Part shown: positions 1-64,000 of the stretch, one piece after another | Numbering within the stretch: position 1 is the first letter of the stretch | Layout of the letters: each line of letters begins with the position of its first letter | From: an uncultured Phycisphaerales bacterium | GTDB taxonomy: Bacteria > Planctomycetota > B15-G4 | Assembly: GCA_964537035.1 (NCBI GenBank) | Contig: CAZIAK010000013.1 | Span: 4,826 to 68,825 of the forward strand | Direction of reading: 5' to 3' | DNA length: 64,000 nt | Program-made: the position numbers and the translations under genes | Notes under the pieces: model-generated | What the model saw: only the letters and a program-made list of their open reading frames with translations | Told to the model about the DNA's origin: nothing | The model's database searches: none

Positions 1-798
1 GCGCATCTCGGGCAGGTAGTGCCAGCCCAGGGCCAGGCGCAGCACGGCGGCCAGGAGCGAGGCCGCGGCCATGCCGAACAGTCCCAGGTCGAAGACGGTC
101 AGGGCCAGCACCGTGCCCACCAGCTGGATCAAGAACTCGCCGAAGCTCATGAACACGATGGGCAGGCTCTGGAAGCGCAGCTTGAGCACGCCCTCGGCGG
201 GATAGGTCACGATGCGCAGACCCTGGGCGGCGAGGAGCATGGCCAAGGTGGGGCCGAAGCCGTCTTCGTTCAGCACCACCCGGGACAAGGGCCCCGAGAG
301 GGCCACAGCACCGCCGCAGATCACCACGGCCGCCAGCATGGCCCAGCCGATGGCCGCAGAGATGGCGTGCTGGCGGGCCTGACCCTGCAGCTCACTGCCG
401 TCGTTGCCGCCGGTCTTGAGCGTCCACATCAGGGCCGCGGTGATGCCGTGGGCGGAAACCATGCTCACCAGGGTGGCGGCGAGCTGCATGGTGCCCCAGA
501 GCAGAAACGCCTCCTTGGCCAGCACACCGGTGTACAGGGGGATCAACAGCATCCCCACCCCGCGTGAGAGCAGGGTGCCGATCAGCAGCACCGTGGAGTG
601 CTTGCCCAGCGTGGCCAGATGTCCTTTGCCCAGGAGATTGTTCCTTTGTGAGAGACGCACCCGAGAGACGGGCACCGGTTGTGGCTGCCCCGTGTTATCG
701 GAGCGCAGGGCCACATTCCAGCAGCTCACTGCGCAAGCTGGGCCCAAACTGTTGGGACCTGGGCTGGCAGGGCTCGCCCGGAACACTCGAATCTCCAT
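1..798 (-). CDS. Polysaccharide flippase (Wzx/PST family), N-terminal part; 3' end runs off the left edge
   Basis: Absent from the ORF track because no stop lies in the window. Manual minus-strand translation in the frame ending at nt 1 is open from 798 to 1. It reads ..NNLLGKGHLATLGKHSTVLLIGTLLSRGVGMLLIPLYTGVLAKEAFLLWGTMQLAATLVSMVSAHG.. followed by further hydrophobic helices, which is typical of a Wzx/PST N-terminus. The ATG at 798 has GGAG 8 nt upstream; GTG at 660 is an alternative start. Confidence 0.6.
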   Translation of the reverse strand, partial: MEIRVFRASPASPGPNSLGPACAVSCWNVALRSDNTGQPQPVPVSRVRLSQRNNLLGKGHLATLGKHSTVLLIGTLLSRGVGMLLIPLYTGVLAKEAFLLWGTMQLAATLVSMVSAHGITAALMWTLKTGGNDGSELQGQARQHAISAAIGWAMLAAVVICGGAVALSGPLSRVVLNEDGFGPTLAMLLAAQGLRIVTYPAEGVLKLRFQSLPIVFMSFGEFLIQLVGTVLALTVFDLGLFGMAAASLLAAVLRLALGWHYLPEMR

Positions 799-876
799 GA
801 GGTGGTCTCCATAAGTGCTCAAGGCTGGCGGGCCCCACGACCGAAGAGCTGAACGGAGCCCACAGGGAGCAGAGCC

Positions 877-1476
877 ATGACGAACCGCGACGATCTCGAC
901 GCCAGCAACTCAGCCGCACCGCCTTTCACCCCGGACGGTGAGCCCGGCGGCGCTGCCAAGCCCCCCAGACGTCGCTCCCGGCTTCTCGAGGGCGTTCTGG
1001 GTCTGGCGCTGCTGCTGGCCATGGCTGGCGTGGTGGGCCCCGGCGTGGCCGACACCCTGGCAGAGGGTCGCCAGGTCTCAGCCCTGAGCCAGCTGCAAGA
1101 GGTCGTCGACGGCCTGCGCAGCTACTCCCACGACACGCTCACCCTGCCCACGGGCATCAAGGGCCGTACAGACGTCTCCTGGCTCTACGGCCCGGGCGAG
1201 CTGCCCCTCGACAACCCCTTTGCCGACGGCGGCAGCGCCCGCCCCCTCTCGGACGCCTTGCTCGACGACACCATGGGCGGCATGGGCTGGAATGGCCCCT
1301 ACATCGACGAGCTGAGCGCTGATCCCTGGGGCAACGCCCTGCTGGTCAACGTGGACGGCCTGGTCAATGGTCGGGAGCAGGCCTTCGTGCTGAGCGCGGG
1401 GCTAGACGGCGTGGTCAACACCGCGCCCTCGGCCCAGAAGGCTGGCGGCGACGACATCATCCTGCTGCTGAACTGA
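877..1476 (+). CDS. GspG-like (type II secretion pseudopilin fold) protein with a non-canonical N-terminus
   Basis: The C-terminal half carries the pseudopilin signature ADPWGN...LSAGLDG...GGDDI. There is a single N-terminal hydrophobic helix (LLEGVLGLALLLAMAGVV) after a roughly 30-aa charged leader. GGAG lies 7 nt upstream of the ATG. Confidence 0.7.
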   Translation: MTNRDDLDASNSAAPPFTPDGEPGGAAKPPRRRSRLLEGVLGLALLLAMAGVVGPGVADTLAEGRQVSALSQLQEVVDGLRSYSHDTLTLPTGIKGRTDVSWLYGPGELPLDNPFADGGSARPLSDALLDDTMGGMGWNGPYIDELSADPWGNALLVNVDGLVNGREQAFVLSAGLDGVVNTAPSAQKAGGDDIILLLN

Positions 1477-1580
1477 GCGTCACCTGGCGACGGCGGGCTG
1501 ATAGGCCTTTCGCTCCCAGCGTTGGCCTGGGATAGTGGCCGTTTTCAGAGACCCGCCGTTCCGCCAGGATTGATGCTGCG

Positions 1581-2009
1581 ATGTTGCGATGCGTGTTGAC
1601 CGCCTCCCTGCTGCTGTTTGGCCTGACGGCCTGCGCCTCCCGTGAAGCCGCTGCCGACCAGGGCACCCTGCCCGGCCACCCGGCCCTGGCCCAACAGGTC
1701 GACTGGACCCACACCCACGAGATCCGCTTCGGCATGGACGGCTTCGTCTCCGGCTACATGGTCGAGTTCCTGAACCTCCCGGCCGGTATCGACGAAGCCC
1801 GCGACTACCCCGCTGGCACCGTGCTGCTCCAGGACACCGCGCTGCGCACCATCGGCATGATCAGCCCGGGCAACAGGGCCTACACCTTCGACGACGAGAA
1901 CCAGATCGTCGACCTGGGCGTGGGTGGACGGGACGATCAGGTGGCCGCCATCTACAAGCGGACCGAGCGCCCTCAGTACACCTCGCTCTTTCCCGGCGTC
2001 CCTCGCTGA
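1581..2009 (+). CDS. Hypothetical lipoprotein
   Basis: Signal peptide with lipobox (LLLFGLTAC) and ordinary amino-acid composition. No family motif recognised. Confidence 0.65.
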   Translation: MLRCVLTASLLLFGLTACASREAAADQGTLPGHPALAQQVDWTHTHEIRFGMDGFVSGYMVEFLNLPAGIDEARDYPAGTVLLQDTALRTIGMISPGNRAYTFDDENQIVDLGVGGRDDQVAAIYKRTERPQYTSLFPGVPR

Positions 2010-2080
2010 GCGACCGCGGTTGCCAGGCCGCAGCGAGACATCAGCTGCGCAGGTGAGAGCAGTGCCTCAACGCCCTCGCC

Positions 2081-3850
2081 TCAGCGGGCTTGGCGCAGCG
2101 ACTTGGCTTTGAGCAGACCGTCTTGCAGGTCCTGGTCTGTGGTCAGAGGTCCCACGGCCCAGCGTCGGGTCATGATGTAGACCGCCGGATCCTCTCCCGG
2201 GGGCAGACCCAGGCGCTCCAGCTGCTCGACGTCGATGGTGGGGTCGACCGACTGGACCACCCGGCTTGGCAGGTACAGCGCCGACGCTGCGTCAAGCAAC
2301 TCTGCGCTGCGGGCGTCTTCGTCGGCCCCCACCACCACCACGTGCAGCGGTGGGTGCAGCACCAGCTCGACGCTGCGCCCATAGGCAGCCATGGCGTAGC
2401 CGTAGCGGCGGAAGTCGTCCGCGTGCACCTCGAGAGCGGACACCGCCAGCTGGTGCAGGTCGTCACGACCCATGACGAGGGCCGTGCGCAACAAGACCTC
2501 GCAGGCCACTGCCCCGTCCAGAATCGCCTCTTGGGACGGAACGGTCGTGGTCTGCGCTCCCGGATCCCCCAGCTCTCCCGTGGGCAGCAGGTGCTGGGCT
2601 GCGATGAGTTCGACCAGGTCGAGCAGGGGTTCCATGAAGCGGCGGTCGGCTCGGTACTGCAGCACGTGCAGCAGCGCTCGCGCGGTCTCGGCGTGGTCGG
2701 CCAGGCGGCCCACCCGGCGATGGCCTTGGTCGTCCACCAGATGGGCCATGCCCTTGCCGGGCTGCCAGAGACGGCGCAGCAGCTGCTCGGCCACGTCCGC
2801 CCCTCGTTGGGAGAGATCCTCCCGGCCCAGGACCGCGCCTGCCTTCAGCAGGGCAGAGACCATGCGTGCGTTGGCTGAACCCACATAGCGCTGCCGGGAG
2901 CCAGGGCCCGGTCGTGTGCGGCGCTCGGCCTCGCCCAGTGCGTAGTAACCCGGGTCGGCATCAAGCGCCTCGGCGAACAGGCCCACGTCCTCATCGAAGA
3001 GCTCGGCCAGCGCCATCTCCAGGGCGGCCTCGCCGATGACCAGGAAATCGCTGCGGTCGAGCAGCTGCCCCGCTTCGAGATAGTTGCGTGCCAGGCCAGC
3101 GTTGGTGGACAGCCCTATCTCCGTGTGGGGACCGCGCCAATCCCGCTCTGCAGTGCAGCGAAAGAATGCACCGCTGAGAGAGTCACGCAGATCACCGCCT
3201 GCCATGGCTGAGAGGGTCTTCTCCACGATCTCCCGCAGACGCGGGTCGCGGTCCTCGGCCAGACCCAGGATGGCGTAGTCGAGGGTCTCGGGATGGGGGA
3301 ATTTCTGCCCCGTCCCGAAGCCCCCGTGGCACGAGTCAAAGTCGGAGAGCAGCGAGCGAGCAATGGCCGGCGGGATGGACTCGTCCAGGGCTCCCGGCTC
3401 GTGCACTGGTTCAGCGGCCTCGTGTGCCTCGTGTGCCTCGTCGACGTCGTGGGCGTCGTCCCCCCGCTCTGGATGCGCCGCGGCCGCTCCCCCATCGCCG
3501 CGTAGCGTGCGCGAAGCGTTCCACAGGGCCTGAGCCAGCTCGTCCGCCTCCGGGGCAATCGCCGACCAGAGCACCGCGCCTTCGCCGTCGAGCAGCGCCA
3601 GGGTGGGCCAGGCGCCCAGGCCGTGTCGCCGGGCCAGGGCCGTGTTCTCGTCATCATCGTGGCCGTCGACTCGCACCGGCACCGAGACCTCGTCAATCAG
3701 CGTGGCCACCTCGTGCTGGGACAACAGCCGCTCCAGGGGATCGCCACAGGCGGCCGACCAGTCCGCCACCAGGACCAGCAACACAGGGCGCCCTTCCCCG
3801 GCCGCACGGCTCGGGAGATCGTCGTGCCAGCTTTGCCAGGTCACGGCCAT
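2081..3850 (-). CDS. Thioredoxin-domain protein (YyaL/DUF255-like, with C-terminal alpha/alpha-toroid region)
   Basis: N-terminal thioredoxin-like segment (RPVLLVLVADWSAACG..WPTLALLD) followed by a long helical-repeat domain, as in YyaL/SPATA20-type proteins. Start trimmed to the ATG at 3850, which has GAGGAG 5 nt upstream. The 50 upstream codons of the ORF look non-coding. Confidence 0.75.
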   Translation of the reverse strand: MAVTWQSWHDDLPSRAAGEGRPVLLVLVADWSAACGDPLERLLSQHEVATLIDEVSVPVRVDGHDDDENTALARRHGLGAWPTLALLDGEGAVLWSAIAPEADELAQALWNASRTLRGDGGAAAAHPERGDDAHDVDEAHEAHEAAEPVHEPGALDESIPPAIARSLLSDFDSCHGGFGTGQKFPHPETLDYAILGLAEDRDPRLREIVEKTLSAMAGGDLRDSLSGAFFRCTAERDWRGPHTEIGLSTNAGLARNYLEAGQLLDRSDFLVIGEAALEMALAELFDEDVGLFAEALDADPGYYALGEAERRTRPGPGSRQRYVGSANARMVSALLKAGAVLGREDLSQRGADVAEQLLRRLWQPGKGMAHLVDDQGHRRVGRLADHAETARALLHVLQYRADRRFMEPLLDLVELIAAQHLLPTGELGDPGAQTTTVPSQEAILDGAVACEVLLRTALVMGRDDLHQLAVSALEVHADDFRRYGYAMAAYGRSVELVLHPPLHVVVVGADEDARSAELLDAASALYLPSRVVQSVDPTIDVEQLERLGLPPGEDPAVYIMTRRWAVGPLTTDQDLQDGLLKAKSLRQAR

Positions 3851-4033
3851 CACGGCTCCTCGTCTCGCGGTCAGTCCGCGACGAGGTCCTCCCGCGAGGG
3901 CTCCGTCATCACCGACCGATTCGGGCGGGCTGCCAGAGATGGTCTCGTCTGTTCGGCGCCACGGCTTGAGCACCAATGCCCAGCCCCAGCTCCGGCCCAT
4001 CCCTCACCTGACCCCAACACGGGGCACGACCGG

Positions 4034-4870
4034 TCAGAAGGCGGGCAGCTTGCCAGCCAGCCGGGCGACCACATCGGCGGCACAGGCACCGTTGGTGGCC
4101 ATCAGCCCCCTGGGGTGGTTGAGCAGTTCGCTGTTGTAGACCAACGGCTCGCCGTCCATGTTCAGGAAGCGCCCGCCAGCAGCATGCAGAATGGCCTCTG
4201 GAGCCGCGGTGTCCCACAGGCTGATGTGCGAGGTCGGGGCCACGTACATGTCGGCCTCGTCGGCGCAGATCTTGCCGACCTTGTAGCCCACGCTGCCCAC
4301 GGACAGGGTCTCTTTCGGCTGCAAGGCGTCGAGGGTGGCCTCAAGGGCCGCGTCCCGGTGTGCGATGGAGCAGATCACCCGCAGCTCTGGAGCGGTGGCC
4401 CGGGTGCTGCACTGCAACACCTTGCGCTCACCCTCGCAGACCTCTTCGGCCCCGTGCCCCACGAGCCCGAGAAAGGTGCGCTGCGCCTTGGGGACTTCGA
4501 CCACGCCCAGGGCAGGCCGCCCCTCGACGGCCAGGCCGATCATCACCGCGAAGCCCACCCGGTTCTTGACGAAATCGGAGGTGCCATCGAGAGGGTCGAC
4601 GATCCAGCAGCGACGGGCGGTGCGCCAGCTGTCGTCAGTGACCTCTGTCTCCTCGGACAACAGCGCATCGTCTGGAAAGCGCTTCTGCAGCTCGCGGACG
4701 ATCAGGTCGTTGCTGGCGTGGTCTGCAGCGGTGACCGGCTGGCCACCCTTGTCGGCAACGTCGACGTCGGTGCCGTAGAAGCCCATGACGATCTTGCCGG
4801 CCTCGACGGCCAGCTGATGCACGAACTCGAGCTCTTCGACGGTGGGTGCAGCGGTGGGTGCAGCGGTCAC
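4034..4870 (-). CDS. cysQ: 3'(2'),5'-bisphosphate nucleotidase / inositol monophosphatase family
   Basis: IMPase-family motifs LLSEE, WIVDPLDGTSDF and WDTAA, plus CysQ-like SVGS..YK. The GTG start overlaps the rsfS stop (GTGA). Confidence 0.85.
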   Translation of the reverse strand: MTAAPTAAPTVEELEFVHQLAVEAGKIVMGFYGTDVDVADKGGQPVTAADHASNDLIVRELQKRFPDDALLSEETEVTDDSWRTARRCWIVDPLDGTSDFVKNRVGFAVMIGLAVEGRPALGVVEVPKAQRTFLGLVGHGAEEVCEGERKVLQCSTRATAPELRVICSIAHRDAALEATLDALQPKETLSVGSVGYKVGKICADEADMYVAPTSHISLWDTAAPEAILHAAGGRFLNMDGEPLVYNSELLNHPRGLMATNGACAADVVARLAGKLPAF

Positions 4871-5307
4871 GGGATGTCCTCGGTTGAAGTGGGATCGCCT
4901 ACGCTCTCCACACCGGTCTCGATGTCGAGCGTCGGGACGTCCTCCCAGAGCGCGTCGAGGTCAAAGAACTCCCGACCTTCGTCGTCGAACAGATGAAGCA
5001 CCACCCCGTTGTAGTCGTAGAGCGACCACCGACCATCCGGGTCTTCGCTGGAGCTGTTGGGCACACCGGCCCCCAGCTCCTTGATGCCCATGCGGATCTC
5101 GTCACGTACCGCCCTCGCCTGACGACGGTTGTTCACCGTCGCCAGGACGAAGTACTCGGCGATGCCGAGGCGATCACCCACGTTGTAGACCTTGACGTCG
5201 CGAGCCAGGCGGTCCATCGCCAAGCGCGCGCAGGCCAGGGCCACGTCGCGGTAGTCAAAGCCCTCGGTCTCGTCGCCTGGAGAGGGAGGGGAGACGTCTG
5301 CGTCCAT
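4867..5307 (-). CDS. rsfS: Ribosome silencing factor RsfS (iojap-like)
   Basis: Typical RsfS core: [35 protein letters not shown] ... [26 protein letters not shown]. Confidence 0.9.
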
Positions 5308-5314
5308 CGACAGA

Positions 5315-7360
5315 TCAGCCGACCAGCAGGGGCGCGATGACCACGGAGACCACGCACATCAGCTTGAGCAGGATGTTGATGGACGGGCCAGAGGTGTCCT
5401 TGAAGGGATCGCCCACGGTGTCACCCACCACCGCGGCGCCGTGAGCATCGCTGCCCTTGCCGCCGTGCGCGCCACCTTCGATGTACTTCTTGGCGTTGTC
5501 CCAGGCACCGCCGGCGTTGGCCATGAAGATGGCCATCATCACACCGGAGATCAGGGCGCCAGCGAGCATGCCACCGAGCGCGCGAGGGTCGTAGAAGCCC
5601 ACCGCCAGCGGGGCCACCAGGGCCAGCACGCCGGGCAGCACCATCTCGCGGATGGAACCCTGGGTCGAGATCTCGACGCAACGTGCGGGGTCGGCCTCGG
5701 CCTTGCCCTCGAGCAGCCCCGGGATCTCGCGGAACTGACGGCGCACCTCGTCGATCATCTTGTTCGCTGCCCGACCCACAGCCGTCATGGTCATGGCCGA
5801 GAACAAGAAGGGCAGCATGCCGCCGATCAGGGCGCCCGCGATGATCTCGGGCTCGGTCAGATCGAGGGTGAAGCCAGCATCCTCCACGCGGATACGGGCC
5901 ACGTAGTTCTGGAACAGGGCCAAGGCGGTCAGGGCCGCGCTACCGATGGCGAAGCCCTTGCCAATGGCCGCCGTGGTGTTGCCCACAGCGTCGAGGGCGT
6001 CGGTGGCCTTGCGCACCTCGGGGGGGCAGCCGGCCATCTCGGCGATGCCGCCAGCGTTGTCAGCCACCGGGCCGTAGGCGTCCACACCAAGAGAGATACC
6101 CAGGGTCGAGAGCATGCCCACCGCGGCGATGGAGATGCCGTAGAGGCCAGCCAGGTTGTAGGCCGAGACGATGCCCACGGCGATGAGCAGCACCGGCGCC
6201 CAGGTGGACGACATGCCCACGGCCAGTCCCGTGATCAGGTTGGTGGCCGCACCCGTGTTGCTCTGCTCGGCGATGCGCTGCACCGGGCTCCGCTCCACGG
6301 CGGTGTAGTACTCGGTGATCTTGCCCACCAGCACACCCAGCGCGAGGCCGATGACCACCGCGAGCATGATCTGCTGATGCCCGATGACAGCTCCATTGTG
6401 CATGTAGCTCAGGGACATGCCGCCGGTGAGCGTCCAGGCCAGAGCGACGAAGATCAGCGAAGCCACGATCAGGCCGCGGAAGAGCGCGCCGTGCAGGTGC
6501 TTCTCGTCGTTGCACTTGACGAAGAAGCGACCGATGATCGAAGCCACGATGCCGAAGGCCGAGAGCAGCACGGGCAGCAGCACCAGGTCCTCGCCAGCGC
6601 CCGCCGTTGCGGCGGTGCCAGCGGCCACGAAGCCCAGGGCCATGGTGGCGATGATCGAGCCCACGTAGGACTCGAACAGGTCGGCACCCATGCCGGCCAC
6701 GTCGCCCACGTTGTCACCCACGTTGTCAGCGATGGTCGCCGGGTTGCGCGGGTCGTCCTCGGGGATGCCCGCCTCGAGCTTGCCCACCAGGTCGGCGCCC
6801 ACGTCGGCCGCCTTGGTGAAGATGCCACCGCCCACGCGAGCGAACAGCGCGATGCTGGACGCTCCCAGGCCGAAGCCGAAGAGCGAGCTCGGATCACCCT
6901 CGCCCCAGATCACGTAGAGGCCGGTGACACCCAGCAGGCCCAGGCCCACCACGGTCAGGCCCATGACCATGCCTGAGGAGAAGGCCACATCGAGAGCACC
7001 CGCGATACCACCCTTGCGGGCCGCCTCGGTGGTGCGCACGTTGGCGCCCGTCGCGGTCTTCATGCCGATCCAGCCCGCGAGGGCCGAAGCGATGGCACCG
7101 GCCACGAACGCGATGGCGGTCTTGCCACCGTCGCCATAGGCCATGAACAACAAGCCGGTGACGATCACGACGAAGACCGACAGCACCTTGTACTCGGTCA
7201 CCAAGAAGGCCATGGCTCCGTCGCGAATCTGACGGGCGATCTTCTGCATGACTTCATCGCCTTCACTCAGCCCCTTGATGCGGGCAGACATGAAGAAGGC
7301 GAAGACCAGCGCCACGGCAGAGACGATGATGGCGGTTGTGGGGTTGAGCAGGCTTTCCAT
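5315..7360 (-). CDS. hppA: Membrane-bound proton/sodium-translocating pyrophosphatase
   Basis: Hallmark motifs [26 protein letters not shown] and [16 protein letters not shown], with about 16 hydrophobic helices. Start trimmed to MESLLNPTT (ATG at 7360). Confidence 0.95.
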
Positions 7361-7482
7361 GACCTGTGCTGTCCTGAAGTTCGTGGAATATGGACGGGCG
7401 GGCAAAGGGCGCCAAGCATAGAAGCCCGGGGGGATGGGCGCAAGACATGCACCCCCCGCCATATCCGCCCGTTTTCACACCT

Positions 7483-9534
7483 CTACAGCAGCAATTCTCG
7501 GCGCAGCTGAGAGATCGCCTGGCGAATCCTGGCCAGATCGACCTGACCCAGAATCTCGGTGTAGTAGGCGTGGGAGCCAGGGCTGTCGGCGGCGAGCTTG
7601 AGGCGGCAGTTGAAGACCGCTTCCTTGGCCCGGTTCATGGCGTAGAGGGCCTTCTCGGGCCTGCCCTCCAGGGTGTGCAGGCGTCCCAGGACGAACCAGG
7701 CCAGGGCATCGTCAGGCTCCAACGCAAACAGGTCTTGCAGCTGATTCTCGAACAGATCGAACCGGCCAGCTCGCTGCGCCTCCCGGGCCAGGTCCCAGCG
7801 AGCCTGAACGTTGAGGGGATCCCTGGCCAGCAGGGCTTCCATGGCCTCCATGTAGCCCAGCAGCAAGTGGGGTGGCTTCTGGGCCAGACGCCAAAGCCGC
7901 AAGCGCCAGTCGGCCAGATTGGCCAGGAGATCCGGGTCAGCGGGATTCAGCTCACAGGCAGCCTCGATGGCGGCCGTACCTCGTCGGATGACGTCGAGCA
8001 CGGCTGGCTCGTCGACAGCACCAGACCGCTCTGCCAGGCGAAGCAGGCGGCTGTTCAACTGCCACACTCGCAGCTGGGTCGTGGGCTCGTCAGGCGCTCG
8101 TGCCTGGAGCCAGGCCAGCTCGGCCCGGGCCGTCTCCAGATCGCCCGAGCCCGTGATCCAGGCGTTGATCGCCAGACCTGCGCGCTGTTGCGCCGTGAGC
8201 ACGCGTCCATGATCAACGGCGTGGTAACCCAGCAGCAGCGACACCCCGGCCAACGCCACCGCCACCTTGCGGCCCCCCACGCGCCAGGCGACGGACGGCG
8301 TCCGGGCGCGCTGCCAGGTCACCGCGGCCAACATCAGAAAGACCGAGAAGGCCAGGGCGTTCTGCTCCAGGCCGTCGACCTGCAGCTCGAGGAAGAGCAC
8401 CCCTGCACCCAGTACAGCGCCCTGACCCAGGGCATCCCGTCCCCTCCTCTCGCCCCCCAGGCCTTGAGCCTCAACGGGCCGGGCAGGCGAGGTGCCAGGC
8501 GACTCGGGGCGCGGTCTGGGCGACAGGCGCAGCCCGACCCAGCCAGCCAGAGTGAGCAGGGACGCCCCGGCGAGCCAGCCCCACTCGAGCGTCACCGTGA
8601 GGAACACGTTGTGGGTCAGTCCCACGGCGCTGCGCTGGTGCAGCAGCCAGGGAAACTCACCGTCGAAGGCCAGAGGCAGAAAGGCGTACTTGTTCATGGA
8701 CGCGCCGATGCCCCAGGGGTTCTCGGCGATGTTCTGCAGTGCGACCTTCCAGATGAAGAGCCGCGAGTAGTGATCTTCGCTGCGCAGGGAGAGCACCCGG
8801 TCCCAGAGGGGGTTGGGCACGAAGACCAGCAACGCCCCCAGGGTCAGGGCCAGGATCACCACCGTGCGCCAGCTGCGCCGGGCCGCCAGCAGCAGCATCA
8901 TGGTCGCCATGGCGGCCATGGCGCCCCGGGAGCTGGTCAACAACAAGAGCACCACGAGACCGGCCAGGGGCACGAGAACGACCAGCCGCCAACGAGCGAA
9001 GGCCGCCAGGGCCAGGCCCACAGCAGCGATGACGGCCCCCAGGGTGTTCGGATTGCCGAGCGTGCCCTGGGGACGGGCGTTCACTCCCACCTGCTCGACC
9101 ATGGTCCAGGCCTGGACAGCTACCAGCCCCAACAGCAGCAAGCCCAGGATCTGCCGCACGCGCCTGGCGGGGGCGACCTCATTGCGCCCCCGGTTCCGCG
9201 GGTTGTCGGCCAGGTTCTTGCGCACGGGCACCATGGCCAGGGCGCAGAGAAAGAACACGCAGTGTGACAGGGCCGTGAGCCCGGCCCAGAGCCGTTCGGC
9301 CCGGGGCAGATCGTGTACATGGGCCCACACCGTCGCGCCACACAACGACAGCAGCGCCACGCAGATGAGCACCCCTGGCGGGCCACAGCGCACGGTGCCT
9401 GAGCGCCACAGCCTGGGCACCAGGGTCAGCCCCAGAGCGGCCACCATGCCCAGATGCACAGACCATAACGGCAGCACTCCTCGACCCATGGTGGGCAAGA
9501 CCATCCACCAGAGGGCCAGGACAGCCCAGCTCAC
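7483..9534 (-). CDS. O-antigen ligase / Wzy_C-family membrane protein with C-terminal TPR repeats
   Basis: The N-terminal two thirds are polytopic, with a Wzy_C-like loop (LLTSSRGAMAAM...). The C-terminal roughly 250 aa are TPR-like helical repeats. Start set at the GTG at 9534, which overlaps the upstream stop (GTGA); the ORF-track start at 9663 would overlap the upstream gene by 133 nt. Confidence 0.75.
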   Translation of the reverse strand: MSWAVLALWWMVLPTMGRGVLPLWSVHLGMVAALGLTLVPRLWRSGTVRCGPPGVLICVALLSLCGATVWAHVHDLPRAERLWAGLTALSHCVFFLCALAMVPVRKNLADNPRNRGRNEVAPARRVRQILGLLLLGLVAVQAWTMVEQVGVNARPQGTLGNPNTLGAVIAAVGLALAAFARWRLVVLVPLAGLVVLLLLTSSRGAMAAMATMMLLLAARRSWRTVVILALTLGALLVFVPNPLWDRVLSLRSEDHYSRLFIWKVALQNIAENPWGIGASMNKYAFLPLAFDGEFPWLLHQRSAVGLTHNVFLTVTLEWGWLAGASLLTLAGWVGLRLSPRPRPESPGTSPARPVEAQGLGGERRGRDALGQGAVLGAGVLFLELQVDGLEQNALAFSVFLMLAAVTWQRARTPSVAWRVGGRKVAVALAGVSLLLGYHAVDHGRVLTAQQRAGLAINAWITGSGDLETARAELAWLQARAPDEPTTQLRVWQLNSRLLRLAERSGAVDEPAVLDVIRRGTAAIEAACELNPADPDLLANLADWRLRLWRLAQKPPHLLLGYMEAMEALLARDPLNVQARWDLAREAQRAGRFDLFENQLQDLFALEPDDALAWFVLGRLHTLEGRPEKALYAMNRAKEAVFNCRLKLAADSPGSHAYYTEILGQVDLARIRQAISQLRRELLL

Positions 9535-11381
9535 CGGGGCAGGATCCGACTGACGCACTGGGCGTTGGCGGCATCCACGCTCTCTGCCAGCGCGGCGCTG
9601 CCTGCCAAATGCTCGCCGTTCCCTGAAACAACCGCCAGGACCTCCAGGCGCCCGTCGAACCAACGAGCACCGGGGGACAACTCACTCGCCGCGATCGACT
9701 GAGCCTCTGCCAAGGAGAGCACCAGGTGATCACCCACGCCCCGCTCAAGCAGGGACGTCAGGGCGGGCTTCAGGATCGCCGGCCCCGTCCCCCGGGGCAG
9801 TTCGATCAGGGCGGGCTCTGACCAGGCCAACAGCTCGACGGGGCCCAAGACTGTCTGCGCGCCGTGCTCATGGAGCAGTGCGCGGGCGGCCCCCAAGGCG
9901 TTCCATGTGGCAGCCCGTTCACGCTCGACGTGATGACCAAAAGCGTCGTGTGCGAAGACGGTGGAGTGATACGCGGTTCCCGGCGGCGAACCGAGCATGA
10001 TCGCCGTGCCCAGCAGAGCCACGGGGATGCCGGACACCAGCACCAACCCCTGAACGCTCAGACGACCTCGGGCCCTGAAGCGAAACCACAACGGCAGGAC
10101 CACCAGCAGCGCTCCGCCGAACGCCAGGCCCCACCACCGTGTGGGGCGCGGGTCGCTCGACGTGCCGGTGAGGTCGTCGACAGTCCCTGCCAGCAGCACC
10201 AGCCAGCCGAGCACGACCAGCCCGCCCCATCGTCGCTGCCAGACCGTCGTCAGGCCCGCAGCCACGCGCACACCGAGCAACGCCAGCAGCGGCGTCAGCG
10301 TGACGAAGTAGCGCAACTTCGCCGCAGGCCAGAGCAAGGTCACCGCGCCCAGCGCGGCCAGGCAGACCAGCAGGGTGGCCAGGCGCACGTCGTGGCGGCG
10401 GCGAGCGGCGAGCACGAGGTCGGGCAAGCCCGCGAGCACCAGTGCTCCCAGGCAGGGCAAGGCCCAGAGGCCCGTGCTGGCCAGGTAGACCACGTTGCCC
10501 CGCACGAAACCCACCATGGCCCGGGCCAGATCGAGAATCGACAGTTCGCCCACCAGGCGGATCACCGGCCCGCCGACCTCCACCAGAAAGCTCGCCGGCA
10601 CCCCCGCCTTGTAGAGCAGGTAGGCGTTGTTGACGCTGTGGTTCGGCTGACCGAAAAGGGCGAAGTTACGCATCCACCAAGGCGCCAGGCAGAGGGCTGC
10701 CACGCCCATGGCCATGAGCCCCACTGCCCAGGCCTGACCGAACTCTCCCCGACGGGCGCAGGCCAGGCGCGCCACCAGGGGCACGGGCAGCAAGACCAAG
10801 GCCTGGTGATTGAGCAGGGCCGCCGCACCCAGCAGCAGACCCGCGCTCAGTCCCGTGCGCAAGACGGATCGACGGGGGGCTGCCACCGCTTCGATCAAGG
10901 CCAGGACCAGCGCGGCCTGGGCCGAGTAGAGCGAGCCGTTGCCACCGGCGTCCACCATGACGAACGACAGGGCCACCACGCCGGCTGCGCAAGCACCCAG
11001 ACCTGCGGGAGCGCCCGAGAGCCCTTCGGTGAGACGCTCGCCGCAGCGCCAGACCAGTAGCAGCAGGACCAGACTCGCCAGCCAGGACGCCAGACGCAGG
11101 CCGCTGAAGGCGTCGCCCGTGAGTGCGCTGAAGGCCGCCCCCACGAGGGGCCAGAGCGGTGGGTGCTGGTCGGCCCATCCCTGGGGCGGCACGGCGGTGT
11201 CTGCCCCCACGACCACGGGCACACCCCGCTCGAAGCCCGAGCGAAAGCCGTCGCCCTGGCTCAGCGATCGGGCCACGCCAACGTCGAGCACCACGTCGCC
11301 CCGGGGCACCTCGTGATGGCTGGCAGACAGGGCCCGCAACACCAGCCCGATCACCACCGCTGCCAGACCGATGCGGTTCAC
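9531..11381 (-). CDS. GT39/GT83-type (ArnT/PMT_2-like) membrane glycosyltransferase
   Basis: About 12 TM helices with an early periplasmic acidic loop (PRGDVVLDVGVARSL..GDGF), an ArnT/PMT-like architecture, and a C-terminal soluble domain. The GTG start overlaps the upstream stop (GTGA). Confidence 0.7.
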   Translation of the reverse strand: MNRIGLAAVVIGLVLRALSASHHEVPRGDVVLDVGVARSLSQGDGFRSGFERGVPVVVGADTAVPPQGWADQHPPLWPLVGAAFSALTGDAFSGLRLASWLASLVLLLLVWRCGERLTEGLSGAPAGLGACAAGVVALSFVMVDAGGNGSLYSAQAALVLALIEAVAAPRRSVLRTGLSAGLLLGAAALLNHQALVLLPVPLVARLACARRGEFGQAWAVGLMAMGVAALCLAPWWMRNFALFGQPNHSVNNAYLLYKAGVPASFLVEVGGPVIRLVGELSILDLARAMVGFVRGNVVYLASTGLWALPCLGALVLAGLPDLVLAARRRHDVRLATLLVCLAALGAVTLLWPAAKLRYFVTLTPLLALLGVRVAAGLTTVWQRRWGGLVVLGWLVLLAGTVDDLTGTSSDPRPTRWWGLAFGGALLVVLPLWFRFRARGRLSVQGLVLVSGIPVALLGTAIMLGSPPGTAYHSTVFAHDAFGHHVERERAATWNALGAARALLHEHGAQTVLGPVELLAWSEPALIELPRGTGPAILKPALTSLLERGVGDHLVLSLAEAQSIAASELSPGARWFDGRLEVLAVVSGNGEHLAGSAALAESVDAANAQCVSRILPR

Positions 11382-12178
11382 TGTGCTGACCCTCGAGGGG
11401 ACCGACCGTCACCCTCGGCCTCGCTCTCATCAGCGATCCGTTCCCGCAGCTCGGCAATCCGTTCGGCCAACAGGCGACGCTCTTCGCCGAAGCCCGTCTC
11501 GCCTGGCAGGGCCACCTCGATCAGCTCTTGCGCCTCGCGGAGATCACGATCTGCTGCGTAACCATCGCGGTCCAGATCCCAGGACGTGAAGCCCCGGTCG
11601 AGGAGCAGGTCGGCCAGGAGCAGCGCCGCCAGACGCGGGCTCCCCGCCAGGCGCAGCTCCTGGATGGCGATCTCTTCGGGCGGCGCGCCGAAGTACTCGC
11701 TGGCCACCTCCCAGAAGCGGGGATCGTTGCGACCTTGAATGGCCAGGAGCTGTCCCAAGGCTCCATGCAATCGTGGGTTCTCACCGAAGGCCTGGCCCTG
11801 CTCGAGCATGGACAAACCCGTGAGCACAAGCGCCCGATAGCGAGGCAGGTCAGGAGCCTGGGCGGCGTCGCTGAGAATCAGCCGGGTGGCCAGATGTTCG
11901 CGGACCACGGACAGGCCAGGGTGCAGCGCCAGCAAGGCCTGGGACAGCGGCGCCGCGGTGGTCACGTCGCCCGCGCGACGTTGCAGCTGCAGTCGCTCCC
12001 AGAGCAAGGCCGAGAGCACGGCCTTTGCCGGGCCCAGGGGCGTCAGGGCCACGGCCAGGGGTGCCTCGGCTGCGCGGACATCCAGTGCCTCGCCGTCGTC
12101 GCTGCTGCTCGGCGCAACAGCGCTCGCTCCCACCAGCAAGACCAGCCCGGCCACCGTGCTCAGCGAGGGCCAGCTCAT
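11378..12178 (-). CDS. Secreted/periplasmic helical protein, unknown function
   Basis: Signal peptide MSWPSLSTVAGLVLLVGASAVA followed by an alpha-helical, acidic C-terminus. The ATG at 12178 overlaps the upstream stop (ATGA). Confidence 0.6.
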   Translation of the reverse strand: MSWPSLSTVAGLVLLVGASAVAPSSSDDGEALDVRAAEAPLAVALTPLGPAKAVLSALLWERLQLQRRAGDVTTAAPLSQALLALHPGLSVVREHLATRLILSDAAQAPDLPRYRALVLTGLSMLEQGQAFGENPRLHGALGQLLAIQGRNDPRFWEVASEYFGAPPEEIAIQELRLAGSPRLAALLLADLLLDRGFTSWDLDRDGYAADRDLREAQELIEVALPGETGFGEERRLLAERIAELRERIADESEAEGDGRSPRGSAQ

Positions 12179-13104
12179 GGCAAGGCCTGCCGGCGGACCA
12201 GGCTCGTGCCCAGAGCGGCGAAGCCCACGAGCAGCACCATGATCAAGGTCGCGCCCCAACCCGGGGGCATGGTGGCCGTGAGGGCCAGAAGCCCCGCCAG
12301 GCACGCGGTCTCGAAGCGAAACGCAGAGGAGAACGACAGCACCGCCAGCAGGGCGAAACCCAAGCGGGCCAGGGTCTGCTCCGAGAGACCCAGACCACCG
12401 CTGCCCAGGGTGGTGGTGCCAACGGTCAGCCGAGGTGACGCAGCACCCAGGGTCAGATCGTCCAGGGGCCGCAGGGTGATGTAGAGGCCGCCCCGAGCCG
12501 GAGCCAGGTCAGAGAGCACCACGGTGTGGCTGGCTGCCGTGCGCAGACGGACGGTGAGGCGCTGCTCGTCGTCGCCCCGCCGAGAGATCACCGCCAGACG
12601 TCCGCTGCCAACCAAGGGCAACCAGGTCGAGACGGTCAGATCGAAGGGACCGCTCACCCCCGTGGGCAGATCGAAACGCCACTCGCCGCCACCGTCGGGG
12701 TGCGAACCCATGGCCCGGCCGCTGACCACCCAGGGCACAGCGCGGGAAGCCGACAGCTCCCGAGCCAGAGACGAGATGACCAGGGCCAGGAGCAGAGCCG
12801 CCACCGTGCAACCCACCAGGCGGCCCACCGTCCAGCTCACCGACGCCATGGGGCGGCAAGCTTGCAGCTGCTCGTAGCCACCCAGGCGGTCGGCGCTGAT
12901 CTGGCCAGCCACCAGGGGCAGGACCACCAGGGCCACCAAGGTCGCCACCAAGACCTGGTAGGTGTCCTGGGCCAGGCTCGCTGCCGGCAGTCCCCGCACC
13001 ACCAGCCCGGCCAACAAGCCCGCCGCGACCGCCAGCAACAGGTTGCGCAGGGAGAGCAGCCGCCGAAAGGTCGCCCCCGCCACCAGTAGCGCGGTCAGGC
13101 TCAC
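12175..13104 (-). CDS. Integral membrane protein, putative ABC-transporter permease partner
   Basis: Hydrophobic helices at both ends flank a soluble loop of about 110 aa. Translationally coupled (GTGA) to the ABC ATPase immediately upstream. Confidence 0.6.
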   Translation of the reverse strand: MSLTALLVAGATFRRLLSLRNLLLAVAAGLLAGLVVRGLPAASLAQDTYQVLVATLVALVVLPLVAGQISADRLGGYEQLQACRPMASVSWTVGRLVGCTVAALLLALVISSLARELSASRAVPWVVSGRAMGSHPDGGGEWRFDLPTGVSGPFDLTVSTWLPLVGSGRLAVISRRGDDEQRLTVRLRTAASHTVVLSDLAPARGGLYITLRPLDDLTLGAASPRLTVGTTTLGSGGLGLSEQTLARLGFALLAVLSFSSAFRFETACLAGLLALTATMPPGWGATLIMVLLVGFAALGTSLVRRQALP

Positions 13105-13823
13105 GAGGCGCTGCCCAGCAATGCGGCCAGGCCAGCCTCGGAGCCCGCATCTGCCAGCACGTCGTCGGCCGGTCCTACGGCGGCCACCCGGCCGTCCCGC
13201 AACACCATGATGTGACTGCAGAGCCGAGCCAGATCGTCGACCCGATGACTGGCCAGGACGATGCCTGCGCCCGCGGTGAGGCGCAGGCCCAGGTCGGCTC
13301 TGAGGCGGTGCAGCACCAGCGAGTCGAGCGCGCCGAAGGGCTCGTCGAGCAGCAGCACCGGCGGGTCGTCGAGCAACGCCTGGGCGATGACCACCCGGCG
13401 GGACTGTCCCAAGGAGAGGCTGCCCAGGCGACGGCCCAGCAGGTCGCTCAGCCCGAGCAGTTCGGCCACCCGATCGACCCGACCCACGATGTCTCGCATG
13501 GTGGCCATGGCGGCAAGCTCGATGAGCACATCATTCACCGTGAGCGCCGCCGGCCACTGCATGGTCTCGGGCACATATCCCGTGAGACGACGCGCCGCTC
13601 GAGTACCCGCGGCCTGGTCGAGCACGGTGACCGAGCCTGTGAGCGGCGTGGCCAGACCAGCGAGCACGCGGAGCAAGGTCGACTTTCCCGAGCCGTTGGG
13701 CCCCAGCAGCCCCCAGCACTGTCCCGCCGAAAGCGAGAGATCGACGTCGACGAGGGAGAGCGCCCGCCGTTGCCAAGCTCGGCGGTAGGCGTGAGAGAGT
13801 CGCGTTGCCGACAGCAGGGCCAT
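13101..13823 (-). CDS. ABC transporter ATP-binding protein
   Basis: Walker A GPNGSGKST, signature LSLGQ, Walker B LLLDEP, H-loop ASH. Start trimmed to MALLSATRLSHAY (ATG at 13823); the ATG at 13901 is possible. Confidence 0.9.
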   Translation of the reverse strand: MALLSATRLSHAYRRAWQRRALSLVDVDLSLSAGQCWGLLGPNGSGKSTLLRVLAGLATPLTGSVTVLDQAAGTRAARRLTGYVPETMQWPAALTVNDVLIELAAMATMRDIVGRVDRVAELLGLSDLLGRRLGSLSLGQSRRVVIAQALLDDPPVLLLDEPFGALDSLVLHRLRADLGLRLTAGAGIVLASHRVDDLARLCSHIMVLRDGRVAAVGPADDVLADAGSEAGLAALLGSAS

Positions 13824-13958
13824 GATCGCGGCGAGTCTAGCACTCCCGGGCGATCGATCGGCTGATTGGCCCCGGCCAGTGAGTTCACCGAGGCTCTCCA
13901 AGGCTCAGCTGGGGCCGCGCTGTGCCCTGGCTTGCCCACAGCTTGCTAGGCTGCGCCC

Positions 13959-14579
13959 ATGTGGTCCTTGGTGACATCTGGCGGCCAGCGTTTGCCCATC
14001 CGCTCCCTGCCCTCCGTGGTGGGCCGGCACGAGTCCGCGGACATCGTGCTCCCCCACCCATCCATCGAGCCCCACCACGCCCGGCTGACCCTGGCGGACG
14101 ACGGCTCCCTGTTTCTCACCGTCCTCGAGGGAGCCCTGGTCGAGGTGGCTGGCTGGCGCCTCGACGAGGGCGTGCTGATCCATGGCGATGAGCTGCTCAT
14201 CGGCACGGTGACCCTGCGCGTCGTCGACGACGCGGCGCCGGTGGCTCCCGAGGCGGCGAGCCGGCGGGCAGGGCCTGATCACGAGGTGCCGGACCCCACG
14301 CCGACCCAGCAGCGCGAGTCGAGTGCGGACACGCTCCAGCTGCGCCGCCCTCCCCGCCATCCTCAGGCCGAGAAGCCGACCCAGGCCATCCCCCGCACGC
14401 CCCGTCGGCACTCGGTGCAGCCCGTGCGCAACCCGCAGTCCGCAGGCAAGAGCGGTCTGCTCCATGCCGACCTGACTCAGCTGGCCGGGGGCCAGAAGGC
14501 GTTGCTCATAGGCGGCCTGCTGATCGTGTGCGCCGCCCTGGTCTGGGGACTGGCGGTGTGGGTGCCCATGGTGTTGTGA
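13959..14579 (+). CDS. FHA-domain protein with C-terminal transmembrane anchor
   Basis: FHA core (SVVGRHESADIVLPHPSIEPHHARL...LEGALVEVAG), a Pro/Arg-rich linker, and a C-terminal TM helix (LLIGGLLIVCAALVWGLAVWV). Confidence 0.85.
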   Translation: MWSLVTSGGQRLPIRSLPSVVGRHESADIVLPHPSIEPHHARLTLADDGSLFLTVLEGALVEVAGWRLDEGVLIHGDELLIGTVTLRVVDDAAPVAPEAASRRAGPDHEVPDPTPTQQRESSADTLQLRRPPRHPQAEKPTQAIPRTPRRHSVQPVRNPQSAGKSGLLHADLTQLAGGQKALLIGGLLIVCAALVWGLAVWVPMVL

Positions 14580-14587
14580 AGCGGCCG

Positions 14588-17473
14588 ATGACAGACGACC
14601 CTCCCACCACCACCGCGCCGCAATCGTTCTTTCGACAGCGGAGCGATGACAGTGACCCGAGCGGCGGCACGTCCACACCAGCCATGGCGCTCGATCAGGT
14701 GCTCGGCGACTTTCGTCTCGTGCGCAAGCTCGGCGAAGGGGGCATGGGGCAGGTGTGGGAGGCGGAGCAGATCTCTCTCGGTCGCTCCGTGGCCCTGAAG
14801 CTCATGCCTTCAGACAGGGTGCTCTCAGAAGTGCAGCTGGCCCTGTTCGAGCGGGAGGCCCAGGCGGGCGGACGGCTGCACCACCCCAACATCGTCTCCG
14901 TGCTGGCCTACGGCGAGACGGACGGCATGCCCTTCATCGCCCAAGAGCTGGTGGGCAACGGGCGCACGTTGAAGGATGTGATCCAGGAGGCTCGCCTGGG
15001 CCATGAGGTCGCCGACGACTGGTACCAGCGCATCGCGACCTTCTTCTCTTCCTGCGCCAGCGCGCTGCAGGTGGCCCATGATGCGGGGGTCGTGCACCGC
15101 GACCTCAAGCCGGCCAACATCCTGGTGGCCACCAACGACCGGCCCATGATCGCCGACTTTGGCCTGGCCCGGGTGAGTGGCGTGGCGTCCATCTCGCGCA
15201 CGGGAGAACTGGCGGGCAGCTACTGCTACATGAGCCCCGAGCAGACCATGGCCAAGCGCATCGAGGTCGACGAGCGCACGGACATCTTCAGCCTGGGCAC
15301 CACGCTCTACGAAGCGCTCACCCTGCAGCGGGCGTTCGACGGCGACAGCCAGCAACAGATCTCTCAGGGCATTCTGTGGACGGACCCACCAGACCCGCGC
15401 ACGGTGCGCTCGAAGGTGCCCCGAGACCTGGCCGTGATCTGCGCCAAGGCCATGGAGAAGCGGCCCCGGGATCGCTACCCGTCCATGGCCGAGCTCGCCG
15501 CCGACCTGGAACGCACCCTGGCCCACCAACCGATCCGTGCTCGACCTGCGGGCCCTCTGCTCCGTGCAGGCAAGTGGGCCCGCCGCCATCCCACAAGGAG
15601 TGTGGCCGTGACCCTGACCGGCGTGGCCCTGGTGGCCATCTCGCTGCTGGCCCTGCAGCTCGAGGACACGGCGAGCGCCCTGGCAGAACGCAACACCGAA
15701 CTCATCTCCACCGTGGCCACGAGAGATGCAGCCCTCGTTGAGATGGAGAACCAGCGTGACCGGGCGGACGCCAATGCCACCACGGCCCGAACCCACGCCG
15801 AGCAGGCCACCGTTGCAGCCGCCCGGGCAGAGGCCGAGCGCGCCAACGTCTTGCGGCTGTCCGCCTTTCAGGACCTGCAAGACTTGCAAGGAGAGGCGGA
15901 CAGCCTGTGGCCCAGCACCCCTGCGCTCATCGGCAGGTACGACGCCTGGATCGCACGGGCGCGCACCTTGGTCGCAGGGCTTGAGCCGTCTCTCACGGGG
16001 AACGACGTGGGCCATCGGGCACAGCTGCTGGCGATCCGCGAGCGGGCCTTGCCCTACAGCGAGGCCGACCGGGAGAGCGACCGACTCACACACCCTGCGT
16101 ACGCCGAGTGGAAGCGCACGGGTGACACGATCACGCAGACCCAAGAGGGGCTGGCGGCTTTTCGAGCTGGCCTGGGCGCCTCAGAGCCGAGCGCAGACCA
16201 GGCGAGCATGATCGCCATGGTCGAACAACAACTCGAGCTGGCGCGAGAGCAGCTCTCCGAGCTGAACGCAGCGATCCACAAGCGCAGGACGTTCGCCTTC
16301 GTCTCCGCCGATGACAGGTGGTGGCACAACCAGCTGACCCACCTGATCGACGAGATCGACGCCTTCGCCAGTCAAGAGACAGGCTTGCTCAACGGGCTGT
16401 CCCCTCGTTACGGCTGGGGCGTGGCACGCCGTCGAGCCTTCGCGGAGACGGTCGCTGCCCAGACCCTCAGCGGCCCTGAAGCCCGGGCCCGCTGGTCGGC
16501 CGCCCTCGCGTCCATTGCTGATCGCCAGCAGTGCCCGCAGTACGACGGGCTGAAGCTCTCGCCACAGGTAGGCCTGTTGCCCATGGGTCGGGACGCCGCA
16601 TCGGGCCTGTGGGAGTTCTGGCACGTGCAGTCTGGCGACGAACCCCGGCGCGGCGCCGACGGCCAGCTGCAGCTCACCGACACCACGGGCCTCGTGCTGG
16701 TGCTCATCCCCGCTGGCAGCTTCTGGATGGGCGGGCAGGCTGACGACCCGGCCGGTCAGAACTACGACCCGAGCGCTGAAGACGATGAAGGCCCGGTGCA
16801 CAGGGTCAGCCTGTCGCCGTACCTGATCTCCAAGTACGAGATGACCCAGGGGCAGTGGACGGCCTTCGTAGGCCACAACCCGAGCAACGACAACGCCACC
16901 AGCTACTCGTCCCAATGGAACCGCGAGGGCCAGCCCTGGTCTGCCCTGCATCCGGTCGAGCAGGTGAGCTGGGACGACGCGCTCACCGTGCTCCCCCGGC
17001 TCGGCCTGACCTTGCCCACCGAGGCCCAGTGGGAGTACGCCTGCCGCGCGGGCACGGAGACGGTGCACTGGAGCGGCGACGACACGACCTCGTTGCAGGG
17101 AGTGGCCAACGTCTCGGACGCTTTCGCCCACGAGAACGGCGGGGCTGGCTGGACCACCTGGGAACCTGGCCTGGACGACGGTCAGACCTCTGCCGCAGAA
17201 GTGGGCCTGTTTCGTGCCAATCCCTTCGGGCTCCACGACATGCACGGCAACCTGTGGGAGTGGTGCATGGACGGCTACGACGCCGCGTTCTACGCGGGCG
17301 GGTCATCGCTCGACCCGCTCAGCGACCCGGCGGGCAAGCGCAATCGCCTCTACCGCGGGGGCAGCTTCAGCAACTCCGCCGCCAGCACACGCTCGTCAGA
17401 CCGCTACGGCGACACGCCGAACGACCGGGACGACTACCTGGGCATCCGACCCGCCCGAGCCCTGTCGCCCTAG
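14588..17473 (+). CDS. Ser/Thr protein kinase fused to a coiled-coil region and a C-terminal FGE-sulfatase (SUMF1-like) domain
   Basis: Hanks kinase motifs GEGGMGQV, VALK, HRDLKPANILV, DFGLAR and SPEQ, then one TM helix. The C-terminus has FGE-family motifs (GLHDMHGNLWEWCMD, RLYRGGSF, YLGIRPAR). Start trimmed to the ATG at 14588, just after the FHA stop. Confidence 0.9.
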   Translation: MTDDPPTTTAPQSFFRQRSDDSDPSGGTSTPAMALDQVLGDFRLVRKLGEGGMGQVWEAEQISLGRSVALKLMPSDRVLSEVQLALFEREAQAGGRLHHPNIVSVLAYGETDGMPFIAQELVGNGRTLKDVIQEARLGHEVADDWYQRIATFFSSCASALQVAHDAGVVHRDLKPANILVATNDRPMIADFGLARVSGVASISRTGELAGSYCYMSPEQTMAKRIEVDERTDIFSLGTTLYEALTLQRAFDGDSQQQISQGILWTDPPDPRTVRSKVPRDLAVICAKAMEKRPRDRYPSMAELAADLERTLAHQPIRARPAGPLLRAGKWARRHPTRSVAVTLTGVALVAISLLALQLEDTASALAERNTELISTVATRDAALVEMENQRDRADANATTARTHAEQATVAAARAEAERANVLRLSAFQDLQDLQGEADSLWPSTPALIGRYDAWIARARTLVAGLEPSLTGNDVGHRAQLLAIRERALPYSEADRESDRLTHPAYAEWKRTGDTITQTQEGLAAFRAGLGASEPSADQASMIAMVEQQLELAREQLSELNAAIHKRRTFAFVSADDRWWHNQLTHLIDEIDAFASQETGLLNGLSPRYGWGVARRRAFAETVAAQTLSGPEARARWSAALASIADRQQCPQYDGLKLSPQVGLLPMGRDAASGLWEFWHVQSGDEPRRGADGQLQLTDTTGLVLVLIPAGSFWMGGQADDPAGQNYDPSAEDDEGPVHRVSLSPYLISKYEMTQGQWTAFVGHNPSNDNATSYSSQWNREGQPWSALHPVEQVSWDDALTVLPRLGLTLPTEAQWEYACRAGTETVHWSGDDTTSLQGVANVSDAFAHENGGAGWTTWEPGLDDGQTSAAEVGLFRANPFGLHDMHGNLWEWCMDGYDAAFYAGGSSLDPLSDPAGKRNRLYRGGSFSNSAASTRSSDRYGDTPNDRDDYLGIRPARALSP

Positions 17474-17510
17474 CAGTGTGCTCGGCGCCGGTCACTCTCG
17501 GCTCGGGCTG

Positions 17511-18632
17511 CTAGGCCCCGGGCCGGTCGGCCAAGCTCTCCCAGAGCTGCTCCAGCTTCGCCGCTTGCTCGTCCCAGCTGAAGTCCATGGCCCGCTCGAA
17601 GCCTGCGTGACTCAAGCGCGCTCGGGTGGCCCCCGGCTGCACCGCCGCCACCAAGGCCGCGCCAGCCGCCTGGGCGTCACCCGGCGGCACGAGCAGGGCC
17701 GCGTCGCCGCAGGTCTCCGGGAAGGCACCCGCAGCCACGGCGACCACGGGCAGGCCCAGCTCCATGGCGTCGAGGGCCGGGATCGAGAAGCCCTCGTGCC
17801 GTCCCGCGAGCAGCAGCGCCTCGGCTCCCGACATGGCGGTGGACAGCTCGTCGTCGCTGAGAAAACCGGTGATGGCCACGGCCTTCTCCAAACCCAGGCG
17901 GCGTGCGGCACGAGCCACGGTCAGCGCCTGCTCCGGGTCTGCGCGACCGGCGAAGACCAGAGCCAGGTCAGCACACTGAGGATGGGCCCGGGCGGCGGCG
18001 AGCGCAGCCAGCATGTCCCCCACGGCCTTGTGGGCTTCGAGGGGGCCGATGGTCAGCACGTAGCGCTGGTTAAGGCCCATGCGTCTTCGGAAGTCTGCCA
18101 GCCGGGCCACGTCGTCGGTGCGTCTCAGCCCCGGCGTGGGACCATTGGTGACCACGTGCACCCGCGACGGATCGGCCAGGCCGTGAGCCAGCACTCCGTC
18201 GGCAGTGGTCTGGGAGACGGCGATGACCGCGTCGACCCGGCGCAGGTTGGCGGACAGGCACCGCGCCGCCCACAGGCGACGCAGCCATGAGACGCCAGGG
18301 TCCTGTTGCAAGAAGCGCAGGTCGTGCAGGGTGAGAGTCACGGGCACCGCGCTCACCCGGGCCACGGGCAGGGCCCCCAGAGCCAGCACTTCGGCGCCGG
18401 TGCTCTGCAGCAGCGCAGCCAGGCGGCGTCCCGAGCGCAGGCGTCCCCACGGGGTGTCCATGCCGGGGCAAGGCAGGCAGGACAGTCCTGGCAAGGGGTC
18501 GATGTCGGGGCGCACAAGGTGCAGCACGTCCACCTTGCAGTGCCTGAGGAGTGCGGCCCCCAGGCCCTTGAGTCTCGTGGCCGCGCCCGACGGCTGACCA
18601 TCGAGCATGGTGGCGTCCACCAGGACCGTCAT
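17511..18632 (-). CDS. Glycosyltransferase family 4 (GT-B)
   Basis: EX7E region LLAGRHEGFSIPALDAMELGLPVVA. The ATG overlaps the upstream stop (ATGA). Confidence 0.85.
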   Translation of the reverse strand: MTVLVDATMLDGQPSGAATRLKGLGAALLRHCKVDVLHLVRPDIDPLPGLSCLPCPGMDTPWGRLRSGRRLAALLQSTGAEVLALGALPVARVSAVPVTLTLHDLRFLQQDPGVSWLRRLWAARCLSANLRRVDAVIAVSQTTADGVLAHGLADPSRVHVVTNGPTPGLRRTDDVARLADFRRRMGLNQRYVLTIGPLEAHKAVGDMLAALAAARAHPQCADLALVFAGRADPEQALTVARAARRLGLEKAVAITGFLSDDELSTAMSGAEALLLAGRHEGFSIPALDAMELGLPVVAVAAGAFPETCGDAALLVPPGDAQAAGAALVAAVQPGATRARLSHAGFERAMDFSWDEQAAKLEQLWESLADRPGA

Positions 18633-19699
18633 GGCAGCTGCTCCCAGAGCGCCATGGTGGCTTGGGCCTGGGTGGCAGCGGTGCGCTGGCTGGCATGGGC
18701 CAGTCCCCGAGTGGCCAGGTCGTCCGCCAGAGCGCCGTCGGCCATGACCCTGGCCAGGGCCTGGGACAGGCCTGCAGACGAGTTGCCATCCACAAGCAAG
18801 GCGGCCGGTCCCACGGCTTCGGGGACCGCACCTTGTTCAGCGGCCACCACGGGCGTCCCCACGGCCATGGCCTCGAGCACCGGCAAACCGAAGCCCTCGA
18901 AGAGCGAGGGGAAGACGACGCAGCGCGCGGCACGGTAGGCCGCGAGCAACTCACCGTCGGCGAGAAATCCGGCGAAGTGCACCCGGCCCGACAGATCGCC
19001 TTCGGCAGCCCTCTGCTGCAGGGCGGCGCTGGCATCGCCCGGCGGGCCAACGATCTGCAATGTCGCCTCGGGGAGGGACGCGACGGCGTCCAACAAGCGC
19101 GCCAGGTTCTTCTTGGCGCGCAAGCGTCCCACGACGAGCAGTGTGGGCGGACGCATGCTGGGAGGCGGCTGTCCTGGCTCGGGGCAGAAGCTCGGGTCGA
19201 CGCCGTGGGGCACCACCGAGATGCGCGAGGCGCACCGGGGGTGCAGGCCGGCCAGTTGGTCTGCGGTGCGGCGGGACACACAGAGCAGGCTCGCGGCCCT
19301 GCGCACCGCACGTCCCAAGGCCAGACGGTGACGCCAGCTGTGATCGCCTTGCCGACCCTGCGCCACAGCCCAAGGCACCTCGTGCACCGTGGCGATCTGC
19401 GGGCACGCTGCCGTCCGGGACAAGGCCACCACCGGCGAGTGCAGCAGCTGCAGACCAGCGGCCCGCACCACCCGGGGAACCACCATCTCGCGCCACAGCC
19501 AGCTCGGCGTCACCGACGATGTGTGCACCTGCACCCGGGGATGCTCACGCCAGCGGGCAGGCACCTCGCCGTGGCTCAGCAGGTGCAGCTCGTGGGACCT
19601 GTCGAGCGCCAGCAGCCCGTCGATCAGCGTGGCCTGCGCCCGCTCCACGCCGGTTCGGTCGCGGTGCCCCTGGATGGAGATGTCGAGGCCGACACGCAA
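18629..19699 (-). CDS. Glycosyltransferase family 4 (GT-B)
   Basis: FPSLFEGFGLPVLEAMAVGTPVVA motif and the typical MRVGLD N-terminus. Apparent TTG start with GAGG 5 nt upstream. Confidence 0.85.
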   Translation of the reverse strand: MRVGLDISIQGHRDRTGVERAQATLIDGLLALDRSHELHLLSHGEVPARWREHPRVQVHTSSVTPSWLWREMVVPRVVRAAGLQLLHSPVVALSRTAACPQIATVHEVPWAVAQGRQGDHSWRHRLALGRAVRRAASLLCVSRRTADQLAGLHPRCASRISVVPHGVDPSFCPEPGQPPPSMRPPTLLVVGRLRAKKNLARLLDAVASLPEATLQIVGPPGDASAALQQRAAEGDLSGRVHFAGFLADGELLAAYRAARCVVFPSLFEGFGLPVLEAMAVGTPVVAAEQGAVPEAVGPAALLVDGNSSAGLSQALARVMADGALADDLATRGLAHASQRTAATQAQATMALWEQLP

Positions 19700-19706
19700 A
19701 CGAACC

Positions 19707-22436
19707 TCACTTGTCCTGGCTGTCTGGGCCCTGCCAACGGGCCGTGTAGTGACGATCCAGTTCGAGGGCTGGCCCCGAGAACGGGTCGAAGGCCTCTGTG
19801 CCCCGGGGACCGTCCGGGCCTGCCGAGCCGTCCGCAGAGAGGCGAGTGGGACTGCTCCAACCCAGCTCTCCGTCGGCGGTGCGCACGCGCACGTACGCGT
19901 AGGTTGATCCCGTGGTGGGCACGACGAGCTCGGGAGCTTGCAAGGTCACGGTGAGCGCCTGTCCGCTCACGGTCTGCTCGCTCACCACCTCGCCGTCGAC
20001 GATCAGCTCGATCAATGAGAGCTGCTGAGAGCCGAGCAGGTCGACCTCCACCAAAACGCCTCCCGTGGGGCCTGCGTCGGTCTGGGCAGAGACGCCCATG
20101 GGCACGCGGTCCCACTCGACCCAGAGGCTCATGCGGCAGGTGGAGGCGAAGGTCAGGCGACTGTGCAAGGCGTCGAAGATCTGGTCGCGCTCCACGGCGG
20201 GGACCCATGTGCCAGCGAACGAACCGTAGCTCGACTGGTGATCACTGGAAGCGATGAAGCCGAAGTGCAGACCACCATCGAGGGCCGCTCGAGCGAAGCG
20301 CTTCTCGTTCTTGGTGGGCACGGAGCGGGGGCCGCCCAGGACCTCTGAGGCGCCCCGGTAGCCCTGGAAGATCTCGACCACTCGGTCGTACTCCGGCTCG
20401 AAGTTGAGCCAGTCGAAGACGCAGGGGTTGCTCTGAAACATGCCCGCCGGCGTGTGCGGGATCGTCAGCACGTCATGACCCTCGAACTGAGCCCACACCT
20501 CGTCGAGATAGTCAGCCACGCCGTCATCCCGCTGGGGGTGAAACTTGCCGCGATAGCCGATCACCGGCGGCGGTCCGCTGCGGGCGATGACGTTGCGATG
20601 GCCGGTGAAAGCGTCCGCCCGCTCGTAGGCTGGCATCTGCACCATGCGGCCCGGCGCGTTGTAGGCCTCCATGGAGCCCAGGTTGCGCCACCAGTCGTAG
20701 GCGTTCATGTGTTCGAAGTGGTCGGTCACGGCCATGTACTGCAGCCCGCCCACGTCGTAGGCGTAGCGCACGGCATCGGTGAAGGGGCCATCCCAGTTCG
20801 AAGAGCAGCGGGACAGATCGGTGTGCCGGTGCAGATCACCTAGGGCGCAGAGCAGTTCCGTGCCATCGGCCAGGGTGCGGTGAGGCAAGGGCTCGGGGAT
20901 GTTGTCCGCACCGTCACGCCAGGCGGGCAGGGGCGCGCCCTCGCCAAGCGGCAGGGCGGACACGGCGGCCCCCTTGCCGATGCGGCCCACGGTCACCCTG
21001 GTCTCTTCGGTGCTGATGGGCTGCCACCAGACCAGGTTGTCGCCGTAGATCTCCTGACCATCAGCGGTCTCGACCGTGAGCCCCCGTTCACGCTGGTCGC
21101 CGACCACCGCGAAGGCCGAGCCGCCCTTCTGCAACGGACCCAAGGCGAAGGGCGCGTCGCTGCGACCGTTGGAGCCGGTGAGGCCGTACTGGTGGGTGCC
21201 GCGGTACTCCCAGGTCTCGCCGTCGTAGAGGCTCAGGTAGGTGAACCAGATCGAGACCCGCCAGCCCACACCCGCACCGCCACGAGTCTCCACGAAGTCG
21301 GTGAACTGCTTCTCCTCCGGGTCTTGAAACTCTGGGGGCAGGGGCATGCCTCGGAAGGCCAGCAGCAACTGACCGCTGCCGTCGACCCGGATGCGGGGGC
21401 GCTCGCAGCCCTTGCGCAGATTTCGGTTGATGCCATCCATGAAGGGCTCGGCCAAGGGCGCCACCTGTCCTTCATCGATGGCCACGACCTCGACGGTGCG
21501 CACGTCGTGCAGGGCCTCGGTGAGCTTGTTCACCGAACCCTCCTTGCCCCAGTTCTCGGGGCCGACCTCATAGGCCACGTAGAGTCGCTCGTCCGCTGCT
21601 GCCACAGAAGCGTTCACTTCGAAACGGGGCGTGTCGGTCACGCGCCGGCGCACATCGACCTGGGGGGCACCTGCGGTTGAGAGGGAGACCTCGGCGAGCA
21701 GGACGTCGTAGTCACCGTCGACCGCCGCGTCCCAGACCACGGCGTAGCGACCGTCGCTGCGCGCGCACGATGACGGGAACCAGTGCCCCGCGGCGTCGTC
21801 CGACACAGCGACCGTCGAGCTCCAACCGCTCGCGGTGGCAAAGCCTCGGGCAGAGATCGAGCTGCCGCTGTCGTCCAGGGTCATCCAGACCAGCAGCAGG
21901 CTGCCGTCGTCACCGGCTGTCAACATGGGGTGCAATGCCCGCTCGCCCGCCGCGGCGACCAGGGTCGTCATGGGACTGGCGGCGCCCAAGGTGCCCGGCT
22001 CGGCGCCCGGCGCAAAGACCACCTCGTTCAGCACCCAACGGTCGCCCTCCTGCTCGGACCAGACCACGTGCAGGGCTCCGTCACCGTCGGCCCCCACCGC
22101 CGTGCCCAGCAGGTGGGTCGCGCCGGTCCGCACCGACACCACGGTCTCACCCCAGTCTGTGAGCAGGGAGAGCTCGACGCCGTCACCGGCCCCATCAAAG
22201 ACCTGGTAGGACACCCAGACATCTGCGTTGGGCATGAGCGCCATGGCGGGCCAGTCTTGGGCCGCCGTGTTGGCTGGCCAGACCTCTGGAGGTCGCCGGG
22301 GATAGGGCTGCCGCTCAGCAGGCGAGCTGGCGTCGGTGGCGGGGTCGCCGCAGGCCGCGAGAGCCCAGCAAGCGAGCAGCAACAACGACGGGCGCAAACA
22401 GGTCAGGCGATGAGGCATGAAAGATGTTCTGGGCAT
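19707..22436 (-). CDS. Lipoprotein with N-terminal beta-propeller-like repeats and a C-terminal PHP-type (CehA/McbA/DUF3604-like) metallohydrolase domain
   Basis: Start trimmed to MPRTSF..LLLLACWALAACG (lipobox, ATG at 22436). Repeated strands (HVVWSEQEGDRW, LLLVWMTLDD, YAVVWDAAVDGDYD, LYVAYEV) suggest a propeller. PHP-like metal ligands: GDLHRHTD, AVTDHFEH, IPHTP, IASSDHQ. Confidence 0.75.
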   Translation of the reverse strand: MPRTSFMPHRLTCLRPSLLLLACWALAACGDPATDASSPAERQPYPRRPPEVWPANTAAQDWPAMALMPNADVWVSYQVFDGAGDGVELSLLTDWGETVVSVRTGATHLLGTAVGADGDGALHVVWSEQEGDRWVLNEVVFAPGAEPGTLGAASPMTTLVAAAGERALHPMLTAGDDGSLLLVWMTLDDSGSSISARGFATASGWSSTVAVSDDAAGHWFPSSCARSDGRYAVVWDAAVDGDYDVLLAEVSLSTAGAPQVDVRRRVTDTPRFEVNASVAAADERLYVAYEVGPENWGKEGSVNKLTEALHDVRTVEVVAIDEGQVAPLAEPFMDGINRNLRKGCERPRIRVDGSGQLLLAFRGMPLPPEFQDPEEKQFTDFVETRGGAGVGWRVSIWFTYLSLYDGETWEYRGTHQYGLTGSNGRSDAPFALGPLQKGGSAFAVVGDQRERGLTVETADGQEIYGDNLVWWQPISTEETRVTVGRIGKGAAVSALPLGEGAPLPAWRDGADNIPEPLPHRTLADGTELLCALGDLHRHTDLSRCSSNWDGPFTDAVRYAYDVGGLQYMAVTDHFEHMNAYDWWRNLGSMEAYNAPGRMVQMPAYERADAFTGHRNVIARSGPPPVIGYRGKFHPQRDDGVADYLDEVWAQFEGHDVLTIPHTPAGMFQSNPCVFDWLNFEPEYDRVVEIFQGYRGASEVLGGPRSVPTKNEKRFARAALDGGLHFGFIASSDHQSSYGSFAGTWVPAVERDQIFDALHSRLTFASTCRMSLWVEWDRVPMGVSAQTDAGPTGGVLVEVDLLGSQQLSLIELIVDGEVVSEQTVSGQALTVTLQAPELVVPTTGSTYAYVRVRTADGELGWSSPTRLSADGSAGPDGPRGTEAFDPFSGPALELDRHYTARWQGPDSQDK

Positions 22437-22449
22437 GGCTGAGGAGAGT

Positions 22450-23616
22450 TTATGAAACCGCACTGACAAAGACGGACTCGAGCACCTCAGCGTGGGCATT
22501 CCATGTGAATCGCGCCGCCGTCTCTGCGGCCGCCGCGCCCAGTTCTTCTCGCCGGGAGCGTTCGCTGAGCAAGTCGAGGAGTCCATCTGCCAGCGCCTGG
22601 CGGTCCTGTGGATCCACCGAGAGCACCGCCTCGCCGCCGTAGTCGGCCATGGGCGTCCCGCTCGAGGTGAGCACGGCCCGGCCACAGACCATGGCCTCGA
22701 AGACGGGCAGACCGAAGCCCTCACCGAGCGAGGGATAGGCCACCACATCGGCCTGGCGAAGCAACGCGGCCAGATCGGCCTCGCTCACGGCCCCCGCCGC
22801 GGCCACGCGCCGGCCACCCGCAGGCAAGGCCCCCAGCTGGGCCAGGCGACGCTCGAAGTCCTCGCAGCCCCAGCCCTTGGGCCCGACTAGCAAGAGCTGG
22901 GCTCCCTGGCACTGGCCTGGCGTCAGAGCGAGGAACGCCTCCACCAGGGCCGCCTGATTCTTGCGCGGCTCACGGGTGCCAGGCACCAGCACCAGCGGAC
23001 AGTCGCCGCCCCCTGTCAGGCCAGCCCCGGCGAGCACACTCTCCACCCGCGCGCGATCGTCAGGCAGGGGCAGGGCGCTCACGTGATCGCAGCCCAAGGG
23101 AGCCAGCACCAGCTGATCGGCTCGGGCGACCCCGAGGGCCAGGGCGTCGTCTGCGGTAGCTCGCGACGGCACCACGATGGCTGCCGCCCCTTGGGCGCGA
23201 CGCATCAGCCGCCGGCTCACCGTGCGCACGAAGCGCTCGCTGTGCCATCCCCGGCCCTGCATGAACAGCACGTCGTGGACCGTGAGCACCTCGGGCACGC
23301 GAGCCACCGGGGCAAACACCAGGTCGGTGTGATGAAAGACGTCGAGTGACGGCAGGAGACGTTCGACAGACAAGCCCAGAGGCGCCAGCAGCTGCTGCAG
23401 CCGAGCGGGGAAGCGACGAGGTGCCACCCCGGGCAAGCGCAGCTCTGGGCGGGGACGACGCCAGGCCAGGGCCCAGGGCACGATCTCAACCCGGCCACGC
23501 CGCCGCAGGGCAGCCAGGCTCTCCCGTGCAGCCCGCCCCATGCCGGTGGCGCCAAACAACGCCGGACGCACATCGAAGCCCACCACCACCTTGCCAGTCT
23601 CTGCAGGCTCAACCAT
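22450..23616 (-). CDS. Glycosyltransferase family 4 (GT-B)
   Basis: YPSLGEGFGLPVFEAMVCGRAVLT motif. The start overlaps the Wzx stop by 8 nt. Confidence 0.85.
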   Translation of the reverse strand: MVEPAETGKVVVGFDVRPALFGATGMGRAARESLAALRRRGRVEIVPWALAWRRPRPELRLPGVAPRRFPARLQQLLAPLGLSVERLLPSLDVFHHTDLVFAPVARVPEVLTVHDVLFMQGRGWHSERFVRTVSRRLMRRAQGAAAIVVPSRATADDALALGVARADQLVLAPLGCDHVSALPLPDDRARVESVLAGAGLTGGGDCPLVLVPGTREPRKNQAALVEAFLALTPGQCQGAQLLLVGPKGWGCEDFERRLAQLGALPAGGRRVAAAGAVSEADLAALLRQADVVAYPSLGEGFGLPVFEAMVCGRAVLTSSGTPMADYGGEAVLSVDPQDRQALADGLLDLLSERSRREELGAAAAETAARFTWNAHAEVLESVFVSAVS

Positions 23617-25075
23617 CGGGGGCGCCCTCCGTCCCCAATCTCAACGGCCAGACACCGGCGGCGGCCAGGCCCAGCAGTCCCAGGCCCACACCGATGAGCA
23701 GCTGCACCAGGGCAGGCGCGCCGGCCCAGAGCGGGCTGGCCAGCCTCTGCACGATCAGCACCCCGGCGGCACAGGCCCCTGGGCGCGACAGATCTCTCAG
23801 GGACGGCCCCACCCCCGTGAGCCGCAGCGCCACCCCCACGGCGCCCGTGAGCACCATGGCCTCGGTCATCACCGTGGTCCAGGCCGCCCCCTCGATGCCG
23901 TAGCGTGGGATGGCCCACAGGTTGGCGGCCACGTTGAAACCCGCCGCCGCCGCGGAGATGAACATCATCTTGCGCTGGTATCCCGCAGCCAGCAGCAGAT
24001 GCACATGGGGGTAGGCGCAGAACACCAGCACCACCGCCAGGGACAAGATGCCCAGGGCGTCCGCAGCCACGCCGTACTCTGGGGGATACACGATGCCGAT
24101 GACCTGGGCCCGCAGGCCTGGCACCAACGCGGTGACCATCACGCCCGCTGAGAAGAGCAACCGCAGGGTGCGCCGATAGAACGGCAGCAAGGCGGCAGGC
24201 CCCTTGGCCCACAACCGGGAGTACACCGGGAACACGACCTGGCTCACCAGCACGGGCACCATCAAGACGAAGGTCATGATGCGATAGGCCGCCGAGTAGT
24301 GGGCCACGGCGACCTCGCCCAGCAGGGGCCGGAGCATGGCCGTGTCCACGTAGAAGTAGAGCGAGGCCAGGGTCATGGAGATGCCTGCGGGCCAGGCCTG
24401 CTTCCAGAGCTGAGACCGCTGGGCTCGCGTCGCATCGAAGCGGATCGCAACCCGCCTGCGGGCCCACAGGTAGCCCAGACAGCCGGTCACCAGGGGGCCC
24501 AGCCCGAAGGCGATCAGGTAGGGAGCGGGGCCGTCCACGCCGGCGACCGCGAGCACGGCGGTGCCCATCAGCCAGGCGGTCTGGCCGGACAGCGACGCGG
24601 TGACAACCCAGCGGAAGGCCATGTCCACGTGGAAGATCGCGCTGGCGCCTCCCGGGGCGTGGAAGAACAGGTGCAGGGCGGCCAGGGAGAGCAGCCCGAA
24701 GCGCATCCCCCAACCCTCAAACAGGAACGCCAGGGCCACCAGCAGGGCCACACCGAGCGCGGCGATGAAGGCCTTGATCAAGACCAGGGTGCCGATGAGC
24801 TGGCCCGCGTGGGCCCGGTCGCGGCTGGCATCACGAATGACGATGGTGCCCAGGCCGAAGTCGAGCACGTTGTTGAGCAGCTGATACAGGGTCAGGTACC
24901 AGGCGAAGATGCCGAAGTTGACCTCGCCCAGCTGACGGGGCAGCAGCACGGCCGTGATGACGAAGGACAGCGTCGAGGTGTAGAGGCGGCCGGCGATCTG
25001 TCCCGCCGCGTTGAGGCCAACCTGCCGGGAGAGACTCACCTCGTCGCTCCTGGCCAGCCCACCGAGCGCCACCAC
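23609..25075 (-). CDS. Oligosaccharide flippase (Wzx/PST family)
   Basis: About 12-14 TM helices with the PST-type N-terminus (VGLNAAGQIAGRLYTSTLSFVITAVLLPRQLGEVNFGIF). First gene of the GT4 operon. GTG start. Confidence 0.8.
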   Translation of the reverse strand: MVALGGLARSDEVSLSRQVGLNAAGQIAGRLYTSTLSFVITAVLLPRQLGEVNFGIFAWYLTLYQLLNNVLDFGLGTIVIRDASRDRAHAGQLIGTLVLIKAFIAALGVALLVALAFLFEGWGMRFGLLSLAALHLFFHAPGGASAIFHVDMAFRWVVTASLSGQTAWLMGTAVLAVAGVDGPAPYLIAFGLGPLVTGCLGYLWARRRVAIRFDATRAQRSQLWKQAWPAGISMTLASLYFYVDTAMLRPLLGEVAVAHYSAAYRIMTFVLMVPVLVSQVVFPVYSRLWAKGPAALLPFYRRTLRLLFSAGVMVTALVPGLRAQVIGIVYPPEYGVAADALGILSLAVVLVFCAYPHVHLLLAAGYQRKMMFISAAAAGFNVAANLWAIPRYGIEGAAWTTVMTEAMVLTGAVGVALRLTGVGPSLRDLSRPGACAAGVLIVQRLASPLWAGAPALVQLLIGVGLGLLGLAAAGVWPLRLGTEGAPDG

Positions 25076-25089
25076 GGGCAGCGCTGGCG

Positions 25090-25737
25090 GTGCCGCTTGA
25101 TAGGCTGGCGTTCCCCTCGTGGAGTCAGTCTGTGCTCGCCATCGTTCTCGCTGCTGGCCGCGGTCGCCGAGTGGGCGGCCCCAAGGCCCTGCTCGACCTG
25201 GCTGGCGTCAGCGCCCTGGAGCGGGTCCTGTGGGCGCTGCGAGGTGGCGGGCTGGAGAACCTCAGGGTGGTCCTGGGAGCAGAGGCCGAGAGGGTCGCCG
25301 AGCAGATCGACCTGAGCGGCGTGGCCGTGACGCACACAGCAGACATCGACCGGGGACAGACCGCGTCGCTCAAGGCGGGCCTGGCCCTGGGCCCGGTGGA
25401 CGACGACGGCTTCGTGGTCCATCCCGTAGACGTGGCCTTGGCCGATGAGGAATCCGTGGCCACCCTGCGCGCGGCCTTTCTTGCACGAGGTGCTGAGACC
25501 TCGATCGTCGTCCCCAGCGTGGCGGGTCGCCGAGGACATCCGGCGTTTTTCGCCGCCGCACTGGCTGCCGAGTTCGCGGCCCTGGGTGATGACGAGCCCG
25601 CCCATCGGATCGTGCGTCGCGACCCTGGCCGGATCTCTCATGTGGTCATGGACAGACCGTGGCTCATCCGCGACCTGGACCTGCCGGCCGACGTGGAAGC
25701 CGCCAGGGCTGAGCTGAGAGAGCGCCCTCTGCACTGA
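25090..25737 (+). CDS. MobA/MocA-like nucleotidyltransferase
   Basis: N-terminal LAIVLAAGRGRRVGGPKALL NTP-binding loop and the GRRGHP motif typical of MocA-type cytidylyltransferases. Confidence 0.75.
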   Translation: MPLDRLAFPSWSQSVLAIVLAAGRGRRVGGPKALLDLAGVSALERVLWALRGGGLENLRVVLGAEAERVAEQIDLSGVAVTHTADIDRGQTASLKAGLALGPVDDDGFVVHPVDVALADEESVATLRAAFLARGAETSIVVPSVAGRRGHPAFFAAALAAEFAALGDDEPAHRIVRRDPGRISHVVMDRPWLIRDLDLPADVEAARAELRERPLH

Positions 25738-25777
25738 CACCAACAAGCCAGCAGGTCTGGCCGGGCCGGGCCGGCGA

Positions 25778-26194
25778 TCAGCCGACGAGCAGCACCTCGA
25801 CCCGGTTGCGGATCTCGTCGCGAACCAAGCGGAAGGCCGTCTTCACCTCGGCGTCGCTACCACCCACGGCGGAGGGATCGTCGAGGGGCCAGTGGATGGT
25901 GGTGACCTTCTTCTTCAGCTTGGGCGGCACCTCGTCGGCGTCAGAACTCAAGGTGATCAGGGTGTCGATCTTGTTCAATGGCACCTCGTCAAACGAGGTG
26001 GCACCCTGCACCGAGATGTCGATGCCCAGTTCGCCCATCACCTCGACGGCGTGGCCGCTGGGGCCTTCGGGAGCAAGCCCCGCGCTGAAGATCTTCAGGC
26101 CAGAATTCGCCATGGAGCGGGCGAAGCCTTCAGCCATCTGGCTGCGGGCATTGTTGCCCTTGCAAACGAAGAGGAAGTTCTTTGGCTTGGCCAT
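25778..26194 (-). CDS. ArsC / low-molecular-weight phosphatase family protein (P-loop Cys only)
   Basis: CX5R(S) P-loop FVCKGNNARSQMAEG and DDP general-acid region. The position equivalent to the Trx-coupled ArsC redox cysteines reads TLSSDADEVPP, with no Cys. Confidence 0.8.
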   Translation of the reverse strand: MAKPKNFLFVCKGNNARSQMAEGFARSMANSGLKIFSAGLAPEGPSGHAVEVMGELGIDISVQGATSFDEVPLNKIDTLITLSSDADEVPPKLKKKVTTIHWPLDDPSAVGGSDAEVKTAFRLVRDEIRNRVEVLLVG

Positions 26195-26326
26195 GGAGAG
26201 GGTTCCTCAGTGTGCCGGGATAGCGTGAGATTCGACCGTGCATGTTAGCAGCAATGGCCAACTCAACCAAGGCGTGGGATGGCCGAGCCAGGTCCTTTCT
26301 GCCGACGTCTCGCTTGACCTGAGCGG

Positions 26327-28168
26327 TCAGGGGTCCTCGTCCCGCCAAACGCTGAGGAAATCGATGGCTGCCTGGAGGGGCTTGCTGATCACGCCCACGG
26401 GAAAGACCGCCACGTCCAGGCGCTCGAAGGGTCCGGTCACCTGGACCTCACAGATGAGGTTGCGCTGGATGAAGCCCCAGAGGGAACCCAGCACCCCCTC
26501 TGGTTCGCTCATCAGCAGCAAGTACAGGTCGAGGGCTCCGTCCCTGTCGACGCGCCCCTGCCCGGTGAGGGCCAGCAGCCCGAGATCGACGCTGAGCTGG
26601 TTGATGGTCAGGATGCCGTCCCAGAGATTGAGTTCGGCCACCAGGCGCTGGTCATTGCGGCGCTCAGCGGGGCCGAGGGTGAGGGCCTGGCGGATCAAGG
26701 TGAGCATGCGGGACTCGGCAAAGCGACCGGCCCGGATGGCCAGCTCGCCCCGACCTTGCATCTGATCCAGGTTGTCCATGTCACCCGAGCAGAGCACTCG
26801 GCCTGCGACCCAGCCCGCCAGGGGGTTCTCTCGCGCGAGTTCAGGAGCCAGGCTGCCCTGCAGGTCGGCGAGGTTCAGCTCTTTGAGCGACAGGTCGAGA
26901 CGAAAGCGGTTATCTGCCAGGTCGAGTTCGCCCGAGCCCGTGAAGCCGCCCTCGGCCACGAGCCCGGTGACCTCGGGCACCACGAGTCGTTCGCCGGAGA
27001 CTTCGAGCCGCCCCACCACGTCGTCGAGAGTCAGCCCCAGACCCTCCAGGTCGATGGCCTGGACATGGAAGCCCCCCTGCCCCGTCACCGCCGGAGTCGC
27101 TCCCAGATCGAAGTCCCAGGAGAGCTCGAGGTCGAGGTCGAACTGACCCCCATCTCGGCAGCGCACCACATCTTGCTCGCCGTAGACCGGGACCAGCCCC
27201 AGCAGGGTCTCCTGAAACCCTCCGTCTCGAATGGTGATGGCCAGGTCGAGCCCCTCTGCCGTGCCCTCGATGTTGGCCACCATGGAGCCCTCGTTGAAGG
27301 ACCAGGGCTCGGTGGTGACCGAGAGCTTCCCGGCGGTGAGGTCGAGCGGCAGGGTCAGGGGGCCCAGTGGGACGGGAATCAGGGGCGAGTCGATCACGGC
27401 CTCCCGAATGACACCGTGGATGTCCGGCAGGTCCTGGTGCAAGGCTGTGATCTGCAGGTCGGCTCGGCCTTGTGGGCGAGTGAGCCTGGCCAGCAAGGGC
27501 CCCCAGGGTTCGCCGATCAGGCGCACGATGCCCGGCGTCAGCATGAGGTCTTCGGTGGCCAGGCGCTCCAGGCCACCGTTGCCGAAGACCAGGACCAGCC
27601 GTCCGCCTCCCCCTCCGAAGTCGATGGTGGCGTCGATGGTCTGGCCGTTCTGGGCCACCAGCACCTGGCTGCCAGGGTAGTTCTCCAGGGGCCAGGAGTC
27701 GGCCAGCAGAACCACGTCGAGGTCGTGAAACCAGAGTGGCGGCAGGTCACTCGAGTCGTCGCCTTCAGAGGCCTCGTCGACCAGGTCGACGATGGTGGCG
27801 ATCACATCGATCAGTGAGGCCACCATGCTGCCCAGGGTGTCGGCGGTGGGCACGATGGCCACTCGGCCACCCCGCCCATCGATGCCCATCAGCTCTGCGG
27901 TCAAGCCCTCGTCCCAGCCCACGGCCAGATCGATGTCGAGGCGGGACAACTGCACCACGTCGTGGCTGCCCGTCTCGTCAGCCAGGGCCACATCGAGCAG
28001 GGCCACGCCTCGGGGCAGATCGAGCTCCAGGCCAGAAAAGCTCAGCTGCTGCTCCAGCCCGTTGAGCTGGATCTGCTCACGGACCGCGTCTGAGGCCAGG
28101 TCATCAAGGGCCCACCAGCTGCCCACAGTTGCCAGGGCCAGGGCCCCCAGACTCAAGGCTGTGCGCAT
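26327..28168 (-). CDS. AsmA-like / DUF748-like envelope protein
   Basis: N-terminal anchor MRTALSLGALALATVGSWW followed by a long beta-rich region. The AsmA-type C-terminal pattern is present (GELAIRAGRF..., LTGQGRVDRDGALDLYLL). Start trimmed to the ATG at 28168. Confidence 0.65.
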   Translation of the reverse strand: MRTALSLGALALATVGSWWALDDLASDAVREQIQLNGLEQQLSFSGLELDLPRGVALLDVALADETGSHDVVQLSRLDIDLAVGWDEGLTAELMGIDGRGGRVAIVPTADTLGSMVASLIDVIATIVDLVDEASEGDDSSDLPPLWFHDLDVVLLADSWPLENYPGSQVLVAQNGQTIDATIDFGGGGGRLVLVFGNGGLERLATEDLMLTPGIVRLIGEPWGPLLARLTRPQGRADLQITALHQDLPDIHGVIREAVIDSPLIPVPLGPLTLPLDLTAGKLSVTTEPWSFNEGSMVANIEGTAEGLDLAITIRDGGFQETLLGLVPVYGEQDVVRCRDGGQFDLDLELSWDFDLGATPAVTGQGGFHVQAIDLEGLGLTLDDVVGRLEVSGERLVVPEVTGLVAEGGFTGSGELDLADNRFRLDLSLKELNLADLQGSLAPELARENPLAGWVAGRVLCSGDMDNLDQMQGRGELAIRAGRFAESRMLTLIRQALTLGPAERRNDQRLVAELNLWDGILTINQLSVDLGLLALTGQGRVDRDGALDLYLLLMSEPEGVLGSLWGFIQRNLICEVQVTGPFERLDVAVFPVGVISKPLQAAIDFLSVWRDEDP

Positions 28169-28178
28169 GGACTCGGGG

Positions 28179-28862
28179 TCACCACAGCAGGCCTTCTTCT
28201 GGATCATGAAACAGGTGAAACAGGCGCACTTCGTCGGCGCTGCGCAGGCGACGCTCGCCCAGCTCTCCCCAACCGGGGAAGTAGTAGCCGTCCCGATACC
28301 CGTACTCAGGGTCATGGAGGGCCTCGCCTCCCGGCCGGCGCGGGTCGTCTGCAGCCAGCTGGAAGAACTGACACTCGTAGAGTTGCAGCTGGCCGTCGGC
28401 CTCTCGCTGGCTGAAGCGGAGGCGCAAGAACTCCGAGGGTTCGCTGGCACTGCTGGGGGCGTCGAAGAACATGTCCACCACCCGGCGACTCCAGGGCAAC
28501 ACCACCAGAGCCCCCGAGAGCCGCTCCGGCCCTTGCCAGACTTCGCTGACCTGCAGCGCCGGTGCGCTGGAGGCGGGGTCTGGATCGTCCAGGATCAGCC
28601 CCTCGAGAGGCAGGGTCATGGACTCACCGTGGGTGCGGGTGGCGGTGAGCTGAAGGTGCACGGTACGCACAGTGCGGCCGTCGACCTCGTTGAGATAGGA
28701 TCCTTGGCAGCGGACGATGAAGGCCTCGCGCTTGTTCTCGAAGGACCACGAGCCAATGGTGTCGCCGAACTCGGCCCCCACAGGACCGTAATAGCAGCGA
28801 GGCGCCGGGGTCGCACAGGCGACCGCTAGCAAGGCGAGGGCGGGCAGGCCGCGCAGCATCAT
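28179..28862 (-). CDS. Hypothetical lipoprotein
   Basis: MMLRGLPALALLAVACATP lipobox. Lies immediately upstream of, and co-oriented with, the AsmA-like gene. Confidence 0.6.
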   Translation of the reverse strand: MMLRGLPALALLAVACATPAPRCYYGPVGAEFGDTIGSWSFENKREAFIVRCQGSYLNEVDGRTVRTVHLQLTATRTHGESMTLPLEGLILDDPDPASSAPALQVSEVWQGPERLSGALVVLPWSRRVVDMFFDAPSSASEPSEFLRLRFSQREADGQLQLYECQFFQLAADDPRRPGGEALHDPEYGYRDGYYFPGWGELGERRLRSADEVRLFHLFHDPEEGLLW

Positions 28863-28886
28863 CTTCTCATCCGTGGCGAGACAACG

Positions 28887-29753
28887 GTGACCAGCATACT
28901 CCCCAGGCACGTGGTCCTCTCCCGCGGGAAGGACACGCCTCATCTGCGCCTGCTCGGGGACGCCTATGTGTCACGGTCCCTGCCCTTCGATGTGCTCACC
29001 CCGGCGCGCTATGCCGCCCTGGCTCGAGCGGGATGGCCCGGGCAGAGCCCTCCCACCACGGCCTTGGTGCGCCTGCCTTCCGGGGTCTCCCCCGCCGACA
29101 TGAGCGCCCTGACCGCCGCCGCGGCCACGGGGGAGACCCGCTGGATCGATCCGCCAGCGCACATCGCCGCGGTCCATGACAAGGAGCTGTGCCTCGAGTT
29201 GCTGGCCAGCGCCGGCTTGGCTGTGCCGCCCACGGTGGTGGCGCGCCGTGAGCAGCCCCTCGACCTGTCGTCCCTGCCCGGCGAGAAGTTCGTGGTCAAG
29301 CCCATCCGGGGCTCGTCGGGCCGGGGTGTCACTGTGGGGCTCTCACGCGGCGAGGCGGGAGCCCGGGCCCAGGCCTACGCAGAGCTGTGCGGGCCAGCCC
29401 TGGTCCAACCCCTGCTGGGCGGTGGGCTCGACCGGCGGCTTGTGCTGGTGGGAGGTCAGCTGGTGGCGGCCATGGAGCGCATTCCCGTGGCCGGTGACGG
29501 GCGAGGCAACACGGTCTATGGCGCAGCCGCTCGCGCCTTTGAACCCAGCCAAGAGGAGCTGCAGCTGGCCCAAGACGCGGCCCGCGTCCTGGGACTGTCC
29601 GTCGCCGGAGTGGACCTGCTCCGGGACGGTGATGCGCCGCTCATCCTGGAGGTCAACACCTGCCCGGGCCTGGCTGCCCTGCAAGCCGCCACCGGTGCCC
29701 AGCTCGGTGCCGCCCTGGTCCGCCATGTGCTCGGCGAGTCAGCGGTCGTTTGA
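28887..29753 (+). CDS. RimK-like ATP-grasp ligase
   Basis: ATP-grasp motifs FVVKPIRGSSGRGV, DRRLVLVGGQLVAAMER and GVDLL..APLILEVNTCPG. Start uncertain. Confidence 0.8.
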   Translation: MTSILPRHVVLSRGKDTPHLRLLGDAYVSRSLPFDVLTPARYAALARAGWPGQSPPTTALVRLPSGVSPADMSALTAAAATGETRWIDPPAHIAAVHDKELCLELLASAGLAVPPTVVARREQPLDLSSLPGEKFVVKPIRGSSGRGVTVGLSRGEAGARAQAYAELCGPALVQPLLGGGLDRRLVLVGGQLVAAMERIPVAGDGRGNTVYGAAARAFEPSQEELQLAQDAARVLGLSVAGVDLLRDGDAPLILEVNTCPGLAALQAATGAQLGAALVRHVLGESAVV

Positions 29754-29794
29754 CCCCGGCGGGCACCGCCCGGCATGCTGGCGGCCGAGACGAC

Positions 29795-30565
29795 ATGACC
29801 ACCAGAGCAATCATCAGCGACATCCACGGCAACCTGGGCGCCCTGACTGCCGTCCTTGAGGACGCCCGCAGCCACGGCGCTGAGGTCTTCTGGTGCCTCG
29901 GCGACGTCGTCGGCTACGGCGCACGTCCCCTCGAATGCCTGGCCCTGGTGCGCGACACCTGCTCGGCGATCATCAAGGGCAACCACGAACAGGCTGTCAT
30001 CGACGGGCCAGCGGGCTTCAACCCCCTGGCCAGCGCCGCGATCCACTGGACCCAGGGGCAGCTGTGCCGCGAGAGCACCCTGGTGCCCGACGCCATGCAG
30101 TTCATCGCCGGGCTCGACGCGCGCCTCGACTTTCCCGATGCGACCCTGGTGCATGGTTCGCCCCAGCATCCCCTCGACGAGTACCTGTTTCGGGAGGACA
30201 CGTTCGACTACCTCCCCCGAGGCCGTGATTTCTCACCGAAGCTCACCAACTGCTTCGCGCTCATCGATCGCCCCTGCTTCGTGGGACACACCCATGTCCC
30301 CGGGGTGATCGACGCCCAGATGAGCTGGACCGAGCCCGCCGACTGCGACGACCGCTTCGACACCGAGGGCAAACCCTGCTTCGTGAACATCGGCTCGGTG
30401 GGACAACCGCGAGACGGTGACCGGCGGGCCTCCTACGTTCTCTGGGACGGCCGCAACGTCTTCTTTCGCCGTGTCGAGTACGACGTCGAGGCCTCTGCCG
30501 AGCAGATCTTTCAGGCTGGCGAGTTGCCCGACATGCTGGGCAAGCGCCTGCTCGAAGCCTGGTAG
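29795..30565 (+). CDS. Metallophosphoesterase (calcineurin-like) family protein
   Basis: Motifs ISDIHGN, GDVVGYG, GNHE and GHTH. A TTG at 29750 overlapping the upstream stop is an alternative start. Confidence 0.85.
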   Translation: MTTRAIISDIHGNLGALTAVLEDARSHGAEVFWCLGDVVGYGARPLECLALVRDTCSAIIKGNHEQAVIDGPAGFNPLASAAIHWTQGQLCRESTLVPDAMQFIAGLDARLDFPDATLVHGSPQHPLDEYLFREDTFDYLPRGRDFSPKLTNCFALIDRPCFVGHTHVPGVIDAQMSWTEPADCDDRFDTEGKPCFVNIGSVGQPRDGDRRASYVLWDGRNVFFRRVEYDVEASAEQIFQAGELPDMLGKRLLEAW

Positions 30566-30580
30566 GGCGCCCTGCTGGTC

Positions 30581-30602
30581 GGCCTGCCCTTCGGTGCAGG
30601 CC
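30581..30602. terminator. Hairpin between convergent genes (GGCCTGC-ccttcggt-GCAGGCC)
   Basis: Perfect 7-bp GC-rich stem, 16 nt after the metallophosphoesterase stop and 29 nt beyond the stop of the minus-strand RNase H-like gene. No T-tract. Confidence 0.45.
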
Positions 30603-30630
30603 AGGCCTGGGCACAGATGTCCCCGGCAGC

Positions 30631-32100
30631 TCAGCCCTGGTCCAGCAGCCGCAGGTGGAAGGCGCCGTCATCTGCCGTGGTGCTCACGCGCAAGGCTCCG
30701 TGATGCAGGGCCCGCTCCCGTGGGTCGGCGAGCGCCGTGGGCTGGAGTTGCACCACGCCGCCAGCGTGCGCGCGGAGCAAAGCCACCGAGCGAGGGTCGT
30801 CGATGTCGGCGTTCGGCCCCACCAGGATGCGCCAACCTGACGCCAGGCCATGCTCCCGATCAAGCAGGCTGTCCAGTTGTTCCAGGCTCAGCTCGTCGAG
30901 CTGCAGCACCAGCCCCCCGAACAACAGCGGCAAGAACTCGGCGCCCGCGGGGACGGGGTCGGGCTCGGCGACACGCCCGCGCAGATCGACCACCAGAGAG
31001 GTGCAGCCCTTGCCGCCCCGCTGCTTCAACCGAAACGAGGTGAGATCGACGGTGCCCTGCAAGAGCTGGGTCGCCGACTCGTCATCGACCAGCTTGTTCA
31101 ACGGGGGGACGCGCTCCTTGGTCACCGGTTCCAGCCCGTCGAGGGAGCGCACCGTCTTGAACGACGCCTTGACGAAACTGGGCCAACTCCCGGCCTTGGC
31201 CGCGCGCCCACGGAGCCAGCGCAGGGTCACGGGATGTCCCGCATTGCCACTGCCCAAGGGGCCGTCGTCCACCGCATCTGCCAGCCCCACCATCTCGCGC
31301 GAGCGGGCAGCCCGGGCCCACACCGAAGCCAGGCGGGGTGCCAGGTAGCGATCGTCTGCCTTGGTCTCCACGCGCACGTCTGCTCCTCGGCGACGCCAGC
31401 CATCGACCGCCCCATGGAGCTGCCGGCCGGCGCCGTAATCGTCCAGGACGATCTGCAGGCCGCCGAGCTTGTCTGTCCCGCGCCGCCCTGCAGCGGTGAG
31501 CAGGTCGGCCACCACTCGGATGTAGGCCAGATCGAGCAGGGCGTTCTTGCTGTAGCGATCAAAGAGCCGGTTCGGGATGGTCACCGCGGTGAGCACCAGC
31601 CCCTCAGAGCCCAGGGCTGCCAGCTGTTCAGCGAGGGTGTTCCAGCCGCTGGCCACACGGGACGACTTGGTCTCCACGTGGCCTGCCACGGCCGCGGCGA
31701 CCGGGGCCAGATCGCCAGGCAGCAGACACGCGCCCACGATGGCCGCGCCCAACAGCTCTCCCGTGCCCGTCTCGTCGGCGCCCAGCAGGACCTCTGCCTC
31801 GCTCTCGACAGTGGGTAAGTCTGGCTTTCGCCGGGCCTTCGGGCTGCCCAGCATGGTGGCCACGTCGTCCTCGAGCAGTCGGCCCTCGCCGTCTTCGGGC
31901 CGCACGGTGCTGACCAGCTTGCCTGACGTATAGAAGGTGAAGATCGAGCGCCCGGCAGTACGCACCTCGAAGGCCACGTAGCGGTTCTTGGGATTCTTGG
32001 TCAGGGTGTGGCCCTTGCCGCTGAAGAGGGCAGACAGCGCCTTGCGCTGCCCCCCGGGAACCACTCGGGTGACAGGTCGGTTCACGAGAAGGACTGCCAA
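30631..32100 (-). CDS. RNase HII/HIII-like protein with an RNase HIII-type N-terminal domain and a C-terminal extension of about 170 aa
   Basis: The N-terminus resembles the RNase HIII N-domain (..YVAFEVRTAGRSIFTFYTSGKLV). RNase HII-fold motifs follow: GADETGTGELLG, KADDRYLAPRLASVWARAARSREM and GSGNAGHPVTLRWL. A domain I cannot assign follows. Confidence 0.65.
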   Translation of the reverse strand: MAVLLVNRPVTRVVPGGQRKALSALFSGKGHTLTKNPKNRYVAFEVRTAGRSIFTFYTSGKLVSTVRPEDGEGRLLEDDVATMLGSPKARRKPDLPTVESEAEVLLGADETGTGELLGAAIVGACLLPGDLAPVAAAVAGHVETKSSRVASGWNTLAEQLAALGSEGLVLTAVTIPNRLFDRYSKNALLDLAYIRVVADLLTAAGRRGTDKLGGLQIVLDDYGAGRQLHGAVDGWRRRGADVRVETKADDRYLAPRLASVWARAARSREMVGLADAVDDGPLGSGNAGHPVTLRWLRGRAAKAGSWPSFVKASFKTVRSLDGLEPVTKERVPPLNKLVDDESATQLLQGTVDLTSFRLKQRGGKGCTSLVVDLRGRVAEPDPVPAGAEFLPLLFGGLVLQLDELSLEQLDSLLDREHGLASGWRILVGPNADIDDPRSVALLRAHAGGVVQLQPTALADPRERALHHGALRVSTTADDGAFHLRLLDQG

Positions 32101-32580
32101 GGGGAGCGAACGAGAGGGCCTGAAAGGGCGGCACTGTATCCCCTGGCTTGGCCCGGCTCATGCCCGAGCCCGAAACCAACAGATAAAAGGTTCCGGGTCG
32201 GCCACGCCCCCCAGCGCAGTCGACCCGGAGATCCAATTCCCCCAGTGAGCGCCGAAGCCCTCACCAGTTAGTCGTTCTCTATTCACTCGAGATCTGGTCG
32301 GCAGACCGGCTACCACCCAGCTCTGCGGAGGCAACCAAGGACCGGGCCATAACGATCTGCACCGATCTGTCTGTCCTTAAAACCGGGAAAGACCTGCAGG
32401 GCGAACGATAGATTTGGGATTTCTTTTCGATGGGTGGTTCGTCCTTTCTTCAGAGAAACCTGGCCGTGGCCACCAGGCACTCGGAAACCGCCCGCTGCGC
32501 CCCGCCTCCTGTGTCGGACGTCATCTGCACGGGTCGCCTGATAGAGTGCCCTGCCCCACCCATCTGCCGAAGGACACCCG

Positions 32581-33894
32581 ATGATCATCCTCTCCAACAT
32601 CGCCAAGCTCTATGACGGCAGCTCAGCCGACGAGAGCGCTGTCTCGACCGGCGTCGATCTGTCCCTCGACGGGGGCCAGGTCTCCGAGGTGCGGCCCCAT
32701 GACAGCGAGCTTGCGGTGGGCAGTGAGCACACCCTGATCGACTGCACGGGCCTCACCGTGACCCCTGGGCTGATCGACTGCCACGGCCACATCACGGTGC
32801 TGGGCCTGGATGACACCTCCATCGACCTGATGAACACGGGCTCCTCCCTGGTCTGGGTCGAGAAGGTGCTGCACACCACCCTTGTAGACGGCGGCGTCAC
32901 CACCATGCGGGACATCGGCGGGGCCACCGACATGATGAAGCGCCTGGTCGACAGCGGCGCCATGATCGGTCCCCGGCTGAAGATCGCCATCTGCATGCTC
33001 TCCAGCACGGGGGGACACGCTGACTTTCGCGGCCCCGATCGCTGCCATGCCCAGCTCAGCCGGCTCTGGCCCGAGGCGGCGGGTCGGCCCTCGTCCATCG
33101 TCGATGGCCCCTGGGCGGCGCGAAAGCGCGTGCGCGAGATCGCCGCCTGCGGTGCCGACCTGATCAAGATCTGCGCCAGCCCCGGAGTGGCCTCCCCCGG
33201 CGACGCCCTCGAGCACCGCGACCTGCACCCGGCAGAGGTCGAGGCCATCTGCGATGAGGCCCACGCCCGGGGCCTGCGGGTCGCCGCCCACGCCCACAGC
33301 TGCAGTGGCATCGAACAGGCCATCCGCTCAGGCGTCGACGACCTGCAGCACATCTCCTTCATGGACGAGCGCCTGGTCGAGCTGGCCTACGAGCACGGCT
33401 GCACCGTGACCCCCACCTCGTGGATCATGACCGCGTTGCAGTCCGCCACAGGCCTCTCAGACTTCGTCATGGACAAGGTCAAGCAGGTGGCAGAGGTCCA
33501 CGCCCAGGCCACCGCTCACGCCCACACCGGCGGGCTGAAGATCCTGGCTGGCACCGACCCGGTGCTACCGGGCATGCATGGTCGCAACTACATGGAGCTG
33601 GTGGCGCTCATGGGCGAAGGCATGTCAGCCCTGGCAGCGTGGCACGCCGCCACGGGTCTCGCCGCAGCAGGCATCGGTCAGGACGACGCGGGCACGCTCA
33701 AGCCAGGCCAGCGCGCCGACCTGCTGCTCTGCAACGCAGACGTGGTCGACGACCCCTCAGCACTTGATCGAGGCGCCCTCGTCGAAGTGGTGAAGGACGG
33801 GGTCGGCTATCGCAATGGTCTGCCCACCCTGCCCCAGTGCACCTACCGGGACAGCCTCTCCGGCCAGCTGAATCCGGACGGTCTCCGGCCCTGA
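32581..33894 (+). CDS. Amidohydrolase-superfamily metallohydrolase
   Basis: GLIDCHGHI (HxH) motif, later His ligands (AAHAH) and a C-terminal KDGV motif, typical of imidazolonepropionase/prolidase-like amidohydrolases. Confidence 0.85.
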   Translation: MIILSNIAKLYDGSSADESAVSTGVDLSLDGGQVSEVRPHDSELAVGSEHTLIDCTGLTVTPGLIDCHGHITVLGLDDTSIDLMNTGSSLVWVEKVLHTTLVDGGVTTMRDIGGATDMMKRLVDSGAMIGPRLKIAICMLSSTGGHADFRGPDRCHAQLSRLWPEAAGRPSSIVDGPWAARKRVREIAACGADLIKICASPGVASPGDALEHRDLHPAEVEAICDEAHARGLRVAAHAHSCSGIEQAIRSGVDDLQHISFMDERLVELAYEHGCTVTPTSWIMTALQSATGLSDFVMDKVKQVAEVHAQATAHAHTGGLKILAGTDPVLPGMHGRNYMELVALMGEGMSALAAWHAATGLAAAGIGQDDAGTLKPGQRADLLLCNADVVDDPSALDRGALVEVVKDGVGYRNGLPTLPQCTYRDSLSGQLNPDGLRP

Positions 33895-33927
33895 TCTCAG
33901 CCGCTGCCTTGAGGGCCTGACGGGAGC

Positions 33928-33961
33928 GGGGCTGGCCTGAGATGATCCCCAGACCAGCCCC
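33928..33961. terminator. Hairpin between convergent amidohydrolase and sppA genes (GGGGCTGG-N18-CCAGCCCC)
   Basis: 8-bp stem seen directly. The loop is long and there is no T-tract. Confidence 0.35.
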
Positions 33962-33990
33962 GAGTTCAGGCCACGACCGGCAGGGTCAGT

Positions 33991-35796
33991 TCAACGAATG
34001 ACCATGTGCCAGGGCAGGATCGCCTGGACCGCGTCAGCGTGCAGTGCCCGGGGCTGGGTCGCGAGTCGTTGCGCCACGTCGAGCAGCTCGCCGAAGCCCA
34101 GGCCGATCAGCAGACGTTCCTCGGCAGAGCGAACCTGCACCATCTGCTCCATGCTCTCCTCGATCTGCTCGAGGATGTTTGGCGCTTCTGGCAACTCGAT
34201 CAGCGGCGTGCTGTCGACGTCGAGGCCGGCCATCACGCAGGCCAACTCGATCGAGTCGGAGAGGCCGCCCAAGGTGTCGATCAGGCCCAGGTCAATCGCT
34301 TGGCGGCCTGTCCACACCCGACCCTGGGCCAGTTCGCGCACCCGCTCTTCGGGTAGGTTGCGGCCCACGCTCACCTTGCCGATGAACTCGTCGTAGGTCA
34401 CTTCCATCCAGTGGGTCATGGTGCTCTTCAGGCCCTCGCTCGGGCCATGGGCCAGCAGGGACATGTCGTCACCTCGGGGGCCCACCGCCACGGTCTGCAC
34501 GGACACACCCACGGACTTCAGCGCCCGTGAGAGATCGGGAAGCATGGACACCACCCCGATGGAACCGGTGATGGTGGAGGTCTGGGCCACGATGGCGTTG
34601 CAGCCCATGGAGATCCAGTAGCCGCCCGAGGCCGCCACCGAACCCATGGAAGAGATGACGGGCTTGTCCTCCTTCACCTTCTCGATGGCCTGCCAGATCA
34701 TGTCACTGGCCAGGGCGCTGCCCCCCGGGCTGTTGACCCGCAGCACCACCGCCTTGCAGTTGTCGTCGCCGCCAGCCTTCTGCAGCGCTTCGACGATGGT
34801 CTCGCTGCCCATGCTCGCAACGTTGCCCTGAAAATCGACCTGGCTCTTGCCGCTGATGATGGCGCCGCTGGCATAGATCACCGCCACGTAGGGCTCGTCA
34901 GGCAGCTTCACCTTGGGCGGGTTGAGCAGCTTGGGCAGCATGGTCATCAGCGCGAAGGGGTTGTCGAGCATGGCCTCGATGTCCTCTTGCGTTCGATCGC
35001 CGTAGTGCTCGACCATCTCGTGGTCGGCGCCGAAGAGCACATCCATCACGTCGTCGAACTCGTCCTCGTAGACGGCAGCGTCGATCAGTCCCCCCGCCGC
35101 CGCGTCAGCGGGACTGACGATCATCTTGTCGAAGAACGCCAGCACTTCATCGTCGCTCAGGCCACGGTGCTCCGCCACCGTCCCGATCAACTGGCTGAAG
35201 TACTCGTCGAGCAAGATCTCGATCACCTCGCGCTGACCGGAGCTCATCTCATTGAAGGCGAAGTTCTCGTAGGCCGTCTTGTAGGCACCCACGTGCAACA
35301 CTTCGACCGACAGATCGAGGCTGTCCAGCAGGTCCTTGTAGTACATCAGCTCGGCCAACATGCTCTCGAGGATGATCATCCCCGAAGGTGGCACGATGAG
35401 CTGATCGGCCAGGCTGCAGAACAGCAGGCTGTTGCGGTCGAGCACCTCGGTGTAACAGACCACCGTCTTGCCTGCGTCCTTCAGGGCGCTCAGCTCGGCC
35501 AGCAGATCGATCGACTTGGCCAGGCCGGGGATGCCTTCGACCACGAGGCGCACTCCGGACACGCTGTCATCCGCCGCGATGTCCCGGACCTGCTGCAGCT
35601 TGGCTCTGAAGTTCCGCCGACTGGGGCCCAGGGGATTCTCGGCTGTGGGATCTTCTGCCGCGCCCGCGGTGATGACCAGTTCAACGACCTGGGCGGGCGT
35701 GGCCTTTCTCGCCGGTGGGTCCTGTTGTGCCGCCAGTGGTGAAGAGAGCAGAGCGAGACCGAAGAGCAGCGAGACGAGACGTGCCGGGACCGACAT
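33991..35796 (-). CDS. sppA: Signal peptide peptidase SppA, 67K (two-domain) type
   Basis: Two ClpP/crotonase-like halves, the catalytic-serine motif GSVAASGGYW, and a signal anchor. Start trimmed to MSVPARL (ATG at 35796, GAGG 8 nt upstream). Confidence 0.9.
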   Translation of the reverse strand: MSVPARLVSLLFGLALLSSPLAAQQDPPARKATPAQVVELVITAGAAEDPTAENPLGPSRRNFRAKLQQVRDIAADDSVSGVRLVVEGIPGLAKSIDLLAELSALKDAGKTVVCYTEVLDRNSLLFCSLADQLIVPPSGMIILESMLAELMYYKDLLDSLDLSVEVLHVGAYKTAYENFAFNEMSSGQREVIEILLDEYFSQLIGTVAEHRGLSDDEVLAFFDKMIVSPADAAAGGLIDAAVYEDEFDDVMDVLFGADHEMVEHYGDRTQEDIEAMLDNPFALMTMLPKLLNPPKVKLPDEPYVAVIYASGAIISGKSQVDFQGNVASMGSETIVEALQKAGGDDNCKAVVLRVNSPGGSALASDMIWQAIEKVKEDKPVISSMGSVAASGGYWISMGCNAIVAQTSTITGSIGVVSMLPDLSRALKSVGVSVQTVAVGPRGDDMSLLAHGPSEGLKSTMTHWMEVTYDEFIGKVSVGRNLPEERVRELAQGRVWTGRQAIDLGLIDTLGGLSDSIELACVMAGLDVDSTPLIELPEAPNILEQIEESMEQMVQVRSAEERLLIGLGFGELLDVAQRLATQPRALHADAVQAILPWHMVIR

Positions 35797-36016
35797 GACC
35801 GAGACCTCAGGGAGAGGGAGCGAACACCTGCGCGGGCCTCGGGCGGCCTGCGCGAAGTGGTGCCTCATCATGACTGATCTGTGGGCTCAGGGCCTCGACG
35901 AGCCCTTGGCGAAAACGTGACAGCTACCCGCGTTGCTCACCAGCTTCTGCTGCGGCCCCGTCTGGAACTGCTGGGTCATGCCTGCCAGCAGCGTGTGGGG
36001 AAAGTACCACGCGCTG

Positions 36017-37597
36017 CTAGAGCTGGAAGTGGGCCAGAATGCCATTGGACATGGAGCGCCCCGCGACCGCACCACCGTCGACGATGACGAACTGCACGTA
36101 GACATCAAACGGGCCGCCGCCACCAGCCACCGAACCGACCTGCACCTCACCGTTGCTGTCCGTGGTGAAAGGCCCGATGAGGAAGTCTGGGGCCGGCACC
36201 AGGATGCCACCGGAGAACGGCGCGAAGACCGAGTTGAGCGAGAAGACCAGGAATGCCGGAGCAGAGGGCAGGGCGTCGGTCAGGTTGAAGTCAGCGGTAC
36301 CGCCCGTGGACAGATCGCCACAGGCTTCGAGGGCAGGCTCCAGGCCGCCCGTACCCGCCAGAGCGTTGCCCAGGTCGGTGGCCACGGAGACGCAGCCCCC
36401 GGCCAGGGGCAGCTGAAAGTCAGCGATCACCGGGCGGTGGTCAGAGGCGATGCCCGACGCCAACTGGTAGTTGATAAAGAAGCCCGACAGCTCAGGAGGT
36501 TCGAGGCCAGAGGGCACCGGCGTCGAGTTGAAGACGATCGAGTGGCGCAGGGTGGCGATGCTGTCCTGCCAGGAGATGTAGTCGAGCTTGCTGGACGACT
36601 GGGTGCTGATGTTCCCGGTGAAAAACTCGGCAGAGGCATCGTAGGTCATGTCGGAACCATCCCTGTCCGTCCCGTCAGTTCCGCCCGTCACAGCCGCCCT
36701 CGTGATCCAGCTAGCTGGGCCCTTGCCAAAGACCCCTTCGTGCTCGTTCCAGTCGCCACCGGCCATGACCACCGTGTCGGCGGAGACCAGCGTGGTAGCG
36801 GCGGGGCTCAAGATCTTGCTGTTGGGGTCGGCGGCACCTCCTCCGAGACCGTTGAACATGGCGTCGATGTAGTAGGCGATGTTCTGGCCCGCCGCCACGC
36901 GCTGGTCGTGGTCGCTGCCGCCACCGCCAGCCTTCAGGTGGCTGTTGCCGATGACCAGGTCGCCCGTGTAGGTGCTGTCGGGAAGGTCAATCTCTGTGTG
37001 CATGAAGCCACGGATGCCGCCGTTGACACCGGGAGAGTAGAGGTCGCCCAACTGCAAGAAGTCGTTCAGCTGGTCGACGCCGTCACCGTTGAGGTCGGCG
37101 AAGGGGTAGCGGCTCATGATCACGTTGCGGTTGAAGCCATCGGTGATGCCGCTGACGAAGACGAAAGGTAGATCGTAGGACGGTGCGTAGAGCTGCACGT
37201 AGGCAGCCACCGCCGCGCCCCCGTTGAAGGGGTCGTTGCCGCCGTGCATGAACAGATCGAGCACGGTCTCCATGGTGCTCACGGAGTCAGCGCCGGATCC
37301 CGTCCCGTTACCCGAGTTGTCCGCGCACTCTTGGAGCAGCAGGACGTCGGGCTGGAAGGACGCCACGATCCGCGCCAGGGCCTCCCAGTTGGTCAGCCCC
37401 GCTGCCTTGGCGTTGGTCGAGCACAGACCGTCCTCGACGTTCCAGGTCATGACCCTTAGGTCGCTCGGATCGGTCTTGGTCCAGTCGCCAGCGGCCGGGT
37501 TCCATTGTGCCGCTGCGGGGAGGCTGACCAGACAAAGTGCGAGAGCGGCTGTCACGTAGCGCCACGACGCACGACGGAAGAACGAGAGAGACATCAT
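36017..37597 (-). CDS. Secreted endonuclease/exonuclease/phosphatase (EEP) family protein carrying the shared C-terminal module
   Basis: Signal peptide, EEP N-terminal motif LRVMTWNVEDG and C-terminal signature SDHRPVIADF. The last 88-115 aa match the tails of the CDSs at 43002-45326 and 57790-59874. Confidence 0.85.
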   Translation of the reverse strand: MMSLSFFRRASWRYVTAALALCLVSLPAAAQWNPAAGDWTKTDPSDLRVMTWNVEDGLCSTNAKAAGLTNWEALARIVASFQPDVLLLQECADNSGNGTGSGADSVSTMETVLDLFMHGGNDPFNGGAAVAAYVQLYAPSYDLPFVFVSGITDGFNRNVIMSRYPFADLNGDGVDQLNDFLQLGDLYSPGVNGGIRGFMHTEIDLPDSTYTGDLVIGNSHLKAGGGGSDHDQRVAAGQNIAYYIDAMFNGLGGGAADPNSKILSPAATTLVSADTVVMAGGDWNEHEGVFGKGPASWITRAAVTGGTDGTDRDGSDMTYDASAEFFTGNISTQSSSKLDYISWQDSIATLRHSIVFNSTPVPSGLEPPELSGFFINYQLASGIASDHRPVIADFQLPLAGGCVSVATDLGNALAGTGGLEPALEACGDLSTGGTADFNLTDALPSAPAFLVFSLNSVFAPFSGGILVPAPDFLIGPFTTDSNGEVQVGSVAGGGGPFDVYVQFVIVDGGAVAGRSMSNGILAHFQL

Positions 37598-37704
37598 CGA
37601 TGAGAACCAGTGTGGAGGACGTCGGGCCTGAAGAGGAGAGCGGGTGAGAAACCACCCGGTGCCCGACTGCGAGCACCATGAAAACTACCAAACAATTGCG
37701 ATTC

Positions 37705-37720
37705 CCGCCGGAATCGGCGG
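37705..37720 (-). terminator. Candidate intrinsic terminator after the giant lipoprotein gene (CCGCCG-gaat-CGGCGG)
   Basis: Perfect 6-bp stem with a tetraloop, about 90 nt downstream of the stop at 37810. On the minus strand it is followed by the relatively T-rich gaatcgcaattgtttggtagtttt. Confidence 0.45.
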
Positions 37721-37809
37721 CTCTGGGGCCCAGGCGACGAGGGGCGGCTCACAGCCGCACCTCAGCGTCTTGGCCTCACAGAGAATCTAGCCCAAGAATG
37801 ACACGCCGG

Positions 37810-40800
37810 TCAGTAGCGGGCCCGCAAGCGCACGAAGTCCACCTGTGGACGGGCCGAGTCGGGGCCGAAAGGAGCCAGCTGAGGCTGGGCGGAGAGGTCG
37901 AATTCGACCTGGAAACGCACCAGGGGGTAGCCATCCAGGTCGGTCAGGTCAGAGACCCAGGCCGTGGTGGTGGTCGTATCCGGTACGTCAGAACCAGCCA
38001 CGATCGGGTAGGCCCCCTGGAACAACAGCCGCACGTGGGCGTTGTCGCTGAGCACGTCCTCCAGGCCCAACTCGTCTTCAGGCGAGTCGACCTTGATGTC
38101 GTTGTACGGCGGGGCGTTGGGCCCAGGACCCAGCCCAGGATCATCGAACCCGGCGTCGATGACGTACCGAGCGGGCACGGGGGCTGCGGGCACCGCACCA
38201 CCGACCCGGACCCGGCCCTCTTCTCCGGCTGGCACAGCGCCCAGGGCCGCCACGTTGGACGTGCCGTGAATGGGCTCGAAGAACGGCGGCGTGACACCGC
38301 CAGAGCGCTGCCGCAGGGTCACTCCATTGAAGTTCAACCAGACCGAGACTCCGCGGCTCGAGGCACCGAAGGGAGGGGGCACCCGATCCACAGGGATCAC
38401 CGGCAGGCGATCGACCAGGTTGGTGGGCTCGAAGACGTCCTGCCCGTTGATGTTCGTCTTGAACGGCGTGCCGTCTGGCTCCACCAGCATGATCGAGAAC
38501 GGAATCTGCTGGTCCTTGTAGGTCGTCCCCGGAGTGTCCGGAAAATCAGGGTCTGTGGGCGGGTTGTTCTGCTCGAAGAACGAGCTGTTGTAGCCGTTGT
38601 ATGTCTCCATGACCTTGAACGGCTCAGGCTCAAGAACAACGGGCACCCCCGACGAATCTGCGCTGGCCATCATGGTCGTGTCGAACCAGGTCTGCCCCGA
38701 GCCTGCGGGATACTCGTTGCTGCTCGAGGGACCACTGGCCGTGCCGTCGCTGGGAATCATCGGCGGATAGCTGCCGTTGAGGATGAAGTAGCGATCAGCC
38801 AGCGGCGAGCCCACGCTGCCGGGCTCCGGGTCGTAGAACCTGTAGTGGAGCATGTCGATGTAGCGCAACTCGACGGGCAGGTTGTTCGGCGCCAGGAAGT
38901 CGTTGTGCTCGGACTGCAAGAACTTGTTGTCCCCCGTCCATTGGCCCAGCTTGGCAATGGCCCTCTGGCGAGCAAAGAGGAACGCTCCCTGTTCGATGTC
39001 GGCGACGCCATCGTCGCCGCCCTCCTGAAGTTGGACGAGCCCGAAGCCCCCCTGTCCACCGTCGCTTCTGGTCACCTCGTAGGTGAACGCCGACAGGCTG
39101 CCCGTACCGCCCGCAGCTGTGCGGGCATCTCGGCCGAAGCCACCAGACACTTCGATCGCTGCGCCGAGAGATCCGTCCTTGTCGGCGTAGCCGGCCGACC
39201 GGTGGCCCTGATCCGATTCGACGAGGATCTTTGCACCCGATTGGAGCACGACCGCGCCGCCGCTACCGCCGCCACCACCACCAGAGAAGGCGCTGGTCTT
39301 GACCACTTCGCCGCCACCGCCGTGACCACCGATGGCGTTGATCCGCCCGCTGCGGCCCACGACGATGTCGCCGAAGGAACGGAGCAAGACACTACCGCCG
39401 CCACCACCACCGCCGCCGCCCTTGGCGTCATACAGGGTGGGCGAGACCTGCACACCCAGCACCAACGCCGGGTAGTAGGGAGGCACGGGAAGCCCCGCGC
39501 CCAGGGCGTTGGTGCTCCAGATCGTGTGACGCATCGAGTCGATCCGGCTGCCACCGCCACCACCACCCTGTCCACCGATCAAGACCGACACCTCGCCGCC
39601 TGCCCCGATGAAGTCGTTGGAGTTGTCCCCGTCCTTGAACACGAGGTCGCCGCCTGGCGCGCCCGGCTGCTTGGCCGAGTGGCTGGCAACGGTGCCCTCC
39701 ATGTAGACGCACTGAATGGGCTTGTTGGGGAGCAGACCCGCGGCCACGTTCAGCTCGTTGCCGTAGAGAGCGTCGTTGATCTTGTTGTTCGTCAGGCACC
39801 GGCTGAAGGGGAACCAACTGCTGCTGCTCTCCACCTTGTAGACCCCCGCCCCTTCGTGAGACGTCTGCCCTCTGAAGTAGAAGCTGCCGCCGCCACCCCC
39901 GGGTGGCCTGTGGTGCTCATTGTTGCCAGAGTCCGAGACTTTGGGGAACCCACCACCTGCTGGGTCGTAGCCCAGCGTGCACAGCCCGCCCCAACCGCCG
40001 ACCGGCTGGAAGGTCACAGCGCCAGAAGGCTGCACCACCGGGCCCAACCCTCGGGCGCCCCGCTCTGGTGTGACGTACTGATCGATCGAGCCCGGGCCCT
40101 TGGGGTCGAACAGGGTCGGGTGGCTGTCGCCGCCCCGCCCACCGCCGGGTCCGCCGGGCCCACCTGGCACTGCCAGGAAGCCAGAATTGAAGGTGTCATC
40201 ACCCAGTCCATTGGTACCCGCCACGTCGAGCAAACCATGGATCTCGATGCGCCCGGTGGCCGTGATCTGCAGTGGCCGCGTGCCCTTGGCGACGACTCTC
40301 ACACCTTCGGGGATGATGAAATCCCTGAAAGTGAAGTGCCCACCGTTCACGACGACCTGCTGAGTCACGCCAGGAGTCTCTCCGCCCGGCAGGGGGAAGA
40401 CCTGCTGGTCAGTGTCCAGGAGCACGAAGTCGTAGAAGGCGCCCTTGAGGTTGTAGGACGTCTCGGGCGATCCCTTGGTGGTCTGGTGGCGGCTATGCGC
40501 GACCGTGGGGTTGAAAGCAGGAACGGGCACGGGCATGAAGTCGCCGAGCTGAACCGACTCGTCCACCCCCACCGAGGCCCGCAGGCCGCCCGTGGGCGTA
40601 CCACCCACTCCGGTCCCGGCCCATACAGCCGGCTGGCTGAGGCTCAGGGGCGTCGCCGATTCGAAGGCCTTGGTGAGAAACGTCTCCAAGAACACGTCGT
40701 CGATGAAAGGCCCAGGGTCATCGGTGGGTTCGGCTGTGCTGATGCGCAGCAGCTCGCGAGCACCCATGGGAGGCGCGGGCACCGACGCCATGCCGTCGTT

Positions 40801-42756
40801 GAAACCGTTCACGCCTACCAACGACGTGAAGATGTTGCGTTGCATCACCAAGAGCTCGGCGCCGATGGGCAACACGCCTCTGGGTTCGAGATGCACCACA
40901 GCGCCCGCGCTGTCATTCGTCGCGAGCTGGACATCCAAACCGAGGTTCATGGTGCCCACGGCGATGGCCCGGGGCTGGCCGGTGGAGATCAGCCCTTCCG
41001 ATCCGAGCAGACCCAGGTCGAGATCGATGAGGTCGACTCGTCCCGTGCTCCGATCGAGCGCCAGCAGCTGCCGAGGCGCCGTGAACACAGCGTCGATGTA
41101 GTCTCCCGGAAGGTTCATCACCACGTCTTCGACCAGGCCGCTGAAGAGCCCGTCACTGGCGGCGAACTGACCGTCCCCGTCGAGGTCGATGGGCTCCAGG
41201 CGAATCAGCGACGGGAAGGCGCCAGCGTTCAGCACGGCCAGGGCGTAGAGATGGCCGGAGGGCGCCGCGAGCAGATCGCGAATGTCGAGCAACGACGCCA
41301 CGCCGCCGGGGGTCAGGGGGGCACTGTGGAAGAGCGGTCCTGGTCCGTCCGCGACGGACAATCCGAGCAGGAGCGGCGCTCCGGGGGCGCCCTGCCCAGG
41401 TGCTGGACGGGAACGCACGACGCTGGGTGCCAGCTCTCGAATGGTGCGGTCCTCCCCATCGAAGGCCAGCAAGCGCCCGTCGAGGAGGGTGGTCAGGCCA
41501 ACCAGTTGGTCGTGGCCCGTATCGAGGGCGTCGACCTGACCCACCAACGCAGAGGCCGCTGGCAGGGCAAACGAGGGGTCTCCCAGCAGGTGGTCAATCA
41601 CCGTCAACTGCTGATTGCCCGCAGCGGGGTCCAGCAAGGCGAACAGCAGCGACGGGTCTTTTCCTGGGGACAGACTCGAAGGGACACCCGGAAGCAGCGC
41701 ACCGTTCTTGGCCACCAGGCCGTCCGGTCCGTCGTGCAAGAAGATGTCAGCACCGTCCGCAGCCGGGACAGCCAACGGCACCGGATCGAGCCCAACCAGC
41801 GCTTCGAAGGGCAGGTGCGAACCGAACGTGTCCTGGGCCACCTGCTGGGCCACGATCAAGCGGGTCGCCCGTGTCGACAGGAAGAACGTCGGATCGGAGA
41901 AGCCGTCTCCATCAAGATCGCTACCGATCAGGTTGGCCGTGGTGGGTGCCACCGGCTGATCATAGGTCAGCATGATGTCCGACGGACCGGGCGGATAGCC
42001 TGGCAGGCCCATGTCCGTGATGGAGGCACCAAACGTCGCCGGCTGAAAACTGTCGTTGCCGTCCGCAGGCACGCTGGTCAGAAGCGCCGGCGGAGCTCCT
42101 GCTCCCACGCCCTTTGGATAGTAGGCGGCCTCGTTGGACGTCGTGCCGAACAGCACCTCACCGCCAGGGCCCTGGAGGTTGATGATCTTGGACCCCACCG
42201 CCGTGGAGACCATGGCGTGGTAGGTACTCGCTGGCAGCAGGCCGGGGATGGCGGCTGCCGGCGCGGAGAGGTTTACCTGCAGCGGAGCGGTAGGCACGAA
42301 GGGTCTGAACTCGACCTCGTAGGTGCCAGCCGTCTCATCGACGATCAGGACGTAGTCGCCCTTGGCCAGAATCATCGGGTTCACTGCAGAGGCGTTCGCG
42401 TCAGCCGTGACCTCTGCCGGCGTGGTGAAGACCGGCAGGTTGGTGGACAGGAAAGGCCCCGAGGGCACACCGTCGAAACGGAAGACTATGGTCAGGTCAA
42501 GCGACGCACCCACGGTGGGTGGTGTCGCGGCGCCATCCTCGACCGGCGGCGTGGTCGTCGTCCCGAGCAGGGCCGATTTGAAGGCAAACCCAAGAAACTG
42601 CACCGCGTCGTCGGGCTCTGGCGCAGGCCCACCTCCCACAACGCCAGCACCACCACCGCCTCCACCGCCGCCACCGCCGCCACAGCCCACGAGCAGCAGG
42701 GCGAGCGCGAGACAGAAGGAACGACCGGGAACAACGGATAGCCACGACAGGCGCAT
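37810..42756 (-). CDS. Giant (1648 aa) surface lipoprotein with a poly-Gly tether and glycine-rich beta-helix-like repeats
   Basis: Start trimmed to MRLSWL..LALALLLVGCGGGGGGGGGGG (lipobox, AGGAG 7 nt upstream). Internal runs GGQGGGGGGS, KGGGGGGGGGSVLL and SGGGGGGSGGAVVL alternate with hydrophobic strands. No catalytic motif recognised. Confidence 0.8.
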   Translation of the reverse strand: MRLSWLSVVPGRSFCLALALLLVGCGGGGGGGGGGGAGVVGGGPAPEPDDAVQFLGFAFKSALLGTTTTPPVEDGAATPPTVGASLDLTIVFRFDGVPSGPFLSTNLPVFTTPAEVTADANASAVNPMILAKGDYVLIVDETAGTYEVEFRPFVPTAPLQVNLSAPAAAIPGLLPASTYHAMVSTAVGSKIINLQGPGGEVLFGTTSNEAAYYPKGVGAGAPPALLTSVPADGNDSFQPATFGASITDMGLPGYPPGPSDIMLTYDQPVAPTTANLIGSDLDGDGFSDPTFFLSTRATRLIVAQQVAQDTFGSHLPFEALVGLDPVPLAVPAADGADIFLHDGPDGLVAKNGALLPGVPSSLSPGKDPSLLFALLDPAAGNQQLTVIDHLLGDPSFALPAASALVGQVDALDTGHDQLVGLTTLLDGRLLAFDGEDRTIRELAPSVVRSRPAPGQGAPGAPLLLGLSVADGPGPLFHSAPLTPGGVASLLDIRDLLAAPSGHLYALAVLNAGAFPSLIRLEPIDLDGDGQFAASDGLFSGLVEDVVMNLPGDYIDAVFTAPRQLLALDRSTGRVDLIDLDLGLLGSEGLISTGQPRAIAVGTMNLGLDVQLATNDSAGAVVHLEPRGVLPIGAELLVMQRNIFTSLVGVNGFNDGMASVPAPPMGARELLRISTAEPTDDPGPFIDDVFLETFLTKAFESATPLSLSQPAVWAGTGVGGTPTGGLRASVGVDESVQLGDFMPVPVPAFNPTVAHSRHQTTKGSPETSYNLKGAFYDFVLLDTDQQVFPLPGGETPGVTQQVVVNGGHFTFRDFIIPEGVRVVAKGTRPLQITATGRIEIHGLLDVAGTNGLGDDTFNSGFLAVPGGPGGPGGGRGGDSHPTLFDPKGPGSIDQYVTPERGARGLGPVVQPSGAVTFQPVGGWGGLCTLGYDPAGGGFPKVSDSGNNEHHRPPGGGGGSFYFRGQTSHEGAGVYKVESSSSWFPFSRCLTNNKINDALYGNELNVAAGLLPNKPIQCVYMEGTVASHSAKQPGAPGGDLVFKDGDNSNDFIGAGGEVSVLIGGQGGGGGGSRIDSMRHTIWSTNALGAGLPVPPYYPALVLGVQVSPTLYDAKGGGGGGGGGSVLLRSFGDIVVGRSGRINAIGGHGGGGEVVKTSAFSGGGGGGSGGAVVLQSGAKILVESDQGHRSAGYADKDGSLGAAIEVSGGFGRDARTAAGGTGSLSAFTYEVTRSDGGQGGFGLVQLQEGGDDGVADIEQGAFLFARQRAIAKLGQWTGDNKFLQSEHNDFLAPNNLPVELRYIDMLHYRFYDPEPGSVGSPLADRYFILNGSYPPMIPSDGTASGPSSSNEYPAGSGQTWFDTTMMASADSSGVPVVLEPEPFKVMETYNGYNSSFFEQNNPPTDPDFPDTPGTTYKDQQIPFSIMLVEPDGTPFKTNINGQDVFEPTNLVDRLPVIPVDRVPPPFGASSRGVSVWLNFNGVTLRQRSGGVTPPFFEPIHGTSNVAALGAVPAGEEGRVRVGGAVPAAPVPARYVIDAGFDDPGLGPGPNAPPYNDIKVDSPEDELGLEDVLSDNAHVRLLFQGAYPIVAGSDVPDTTTTTAWVSDLTDLDGYPLVRFQVEFDLSAQPQLAPFGPDSARPQVDFVRLRARY

Positions 42757-42971
42757 CGTTGGGCTCCTGAGATGTCCTGTGAAACCAAGCCGGTTGGCGA
42801 GACGGCCGAAGTCAACGGCGGCCACCGTGGGCTGCCGACTGCCAGGCCGATGATCCGGCCCGAAACGCAAGCCAGCCCCGGGTGATCATCCGATCTCCCG
42901 GGGCCGGTGTCGAGGGTCTGGCGTCCCGAACCGACCGATCACCGATGTATCGACGATCGGCCGGCTCGGGG

Positions 42972-42992
42972 CCTGACAAGAGCCAGGTCAGG
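42972..42992 (-). terminator. Weak hairpin just after the stop of 43002-45326 (CCTGAC-N9-GTCAGG)
   Basis: 6-bp stem about 10 nt downstream of the stop codon. No T-tract. Confidence 0.3.
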
Positions 42993-43001
42993 TTCCTTCG
43001 A

Positions 43002-45326
43002 TCAGGGGGTCGTGCTCTTCACGCCATTGGTGGCGCTGAAGTTCCCGAGAATCGCCGGACCCGTGATCCAGGCCTGCCAGTAGATGTCGAAACAGCTCGG
43101 GAGCCCGGCCGGCCAGGTCGCCGACACGACGAACTCGCCAGCGAAGGTCGGGATCGCCGGCAGGATGAAGTCCGGACTCGGCACCAGGGTGCCGAACTTG
43201 AAGGGCGAGAAGATCCCGTTGAAGCCCGCGATCATGAAGAAGATCTCACCAGGCTGCATGTCGGTCAGGCTGACAGTGTAGTCGTCGCCAGCGGCACCTG
43301 AACCCGTGAAGCCCAGACGGGGCTCAACGAAGCCGGGGCCGGGGCCCGCCTTGGCGTTGTCCAGGTTCTCCCACTCAGCGACGCCAACGTAGAGCAGCAC
43401 GTTGTAGTCCTCGTCTGAGCCAAGAGCAGCACAGTCGTCGAAGGAGCCGTCACCATCCGTGTCGTAGATGATCGACGCAGAGATGACCACGCCACCCATG
43501 GCCCGGTTGTCGTTGGTATCCAGGGCAGAGTTGTTCATCGCGCCATGAGCGACGTCGCTCATGTTGCCCGACCAGCTCGCGCCCGACGACACCGAGTTGC
43601 TGTCGGCGATGCCCATGAACGTGATCAGGTAATCGAGATCACTGTTCTCTCCGTGGAAGATGTCGCCGGTCTTGAAGACCAGGTCGAGCTCGTAGGAGAA
43701 GGTGGCCGGATCATAGATGGCGCGGACCAAGCCCGTGGCATCGTCGCCCAGTGGCATGGGATCGTTGGTGTGCAACGAAGCCAGGAAGTACACGTTGCCC
43801 ACCGAGTCGAACATGGGAGCCGAGAAGGAGGGCCCAAGAGGCACGCCACCGGTGAGGGTGTTCAGCGGGATCAGGTTTCCGATGGGAGTCCCACCGGGAC
43901 CGTCCAGGATCTCCTTGCCCGTGACGCCGTCGTTCCAGCCAGCCAGGGTCCAGGTCTGGGCGCCGGTGACAGCATCGGTCTTGCACACGCCCACAGCGTT
44001 GACGGGCCAGTCAGAACCGCCATCGAGGGGGTGATCAAAGACAGCAGCAACGAGCAGGTCACCGTTCTGGTCGACGCGCACCGAAGCCTGGGAGTTGCCA
44101 CCTTGGAAGGCCGTCTGGCTGTGGTAGTGATCGAACTCAAGGGTGCCAGCCGGGCCCAGCGTGGTGAAGCCGTCGCTGTTGTCGGTGATGCTCGCAGGCA
44201 GCTGGCAGGTGGCCGTGCCGGTGACGCCACCGTTGGCGTCGAGACCCCACAAGGCGATGTGGTCCTTCATGCCTGAGACCGCGTCTTCGCCGATGGTGCT
44301 ACCGATGCCGGCCGTGCTGTTCAGCGTGCCGCCGAAGTTGTCGGAGTTGTAGCCCTGCACACCGCGGGTGCCGCTGAGGACAGCCGAGATGAACGCGCCA
44401 GTGGCGTTGACACTACCCGCTTCACCGCGCACGAACTGCGTGAGGAAGTTGGTGCCCAGGTAGAAGTCAGCGTTGTTGGTGTTGAGCGCCGGGGGCAGGT
44501 TGTTCGGCGTGGTGTGCACATCGGCCGAGTTGATCACGTAGTGGCCCAAAGCGCCCAGATCCTTCTGACCTACCGCGTCATCGCTGATCACGTTGAGCAC
44601 GGCGCCGTTACGGGCGGTGGTGGACACACTGAAGATGTTGTTGCCCGGGAGAACGGTCAGACCGCCGCCACCCGTGGCACCAAAACCGTCGGCGCGGAAG
44701 AAGATCGAGCCCTCTTCGTTCACCGAGCCAATGCCCAGCGCTGCGAGGTTGCTGGCCGCGTTGCCACCGTTGGTGGCAGCCATGACCTTGCTCACGTACA
44801 GACGACCAGGGTTGCCCGGATCGAAGTTGACCGTGGCACCGATCAGGCCGGTGTAGCTGGACAGGGCGTCGGTGGTGCCGAACTCGGCCATGACCACACC
44901 GAACTGGTTCATGTCACAGGGTGCGGAGACAGTGCCGGGGGCCGTGTGCACCGCAGGGTCGTTGTTCACACCAGAGCCGGCGGTCTTCCAGACCTGGTAG
45001 CTCTTCGACGAGGTGGTGCCGACCTTCTGCAGGCGGCTGATGCCTTGGGCCGACAGCAGGCTGGCGTTGAAAGCGGTGCTCGACTTGCTCGACTTGAGCA
45101 GGGGAGCGATGCCGTAGGTCACACCCCAGCGGGTCTCGAAGGGGTTCAGATCGACGACGAAGTCATCGGTCTGCTCCGATCCGTTGGTGGCAGTAGCGTC
45201 ATCCCAGGGAGTGGTGGCGTCACCGCCGGAGCAGGTCGTCAGGGCGACGCTGTCCTGAGCAGTGGCCGCAGGGGCGAGGAGAGCACCCGCCGCGAGAAGC
45301 GCGATGGAACGAAGACTCGGTGACAT
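43002..45326 (-). CDS. Secreted protein (774 aa), unknown function, carrying the shared C-terminal module
   Basis: Start trimmed to MSPSLRSIALLAAGALLAPAATAQD (GAGGA 8 nt upstream). Rich in G/T/S/N/D. The last 88 aa align with the EEP and FG-GAP tails (PFKFGTLVPSPDF...). Confidence 0.75.
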   Translation of the reverse strand: MSPSLRSIALLAAGALLAPAATAQDSVALTTCSGGDATTPWDDATATNGSEQTDDFVVDLNPFETRWGVTYGIAPLLKSSKSSTAFNASLLSAQGISRLQKVGTTSSKSYQVWKTAGSGVNNDPAVHTAPGTVSAPCDMNQFGVVMAEFGTTDALSSYTGLIGATVNFDPGNPGRLYVSKVMAATNGGNAASNLAALGIGSVNEEGSIFFRADGFGATGGGGLTVLPGNNIFSVSTTARNGAVLNVISDDAVGQKDLGALGHYVINSADVHTTPNNLPPALNTNNADFYLGTNFLTQFVRGEAGSVNATGAFISAVLSGTRGVQGYNSDNFGGTLNSTAGIGSTIGEDAVSGMKDHIALWGLDANGGVTGTATCQLPASITDNSDGFTTLGPAGTLEFDHYHSQTAFQGGNSQASVRVDQNGDLLVAAVFDHPLDGGSDWPVNAVGVCKTDAVTGAQTWTLAGWNDGVTGKEILDGPGGTPIGNLIPLNTLTGGVPLGPSFSAPMFDSVGNVYFLASLHTNDPMPLGDDATGLVRAIYDPATFSYELDLVFKTGDIFHGENSDLDYLITFMGIADSNSVSSGASWSGNMSDVAHGAMNNSALDTNDNRAMGGVVISASIIYDTDGDGSFDDCAALGSDEDYNVLLYVGVAEWENLDNAKAGPGPGFVEPRLGFTGSGAAGDDYTVSLTDMQPGEIFFMIAGFNGIFSPFKFGTLVPSPDFILPAIPTFAGEFVVSATWPAGLPSCFDIYWQAWITGPAILGNFSATNGVKSTTP

Positions 45327-45593
45327 GCTTGAAATCCTCAAGGGTGTGAGTGGGTCTTGTTGAGTGATCGGGTCATGCCTGACGTCGTCGAAGCCGCGCC
45401 ACGACAGGGTCAAGCGAGGGAGTTCTCCCGGAACGCTACGTTGCCCGGATGAACGAGCCATGAAGAGCCCGAATCCAGAAGATCGCAATGCCCGCGGGAC
45501 AGCCAAATGTACCCGAAGAATGGCACTCGGTGGAGATTGGTCCCCCGCCTGTAGCAGCTCCCGCGACTCGGCCCGGCTGCCATCGGCCAATCC

Positions 45594-48245
45594 TCAGCCA
45601 GAGGGCCTTCGGCCTGGTCTGGCACGAGGGCTCGCCGTGAGCGGATCTTCAGGCCAGGAGTGCTTGGGGTAGCGCCGACGCAAGTCCTTGCGTACCAACG
45701 GGTAGGTGTTGGCCCAGAAGCTGGCCAGATCGTCCGTCACCTGCTGTTCACGCATATTCGGGCCCAGCAGGTGCAAGACCACGGGCACCCTCCCCCGGGC
45801 CAGCCGTGGCGTTTCTTTCAGCCCGAACATCTCCTGAATCCGCACTGCCAAGCGGGGTGCCTGGGCACGGTCATACGTCAGGGCGATGCGGCTCCCGGAG
45901 GGCACAGCCACCCGCTCGGGCGCCTCACGGTCGAGAATGGCGAGCAAATGATGCCCCAGCAGACCCCGAACCAGATCCAGCAGGGGAGCCTTGCGCAGCT
46001 CCGCGAAGGAACGGCGCCCGTGGCACAGACTGGGCAGCAGGTCGGCCAGGGCACGCTCATCCAGGGCTGGCCACTCGAACTCGGGCAGCCACTCGGCGAC
46101 CCAGGCCACCCGATCCAAGAAGGTCTTCAGCTCTCGCCGTTCCAGATCGAGTGCCCCGTGAAGGTCAGCTCTGGCCGCCTCCTCCAGGGCCTGGGCCAGC
46201 CCCTGGGCGTCCTTGCCTGGCACCGAATGTTCCTCGAGGAGCAGGTCGTCGAACAGGACCCGGCGGCGCACTCCTACCGACAGACGTTCCCGATCGAAGA
46301 CCACGATCTCCTCCTCGGTCAGCCGCTCCTCTGGGAGCCAGTCCCGCTCGACCGCAGCCGCCAGGCGGACGAGGGCCTCACCGCTTTTTCTCGCCGAGCC
46401 CTCCAGGGACAGGCACAGAAACAGCGGTGCCTCTCGGACAATGCTCGAAGCATCGACGCGCACGCCCCGGCCCCCCACCATCACGGCCCGGTCTGAACCC
46501 GGCCCGCGGCGACGCGCCAGGCGATCAGGGAACGCAGCGAGCAAGGCCCGCCCCAGCATGTGGTCTGTACACTCGCTCTCGGACCCACGCCCTGACGTCT
46601 GGGAGCCCGAGCCCCTCCGTTCACCGAGCTGTTGCGGCGCCGTCTCGCTGCCAGCGGTGCCCATGGGGACGTCTTGGTCGCGGGCCTCGAGCAGGCGGGT
46701 CAACTCCTGGGCGACGCGCAGGATCTGCTGCGCTGCCCCGTGGTTCCAGCCCGGGCCCCCACCACCGGCCCCTGCGCCGCCAGGCCCGCCCCGTCGCCGC
46801 CCCCCTGAAGCCTGGGCCTCCAGCTGATTCAGGCGATCGGTCAGGTCAGAGTTGCCGCTCGTACCGGCTCGGCGCACCCGGGGCGCCGGGTCTCTCTCGG
46901 ATAACAACGCGCAGGCCAGGGCAGCACGTCGGGTCACGCCGTGGGCCACCCCCTCCAGGCCGAGCCGGGCCAACCGTGGAGGCAGGGGCAGTCGGGAGAG
47001 GGCCTGTCCCACAGGGGTCACCCGCTCACCGTCCCAGGCTCCCAGACGGCGCAGCAGCTGATCGGCCAGGGCCAAGGAGGCGGCGCTGGGAGGTTGCAGC
47101 CAGGGCAGGGCCCCGGGGTCAGCTTCACCCCAGGCGCGCAGCTGCAGCACCGGGCCAGCCAGGTCGAGGCGCTGAATCTCGGGCGCCAGCACTTCGGCCA
47201 GCGAGCGCTGCTGCCCCTGGGTCCAGAGCCGGGCACAAAACCCTGGCGCGGTCCGCCCAGCCCGGCCAGCCCGCTGGTCCGCCGAGGCCTTGCTGATGGG
47301 CAACACCGCCAGACGATCGAGCCCCACCGCCGGATCGAACTCTGGGATGCGCGCCAGGCCCGTGTCGACCACCGCCGTCACACCCTCGATGGTCACGCTG
47401 GTCTCGGCCACGTTGGTGGCCAGGATGACCTTGCGCCGAGGCCCGGAGCGCAGCACCCGGTCCTGCTGGTCGCCGGGCAACTCGCCGTACAGGCGGCAGA
47501 GGTCCAGATCGTGCTGCCGAGCCAGGTCTCCCAGGGCCCGTTCGCTGGCGGCGATGGCCCCCCGCCCGGGCAAGAAGACGAGCACATCCCCCTCGCTGCG
47601 GCCGAGCACCGCCGCCACACCCCTGAGCACCTGCTCGCCCAGGGGGCCGCTGGGCGCCGAGGGCAGGTAGGCGATCTCCACCGGATGACTGCGCCCCTCA
47701 CAGCGCACCACCGGGCAGTCCAGGGCCGCAGCGATCCCCTCCGCGTCCAGGGTGGCTGACATGATCACCAGGGGCAGGTCGGGGCGCAGCTCATCACGCA
47801 GCCGACGCACCATGGCCAGGGCCAGGTCTCCGTCGAGATGCCGCTCGTGAAACTCGTCGAAGATCACCGCGCCCACGCCAGAGAGAAACGGATCCCCCTG
47901 CAGGCGGCGGACGAACAGGCCCTCGGTGACCACCTCGATGCGCGTGGCCTGGCTCACCTTGCGGTCGAAGCGCACCCGGTAACCCACCTCGTCACCGAGC
48001 CGCCCGCCCCGCTCAGCCGTCATGCGCCGAGCCGCCGCCCGGGCTGCCAGCCGACGGGGCTCGAGCATGACCACCGCGCCGTCCCCCGCGAGGCCAGCAT
48101 CAAGCAGCGCGGGCGGCACCCGGGTGGTCTTGCCCGCGCCCGTGGGAGCCACCAGCACCACGCACCCCGCGCAGCTCAGCTGACTGACCAGATCAGCCAG
48201 CACCTCATCGATAGGCAGGGGGATCGGCTCAGGTCGGGGACACAT
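45594..48245 (-). CDS. hrpB: ATP-dependent RNA helicase HrpB (DEAH-box)
   Basis: APTGAGKTT (motif I), DEFHER (DEAH-type motif II), SATL, TNVAETS and QRAGRAGR, plus the HA2 and HrpB C-terminal regions. Start trimmed to MCPRPEPIPLPIDEVL (ATG at 48245). Confidence 0.9.
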   Translation of the reverse strand: MCPRPEPIPLPIDEVLADLVSQLSCAGCVVLVAPTGAGKTTRVPPALLDAGLAGDGAVVMLEPRRLAARAAARRMTAERGGRLGDEVGYRVRFDRKVSQATRIEVVTEGLFVRRLQGDPFLSGVGAVIFDEFHERHLDGDLALAMVRRLRDELRPDLPLVIMSATLDAEGIAAALDCPVVRCEGRSHPVEIAYLPSAPSGPLGEQVLRGVAAVLGRSEGDVLVFLPGRGAIAASERALGDLARQHDLDLCRLYGELPGDQQDRVLRSGPRRKVILATNVAETSVTIEGVTAVVDTGLARIPEFDPAVGLDRLAVLPISKASADQRAGRAGRTAPGFCARLWTQGQQRSLAEVLAPEIQRLDLAGPVLQLRAWGEADPGALPWLQPPSAASLALADQLLRRLGAWDGERVTPVGQALSRLPLPPRLARLGLEGVAHGVTRRAALACALLSERDPAPRVRRAGTSGNSDLTDRLNQLEAQASGGRRRGGPGGAGAGGGGPGWNHGAAQQILRVAQELTRLLEARDQDVPMGTAGSETAPQQLGERRGSGSQTSGRGSESECTDHMLGRALLAAFPDRLARRRGPGSDRAVMVGGRGVRVDASSIVREAPLFLCLSLEGSARKSGEALVRLAAAVERDWLPEERLTEEEIVVFDRERLSVGVRRRVLFDDLLLEEHSVPGKDAQGLAQALEEAARADLHGALDLERRELKTFLDRVAWVAEWLPEFEWPALDERALADLLPSLCHGRRSFAELRKAPLLDLVRGLLGHHLLAILDREAPERVAVPSGSRIALTYDRAQAPRLAVRIQEMFGLKETPRLARGRVPVVLHLLGPNMREQQVTDDLASFWANTYPLVRKDLRRRYPKHSWPEDPLTASPRARPGRRPSG

Positions 48246-48446
48246 GGCCCCGATCGTGCGCAATGCGTCGGCAAGACACGAGCCCCGCGGCCAGGGATCG
48301 CGCAGCCCCGGCACGGCGCCTTGATCGTGCGCCTTGTCCGCCCTGCCCCACCGAGGGATAACCAGTGGCTGGCGAAGCGCCACGGGCCAGGGGCAACCCT
48401 GCCCCGAAGGCACGAGCCTGTCACCAACGCCCCCGGAAGCCTGCCC

Positions 48447-49079
48447 ATGCGCTGTTCCCTCGCCCTCGTGCTCTGCCTGGGGCTGACAGGTTGCGGCCTG
48501 GCCCAACCCCTGGCTCGAGGACGGGATGCCGCCCAGATCCTGCACGTGGGTGTCTCAGGCAGCTATCAACCTGGCGTCTACGCCTGGGCTCTGGCCCCCC
48601 TGCTCGGGACCAGCCTGGGCTACCAACCCCACGGAGCCGCCGTGGGCAGCGACTACGGCTACAGCCACGGTTGGCACCAGGCTGGCTACGGCATTGTCGT
48701 GGGCGGTGAAATGGTGCGAGCCGAGTGGGGCTTCTCGGTCGAGGGCTTCGTCGACCGTCCCCTCTGGGACGCCTACGCCACCCAGACCCAGCTGCTGCTG
48801 ATGAATCTCACCGTGACCGACCAGCGCATCGGGCGGGACACCCAGTCGCTGGCCCTGCGCCGGGTCGAGGTGGGACTGCACCTGCTCTTCGTCGGGGCTT
48901 CCCTGGGCATCGATCTCTTCGCCGTGGGCGACTTCGCTGCGGGATTGTTCGGCTTCGACCCCAGCGATGACGACAGCAGAGCGCTGCTGCGCGCACCGTT
49001 CGTTCAAGCCGAGGCCGAGAACGCCGACGGCGAGGCCGCAGCTGCGACGACAAGCGCCACGGATCAGCCAGCACCCTGA
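48447..49079 (+). CDS. Hypothetical lipoprotein
   Basis: MRCSLALVLCLGLTGCG lipobox. The upstream 200 codons of the ORF-track entry lie antisense to hrpB and look non-coding. Confidence 0.6.
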   Translation: MRCSLALVLCLGLTGCGLAQPLARGRDAAQILHVGVSGSYQPGVYAWALAPLLGTSLGYQPHGAAVGSDYGYSHGWHQAGYGIVVGGEMVRAEWGFSVEGFVDRPLWDAYATQTQLLLMNLTVTDQRIGRDTQSLALRRVEVGLHLLFVGASLGIDLFAVGDFAAGLFGFDPSDDDSRALLRAPFVQAEAENADGEAAAATTSATDQPAP

Positions 49080-49090
49080 CCTTGCCGCCC

Positions 49091-49702
49091 ATGCCCTCCA
49101 CCACCGATTTTCCACCGGAACCGCTTGTGCTCACCGGCCGTCACGTGGTGCTGCAACCGCTGAGCCTCGCTCACCTCGACGAACTCCTCGAGGCGGGAGC
49201 CGACCCGGACGTCTGGCGCTGGTTGCCCCACGCGTACTTTCTTGACAGAGACCTGGCCCGGCAGTGGATCGAAGACGCCGTCGCCGAACAGACCGCGAAG
49301 AGGGCCCTGCCCTTCGCCATCATCGATGCCGCTTCGGGGCGAGCCGCGGGCTCCACTCGCATGTTCGATTTTCGTCCGGACCACAAAGGCCTGGAGATCG
49401 GCTGGACGTGGCTCGGCGCGCCCTACCAGCGCACGGCCATCAACACCGAGTGCAAACGCCTGCTGTTGGGCTTCGCCTTCGAACAGCTGGACGCGCTGCG
49501 GGTGCAGCTCAAGACCGACAGCCGCAACACCCGCTCTCGTGCAGCCATCGAGCGCATGGGCGCCAGCTTCGAAGGTGTGCTGCGCAATCACATGCTCTTG
49601 CCCAACGGCGATCTGCGACACTCGGCGTTCTTCAGCGTCCTGGCCGACGAGTGGCCCACGACCAGACAGCGCCTCGACAGCTTCCTGGAGCAGGCCCCAT
49701 GA
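49091..49702 (+). CDS. GNAT-family N-acetyltransferase (RimJ/RimL-like)
   Basis: Typical layout: L.GRHVVLQPLSLAHLDELLE, then the acetyl-CoA-binding region (..LEIGWTWLGAPYQRTAINTECKRLLL..AFE) and NTRSRAAIERMGA. Confidence 0.8.
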   Translation: MPSTTDFPPEPLVLTGRHVVLQPLSLAHLDELLEAGADPDVWRWLPHAYFLDRDLARQWIEDAVAEQTAKRALPFAIIDAASGRAAGSTRMFDFRPDHKGLEIGWTWLGAPYQRTAINTECKRLLLGFAFEQLDALRVQLKTDSRNTRSRAAIERMGASFEGVLRNHMLLPNGDLRHSAFFSVLADEWPTTRQRLDSFLEQAP

Positions 49703-50157
49703 AGCCCCTGTTCGCCCTGCTCGTCACCCTCTCGCTGGCCGTCTCGTGCCAGCTGCCCTTCGATCAGCCCTCGTCACCTGAGCCCTACATCACCCGGGCT
49801 CAGGCCGAACTGGACGGGCGAGGGTTCACGTTCTTTCACGTGGCCTCTTTCGGCTTGCTGAGAGACAGGCAGTACCTGCAGAACGTGCGCCACGGAGCGC
49901 GAGTCGATGACCTCCCCGCCCAGCTGGCCGAGCTGCTGGCTGCGGGGGCTGAACAGGACACGCTGGTGGCCATGGGTGGTGCCTGCAGTGAGAAGAGCAG
50001 GCTCATTCTCGAGCAGGCCCTGGAGCTGCTGACCACTCGGTCGCTGCCCAAGCTGGAGCTGCTGTTCTTGGGCGATGCCCGGCATGGCAGGGCGGTGGCG
50101 CCGAAGCTCCACGCCCTGAGCGCTCGCTACAAGTCCGTTGAGATCACCATCGACTGA
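49699..50157 (+). CDS. Hypothetical lipoprotein
   Basis: MKPLFALLVTLSLAVSC lipobox. The ATG overlaps the GNAT stop (ATGA). Confidence 0.6.
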   Translation: MKPLFALLVTLSLAVSCQLPFDQPSSPEPYITRAQAELDGRGFTFFHVASFGLLRDRQYLQNVRHGARVDDLPAQLAELLAAGAEQDTLVAMGGACSEKSRLILEQALELLTTRSLPKLELLFLGDARHGRAVAPKLHALSARYKSVEITID

Positions 50158-50182
50158 GCGCCCGTGGGCGAGGCGCTGTGGC

Positions 50183-53056
50183 CTACCACTCTCCGGGAGG
50201 AGAGGCTCCCAAGCCCGGCCCCAGGACGACGGCGTTGCCCAGCAGCCGCGCGCCGCTCATGAACTGTCCCCTGAAACCGGGGACCGCTGAGAAGAGGATG
50301 ACCTGCCCGGCGCCCACACGCTCTACTGTCAGCCAGGCAGAGTCGGCCAACCGACCCCGGGCCTCTGGCCAGAGCAAACCCGAGAGCCGCAGCGACTCTT
50401 CGCCTGCCAGGCGCACGGCGGTGGTCACGGGCGGGCGGGCCAAGAGCACGTGACTGCCAGCCACCAGGACGGGCAGCTCGTCTTCGCACCCAGCAGTGAG
50501 CCAGGAGTGGTCATTGACCACTCCACGAGCGATCACCCCTGCAGGTGAGAAGCGCCGCTCCCAGCTGTCTTGCCGAGACTGGTCGGGGTCGGTGGTGACC
50601 TGCGCCAGCGCTGCGTCAGTCTGCTCAGCGGCCTGGTCTTCAGCGATCGCCTCGCTGCTCTCATCTGCGCTGGCGGCGGGCTCCGTCGAGTCGGTTGAGT
50701 CGCCCCAGAGATCCGCCAGATCGATCTGGATCTCACGGGCATCTGCTTCGCGCTGAGCGGCCACGGCGAAGGGCTCCAGGTCTTCGATGGCGTCGCGGCG
50801 GAGTGTGACAGAGCTGAGGCCAGGCTCCATGCCCGTGACGGCCACGGCCGCCGAGTCACAGGCGATGAGCGTGCCCCCGTCCCTCACCCAGTCAGAGAGG
50901 GAGTCGCCGAAGCGGGACAGCAGCCCGCTCAAGCCGCCCGGCGGCAGGATCAAGACGTTGTAGCGGCGCAGATCGATCCACTGGGTGGCCTGGGCGTCGA
51001 GAAACGACACGGGTACACCGAGGCGTTGATCGAGCACGTGCCAAAGGTGACCGAAGGTGTCCGTGCGCACGGGGTCATTGCTGATCATGGCCACCCGAGG
51101 GCGGGTCAGCATGCCGAAGTGTCCGCCGCCCAGATCTGCGCCCCCACCCTGGGCTCGGCCGCCATAGACGGCGAAGGCCGTGACGCCGCTGTGCTGAGCG
51201 GCTGCCGCCACCGCCGTCCTCAGGTCACCGTCGTTGTCTGCCCGGCGCAGCACCACGGAGCCCCGAGCGAAGGGGCGCTGATCCCCGTCGAAGGCCTCGT
51301 CGGCGACCACCGCAACCAGCCCCGCCTCCATGGCGGCCACGGCGAAGGTCAGGCAGCGATCGTCCCCTCCGTCGACCACCCAGGCCACGGGCTCGGCGTC
51401 GCCCGTAGCTTCTACGAGCTGGCCCACCGCCGCTGGCAGCGCACCTAGCTGCAGACCTGAGAGTTTTGCAGGGGCATCACACCAGAGCGCGTCCAGATCG
51501 AAGAGCAGGGGCAACGACCAGGCCGTGGCGTCGTACAGGTTGGTGCCTTCGCCTCGCTCCAGGTCTTCTCGCTCCTTGAGCAAGAAAGTCTCCTCCAGCC
51601 GCACGTCGAAAGACAGATAGCTCTTCACCATCGACCCGAACGGCTGGGCGGCGGGGATCAACAGGCTGCCCGCGGGCAGCTCCAGCTGCTCATGCCGTTC
51701 TCCCAGAGCGCCCGTGCTGTGGGTCACGGACAGCGCCTCGTCGATGCGATACACCCGGATGTGCTGATCGAGCAGCAAGGACAGCAGATCCCGTTCGCGA
51801 GCAGGGTGGCGGCCGGGGCGCAACACGAACATGCGCTCATTGCCTGGAGTCCCAGGATCGATGGCCGCTCTCTTGTGGGCCAGGAAATCAGCCAGCACCT
51901 CACGCCGATGATCCGCCAGCGTGTTCAGGTTGGCCATGGACGCCAGGGCCTGGTGGCGCACCGTATCGCGGTAGGTGACCACCTGACCAGCCAGGTTGCG
52001 CAGGGGGAAGCCCGAGATGCCTGCCTGCTCGTAGAGCATGCCCACGGCGCCACTCAGCGACCCCCAGGCGTCGGAGTAGAACGGCCCCCAACCGTCGGCC
52101 CACTCCCGGGTGTAGTAGCTCCAGCCCTGCTCGTCGAACGCGGCCCCATGATCGGCAGCAAAGACCCGCTGCCAGCTGTCCAGGGTCGCCGGCAAGTAGG
52201 GGTTGTGGGGATCGTTCTGGGGATAGAACAGAAACGTGTCCAGGGGCCCCATCTCGTGGGCGTCCACGAAGAGCTGGGGCGGCAGGTCTCGGGCCACCTT
52301 CCAGCGGCCCCGGGTCTCGGGGTGCACGCCGGTCATCCAGTCTCGGTTCAGATCGAACAGGTAGTGGTTGCCACGGCCGAAGGGCCAGCGACCGCGCTGC
52401 ATGGCGTCCACATCAAGGTTGGTCACTCGCCCACTCATCTGCTCGATCTGGGAGACGATACGCTCGCGGCCGTCCGGGTTCATGACCGGATCCATGACGA
52501 TGATCAGCTCGTCGAGCAACCGCGCCACGCCTGGCCCCCGGTCGGCGACGAGGTGATGGGCCACTGCGAGTGAGGCGTCCGCGCCGGACAGCTCGTCGCC
52601 GTGAATCGAGTAGCCCATCCAGGCCACGGCGGGCAACTCGTCGAGCAGCGCTTCGGCGGCCGCAGCATCGAGACCGACGGGGTCGACCAGCCGCGCGAAG
52701 TCAGCGCGAATGCGATCCAGCCGGGCATGGTTCTCAGGGGACGTGATCACCGCCGCCAGCAGGGAGCGCCCCTCGTGGCTCTTGGAGTGCACGGACAGGC
52801 TCAACCGGGGCGACGACTCCTGCCACAGCTCGAAGCAGCGCACGATCTCGTCGTAGCGAGCCAGGCGCGTGCCGTGGCGTTGGCTCAGCACCTGCTCCGG
52901 CGTGGGGATGGCCGGGTCGTGGTCAGCCCCGTCGAAGAACGGCACATCGTCCGCGAGGAAGAGCGGATCACCGAAGCGTAGGGGCGTCGTCGCCTGGCCC
53001 AGACAGCAAGCAGCCGACGAAGCGATGACGATGAGAGTGAGCAGGATCTGCAGCAT
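50183..53056 (-). CDS. M14-family zinc carboxypeptidase with a large C-terminal extension
   Basis: Zn-binding HxxE (YSIHGDELSG) and the M14 N-terminal context (HSKSHEGRSLL..ITSPEN). Signal peptide MLQILLTLIVIASSAACC. Start trimmed to the ATG at 53056. Confidence 0.8.
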   Translation of the reverse strand: MLQILLTLIVIASSAACCLGQATTPLRFGDPLFLADDVPFFDGADHDPAIPTPEQVLSQRHGTRLARYDEIVRCFELWQESSPRLSLSVHSKSHEGRSLLAAVITSPENHARLDRIRADFARLVDPVGLDAAAAEALLDELPAVAWMGYSIHGDELSGADASLAVAHHLVADRGPGVARLLDELIIVMDPVMNPDGRERIVSQIEQMSGRVTNLDVDAMQRGRWPFGRGNHYLFDLNRDWMTGVHPETRGRWKVARDLPPQLFVDAHEMGPLDTFLFYPQNDPHNPYLPATLDSWQRVFAADHGAAFDEQGWSYYTREWADGWGPFYSDAWGSLSGAVGMLYEQAGISGFPLRNLAGQVVTYRDTVRHQALASMANLNTLADHRREVLADFLAHKRAAIDPGTPGNERMFVLRPGRHPARERDLLSLLLDQHIRVYRIDEALSVTHSTGALGERHEQLELPAGSLLIPAAQPFGSMVKSYLSFDVRLEETFLLKEREDLERGEGTNLYDATAWSLPLLFDLDALWCDAPAKLSGLQLGALPAAVGQLVEATGDAEPVAWVVDGGDDRCLTFAVAAMEAGLVAVVADEAFDGDQRPFARGSVVLRRADNDGDLRTAVAAAAQHSGVTAFAVYGGRAQGGGADLGGGHFGMLTRPRVAMISNDPVRTDTFGHLWHVLDQRLGVPVSFLDAQATQWIDLRRYNVLILPPGGLSGLLSRFGDSLSDWVRDGGTLIACDSAAVAVTGMEPGLSSVTLRRDAIEDLEPFAVAAQREADAREIQIDLADLWGDSTDSTEPAASADESSEAIAEDQAAEQTDAALAQVTTDPDQSRQDSWERRFSPAGVIARGVVNDHSWLTAGCEDELPVLVAGSHVLLARPPVTTAVRLAGEESLRLSGLLWPEARGRLADSAWLTVERVGAGQVILFSAVPGFRGQFMSGARLLGNAVVLGPGLGASPPGEW

Positions 53057-53132
53057 GGCGAGCGGGGGCACGAGGGCCCGTGATGAAGGGGGACAGGGGG
53101 CCGCGATCATAACCACGGCGGAGGGGCTCAGC

Positions 53133-54248
53133 TCAGGACAGGGCCACTGCAGTGCCCACGGCCGCCGCCAACCCCGCCAGAGCCCCCAGGATCTTGACCC
53201 ATGACAGGGGCGCCTTGCCCGCCACCCGACCGCTTTGCCCATTAATCAACACGGGCCAGGTCTTGCCTCGGTAGGTGTAGGCCAGACTCCACACCGGCAG
53301 CAGCACGTGCTTCCAGCGGATGTCGCTGAGTGCGTTGTCGACCTGCACGTTGCGGCTCGTGTCCCCGGGGACATCGCTGGTGCAACGCCTGAGCTGCTGC
53401 GCTTCGACCAGGCCCCGGCCGACGACCCAGCCTTGCTCAAGATCAACCGAGTACTCTTCGGCCTGCCAGCCCGCCAGGTACTCGGGGCGGTAGGGCAACA
53501 AGGCGCTGGTGTCGAAGCCGCCCAGCTCGCTGAGCAGCTCAGACGACAGCCCGGCGGAGGCGTTCACCAGGAGATCGTCATAGTGATCGTCCCGAGCGCC
53601 CCACGCGGGTTCCCAGCGCACCTTGCGCACCTGGCGAGTGCGCACCTGGGTCTTGCCGTTGACTCGCGTGGTGTAGGTCTCGGTGACGTAGTAGTAGTAA
53701 CCGGCGTCCGCAGACCAGTCAGAGTGCACCTGGCAGTCGAAGGTCCAGAAGGGCACGTAGATGCCGGCGGCCTCGGCCACCCTCGCGCGCTTCAGATCGT
53801 TGGGACGGAACCACAGCTTGCCTACCCACTTTGAGAACGCTGCCTCCGCCTGGGCCCGTCCCACATCGAGAGGCAGCAGCGACTCGGGGCGCAGGGCGTT
53901 GCGATTCGACTCTTGCGCGAGCACGTTGGCCGACCCGCAGAACGCGCAGCGCTCGGCGGTGGACGGGCCGTCGTAGGTCACCTTGGCGCCGCACTCGTCG
54001 CACCGTGCCACACGCACTTCAAGGCCCAGCCCTCGCGCCGCCTCCCCCGCCGCCTGCAAGGGCCGCTCGACGATCAGCCCCTGGGATCGAGGGACGACCC
54101 GGGTCGTCTCACAGTGTTCGCAGGCCAGGGCATCGGCGACCGGATCCCAGCGCACGGCCGCCCCGCAGTTTTCGCAGGAGAAGCCGTGGCGATCGCCCTC
54201 ATGGGCTTCGCGCGCGGCCTGTTCGTCGGTGCCGGATGGCGGGGCCAT
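53133..54248 (-). CDS. Zinc-ribbon membrane protein (B. subtilis YdjG-like)
   Basis: Two CxxC...CxxC ribbons (CENCGA..CEHC; CDECGA..CAFCGS), the conserved LLPLDV..A...F..W......P.......GIYVPFWTFD segment, and a C-terminal TM helix. Start trimmed to the ATG at 54248. Confidence 0.7.
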   Translation of the reverse strand: MAPPSGTDEQAAREAHEGDRHGFSCENCGAAVRWDPVADALACEHCETTRVVPRSQGLIVERPLQAAGEAARGLGLEVRVARCDECGAKVTYDGPSTAERCAFCGSANVLAQESNRNALRPESLLPLDVGRAQAEAAFSKWVGKLWFRPNDLKRARVAEAAGIYVPFWTFDCQVHSDWSADAGYYYYVTETYTTRVNGKTQVRTRQVRKVRWEPAWGARDDHYDDLLVNASAGLSSELLSELGGFDTSALLPYRPEYLAGWQAEEYSVDLEQGWVVGRGLVEAQQLRRCTSDVPGDTSRNVQVDNALSDIRWKHVLLPVWSLAYTYRGKTWPVLINGQSGRVAGKAPLSWVKILGALAGLAAAVGTAVALS

Positions 54249-54536
54249 GGTCTCGAACCCTTGGCAGAGAAGGGGCGCGCTGATGTCAGCGCGAGGGCTC
54301 CGCAGCATGACCGAAGCGCGCGGCCCATCCCAGTGTGCAGGTGCGATCAGACAGCGTTCCGAGTGACCGCGCCAAGCCAGGCTTTGCGAAACCCCCTCGG
54401 CGCGACGCACAATCACGGGCCCTCACAGCCTGCGCTCGACGCACGGCACTGTCCGCACAGGCTGCCAAGAGAGCGACCACCGGCCCTGCACCGGCAGCTC
54501 TTCGTCCTCCAGAACACTCTTCGTGGAAACACTGTC

Positions 54537-55655
54537 ATGGGTTTGATCGATTGGTTCCAACGCGGCGTGGGCGAGATGATGATCGCCCGGCCGGACGACG
54601 CGCGGTCGCAAGTGGTCTGGAAGCACCCCGACCCCACCATCCCCATGAAGTCCCAGCTCACGGTGGGCGCGGACGAGGTGGCGGTGTTCTTCAAGGACGG
54701 CAAGATCGTGGCCACCCTCCAGCCCGGGCGGCACACCCTGGAGACCAGCAACCTGCCCTTCCTCTCAGAACTGATCGACTCGTTCACCGGCGGCAACGTG
54801 TTCATGGCCCAGGTGTATTTCGTCAGCATGCGCGAGCACACCGGCATCAAGTTCGGCGGACGGGTAGGCCACGTCGAAGACCCCAAGAGCGGCATCCCCG
54901 TGGAGACCTTGGTGCACGGTGAGTTCTCGTTTCGGGTCACCGACGCCGAGCAGCTGATCACGGGCCTGGTGGGCATGGGCCGGGCCGAGAGCTACCAGGT
55001 GCGCAGCTGGATGAAGGAACAGGTGCTGAAGGTCGTGCGGGATCGGGTCGCCGAGCTGTGCGTGAAGAACAAGTGGCCCCTGCTCGACGTCACCTCTGGT
55101 GCCTACACCGAAGAGATCGAAGCCGACGTGCTCAGCGGGCTCGAAGACCACGTCAAGACCTACGGCCTGCGCATCGCCCGGCTGGGCAATTTCGTCGTGG
55201 CCATCGATGAAGAGGACGCCGACAACCTCAAGCGGCTCTACACCGACGCGGCGTACCTGCGCACCGTGGGCGGCGTGGGCGCCTACAAGGACTTCGCCGC
55301 GGGCAAGGCGCTCATGGGTGCCGGTGAGGGCATGGCCAAAGGCGGCGGCGGTGCAGCTGGGACGGGCGACGCAGCAGGCGCAGGGCTCATGGGCGGCGCC
55401 GGCCTGGGCATCGGCATGGGACTGGCCCAGATGTTGGTCAGCGATCGGCGCGGAGGGCAAGTGCTCGCCCCGGCTGCCGCCGGCATCGTGTGCCCGACGT
55501 GCAGCGCCAATGTGGCGCCGGGGCATTTTTGTAGTGCCTGTGGTGGCGACCTCAAGGCTGCTCCCAAGGCCACGGCCGGTGGGTATTGCACGGGGTGCGG
55601 GAGTCCGCTGAGTGCTGATGCGAAGTTCTGTGGGCAGTGCGGGGGGGCTGCTTGA
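54537..55655 (+). CDS. SPFH/Band-7 family protein (YdjI-like) with C-terminal double zinc ribbon
   Basis: N-terminal MGLIDWFQRGVGEMMI..VWKHP...QLTV..DEVAVFFKDGK pattern of the Band_7_1/YdjI family. The C-terminus has a Gly-rich linker, then CPTCSA..CSACGG and CTGCGS..CGQCGG. Confidence 0.8.
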   Translation: MGLIDWFQRGVGEMMIARPDDARSQVVWKHPDPTIPMKSQLTVGADEVAVFFKDGKIVATLQPGRHTLETSNLPFLSELIDSFTGGNVFMAQVYFVSMREHTGIKFGGRVGHVEDPKSGIPVETLVHGEFSFRVTDAEQLITGLVGMGRAESYQVRSWMKEQVLKVVRDRVAELCVKNKWPLLDVTSGAYTEEIEADVLSGLEDHVKTYGLRIARLGNFVVAIDEEDADNLKRLYTDAAYLRTVGGVGAYKDFAAGKALMGAGEGMAKGGGGAAGTGDAAGAGLMGGAGLGIGMGLAQMLVSDRRGGQVLAPAAAGIVCPTCSANVAPGHFCSACGGDLKAAPKATAGGYCTGCGSPLSADAKFCGQCGGAA

Positions 55656-55666
55656 TGGGGCGTGGT

Positions 55667-55788
55667 GGGTCACTGCGCACGGCGAGGGGGTAGGTACCTC
55701 GCTCAGACAGTCCTCGACAGCGGCGACTTCGTCGCCGTTGTCTGCGGAACTCGCGCTGCACCTACCCCCTCGCCGCGCGCAGTGACCC
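55667..55788. repeat. Long imperfect palindrome 1 (29-bp arms, 64-nt interior containing a 12-bp hairpin)
   Basis: GGGTCACTGCGCACGGCGAGGGGGTAGGT (55667-55695) is the reverse complement of 55760-55788 with one mismatch. An inner stem GACAGCGGCGAC-ttc-GTCGCCGTTGTC lies at 55716-55742. The element starts 12 nt after the SPFH stop. Confidence 0.85.
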
Positions 55789-55809
55789 CGCCAGCACGCT
55801 CACGCTGGA

Positions 55810-55991
55810 CTAGTCTGACCTATTCGCGGAGTTCGTCGCGAGAGCGTGGTTGCGCCTTCGTGGCAAGGCGGAGGGCGCGATGGCACCGGAGGCGGGGTGC
55901 CACCCCGTTGAGGATGGCATCGTGGACTCCAACGCAGTCCACGAAGGCGCAACCGCGTTCGCAGCAGGAGTCCGTGAATAGGTCAGACTAG
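55810..55991. repeat. Long imperfect palindrome 2 (182 nt, rod-like; perfect 16-bp termini CTAGTCTGACCTATTC/GAATAGGTCAGACTAG)
   Basis: The outer 21-bp stem (55810-55830 with 55971-55991) has one G-T pair. The inner 20-bp stem (55844-55863 with 55939-55958) has two G-T pairs. An apical hairpin TGGCACC-N8-GGTGCCA lies at 55881-55902. Confidence 0.85.
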
Positions 55992-56111
55992 GGGGGCGGC
56001 GGAGCCGGGTGGCTGGGCGTTGGGGGCTGCCTTGGGACTGCTCTTGGTCACCTGGTCTGGCGGTGGGAGTCAGGGCGGTTGGGGGTGGGTTCGCTGACAT
56101 GCCCGTGGGGG
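55992..56111 (-). promoter_or_regulatory. C-rich/G-poor tract on the transcribed (minus) strand just after the stop of 56112-57623 (rut-like; G-run-rich on the plus strand)
   Basis: The plus strand reads GGGGGGCGGCGGAGCCGGGTGGCTGGGCGTTGGGGG...GGGCGGTTGGGGGTGGG with few C. The minus-strand RNA would therefore be strongly C>G. Confidence 0.4.
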
Positions 56112-57623
56112 TCAGTTGTCTTGTGTGAGGCTTCCGGCTGTCCAGTTGTCTGTGCCTGTTGCTTTGCGGGTGTTGCCTCCGCTGACTGTGCTGTGGACGC
56201 CTGACGCTAGGTTGGATCGGCCTCCTCCTGCCGTCGAATAGTCGGCTGTGGCCTGGTTGCCTTCGCTGGGGGTTGCGCCGCCACCGGCCAGGACTGTGGC
56301 GAACTCCCCGGAGGCCACGCCGAAGCGGCCTCCCAATGCGACGGCCCCGACGCCGGAGGAGGCATTGGTGCCGGCTCCGGCCCGGTTGTCGCTGCCTCCC
56401 ACCACCACGGACGTCGCGCCTGTGGCCCGGTTGTTCTCACCCCCCACCACGACCGATCCATCACCAGCAGCCTCTCCGAAGGCGCCGGAGACTGCTGTGG
56501 AGCTCACGCCAGTGGCGCGCATCTGTTCGCCCCCCACAACGCACGAGGTCTTGCCCGCGGCCACGTTCGACTCGCCTGAGCACACATGGGCGTAGTCCCC
56601 GGGCACCAGATTATAGGCCCCTCCCGCTGCGGTCGCGTGCATGCCGGAGGCGCAGTTGTAGCCGCCACCCAAGACGGCTGAGCTCTCGCCCATGGCCTGG
56701 CATTCCTCCCCACCCAGGACCGCCGAACGCAGCCCACCGGCCGAGCCGTTGAAGCCGCCGGCCACCGTCGAGTAGGGAGCGCTGACCGTGTTCGTGTCGC
56801 CGCCGAGCAGACCGCCAAAGCTTGAGTAGGTGTGCCACTTGCCGATCACCAGATTGTGCGAGCCGGTGCGGTCGTTGGCACCGAACGGGAAGGCCTCGTC
56901 GTAGCCGATGATCAGATTGCCCAGGCCATTCGTTGTGGTGACAGATCCATCGACAGACGACGAGTCGGCTGGGTATCCGTTCGTGGCCCGCAGCCCGCTC
57001 ACCAGCTGCAGGTTCGCGCCGCTGATACGAATGGTCTTGCGCAGTCCACCCTGACCATCATCCAGCCAGACCAGCGAGAAGTGGGAAAGGATCTGGTTCA
57101 GGCTCTCCCCGCCGGGAGCGCCTGCCTTCGCGGAGCTGCTCGGCGCGCCCGCATCGCGGAAGAACCGCCCCCCATGGGACCAGAAGATCACGTCCGTGCC
57201 GTCGTTGTGCAGCACGAGTTCTTCCGCGCCCAGGCCGTCCAGGTCCATGCGTTCAGCGGTCACTCCCTGCCCACCGTCACCCAGCCCCAACGCGCCCGTG
57301 GCCTCCACCAACCCACCGGCACCGTCCCCCAACAGCGCCCGATTCTCCGTCGCCGAAGTGAGATACAGATCCGCATGCCCGTCCCCGTCGAGGTCGCTGA
57401 CCAGCACATCCTGAACCCCCGTAACCCTCACAGACTGCAGCCCGTCCTGCACCAGGGGCACAAACCGCCCGCGCCCAAGATTCACCGCCACAGCAAGGCT
57501 CCCATCCGCCCCCAAGAGCAGCTTGTCAGCCAACCCATCCCCCGTGAGTTCAACCAACCGCAGCGAAGGTACAGGCTGCACCTGCATCAACAAAGAACCC
57601 ACAAGCAGCAAGGACAAGAACAT
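56112..57623 (-). CDS. Secreted chimeric protein: N-terminal FG-GAP/VCBS repeats plus C-terminal YadA-head/Hep_Hag-like Gly-rich repeats
   Basis: Signal MFLSLLLVGSLLMQ (ATG at 57623, GAGG 5 nt upstream). FG-GAP motifs (LTGDGLADKLL, SDLDGDGHADLYL). Then about 14 tandem units of the type S.V.GG..N.A.G.. Confidence 0.75.
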   Translation of the reverse strand: MFLSLLLVGSLLMQVQPVPSLRLVELTGDGLADKLLLGADGSLAVAVNLGRGRFVPLVQDGLQSVRVTGVQDVLVSDLDGDGHADLYLTSATENRALLGDGAGGLVEATGALGLGDGGQGVTAERMDLDGLGAEELVLHNDGTDVIFWSHGGRFFRDAGAPSSSAKAGAPGGESLNQILSHFSLVWLDDGQGGLRKTIRISGANLQLVSGLRATNGYPADSSSVDGSVTTTNGLGNLIIGYDEAFPFGANDRTGSHNLVIGKWHTYSSFGGLLGGDTNTVSAPYSTVAGGFNGSAGGLRSAVLGGEECQAMGESSAVLGGGYNCASGMHATAAGGAYNLVPGDYAHVCSGESNVAAGKTSCVVGGEQMRATGVSSTAVSGAFGEAAGDGSVVVGGENNRATGATSVVVGGSDNRAGAGTNASSGVGAVALGGRFGVASGEFATVLAGGGATPSEGNQATADYSTAGGGRSNLASGVHSTVSGGNTRKATGTDNWTAGSLTQDN

Positions 57624-57728
57624 GGCAACCTCAAAGGTGACAAGAGAAGGGATCCCCAAAGCAGTCTATCAGCAGCACAAATCGCTGCCCGCCCCCCTCG
57701 AGCCCGGTGCCTCCAGGAGATCCCACGC

Positions 57729-57756
57729 CCCGGCTCCGCCGCCAAGTCCCGCCAGC
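57729..57756 (-). promoter_or_regulatory. 28-bp motif copy A (CCCGGCTCCGCCGCCAAGTCCCGCCAGC), upstream of 56112-57623
   Basis: Identical 28-mer to 59965-59992. It lies 106-133 nt upstream of the ATG at 57623. Confidence 0.6.
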
Positions 57757-57789
57757 GACCAGCAACCAACCAGCCCGCCATGCCCAGGA

Positions 57790-59874
57790 TCAAGGCGCCG
57801 TCAACTGGACAGCATTGCTGAGACTGGCCCCGCTGCTAGCCGTGCCGTCGACCACGCCGACCTGATTCCAAAGCTGGACTCCGGACGGCAAGGCCGTCGG
57901 CCAAATCAGATCAAGCCACCAGGAACCCGCGGGGTCGGTCGGCACCACGATGGAGAACACAATGGGGACGGTGTGCAACCAGCCACCCTTGAAGGGTGTG
58001 GGAGTACTGGACAGTGACACGAACAGCAGGGACACAGCGTTCGGCGCGCCGTCCCGAAACGAGACGCTGAGAGTAGAGCCACCGCTCAGGTCACCGAACA
58101 TCAACAGGTCGGGATGGCCGGCCACTCCGGGCGTTCCGGAGCCGACGGTCTCGATCACGGTGACGCCAGCGGAGGTCTGTACGTAGCCCTGCCACGCGGT
58201 CACAAACGTGTTCCCCCCTTCGTCGCTGCCCTCGACGTACCAGGCGATGCTGCCGTTCACGCCCCCGGGTATGGTGGCCTGAAACTGACTGCCCCGCTGG
58301 CTGCGCATGGGCGAGCGTACCGGCAGGCCACCATCGACGGTGTAGACGAGGTCGACGTCGTATCGGCGGATAGTGCGTTGGGGAGAGTTGTCCCGCAACT
58401 GCACGCGCAGGGGCGTATCGCTGCCGTCGTTCTTGTCAGGCTGCGCCGTGAGCAAGTAGACCGACGGCGCGTGGGTATCAGGCACGCCGAGAACGTTTTC
58501 CCACAGCCTGTTCTGCTGATTGCCGTCGTTGCCCAGCACCAGATCAGGGTCACCGTCGCCGTCCAGGTCGCCCGACTCCACCGCGTCCGTGGTGCCGCCA
58601 TTTCCAGAGGTCGGAGTCTCGAACCAGCTGGCCTGAGACCCGCCGGAAACGGTGCCGGTGCGGTGTAGCTGCACGTCGAGGCCCGGCTGGTCCGCGAGCG
58701 AACTCTGGTAGAGCCAGTTCGTCCCAGAGAAGTTGCCGCTGAACACGTCAAGGTCGCCGTCGCCATCGAAATCGAGGACATCGACCTCCTCTTCATCCAG
58801 GTTCGGGTCGCCCAAGATCGCGCCCCCGGCCACCGCGAACCGACCCGTGCCGTCGTTGACGAGCAACCGCTCCTGAAAGCCCGAGTAGTTGTTCATCCAG
58901 GCGTCGTAGTCGCCGTCGCCGTCATAGTCGGCCAGTTCGACCTCATAGTTGCTGTTGCCAGAGAGCCCCGCGCCCTGGGCAAGCAGCGCCCCATGGGTAA
59001 CGTCGGTGAACGGATCGCCCGGCCACACCATCGCCTGCACATCGAGGTCGTTGCGGAAGACCCGGGCCTGGCTGTCGCGGCTGGCGACGAAGATGTCGAG
59101 ATCGAAGTCGGCGTCGAGGTCGGCGAGATCCACGTCCATGACGTGCATCTTGGTGTCCGCGGCTGGGTCTGCCCAGGGCCAGAGTTCGTCAAACGTGCCT
59201 GTGCCGTCGTTCAGGAAGACGCGGCTGTCGTAGGCGCCATTGATGTTCGGTCCGTACGTGCTTGAGAAGAGGTCGGGGTCCCCATCCAGATCGAGGTCGC
59301 CGAACGAGCAGTCGCAGGGGAAGTCGCGAAAGGGACCGTGGTCGCCACCGAAGATCTGCTGCGACGCAGGCACTCCCAGAAGATCGCCCCAGAAGTCGTC
59401 GGTATGCTCGGCGAAGAAGCCCACCGAACCGAGCTGCATGCCCCCCTGATTCGAATAGGCACGACTGACGCCCCCGCCGTTCGACGTGTTCCCCTCATTT
59501 GTAAAGAACAGGTCGAGGTCGCCATCTCCGTCGTAGTCCACAAACTCGAGGTCGCGGCTACGGTCGACAGGATGGCCAGCGAATCGCGTGACCGTTTCAT
59601 CCACGAAGCTGCCCAGCACACCTCCCTGCACTCCACCCTGGTTGATGAAGATGCTGTTGGCCTGGGGCGCATACAAGCCGTTGGCCACAGCCACGTCCAG
59701 GTCGCCATCGTGGTCGGCGTCAGCAATGTCGATGCCGCCAGTGCGCCCCCCACCAAAGGCGCTCACCGCCGTAGGAAAATTACGTCCAGGCTGCAGGTCA
59801 ACAAGCTGCGCCGCCCCAGGCTCCGCAAGAAGCAGCACAAAGACCGCCGACAGATGAAGTCTAGACACGAACAC
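57790..59874 (-). CDS. Secreted FG-GAP repeat (integrin-alpha-like 7-blade propeller) protein carrying the shared C-terminal module
   Basis: Signal peptide and seven Ca-binding-type repeats (DADHDGDLDVAVAN, DYDGDGDLDLFFTN, DLDLDGDPDLFSS, DLDADFDLDIFVAS, DYDGDGDYDAWMNN, DFDGDGDLDVFSGN, DLDGDGDPDLVLGN). The last 89 aa align with the EEP and 774-aa tails. GTG start with GGAGG upstream. Confidence 0.85.
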   Translation of the reverse strand: MFVSRLHLSAVFVLLLAEPGAAQLVDLQPGRNFPTAVSAFGGGRTGGIDIADADHDGDLDVAVANGLYAPQANSIFINQGGVQGGVLGSFVDETVTRFAGHPVDRSRDLEFVDYDGDGDLDLFFTNEGNTSNGGGVSRAYSNQGGMQLGSVGFFAEHTDDFWGDLLGVPASQQIFGGDHGPFRDFPCDCSFGDLDLDGDPDLFSSTYGPNINGAYDSRVFLNDGTGTFDELWPWADPAADTKMHVMDVDLADLDADFDLDIFVASRDSQARVFRNDLDVQAMVWPGDPFTDVTHGALLAQGAGLSGNSNYEVELADYDGDGDYDAWMNNYSGFQERLLVNDGTGRFAVAGGAILGDPNLDEEEVDVLDFDGDGDLDVFSGNFSGTNWLYQSSLADQPGLDVQLHRTGTVSGGSQASWFETPTSGNGGTTDAVESGDLDGDGDPDLVLGNDGNQQNRLWENVLGVPDTHAPSVYLLTAQPDKNDGSDTPLRVQLRDNSPQRTIRRYDVDLVYTVDGGLPVRSPMRSQRGSQFQATIPGGVNGSIAWYVEGSDEGGNTFVTAWQGYVQTSAGVTVIETVGSGTPGVAGHPDLLMFGDLSGGSTLSVSFRDGAPNAVSLLFVSLSSTPTPFKGGWLHTVPIVFSIVVPTDPAGSWWLDLIWPTALPSGVQLWNQVGVVDGTASSGASLSNAVQLTAP

Positions 59875-59964
59875 AGTCCTCCCTGGCGAGCCTACGAAGT
59901 GCCATTACCACACGCCGCCCGATCATACCCCGCACAACCCCAAGGGCCCACGACACCCACCGCA

Positions 59965-59992
59965 CCCGGCTCCGCCGCCAAGTCCCGCCAGC
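59965..59992 (-). promoter_or_regulatory. 28-bp motif copy B (CCCGGCTCCGCCGCCAAGTCCCGCCAGC), upstream of 57790-59874
   Basis: Identical 28-mer to 57729-57756. It lies 91-118 nt upstream of the start at 59874. Confidence 0.6.
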
Positions 59993-60004
59993 CCCGCGTC
60001 GAGC

Positions 60005-60117
60005 GGGTGTGATCGCGCCGGGGCTCTGACCCGCAAGATTCCGCAGGGTGGCTGCCCAAAGGGCAGACTCCCGAGGACCTGACCGAAGCGGATCAGGGCC
60101 CCGGCGCGGTCACACCC
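60005..60117. repeat. Long palindrome 3 (20-bp arms with one G-T pair, 73-nt interior with inner hairpins); likely 3' stem-loop/terminator of the molybdoenzyme operon
   Basis: GGGTGTGATCGCGCCGGGGC (60005-60024) pairs with GCCCCGGCGCGGTCACACCC (60098-60117). An inner CTGCCC-aaa-GGGCAG hairpin is present. The element lies 24 nt beyond the stop at 60142 in the minus-strand direction. Confidence 0.75.
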
Positions 60118-60141
60118 CCACGGCCCGCCGCCCCGCCGCTC

Positions 60142-62874
60142 CTACGAGGGATCGAGCCGATAAGCCGCATCGGTCGGCCGCAACGGTCGATGCATCCACA
60201 GAGGACGCCGCAACCCACCGGGCCCCGGGGCTGGCTTCGTCTGAGCAAACCACTCAGCGAAGACCTGCCGACTGCGTGCCATGTCGACAAAGACATCGCC
60301 GTAACGGTCGTCAGCATGGGCAGCTTCGACGCGCACCTTCTGATGCCAGCAGTGCATGCCACTGATCGGATCAGGCTGCACCGGGAAGGCCAGGTTCTGG
60401 TTCACGCCGGTCTCGTTCCACCAGACCTTCTCGCTGTCCGGGTCAGCACTCGAAAAAGCAGCAGCGCCCTTCTTCTGGCGGAACAAGAACGTGCCCTTCT
60501 CGCGGATGATCTCGACCTCGGCGCTGGCCCCTTTGTGACCACCGATCTCGCGGTAGAGACGCCACCGTCCCACGTGATGACTGGCGGCCACGACGCCCGG
60601 GCGAATGCCCTCGGTGACCCAGGCCCTGATCACGAAGTGACCGATGCCCGTGTTGACCCGAGCCAGCTCTCCCGCCACCAGGCCCAGGGCCTCGGCGTCT
60701 CCGGGATGGACCCAGAGTGGGTTGGTGTGTGAGATCTCCTGCAGCCACTTGGCGTTGCCTGAACGCGTGTGGATCAAGGTGGGTACGCGGAACGTGGGCA
60801 GTAACACTCGTTCGCCGGCGGAGAGATCGATCACGCCGTGGTGCACCTGACTCTCGATGAACTGGGGCAGGGACTGATCGTCGTGGCCCCACTCGGACAG
60901 GGTCGGGCTGTAGATGTCGAGCTTTCCGCTCGGCGTGCCGAACCCTTGGCGACGGGTGCCGTCGGCGAGCTCGACACCGCCGCTCTCGACCTCCGCCTCG
61001 TAGCGCTGCTGCCCCTTGTAGGGCACCTCGTACGCGCCATGGCTGCGCATGTACTCGAGCGGCGTGAGCCCCTCTCTCTCGGCGGCCTCTGGTAGGCCGG
61101 GCACCGAGTTCTCGAACAGATCACCGTAGTACTCGTCGATGCTGATCGGTTCACCCGGGCGCTGCTTCGACTCATACCACTTGCGAATGCCCATGGAGCC
61201 GTCCGGGTCGATGCGCCAGGTCAGGGCGATCCAGAACTCGGCCTCTTCCCAGACCTTGCCCGGATTGCTGCCCAGAGTCTGTGCGTCGCTCTGCCCCTGT
61301 TGCCGCTGGTACTCACGGAGCACGGGCTGGCGAAAGCCGATCCAGGTGCCGGCGTGGGTCTCCTGGCTCATGATGTCGTGGCGCTCGGGGCCGAGCCCCA
61401 TGGGCAAGACATAGTCGGCCCACTGCGCGGTCTCGGACCAGATCGGCGTGAGCGCCACATGGCAGCCCACCTGCTCTTCGTCCTCGAGCATCTCGATCCA
61501 GGAGCAGCCGTCCGGGTTGGTCCAGACCGGGTTGTAGACCCGGGTGAAGTAGGTGTCGATGCGGCTACCCTGTTCACGCAACAGGTGCGGCAACAGAAAG
61601 CTCATCTCGTAGTGGGCGAGTGGATACTCCCGAGGCCAGTGGCGTTCGTTCCACTGATCGGTGGGCGGCGGGTTCTCGCTGGGCTTGGGCGCGAACTTGT
61701 CCCAGCTGTTGGGATTGAGGCCGCCGGGTGTGCCCACGCTGCCGGTCAGCGCGTGGAGCAACATCAGGGCACGAGCCACCTGCCAGCCACCCAGATGCCC
61801 CGAGGCCGCTGCTCGCCAGAGATGGCTGCTGAACCGGGAGCCCGCAGCGGAGATCTCGTCGGCCAGCTGCGTCACCGTCTCTGCAGGCACGCGACACTCC
61901 GCCGCGACGAACTCGGGCGTGAAGCGGGCGTACTCCTCGAGCAGGCATTCGACGAAGCGGTCAAACGTCGCCACGCCCCCGGGTTCGCGGTGCTCCAGCC
62001 AGGCTCCCCACTCGATCCAGCGCTCGGCGAAGACCCGGTCAATGCGCCCGGACGCCAACAACTCCCGCGCCACCCCCAGCAGCAGCGCCGCCTCGGTGCC
62101 AGGCCAGGGCGAGACCCAGATGTCAGCGTGGCTGGCCGTGTTCGACAGTCGGGCGTCGAGGACCGCCAACCGAGAGCCAGACTCCTTGGCCTCGATGATC
62201 CGCTGCGCGTGTGGGTTGAAGTAGTGCCCGGTCTCGAGGTGCGCCGAGATGAGCAGCATGAACTTGCTGGCGGCGTAGTCGGGTGAGGGCCTGTCCGCCC
62301 CGAACCACAGCGAGTAGCCCAGCCTCGCCGCGCCGCTGCACACGTTGGTGTGGCTGTTGTGTCCGTCGATGCCCCAGGCCGCGAGCATGCGCATGACGAA
62401 GTGATCATCGCCGGGACGGCCCACATGATAGACCACTTCGCCCTTGCGTTCTTCGCGGAGTGCCTTGCCGATGCGCCCGCCAATATCGGCCAGGGCGTCC
62501 TCCCAGCTCACCTCTTCGAAGCGCCCTTCGCCTCGTTTGCCCACTCGCTTGAGCGGCGTGAGGATGCGCTCGCTGTCGTTCACCTGATTGATCGTGGCCG
62601 GCCCCTTGGCGCAGGTGCGGCCCCGGCTGCCCGGGTGCACCGGGTTGCCTTCGAACTTCTCGATGTGCCCGTCGCTCTTGTCGACGAAGGCCAGCAACCC
62701 GCAACCCGACTCACAGTTGAAGCAGATGGTGGGAATGCAGCGGTAGTGGCGCTCGACTTTCTTGGGCCAGGCGGTGGCATCAAGCTCGACCCAGTCTTCC
62801 CAATGCTCCTGGGACGGCCCCACGGCCAGCTCCCAGGGGGACGGGCGGCTGGGCTGCTTCTTGGTGTCGCTCAT
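60142..62874 (-). CDS. Molybdopterin (bis-MGD) oxidoreductase catalytic subunit, PsrA/TtrA-like; no Tat signal seen
   Basis: FS0 cluster motif CFNCESGCGL...GRTCAKG. Size and layout match the DMSO-reductase superfamily. The N-terminus MSDTKKQPSRPSPWEL lacks a twin-arginine motif. Confidence 0.9.
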   Translation of the reverse strand: MSDTKKQPSRPSPWELAVGPSQEHWEDWVELDATAWPKKVERHYRCIPTICFNCESGCGLLAFVDKSDGHIEKFEGNPVHPGSRGRTCAKGPATINQVNDSERILTPLKRVGKRGEGRFEEVSWEDALADIGGRIGKALREERKGEVVYHVGRPGDDHFVMRMLAAWGIDGHNSHTNVCSGAARLGYSLWFGADRPSPDYAASKFMLLISAHLETGHYFNPHAQRIIEAKESGSRLAVLDARLSNTASHADIWVSPWPGTEAALLLGVARELLASGRIDRVFAERWIEWGAWLEHREPGGVATFDRFVECLLEEYARFTPEFVAAECRVPAETVTQLADEISAAGSRFSSHLWRAAASGHLGGWQVARALMLLHALTGSVGTPGGLNPNSWDKFAPKPSENPPPTDQWNERHWPREYPLAHYEMSFLLPHLLREQGSRIDTYFTRVYNPVWTNPDGCSWIEMLEDEEQVGCHVALTPIWSETAQWADYVLPMGLGPERHDIMSQETHAGTWIGFRQPVLREYQRQQGQSDAQTLGSNPGKVWEEAEFWIALTWRIDPDGSMGIRKWYESKQRPGEPISIDEYYGDLFENSVPGLPEAAEREGLTPLEYMRSHGAYEVPYKGQQRYEAEVESGGVELADGTRRQGFGTPSGKLDIYSPTLSEWGHDDQSLPQFIESQVHHGVIDLSAGERVLLPTFRVPTLIHTRSGNAKWLQEISHTNPLWVHPGDAEALGLVAGELARVNTGIGHFVIRAWVTEGIRPGVVAASHHVGRWRLYREIGGHKGASAEVEIIREKGTFLFRQKKGAAAFSSADPDSEKVWWNETGVNQNLAFPVQPDPISGMHCWHQKVRVEAAHADDRYGDVFVDMARSRQVFAEWFAQTKPAPGPGGLRRPLWMHRPLRPTDAAYRLDPS

Positions 62875-62896
62875 GGCCGTCTCTCGTCTCGCCGGT

Positions 62897-64000
62897 TCAG
62901 CTGATGGGCAGGGCTTGGCCGGCCCGGATCAGTACGTCCTCTTCGACCCACAATCCCCACAGCGCCCAGAACCCGGCCAGCGCGGCGGTGGCACCACCGT
63001 CGCCCACCAGGAGCAGCAACAGGGGGATGCCCACGCCTACGAGCACGCCGAACAACCAATGCCTCCGGGCAAAGGGGCCGGAGGTCACCAGCCGGGCCAC
63101 CCGGTGGTACTCGGGCTCGCGGCCCAGGGGTGCCAGGCGAGTCTCGAGCAAGGTCATGCCCAGATGCGCGAGCAGGGCGCCGGCCAGCAGCACCGGCGGG
63201 GACAACCACTCATGGTTGCCCAACGGTCCGGCGATGCCCTCGATCAGGACCAGCGCGGCGGATCCGGCCAGCAAGGCCTGAAACAACAGGTGCCAGGCAA
63301 AGCCCCGCTTCATCCACAGCACCCGGCCCTTGGCTTGACCGAACAGCCAGGCCGTGTAGATCGCCGACATGACCGCCAGGGCGCAGGTGATGCCCAGGAC
63401 CAAGGTCGCCAGAGGCATGGACCCACCGAACACGCCCACCCCCAACCAGGCCGTGAGCAGCCCTGCATACGCCGTGAGAATGAACGAGCCCACCGCCAGC
63501 CACGACTTGAAGTTCGGCCGCAGCAGCATGGACAGGAAGCGCTCGGGACGCTTGAGGTCAGTGACCAGCAGAGCCAGGGTCAGGGACAGGAACACCAGGG
63601 ACAACAGGGGCACTCCCACGGCAACCATGGCCCCGGCGTCTTCGGCCAACAGGGCCCCAGCGCCGGCGAGAAACACGCCTGCCGCAAGAGACTTGAAGAA
63701 CAGATAGCCGGTGATCTTGCTGCCCCAGAGGGGCTGGCGGTCCACGGAGTAGGTGGTGCGAGCACCGGCCTTCGCCTCGGCCGCGTCGAACAGCTCTGCG
63801 TCGAGCCCGGGGCCTGCCAAACGCTGGGCCCAGAGGTAGCCCCCGGCACCGTTGGTCAGCTCGGGATCGATGCCAGAGAGTGCGGCGTCCCGGTAGAAGA
63901 CGTTGGGTGACGTACCCGCCTCGGCCTTGCGCACAGAGAGGTCGAGGGATGCCGCCATGCCCGAGACCACGCTGTTCGGGTCGTCGAAGTCACCGGGAAT
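62897..64000 (-). CDS. Fused 4Fe-4S (PsrB/NrfC-like C-terminus) and NrfD/PsrC-like membrane subunit; 5' end off the right edge
   Basis: The frame stays open from the window edge: 64000-63971 encodes IPGDFDDPNS, the conserved C-terminal motif of NrfC/PsrB-type FeS subunits. It continues through ..RKAEAGTSPNVFY.. with no stop into about 8 TM helices of NrfD type. Confidence 0.8.
   Translation of the reverse strand: MPGDFDDPNSVVSGMAASLDLSVRKAEAGTSPNVFYRDAALSGIDPELTNGAGGYLWAQRLAGPGLDAELFDAAEAKAGARTTYSVDRQPLWGSKITGYLFFKSLAAGVFLAGAGALLAEDAGAMVAVGVPLLSLVFLSLTLALLVTDLKRPERFLSMLLRPNFKSWLAVGSFILTAYAGLLTAWLGVGVFGGSMPLATLVLGITCALAVMSAIYTAWLFGQAKGRVLWMKRGFAWHLLFQALLAGSAALVLIEGIAGPLGNHEWLSPPVLLAGALLAHLGMTLLETRLAPLGREPEYHRVARLVTSGPFARRHWLFGVLVGVGIPLLLLLVGDGGATAALAGFWALWGLWVEEDVLIRAGQALPIS

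Follow-up and report, generated by a model that had tools for sequence, protein, structure and literature searches.

Three otherwise unrelated secreted proteins encoded in the window, i.e. the whole 64 kb stretch of DNA analysed here, end in a common domain of about 125 residues (the module), which in uncultured Planctomycetota probably serves to sort exported proteins to the cell surface or to tether them there. More specifically, we favour the view, at somewhat less than even odds (roughly 0.45), that the module would be a lineage-specific C-terminal address or docking domain that holds exported proteins at the cell surface.

Three secreted proteins share a C-terminal domain

The earlier note had pointed to a common C-terminal module on an EEP nuclease/phosphatase, a 774-aa protein and an FG-GAP propeller protein. 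The relationship is real: BLASTP comparisons of tail against tail gave E-values of 3e-15, 9e-12 and 1e-8, far beyond chance, and the aligned last ~125 residues are 31-34% identical with 19 invariant columns. The homology from a conserved [LF]xD motif to the C-terminus was confirmed, but the alignment is not gapless as had been stated, since one or two indels of 1-2 residues are required. Similarly, the ~27 residues upstream of it (G.G..G..P.L...G.L..G) do belong to the module, but the proposed size of ~115 aa was too small; because these residues form strands 1 and 2 of the AlphaFold model described below, the unit is a single domain of ~125 aa. A tail profile run against the six-frame ORFs of the window detected the three copies only. 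The tails end in a beta-strand followed by T-T-P, with neither a terminal hydrophobic helix nor a basic cluster.

The N-terminal parts of the three proteins had been described as unrelated, and no similarity was observed between them (best BLASTP E-value 0.19). In the 694-aa propeller protein Pfam recognises FG-GAP_3 (E 1.9e-23) and FG-GAP (E 1.1e-10), and for the 774-aa protein Pfam and NCBIfam scans gave no match and no recognised domain. The signal peptides claimed for all three proteins look typical on inspection of the sequences, that of the EEP protein being found in the N-terminus MMSLSFFRRASWRYVTAALALCLVSLPAAAQ. Public collections already hold sequences matching the 526-aa and 774-aa gene calls, in the case of the EEP protein the exact protein.

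Table 1. Coordinates of the module-bearing genes, their signal peptides and the module copies in the window.
Feature	Position	Strand	Basis
EEP gene, 526-aa secreted protein with module copy 1	36017..37597	-	ORF; Pfam Exo_endo_phos, E 8.5e-6
EEP signal peptide, ~30 aa (...LPAAAQ, followed by W)	37508..37597	-	Translation, inferred by inspection
Module copy 1, beta-sandwich domain of ~125 aa, final 127 codons before the stop	36020..36400	-	Alignments; HMM envelope reaches the last residue
Gene for 774-aa secreted protein with module copy 2	43002..45326	-	ORF; start agrees with identical public gene call
Signal peptide of 774-aa protein, MSPSLRSIALLAAGALLAPAATAQ	45255..45326	-	Translation, inferred by inspection
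Module copy 2, 129 aa, end ...NGVKSTTP	43005..43391	-	Alignment, profile, BLASTP
FG-GAP propeller gene, 694-aa secreted protein with module copy 3, GTG start	57790..59874	-	ORF
Signal peptide of FG-GAP protein, MFVSRLHLSAVFVLLLAEPGAAQ	59806..59874	-	Translation, inferred by inspection
Module copy 3, 127 aa, end ...NAVQLTAP	57793..58173	-	Alignment, profile, BLASTP

Family size and position of the module

Under a proper profile the similarity persisted and grew into a large family, with 6,613 representatives of 50%-identity clusters at E <= 1e-3 and 4,099 at E <= 1e-10 in an exhaustive HMMER search. The statement that the module always sits at the very end applies to ~98% of the copies. It ended at most one residue from the C-terminus in 148 of 151 top representatives and at most six residues from the stop in 165 of the 168 copies found in 80 loci (1.3 Mb) from Planctomycetota MAGs; the other three of these copies are internal, so "always" is too strong. 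The end is usually Thr-Thr-Pro, with proline as the final residue in 73-76% of copies, and the conserved aromatic and polar positions of the module are W, K, D, Q, W, D and N, with K in PFKGG, Q, W and D in YxQxWIxD and N in SN. Both the top representatives and the loci have a single copy per protein, tandem copies never being seen, and a few proteins have no part other than a signal peptide and the module. Away from the seed matches the density is 5-10 modules per 100 kb (three in 64 kb in the window), and extrapolation from these loci, which were chosen for containing the module, puts the copies per genome in the hundreds. No copies were detected in the IMG/VR viruses.

Predicted fold and absence from known families

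The fold prediction that the earlier note had called for gave a confident model: AlphaFold predicts module copy 1 (125 aa) to be a beta-sandwich of 8-9 strands (pLDDT 90.1, pTM 0.84) with no close solved neighbour. Foldseek searches of the PDB with two models returned generic CBM-like and Ig-like sandwiches only (TM <= 0.5, E >= 5e-3), and no T9SS C-terminal domain was present among the top 50 PDB matches. The module is best read as an autonomously folding, lineage-specific Ig-like beta-sandwich of ~125 aa.

The tails had been said to match no known sorting tag, which agrees with all searches made. Neither Pfam nor NCBIfam gave a match to the module in the three window proteins, in 89 full-length family members or in isolated tails, even when the thresholds for the latter were relaxed to E <= 10 (Pfam) and E <= 1 (NCBIfam), and a profile search of PDB sequences was also negative. 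The specific remark that terminal TM helix, PEP motif and LPXTG motif are missing is in line with both the sequences and the model. In the literature on Planctomycetota C-terminal sorting and on the GC-type dockerin we found no paper on the module.

Passengers and export signals

The passengers preceding the module are diverse. Pfam identified FG-GAP, beta-helix, SBBP, PKD, Peptidase_C25, PQQ dehydrogenase, LPMO and RCC1 domains, and NCBIfam the choice-of-anchor families C, Q and NxxGxxAF as well as HAF repeats and delta-60 repeats; the choice-of-anchor concept is that of the NCBIfam descriptions. A tabulation of signal peptides, suggested earlier and made here with a crude predictor, showed enrichment among module hosts, with 92 of 125 (74%) positive vs 174 of 419 neighbouring genes (42%; odds ratio 3.9, p = 2.7e-10). 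The idea that the hosts are lipoproteins was rejected, a lipobox-like motif being present in 2 of 96 only.

The C-terminal tail is exchanged among EEP orthologues

Tails were compared among 120 orthologues with >= 55% identity to the EEP passenger of the window. The module is present in 40 of these, while about 36 have a GC-type dockerin instead, in part combined with an Fn3-like domain, about 13 have cysteine-containing cousins of the module and five are without any tail. The dockerin tails scored 39-57 bits against NF041540 (cut-off 29) and, following the EEP catalytic domain at the very C-terminus, fill exactly the slot of the module. GC-dockerin-like C-termini were found neither in the 1.3 Mb of module-rich loci nor in the window, in keeping with a replacement of one address domain by another from lineage to lineage.

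The cysteine-containing cousins, found in Planctomycetota EEP orthologues, are of two kinds, "FCP-end" tails of ~150 aa and "W-end" tails of ~200 aa. They are terminal on the EEP passenger like the module, but in contrast to it they have conserved cysteines and a Cys-rich N-terminal extension and end in FCP or W. The module HMM missed them at 1e-3 and they, too, lack Pfam and NCBIfam matches. In hhalign, however, the module aligned with the FCP-end tails with a probability of 95% (E 2.9e-8), and the FCP-end with the W-end tails with 98.6% (E 7.5e-16). Judged by these profile comparisons, the cousins are true distant homologues of the module. A "TNCVS-end" tail and an Ig-like tail of ~120 aa, each seen in some EEP orthologues, were considered as further homologues, but hhalign gave no support for this (probability < 1%). 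Taken together, the orthologues show that the EEP nuclease/phosphatase has changed its C-terminal address several times in the phylum, the alternatives being the module, its cysteine-containing cousins, a GC-type dockerin or none.

Search for partner machinery

For the gene neighbourhood of the module, 778 genes from the 80 loci were clustered. The sole recurrent module-free family nearby was a Ser/Thr kinase-FGE-sulfatase fusion, regarded as an expanded family of generic kind rather than as machinery. Neither the window nor the loci yielded a receptor, a scaffold, a processing enzyme or the co-occurring dedicated secretion or sortase-like gene that the earlier note had proposed to look for. 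Pfam searches of selected genes revealed no T9SS machinery (SprA/Sov, PorV, PorU, PorK-N) in the window or the 1.3 Mb of loci. One Peptidase_C25 protein (P0056, with homologues in loci L001, L004 and L035) itself bears the module. Its match to the T9SS sortase PorU is weak (44 bits vs a cut-off of 420) and confined to the C25 catalytic core, and there is no conserved synteny around the genes that combine a C25 peptidase with the module, the contig of P0056 being too short to show its surroundings.

A proposed docking domain for exported proteins

The earlier interpretation as a sorting or anchoring tag is supported by the position of the module, the signal peptides of its hosts, their diverse passengers and the exchange with dockerins; of the computational checks suggested earlier, the search for partner machinery alone did not turn out as predicted. 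We propose that the proteins would first be exported via Sec, by means of SPase-I-type signal peptides without lipobox. The C-terminal module would then bind to a common receptor in the cell envelope, be it a protein or a glycan of the surface, and various enzymes, propellers and adhesin-like proteins, hundreds in all, may thereby be kept on the cell surface. Surface localisation, the existence of a receptor and retention of the module after export, i.e. no cleavage, are what we infer.

The closest parallels to such a function are dockerins. Like the module, the GC-type dockerin (NF041540, "GC-type dockerin domain-anchored protein") of Phycisphaerae and other Planctomycetota is found in single copy on signal-peptide proteins of this phylum, its function being taken from the NCBIfam name and not from published experiments, of which the literature search yielded none. 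It differs in being 60-70 aa long with paired EF-hand-like Ca-binding repeats and a Gly-Cys end, and is unrelated in fold and sequence. A consensus-like module sequence matched no NCBIfam family, NF041540 included, and did not match PF00404 (Pfam, E <= 10). The latter, the cellulosomal type I dockerin that pairs with cohesin, follows the same logic: many different secreted proteins each have one such docking module, mostly at the C-terminus, and now and then it occurs internally or alone. On the other hand, it has another fold and no sequence similarity, the passengers of the module are not mainly carbohydrate-active enzymes, and no cohesin-like receptor for the module was identified. The main counter-evidence to a docking or sorting domain is the three internal copies and the few proteins consisting of signal peptide and module only. 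The latter proteins are easier to reconcile with docking than with a signal for translocation alone, and the fact that stand-alone and internal copies are tolerated, as with dockerins, suggests that the module itself functions in binding.

The short C-terminal signals of the PEP-CTERM/exosortase, LPXTG, GlyGly-CTERM and MYXO-CTERM systems share with the module the C-terminal location on signal-peptide proteins and the choice-of-anchor passengers. These signals of the Haft type are, however, ~25-35 aa long and tripartite, their motif being followed by a transmembrane helix and then by a basic tail. The PEP motif with helix and Arg-rich tail (TIGR02595) is absent from the module, the LPXTG-like motif with helix and basic tail from the three window proteins, and NCBIfam gave no match in either case.

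Alternative functions

It is possible, but in our view doubtful, that the module is instead the secretion signal of a dedicated outer-membrane translocation and attachment system analogous to T9SS. A translocon would then recognise the module in the periplasm and carry the protein across the outer membrane, and a sortase-like peptidase would cut the module off and perhaps attach the cargo to a glycolipid of the surface. The T9SS C-terminal domain, too, is a beta-sandwich, found many times per genome at the very C-terminus of diverse proteins exported through Sec, and its passengers overlap with those of the module, including a C25 peptidase and choice-of-anchor families. The almost invariably terminal position and the conserved final proline would be explained just as well if a translocon or sortase recognised the free C-terminus. 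Further points for this reading are the conserved last strand, the presence of just one module on each protein of a very large and varied signal-peptide cargo, and the lineage-restricted and very abundant occurrence. PorU also bears a C-terminal domain, and the module-bearing C25 protein weakly resembles it, although at a score far below the cut-off and in the C25 core only. Against it speak the three internal copies and the few proteins of signal peptide plus module only, which are hard to explain by a pure export signal. Moreover, the alternative tail in the orthologues is a binding module of dockerin type and not a known secretion signal, and the window and the loci showed no machinery, whether T9SS-like or other. 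The T9SS C-terminal domain is seven-stranded, 70-100 aa long and typical of Bacteroidota/FCB group, whereas the module is ~125 aa long and belongs to Planctomycetota; the T9SS family HMMs TIGR04183 and PF18962 Por_Secre_tail (type A) and TIGR04131 (type B) did not match it, nor was a T9SS C-terminal domain among the top 50 Foldseek matches. By sequence the module is a member of neither the dockerins nor the T9SS C-terminal domains, and by structure it is probably a member of neither. With rather low odds it might still be the cargo tag of an undescribed Planctomycetota outer-membrane system that parallels T9SS with unrelated parts and several hundred cargo proteins per genome, where the C25 peptidase may be the sortase and the cysteine-containing cousins and the GC-type dockerin would be sister address systems of neighbouring lineages.

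We consider it unlikely that the module is a CBM- or lectin-like domain that targets an external polymer (e.g. a polysaccharide) and not the cell's own surface. The beta-sandwich fold is that of many CBMs, aromatic and polar positions are conserved, the module is fused to an LPMO in P0152, and stand-alone and rare internal copies exist. However, Pfam gave no CBM match and the structural resemblance to CBM-like sandwiches does not exceed the TM value given above. A single copy at the very end, never in tandem, its density in the loci, passengers without any link to carbohydrates (the EEP nuclease/phosphatase, FG-GAP propellers and the C25 peptidase), and orthologues in which the module is swapped for a dockerin of the anchoring type rather than for any known CBM all speak against such a role. 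Finally, a C-terminal pro-domain or intramolecular chaperone similar to PPC, which would aid folding or keep the protein inactive until removed after export, is highly improbable, for even though the module is C-terminal on secreted hydrolases and PPC domains have a compact beta-sandwich-type fold, its passengers are mostly non-enzymatic repeat proteins, passenger-free proteins exist, one domain on hundreds of unrelated folds is unexpected for a folding chaperone, and PF04151 did not match (Pfam, E <= 10).

Implications

How Planctomycetota transport their very large secretomes to and across the outer membrane is poorly understood. As a tag that can be defined by an HMM, the module marks proteins by the thousand, yet Pfam, NCBIfam and the PDB have no annotation for it. 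With its help a large number of "hypothetical proteins" can be classed as cargo that is secreted or on the surface, it offers a starting point in the search for the receptor or machinery, and the tail changes of the EEP orthologues constitute a natural experiment on how surface-targeting systems replace each other. Should the tag turn out to define a new secretion system, its importance would extend well beyond this lineage.

Three secreted proteins share a C-terminal domain

The tail shared by the EEP (endonuclease/exonuclease/phosphatase), 774-aa and FG-GAP proteins is real, and the earlier note's reading of it as a sorting or anchoring element is supported. Over the last ~125 residues the three proteins are 31-34% identical in alignment, with BLASTP E-values between tail pairs of 3e-15, 9e-12 and 1e-8. 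Outside the tails the best E-value is 0.19, in agreement with the claim that the N-terminal parts are unrelated, and by inspection each protein starts with a typical signal peptide, as had also been proposed. The tails had been described as aligning without gaps; their homology holds, but one or two short indels are required. Likewise, the ~27 residues upstream do match, but they are integral to the same domain as the remaining tail. A profile of the three tails detected no fourth copy of this domain, the module, in the window.

Because the G+C content of the window is 67.6%, many long shadow ORFs overlap the three module genes. Codon-position G+C placed the genuine genes in the minus-strand frames, and public gene calls identical to the 526-aa and 774-aa products already exist.

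Module genes and other features in the window, and selected module proteins in Planctomycetota MAG loci (L0xx)
Feature	Position	Strand	Description
EEP gene	36017-37597	minus	526 aa, Pfam Exo_endo_phos
774-aa protein gene	43002-45326	minus	no Pfam or NCBIfam match
FG-GAP protein gene	57790-59874	minus	694 aa, FG-GAP repeats
EEP module N-terminus	36320-36400 region	minus	two cysteines, GGC...EAC
Surface-polysaccharide cluster	7483-25075		Wzy_C/O-antigen-ligase-like protein with TPRs, PMT_2 glycosyltransferase, two GT4 glycosyltransferases, Polysacc_synt flippase
Kinase-FGE gene	14528-17473	plus	981-aa Ser/Thr protein kinase fused to C-terminal FGE-sulfatase (SUMF1-like) domain
1686-aa ORF	37810-42870	minus	between two module genes; lipoprotein-like start LLLVGCGGGGGGGGGG, long Gly runs; no Pfam match, no module
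M14 gene	50183-53242	minus	1019 aa, M14 zinc carboxypeptidase domain
515-aa protein gene	56112-57659	minus	FG-GAP repeats and LbR_Ice_bind-type beta-roll, no module; directly downstream of FG-GAP/module gene
L038	10378-10803		signal peptide, then module, nothing else
L036	961-1434		signal peptide, then module, nothing else
L019	566-2224		candidate fusion: internal module, then unidentified domain in frame
L027	9620-11137		candidate fusion: internal module, then metallo-beta-lactamase-like region in frame
L058	6772-10677		candidate fusion: internal module, then ~1000 aa of FG-GAP-like repeats in frame

Sequence and predicted fold of the module

The earlier note had seen no match of the tails to sorting tags such as the T9SS CTD or PEP-CTERM, and neither Pfam-A (2025 copy) nor NCBIfam release 20 matched the module in the window proteins or in 89 full-length relatives. 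Isolated tails gave no match even at the relaxed thresholds of E <= 10 in Pfam and E <= 1 in NCBIfam, and a profile run against every PDB sequence returned nothing. The consensus reads W.DLG.GLAG..G.P.L.G.G.L..G....L.L..A.P.A.A.LV.GLS.L.APFKGG.LVP.PD.L...L.TD..G.L.L...WP.G.PSG...Y.Q.WI.D..AP.G.AASNAL..TTP.

The AlphaFold2 prediction had a pLDDT of 79 for the module with a 6-sequence alignment and of 90.1 (pTM 0.84) with 88 sequences, the latter showing a compact sandwich of 8-9 beta-strands with the last strand reaching the C-terminus. Foldseek against the PDB retrieved only generic Ig-like or cupredoxin-like sandwiches (NPC2, PmoD and PKD among them), all with E >= 1e-3 and TM of at most about 0.5, and the T9SS C-terminal domain was missing from the top 50 matches.

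Modules of EEP-type orthologues share the cysteine pair of the window EEP (TC...VC in the public protein P0002), placed at the ends of strands 1 and 2, an arrangement that points to a disulfide particular to this subfamily. Elsewhere in the family, a lone Cys lying 4-6 residues ahead of the conserved W.DLG is common.

Distribution and host proteins

The similarity survived when 1.84 billion cluster representatives were searched exhaustively with HMMER, which gave 6,613 proteins at E <= 1e-3 and 4,099 at E <= 1e-10. The proposed terminal position was borne out as well, the envelope ending at most one residue from the C-terminus in 148 of the 151 best representatives. Scanning genomes for the peptide APFKGGTLV alone gave 86 loci, almost all of them in MAGs of uncultured Planctomycetota and up to 20 in one MAG. 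In 80 loci (1.3 Mb) we counted 170 copies. A stop codon was visible for 168 of them, and 165 of these ended within six residues of it; Pro is the final residue in 73-76% of modules. Away from the seed hits the density is 5-10 modules per 100 kb, comparable to the window (3 in 64 kb), which implies hundreds per genome when extrapolated from these biased, module-selected loci.

Each host protein has one copy of the module, and hosts are large, with a median ORF of 609 aa. Signal peptides, expected from the three window proteins, were enriched among hosts (74% versus 42% of neighbouring genes with a crude predictor, p = 2.7e-10), and lipoproteins were nearly absent (2/96). Passengers, the parts upstream of the module, include FG-GAP, beta-helix, SBBP and RCC1 propellers, PKD, Peptidase_C25, PQQ dehydrogenases, lectins and one LPMO, with NCBIfam matches to choice-of-anchor C, choice-of-anchor Q, the NxxGxxAF choice-of-anchor repeat, HAF repeats and delta-60 repeats. 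We take these families, from their NCBIfam descriptions, to be defined by C-terminal sorting or anchoring signals that differ across lineages; the module therefore occupies the slot of known sorting signals elsewhere.

The kinase-FGE architecture recurs in 20 of the 80 loci as a family of 22 members, often adjoining module genes, and is probably a generic lineage expansion.

Near-identical relatives of the window proteins are labelled "Pseudohongiellaceae bacterium" (Gammaproteobacteria) in some NCBI records, including proteins 83-90% identical to them (P0268, P0286, P0173), and "Planctomycetota bacterium" in others. The Planctomycetota label is attached to more distant relatives and to almost every MAG that bears the module, and the gene content (kinase-FGE fusions, FG-GAP proteins, module) agrees with Planctomycetota MAGs. 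The gammaproteobacterial label is probably a binning or classification error.

Tail exchange among EEP orthologues

The EEP passenger alone retrieved 120 closely related proteins (>= 55% identity), every one from a Planctomycetota-type MAG. In these orthologues the catalytic domain closes with a common SDH.P motif, and the sequence beyond it varies. The module follows in 40 orthologues, a 60-70-aa duplicated D.N.DG repeat with terminal Gly-Cys in about 23, and an Fn3-like domain plus such a Gly-Cys-terminated repeat in about 13. Nine have a ~150-aa Cys-containing tail ending W.FQ.WYRD...FNLSD.L.V.FCP, four a ~200-aa tail ending ...YYQ.WYRN...N.TN.L.I.W, and four end in TNCVS, three of these with a preceding TIG domain. 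Five (P0304, P0344, P0371, P0376, P0382) lack a tail, having only a Gly/Pro-rich end of ~30 aa with Pro last.

The Gly-Cys tails pass the cut-offs of NF041540 ("GC-type dockerin domain-anchored protein", NCBIfam) and Dockerin_1 (Pfam). The FCP-end and W-end tails, with conserved cysteines, match neither Pfam nor NCBIfam models (P0293, P0297, P0345, P0355 and others). In hhalign comparisons the FCP-end tail is distantly homologous to the module (probability 88-95%, E 3e-6 to 3e-8) and homologous to the W-end tail (98.6%, E 7.5e-16), which makes the module a branch of a larger C-terminal superfamily that has no Pfam or NCBIfam model.

Possible role of the module

The observations fit a C-terminal address domain. 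We favour docking (probability about 0.45), in which the module would bind a shared envelope receptor and the receptor-bound module would retain the exported protein at the surface. This reading is preferred because orthologues replace the module with a dockerin-type binding module, because at least two proteins consist of a signal peptide and the module only, and because three copies appear to be internal, barring assembly or read-through artefacts, with further domains after them. Dockerins also show such internal copies, whereas an export signal that depends on a free C-terminus should not. A surface glycan made by the polysaccharide cluster is a speculative candidate for the receptor.

The main rival, a T9SS-like secretion signal with cleavage, is less likely. 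It draws support from the almost invariably terminal position, from the conservation of Pro as last residue and from a module-bearing C25 peptidase family that resembles PorU, though weakly (44 bits, where the cut-off is 420). The partner machinery sought for such a tag was found neither in the window nor in the loci examined. Many carboxypeptidases remove a terminal Pro poorly, and the M14 carboxypeptidase is noteworthy only because ~75% of modules end in Pro. A CBM-like role is improbable, and a pro-domain role more so, given that the module occurs once per protein and strictly at the terminus, that it rides on non-carbohydrate passengers and that tails are swapped among orthologues.

The module lies outside every described family and represents a new family, within a new superfamily, of C-terminal domains with a putative sorting or anchoring function. 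Judged from the sequences, the presumed C-terminal address is repeatedly swapped on one conserved secreted enzyme, EEP, within the phylum. GC-dockerin-like tails and the FCP-end and W-end cousins were absent from the window and from the 1.3 Mb of module-rich loci, suggesting that each lineage has its own address system.

Follow-up and report, generated by a model that had tools for sequence, protein, structure and literature searches.

The 1648-aa protein encoded on the minus strand of the window (the whole 64,000-nucleotide stretch of DNA from an uncultured Phycisphaerales bacterium that was analysed here) is best explained as a lipid-anchored, tethered, non-enzymatic scaffold or binding (adhesin-like) protein of the envelope or surface that is transcribed alone, a reading to which we give a probability of about 0.6. 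Its central part, a glycine-rich core at aa 775-1250, has no counterpart among described families or solved structures, and the oligo-glycine runs inside it are predicted from the model to be ordered structural parts of fixed length. The gene, its parts and the open reading frame opposite it are as follows (window positions, with the basis of each assignment in parentheses):

37810-42756, minus strand: 1648-aa lipoprotein gene (ORF list, translation, GC3, full-length homologues)
42682-42756, minus strand: predicted signal peptide and lipobox L-V-G-C, aa 1-25 (sequence read directly)
42628-42681, minus strand: tether G11-AG-VV-GGG, aa 26-43 (imperfect GGN repeat)
41857-42624, minus strand: putative Ig-like (Big_5/SbsA-type) region, aa 45-300 (PF13205 matches of relatives)
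40435-41856, minus strand: family-specific middle region, aa 301-774 (per-region identity)
39007-40434, minus strand: conserved Gly-run core, aa 775-1250 (nine fixed-length Gly-rich blocks, AlphaFold2, profile)
37813-39006, minus strand: post-core and C-terminal beta-rich region, aa 1251-1648 (AlphaFold2, f5 relatives, order consensus)
37678-42741, plus strand: 1687-aa shadow ORF, not a gene (GC3 of 0.68 below GC1 of 0.79, 13% Arg, homologues all in the minus frame)

The minus-strand ORF extends from 37810 to 42870, with its stop codon at 37810-37812, and initiation at the ATG at 42756, which has an AGGAG located 8-12 nt on its 5' side, gives a 1648-aa product with the N-terminus MRLSWLSVVPGRSFCLALALLLVGC-GGGGGGGGGGG-AGVVGGG. 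The earlier note took this gene to be real and on the minus strand, and the measurements bear it out: GC3 is 0.80 in the minus frame against 0.68 in the plus frame, where it is lower than that frame's own GC1, and more than 170 homologues, the full-length ones 45-93% identical, align with the minus-strand translation and all correspond to that frame. Arg-rich translations are typical of shadow ORFs in high-GC DNA, and the plus-frame product is such a translation, so on these three grounds the opposite-strand ORF is ruled out as the true gene. A G+C content of 65-70%, at which shadow ORFs are often long and translations often rich in Gly, Ala and Arg, does invite the thought that the whole gene is a high-G+C artefact, or that its glycine runs are low-complexity disordered linkers. 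That reading is already refuted and we give it practically no weight: besides the frame statistics and the hundreds of minus-frame homologues, the internal glycine runs are constant in length across 86 sequences, most of them are modelled with a pLDDT of ~87-97, and of the ~4726 candidate coding frames in this genome (68% G+C) just 5 have at least three runs of G5 or longer, three of these being paralogues of this same gene, so the glycine-run architecture is not a product of chance. Frames in which a lipobox Cys is followed by at least three glycines number only four in the genome.

By the lipoprotein signal criterion that we applied (basic n-region, hydrophobic h-region and [LVI][ASTVI][GAS]C), the N-terminus MRLSWLSVVPGRSFCLALALLLVGC is a lipoprotein signal with the lipobox L-V-G-C at aa 22-25, and Cys25 is the predicted lipidated residue. 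The genome encodes both Lgt (PF01790 at C12:76657-77448, 169.9 bits) and the signal peptidase II LspA (PF01252 at C1:56212-56637, 109.9 bits), each above its cut-off. Of 51 family members, 44 have the Cys with G3-G11 after it and the other seven are truncated gene calls; the combination of lipobox and oligo-glycine tether that was first noticed in this one sequence is thus a conserved property of the family. The underlying GGN tract is an imperfect repeat (TRF: 42642-42687, period 9, 5.1 copies, 83% matches). The suggestion that it could change length by slippage is plausible over evolutionary time only, given that the aligned tether block ranges from 4 to 27 residues among homologues and that a 6-nt indel separates the tether from that of a 93%-identical relative. 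A subfamily of ~1070 aa has an ordinary signal peptide in place of the lipobox, which means that the core does not need a lipid anchor for its role.

The region that follows the tether probably consists of two Ig-like domains. Five homologues (P0118, P0057, P0163, P0169 and P0176) match PF13205 in the corresponding N-terminal domain with 26.6-39.7 bits against a cut-off of 23.6 bits, and BLASTP of the window protein against P0118 is collinear and weak (E 0.018); the Ig-like assignment is made through these relatives, the window protein itself lying below Pfam significance with no PF13205 match at E <= 10. Its position after the signal, the 'V.S..PadG' pattern at the domain starts and a putative role as an extracellular stalk are shared with Big_5 (SbsA-type) surface proteins, but the likeness covers at most ~250 of the 1648 residues and says nothing on the core. 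The middle region, aa 301-774, is the least conserved part of the protein (median 41% identity), has no family match in Pfam or NCBIfam at E up to 10, and for the most part lacks a counterpart in the 1000-1400-aa relatives at order level; some f5 proteins match it from ~aa 493 onward. At the other end, ~200 C-terminal residues are conserved in the order-level consensus, and f5 relatives align with the final ~100 (aa 1546-1648). The protein closes with a conserved ...VDFVRLRARY, and nearly all relatives have a terminal Y, F or W after an alternating basic/hydrophobic strand. AlphaFold2 models this C-terminal region with a pLDDT of 86.8 and a pTM of 0.63, and Foldseek finds no neighbour for the model in the PDB (best E-value 0.6).

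The core is the best conserved region, with a median identity of 61% against 41-45% in the family-specific regions. All six of the glycine motifs quoted in the earlier note are present (aa 865-878, 951-961, 1059-1073, 1112-1127, 1143-1151 and 1158-1179), but the region to which they belong spans aa 775-1250 rather than roughly 880-1200. The comparison of glycine-tract lengths among relatives that the same note proposed separates two behaviours: the N-terminal tether varies as described above, whereas the nine internal blocks have constant length in 51 of 51 family sequences and 35 of 35 order-wide sequences. Other fixed features are a Cys987/Cys1016 pair, the motif DGDxxNDF (aa 1042-1049), and invariant D, N, E, Q, R, S and aromatic residues; as far as the sequence can be read, these and the Cys pair do not make up a recognisable catalytic set. 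The AlphaFold2 model of the core (pLDDT 87.2, pTM 0.87), which we read together with the sequence and DSSP, has pLDDT values of 87-97 over most glycine blocks, where DSSP assigns neither helix nor strand; short, rung-like strands come in runs after the glycine segments. About 75% of the core is ordered and neither helix nor strand, and strand makes up ~20%. The core has no neighbour in the PDB by Foldseek (best E 5.5), and sequence searches of the PDB returned only linker or low-complexity noise, whether the query was the protein alone, the core, or a profile of the full family or of the core. No Pfam family was matched by more than one member when 35 core sequences were scanned with hmmscan at E <= 10, a tblastn search of 50,697 phage records with the core gave no match, and four segments of the protein have no phage family match in PHROGs.

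What conformation might the glycine runs adopt? Few known structures contain ordered polyglycine segments; examples are ALK/LTK, phage gp38, snow-flea antifreeze protein and Obg. That the runs here are packed polyglycine-II (PGII) helices, forming a lattice or sheet with a flat, rigid binding face, is a tentative idea that falls short of an even chance; it concerns conformation and is compatible with the scaffold or binding reading. It draws on the presence of at least six runs of 5-10 residues whose lengths are invariant and whose glycines nearly so, on their order in the model without helix or strand, on the resemblance of the 'G-run then hydrophobic strand' pattern to that of ALK (AGGGGGGGGATYVF), and on Foldseek matches in BFVD, with probability 1.0 and E down to 2e-6, to viral collagen-like or glycine-rich proteins; since their TM-scores are only 0.2-0.36 and composition could drive them, we treat these matches as a lead only. 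The comparison with the ALK/LTK glycine-rich domain (PF12810; 7mzw, 7n00, 7nx0) is instructive: that domain, whose solved ectodomain combines a TNF-like sandwich with a PGII lattice, is extracellular too, a hydrophobic strand comes after each of its several G5-G9 runs, and its glycine segments are likewise ordered and neither helix nor strand, but the core is not a member of it, with an hhalign probability of 2.3% for the core profile, the Foldseek best E quoted above from a PDB that includes ALK and LTK entries, and no Pfam family match for 35 members at E <= 10 (assuming that Pfam-A contains PF12810). The ALK query fragment was verified against 7mzw and 7n00 (E 5e-122). Phage S16 gp38, a long-tail-fibre adhesin with a polyglycine-II sandwich, and snow-flea antifreeze protein are binding proteins built on rigid, fixed-length glycine-rich motifs; the core also has fixed-length glycine-rich motifs, but it has no Foldseek PDB match to them and differs in size and architecture. 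Our literature search on polyglycine II or glycine-rich domains in bacteria found nothing relevant. The note's own description, a solenoid or beta-helix, survives in the rung-like strands after the glycine segments and fails in that three quarters of the core is neither helix nor strand and no PDB beta-helix is found by Foldseek. In a more specific version, a classical right-handed parallel beta-helix with Gly-rich turns, of the pectate-lyase or autotransporter-passenger type, would form the core and a membrane translocator the C-terminus, so that the protein would be an autotransporter-like adhesin with a lipid anchor. This would suit the large secreted product, the rung-like LQITATGRIEIHGLLDVAG and GGAVVLQSGAKILV, and the chain end, where an alternating strand leads to a final aromatic residue in a way that resembles the beta-signal of outer-membrane proteins. 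We nonetheless think it very improbable: strand makes up only ~20% of the core, neither a Pfam beta-helix nor an autotransporter family (PF03797 included) is matched, Foldseek finds no significant beta-helix or autotransporter structure in the PDB (EspP scores E 6.1), and the confident C-terminal model (pLDDT 87), of a visibly Pro- and Asp-rich sequence, has no barrel neighbour.

The source genome has three copies of the family, 40 of 41 related genomes have a family match, and full-length copies occur in every genome of the same GTDB family except one, which is 58% complete; all members come from metagenome-assembled genomes. The full-length family is multi-copy and specific to this uncultured Planctomycetota order, across which the core is found. 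A core profile search gave 1203 cluster representatives; the broader core domain is patchy in the phylum, and a compact form occurs in a giant protein of Desulfobacterota. The homologues are all named 'hypothetical protein' and have no Pfam domain, while extra domains are found in remote members (Big_5 in 11 of 45, C-type lectin in 4 of 45), in keeping with an extracellular, modular setting. The Desulfobacterota protein, the 7437-aa WP_304511247.1 of Desulfopila sp. IMCC35008 ('Ig-like domain-containing protein'), has the compact core in 14 matched stretches (hhalign probability 98.6%, E 4.8e-16); it shares with the window protein a ~280-aa compact core whose order of motifs is unchanged and which is unannotated there as well, but lacks the insert of aa 881-1040 and, in a giant adhesin-like protein, carries the core in tandem between acidic D-rich repeats, where here a single copy sits on a lipoprotein.

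The neighbouring features are:

36017-37597, minus strand: secreted EEP-fold protein, 526 aa, with a C-terminal address domain (PF03372 match)
37657-37716, minus strand: pair of terminator-like hairpins within the 212 nt that separate the stop of the giant gene from the start of the EEP gene (consensus scan; weak, the number of sites in the region not exceeding that in shuffles)
43002-45326, minus strand: secreted 774-aa protein with the same C-terminal address domain (translation)

The size of 774 aa given before for the last of these is correct, since the 862-aa ORF truly starts at its Met89. The C-terminal ~120 aa of the EEP protein match 91 places in the source genome and the ~125 C-terminal aa of the 774-aa protein at least 59 places per genome; this address domain is absent from the 1648-aa protein. 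The earlier note placed the three genes in one surface island and thought of adhesion, prey or host contact and matrix binding. In favour of an operon or joint module of EEP enzyme, giant lipoprotein and 774-aa protein for contact with prey, host or matrix, they are adjacent and co-oriented here and in the 93%-identical relative, and lie within 13 kb of one another in GCA_021604805.1 (the last as a 772-aa homologue). Neither order nor orientation is kept, however: in GCA_021604805.1 the giant gene is inverted relative to the EEP gene, with a nucleoside transporter between these two, and HrpB separates the giant gene from the 772-aa homologue; G006 and G009 have their EEP and 774-aa homologues together on one contig and their giant-gene copies on others; and the paralogues stand in unrelated gene contexts. 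Judged by gene order, the trio is not a conserved unit, and with gaps of 245 and 212 nt around the giant gene, the hairpin pair after it and housekeeping genes (SppA, HrpB) on the flanks, a joint module seems to us a poor prospect. The note's remark that no catalytic motif can be recognised is supported: the whole protein and three segments found no family in Pfam or NCBIfam at E up to 10. A hidden enzyme might still be the functional part, with the glycine core a mere spacer, since large planctomycete surface proteins often join enzymes with binding modules, aa 301-774 and the post-core aa 1251-1450 have no assignment, and the structure models cover the core and the C-terminal region. This is improbable too: those are the least conserved regions (41-45% identity), most of their length has no match in order-level relatives, where it is chiefly the core and the two ends that are retained, and they have no Pfam, NCBIfam, PHROG or PDB-sequence match at relaxed thresholds. 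From the sequence evidence, a non-enzymatic role is the most likely.

The scaffold or binding protein that we favour would be made and built as follows. The gene would be transcribed alone, not in an operon with its secreted neighbours, and the product would be exported, lipidated at Cys25 and freed of its signal peptide. The segment G11-AG-VV-GGG would act as a flexible leash, and one or two Big_5-type Ig-like domains with the family-specific middle region as a stalk, carrying a rigid core of ~475 aa (aa 775-1250). In the core, short beta-strand rungs may alternate with glycine segments packed so closely that there would be no room for a side chain or a change of length; sequence, DSSP and pLDDT together suggest that a Cys987-Cys1016 disulfide probably stabilises it, as probably does the acidic DGDxxNDF loop, which may bind Ca2+. 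One or more beta-rich C-terminal domains would end the protein. A bolder proposal, possible but one we would not count on, is that the core is an undescribed fold, a fixed-length polyglycine stack in which a PGII-like sheet lies on a short beta-solenoid and presents a flat, rigid surface to a periodic ligand. If it were true, there would be a new and widespread bacterial class of PGII domains with more than 1200 cluster representatives, used singly on planctomycete lipoproteins and in tandem in a giant adhesin of Desulfobacterota, with polysaccharide, mineral, ice or the envelope of another cell as candidate ligands.

Nine length-invariant and confidently modelled glycine blocks are maintained over deep divergence without a family or structure match; solving the core would yield either a new fold or a much larger PGII class. 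Members of the family rank among the largest conserved envelope proteins in an uncultured order of Planctomycetota, and to learn what they do would help to explain how the surface of these bacteria is made or put to use.

The minus-strand open reading frame spans window positions 37810-42870, and translation from the ATG at 42756, which has AGGAG 8-12 nt upstream, gives a giant protein of 1648 aa whose N-terminus reads MRLSWLSVVPGRSFCLALALLLVGC, followed by eleven glycines and then AGVVGGG. This bears out the giant lipobox protein with an 11-Gly tether described in the earlier note, and every glycine motif listed there was found in its place in the protein. The opposite strand holds a 1687-aa ORF that carries the signature of a shadow ORF, because its GC1 exceeds its GC3 and its product is 13% Arg; GC3 values of 0.80 for the minus frame versus 0.68 for the plus frame likewise agree with the initial opinion that it was unlikely to be the real gene. 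The G+C content of the window is ~64-72%, but the glycine runs of the giant protein are no by-product of base composition: among ~4726 candidate coding frames in this genome, just five show three or more runs that reach at least G5, the giant gene and its two paralogues accounting for three of the five, and only four lipobox frames have at least three glycines after the Cys.

Regions of the giant protein (window 37810-42756, minus strand)
aa 1-25: signal peptide with lipobox; the genome encodes both Lgt and LspA
aa 26-43: tether, from the TRF repeat and aligned block lengths
aa 45-300: probably Big_5-type Ig-like domains; relatives pass the Pfam threshold at the corresponding place, with weak collinear alignment
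aa 301-774: middle region, family-specific and the least conserved part (median identity 41%)
aa 775-1250: core, the best conserved part (median identity 61%)
aa 865-876, 920-924, 951-958, 1061-1070, 1112-1122, 1143-1150, 1158-1168, 1204-1208 and 1232-1239: the nine glycine-rich blocks of the core
aa 1251-1648: variable stretch, then an order-wide conserved domain that ends ...PQV(D/N)xVRxRxx(Y/F) in nearly all relatives

The giant protein itself has no Pfam match over aa 45-300, and it is from its relatives that this region is judged probably to consist of Big_5-type (PF13205) domains. A model of the C-terminal part (aa 1236-1648; pLDDT 86.8, pTM 0.63) has no neighbor in the PDB (best E 0.6), so that an outer-membrane barrel there is unsupported, the terminal aromatic residue notwithstanding.

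The internal glycine runs are structural. All nine blocks have identical length in every sequence of both the full-family alignment (51/51) and the order-wide core alignment (35/35), and in an AlphaFold2 model of aa 740-1300 built with 49 sequences (pLDDT 87.2, pTM 0.87) most of them lie in stretches with pLDDT of ~87-97. DSSP assigns the blocks in this model to neither helix nor strand, and several lead directly into three strands, the first of 6 residues and the other two of 3 residues each (as in KGGGGGGGGG-SVLLRS-FGD-IVV and in GGGGGGSGG-AVVLQS-GAK-ILV). Such strands resemble the rungs of the solenoid or beta-helix that had been suggested for this region, but strand makes up only about one-fifth of the core, and neither Foldseek against the PDB nor Pfam returned a beta-helix or autotransporter structure or family. 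Cys987, Cys1016 and the motif DGDxxNDF (aa 1042-1049) are invariant in the family, and the invariant residues form no recognizable catalytic set, as the original reading of the sequence had also found.

The glycine-run core is structurally unusual and is without a family or structural match. A Foldseek search of the PDB with the core model found nothing (best E 5.5), and when 35 core sequences were compared with Pfam at E ≤ 10, no two of them matched the same family. The motif pattern had suggested the glycine-rich domain of ALK/LTK, but its structures 7mzw and 7n00 were not found by fold, although both are present in the library, since an ALK fragment used as query matches them at E about 5e-122; hhalign of the core profile against the ALK fragment gave a probability of 2%. 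Predicted viral structures gave ten matches at E ≤ 1e-3 with TM-scores of only 0.2-0.36 ("collagen-like" proteins of giant viruses, a PA14 protein of a prasinovirus and uncharacterized phage proteins), which count as a lead only, and sequence searches of phage genomes and PHROG families found no match.

The genome encodes three copies: the giant gene, a full-length copy with 54% identity at C4:81440-86344 and a contig-edge copy on contig C49. Matches to the giant protein are present in 40 of 41 related genomes; all genomes of the same GTDB family but one (58% complete) have near-whole-query copies, often two or three, and other families of the order have proteins of 1000-1400 aa, often in tandem arrays, with mainly aa 775-1250 in common. 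A protein database search gave 55 full-length relatives and, with the core, 173; all of them come from MAGs labelled "Planctomycetota bacterium", bear the name "hypothetical protein" and have no precomputed Pfam domain save an occasional Big_5. A core-only profile built from 35 sequences matched 1203 of 1.84 billion cluster representatives at E ≤ 1e-3 (130 at E ≤ 1e-30) and, with the limit set at E ≤ 1e-10, had matches in 39 of the 251 Planctomycetota genomes sampled; other domains in 45 remote members were Big_5 (11), C-type lectin (4) and MopE (1). An order-level subfamily of ~1070 aa (P0095, P0096, P0106, P0107 and P0111-P0116) has an ordinary signal-peptidase-I type signal (...ALA/GG) without lipobox or Gly tether, so that this core serves in free as well as in anchored proteins. 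At a distance of 2.8 kb from the paralogue on C49 there is a different giant lipoprotein (C49:21716-26344, minus strand; 1543-aa frame), whose G10 tether and Ig-like N-terminal part are combined with Gly-run rungs of compact form (e.g., IAGGGGGGGGSIELGAGEGMVIFQGAQVSAAGGPGGG) and the ending ...LRNAGF; this protein is probably distantly related, the link being missed by BLAST under its low-complexity filter.

The single core match outside the phylum is WP_304511247.1, a 7437-aa protein of Desulfopila sp. IMCC35008, which the core profile matches in 14 tandem stretches (aa about 4000-7400, period ~455 aa) with acidic D-rich repeats in between. The one unit that was read over its whole length is a compact core of ~280 aa with the same motif series; it aligns with the core profile (hhalign probability 98.6%, E 4.8e-16) around an insert specific to the planctomycetes, and has no Pfam or PHROG match.

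The tether, unlike the internal blocks, varies in length, its aligned block being 4 to 27 residues among homologues; the slippage suggested in the earlier note is plausible over evolutionary time. The tether is encoded by an imperfect GGN repeat (TRF 42642-42687, period 9, 5.1 copies, 83% matches), and in a different sample a relative with 93% identity reads C-G11-VVGGG versus C-G11-AG-VVGGG in the window, a 6-nt indel. A Logan contig of that relative (SRR26541437, positions 1-60) ends inside the lipobox/GGN tract, and assembly from short reads probably breaks at this repeat; of 51 family gene calls, 7 are truncated at the N-terminus. Elsewhere in the genome (C94:2022-2126, minus strand) an 809-aa frame with an unrelated body starts with a signal peptide and lipobox (LCLLLVGC) much like those of the giant protein, plus a G8 tether, and a signal-plus-tether cassette may be common to a few large lipoproteins.

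Neighboring features in the window
36017-37597, minus strand: 526-aa secreted EEP-fold protein, with a C-terminal ~120-aa domain at 36017-36400
43002-45326, minus strand: 774-aa secreted protein, with the same domain at 43002-43430
45326-45594: region where an 862-aa ORF overlaps the HrpB stop by 1 bp
56112-57659, minus strand: 515-aa protein with FG-GAP repeats and PF21300 (LbR_Ice_bind, grass antifreeze beta-roll; 32.9 bits, cut-off 30)

The order, all on the minus strand, is SppA, EEP protein, giant gene, 774-aa protein, HrpB. The first 88 codons of the 862-aa ORF are probably untranslated, the signal peptide beginning at Met89 to give 774 aa. A functional surface island formed by the giant gene and its two secreted neighbors, as once proposed, is not borne out. 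The 93%-identical relative retains giant-EEP-SppA, but in GCA_021604805.1 the same genes lie nearby with the giant gene and EEP in opposite relative orientation to that in the window, a nucleoside transporter separating the two, and HrpB between the giant gene and the 772-aa homologue; two other family genomes have EEP and 774-aa homologues on one contig and giant copies on others. One paralogue neighbors sulfatases and a GH20-domain (Glyco_hydro_20b) protein, and order-level tandem copies lie in one case near type II secretion or pilus genes and in another among unrelated genes. Gaps of 245 and 212 nt flank the giant gene, which has a weak promoter-like site before it and two terminator-like hairpins after it, such sites being no commoner here than in shuffled sequence. 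From these comparisons of synteny, paralogue context and transcription signals we conclude that the neighborhood is inherited synteny and not a functional trio. The C-terminal domain of the two neighbors, absent from the giant protein, has no Pfam match at E ≤ 10 and has 91 matches in this genome with the EEP query and at least 59 with the 774-aa query; most related genomes have similar numbers.

Overall, the original observation is confirmed and its interpretation supported in part only. The giant protein would be exported, cleaved from its signal peptide and lipidated at Cys25, with the tether as a leash and an Ig-like stalk bearing a rigid core; a putative Cys987-Cys1016 disulfide and the acidic DGDxxNDF loop may stabilize this core, whose glycine segments would be packed too tightly for side chains or length changes. 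That these segments are polyglycine-II helices is a tentative idea, less likely than not, and would be compatible with a scaffold or binding role. It is this role, at the envelope or surface, that we favor (probability roughly 60%), because there is no recognizable catalytic set and because the core is accompanied by Ig-like and lectin domains and acidic repeats and is used in tandem in a giant adhesin-like protein. The giant protein is a further member of an uncharacterized planctomycete lipoprotein family that is real, conserved and unannotated.
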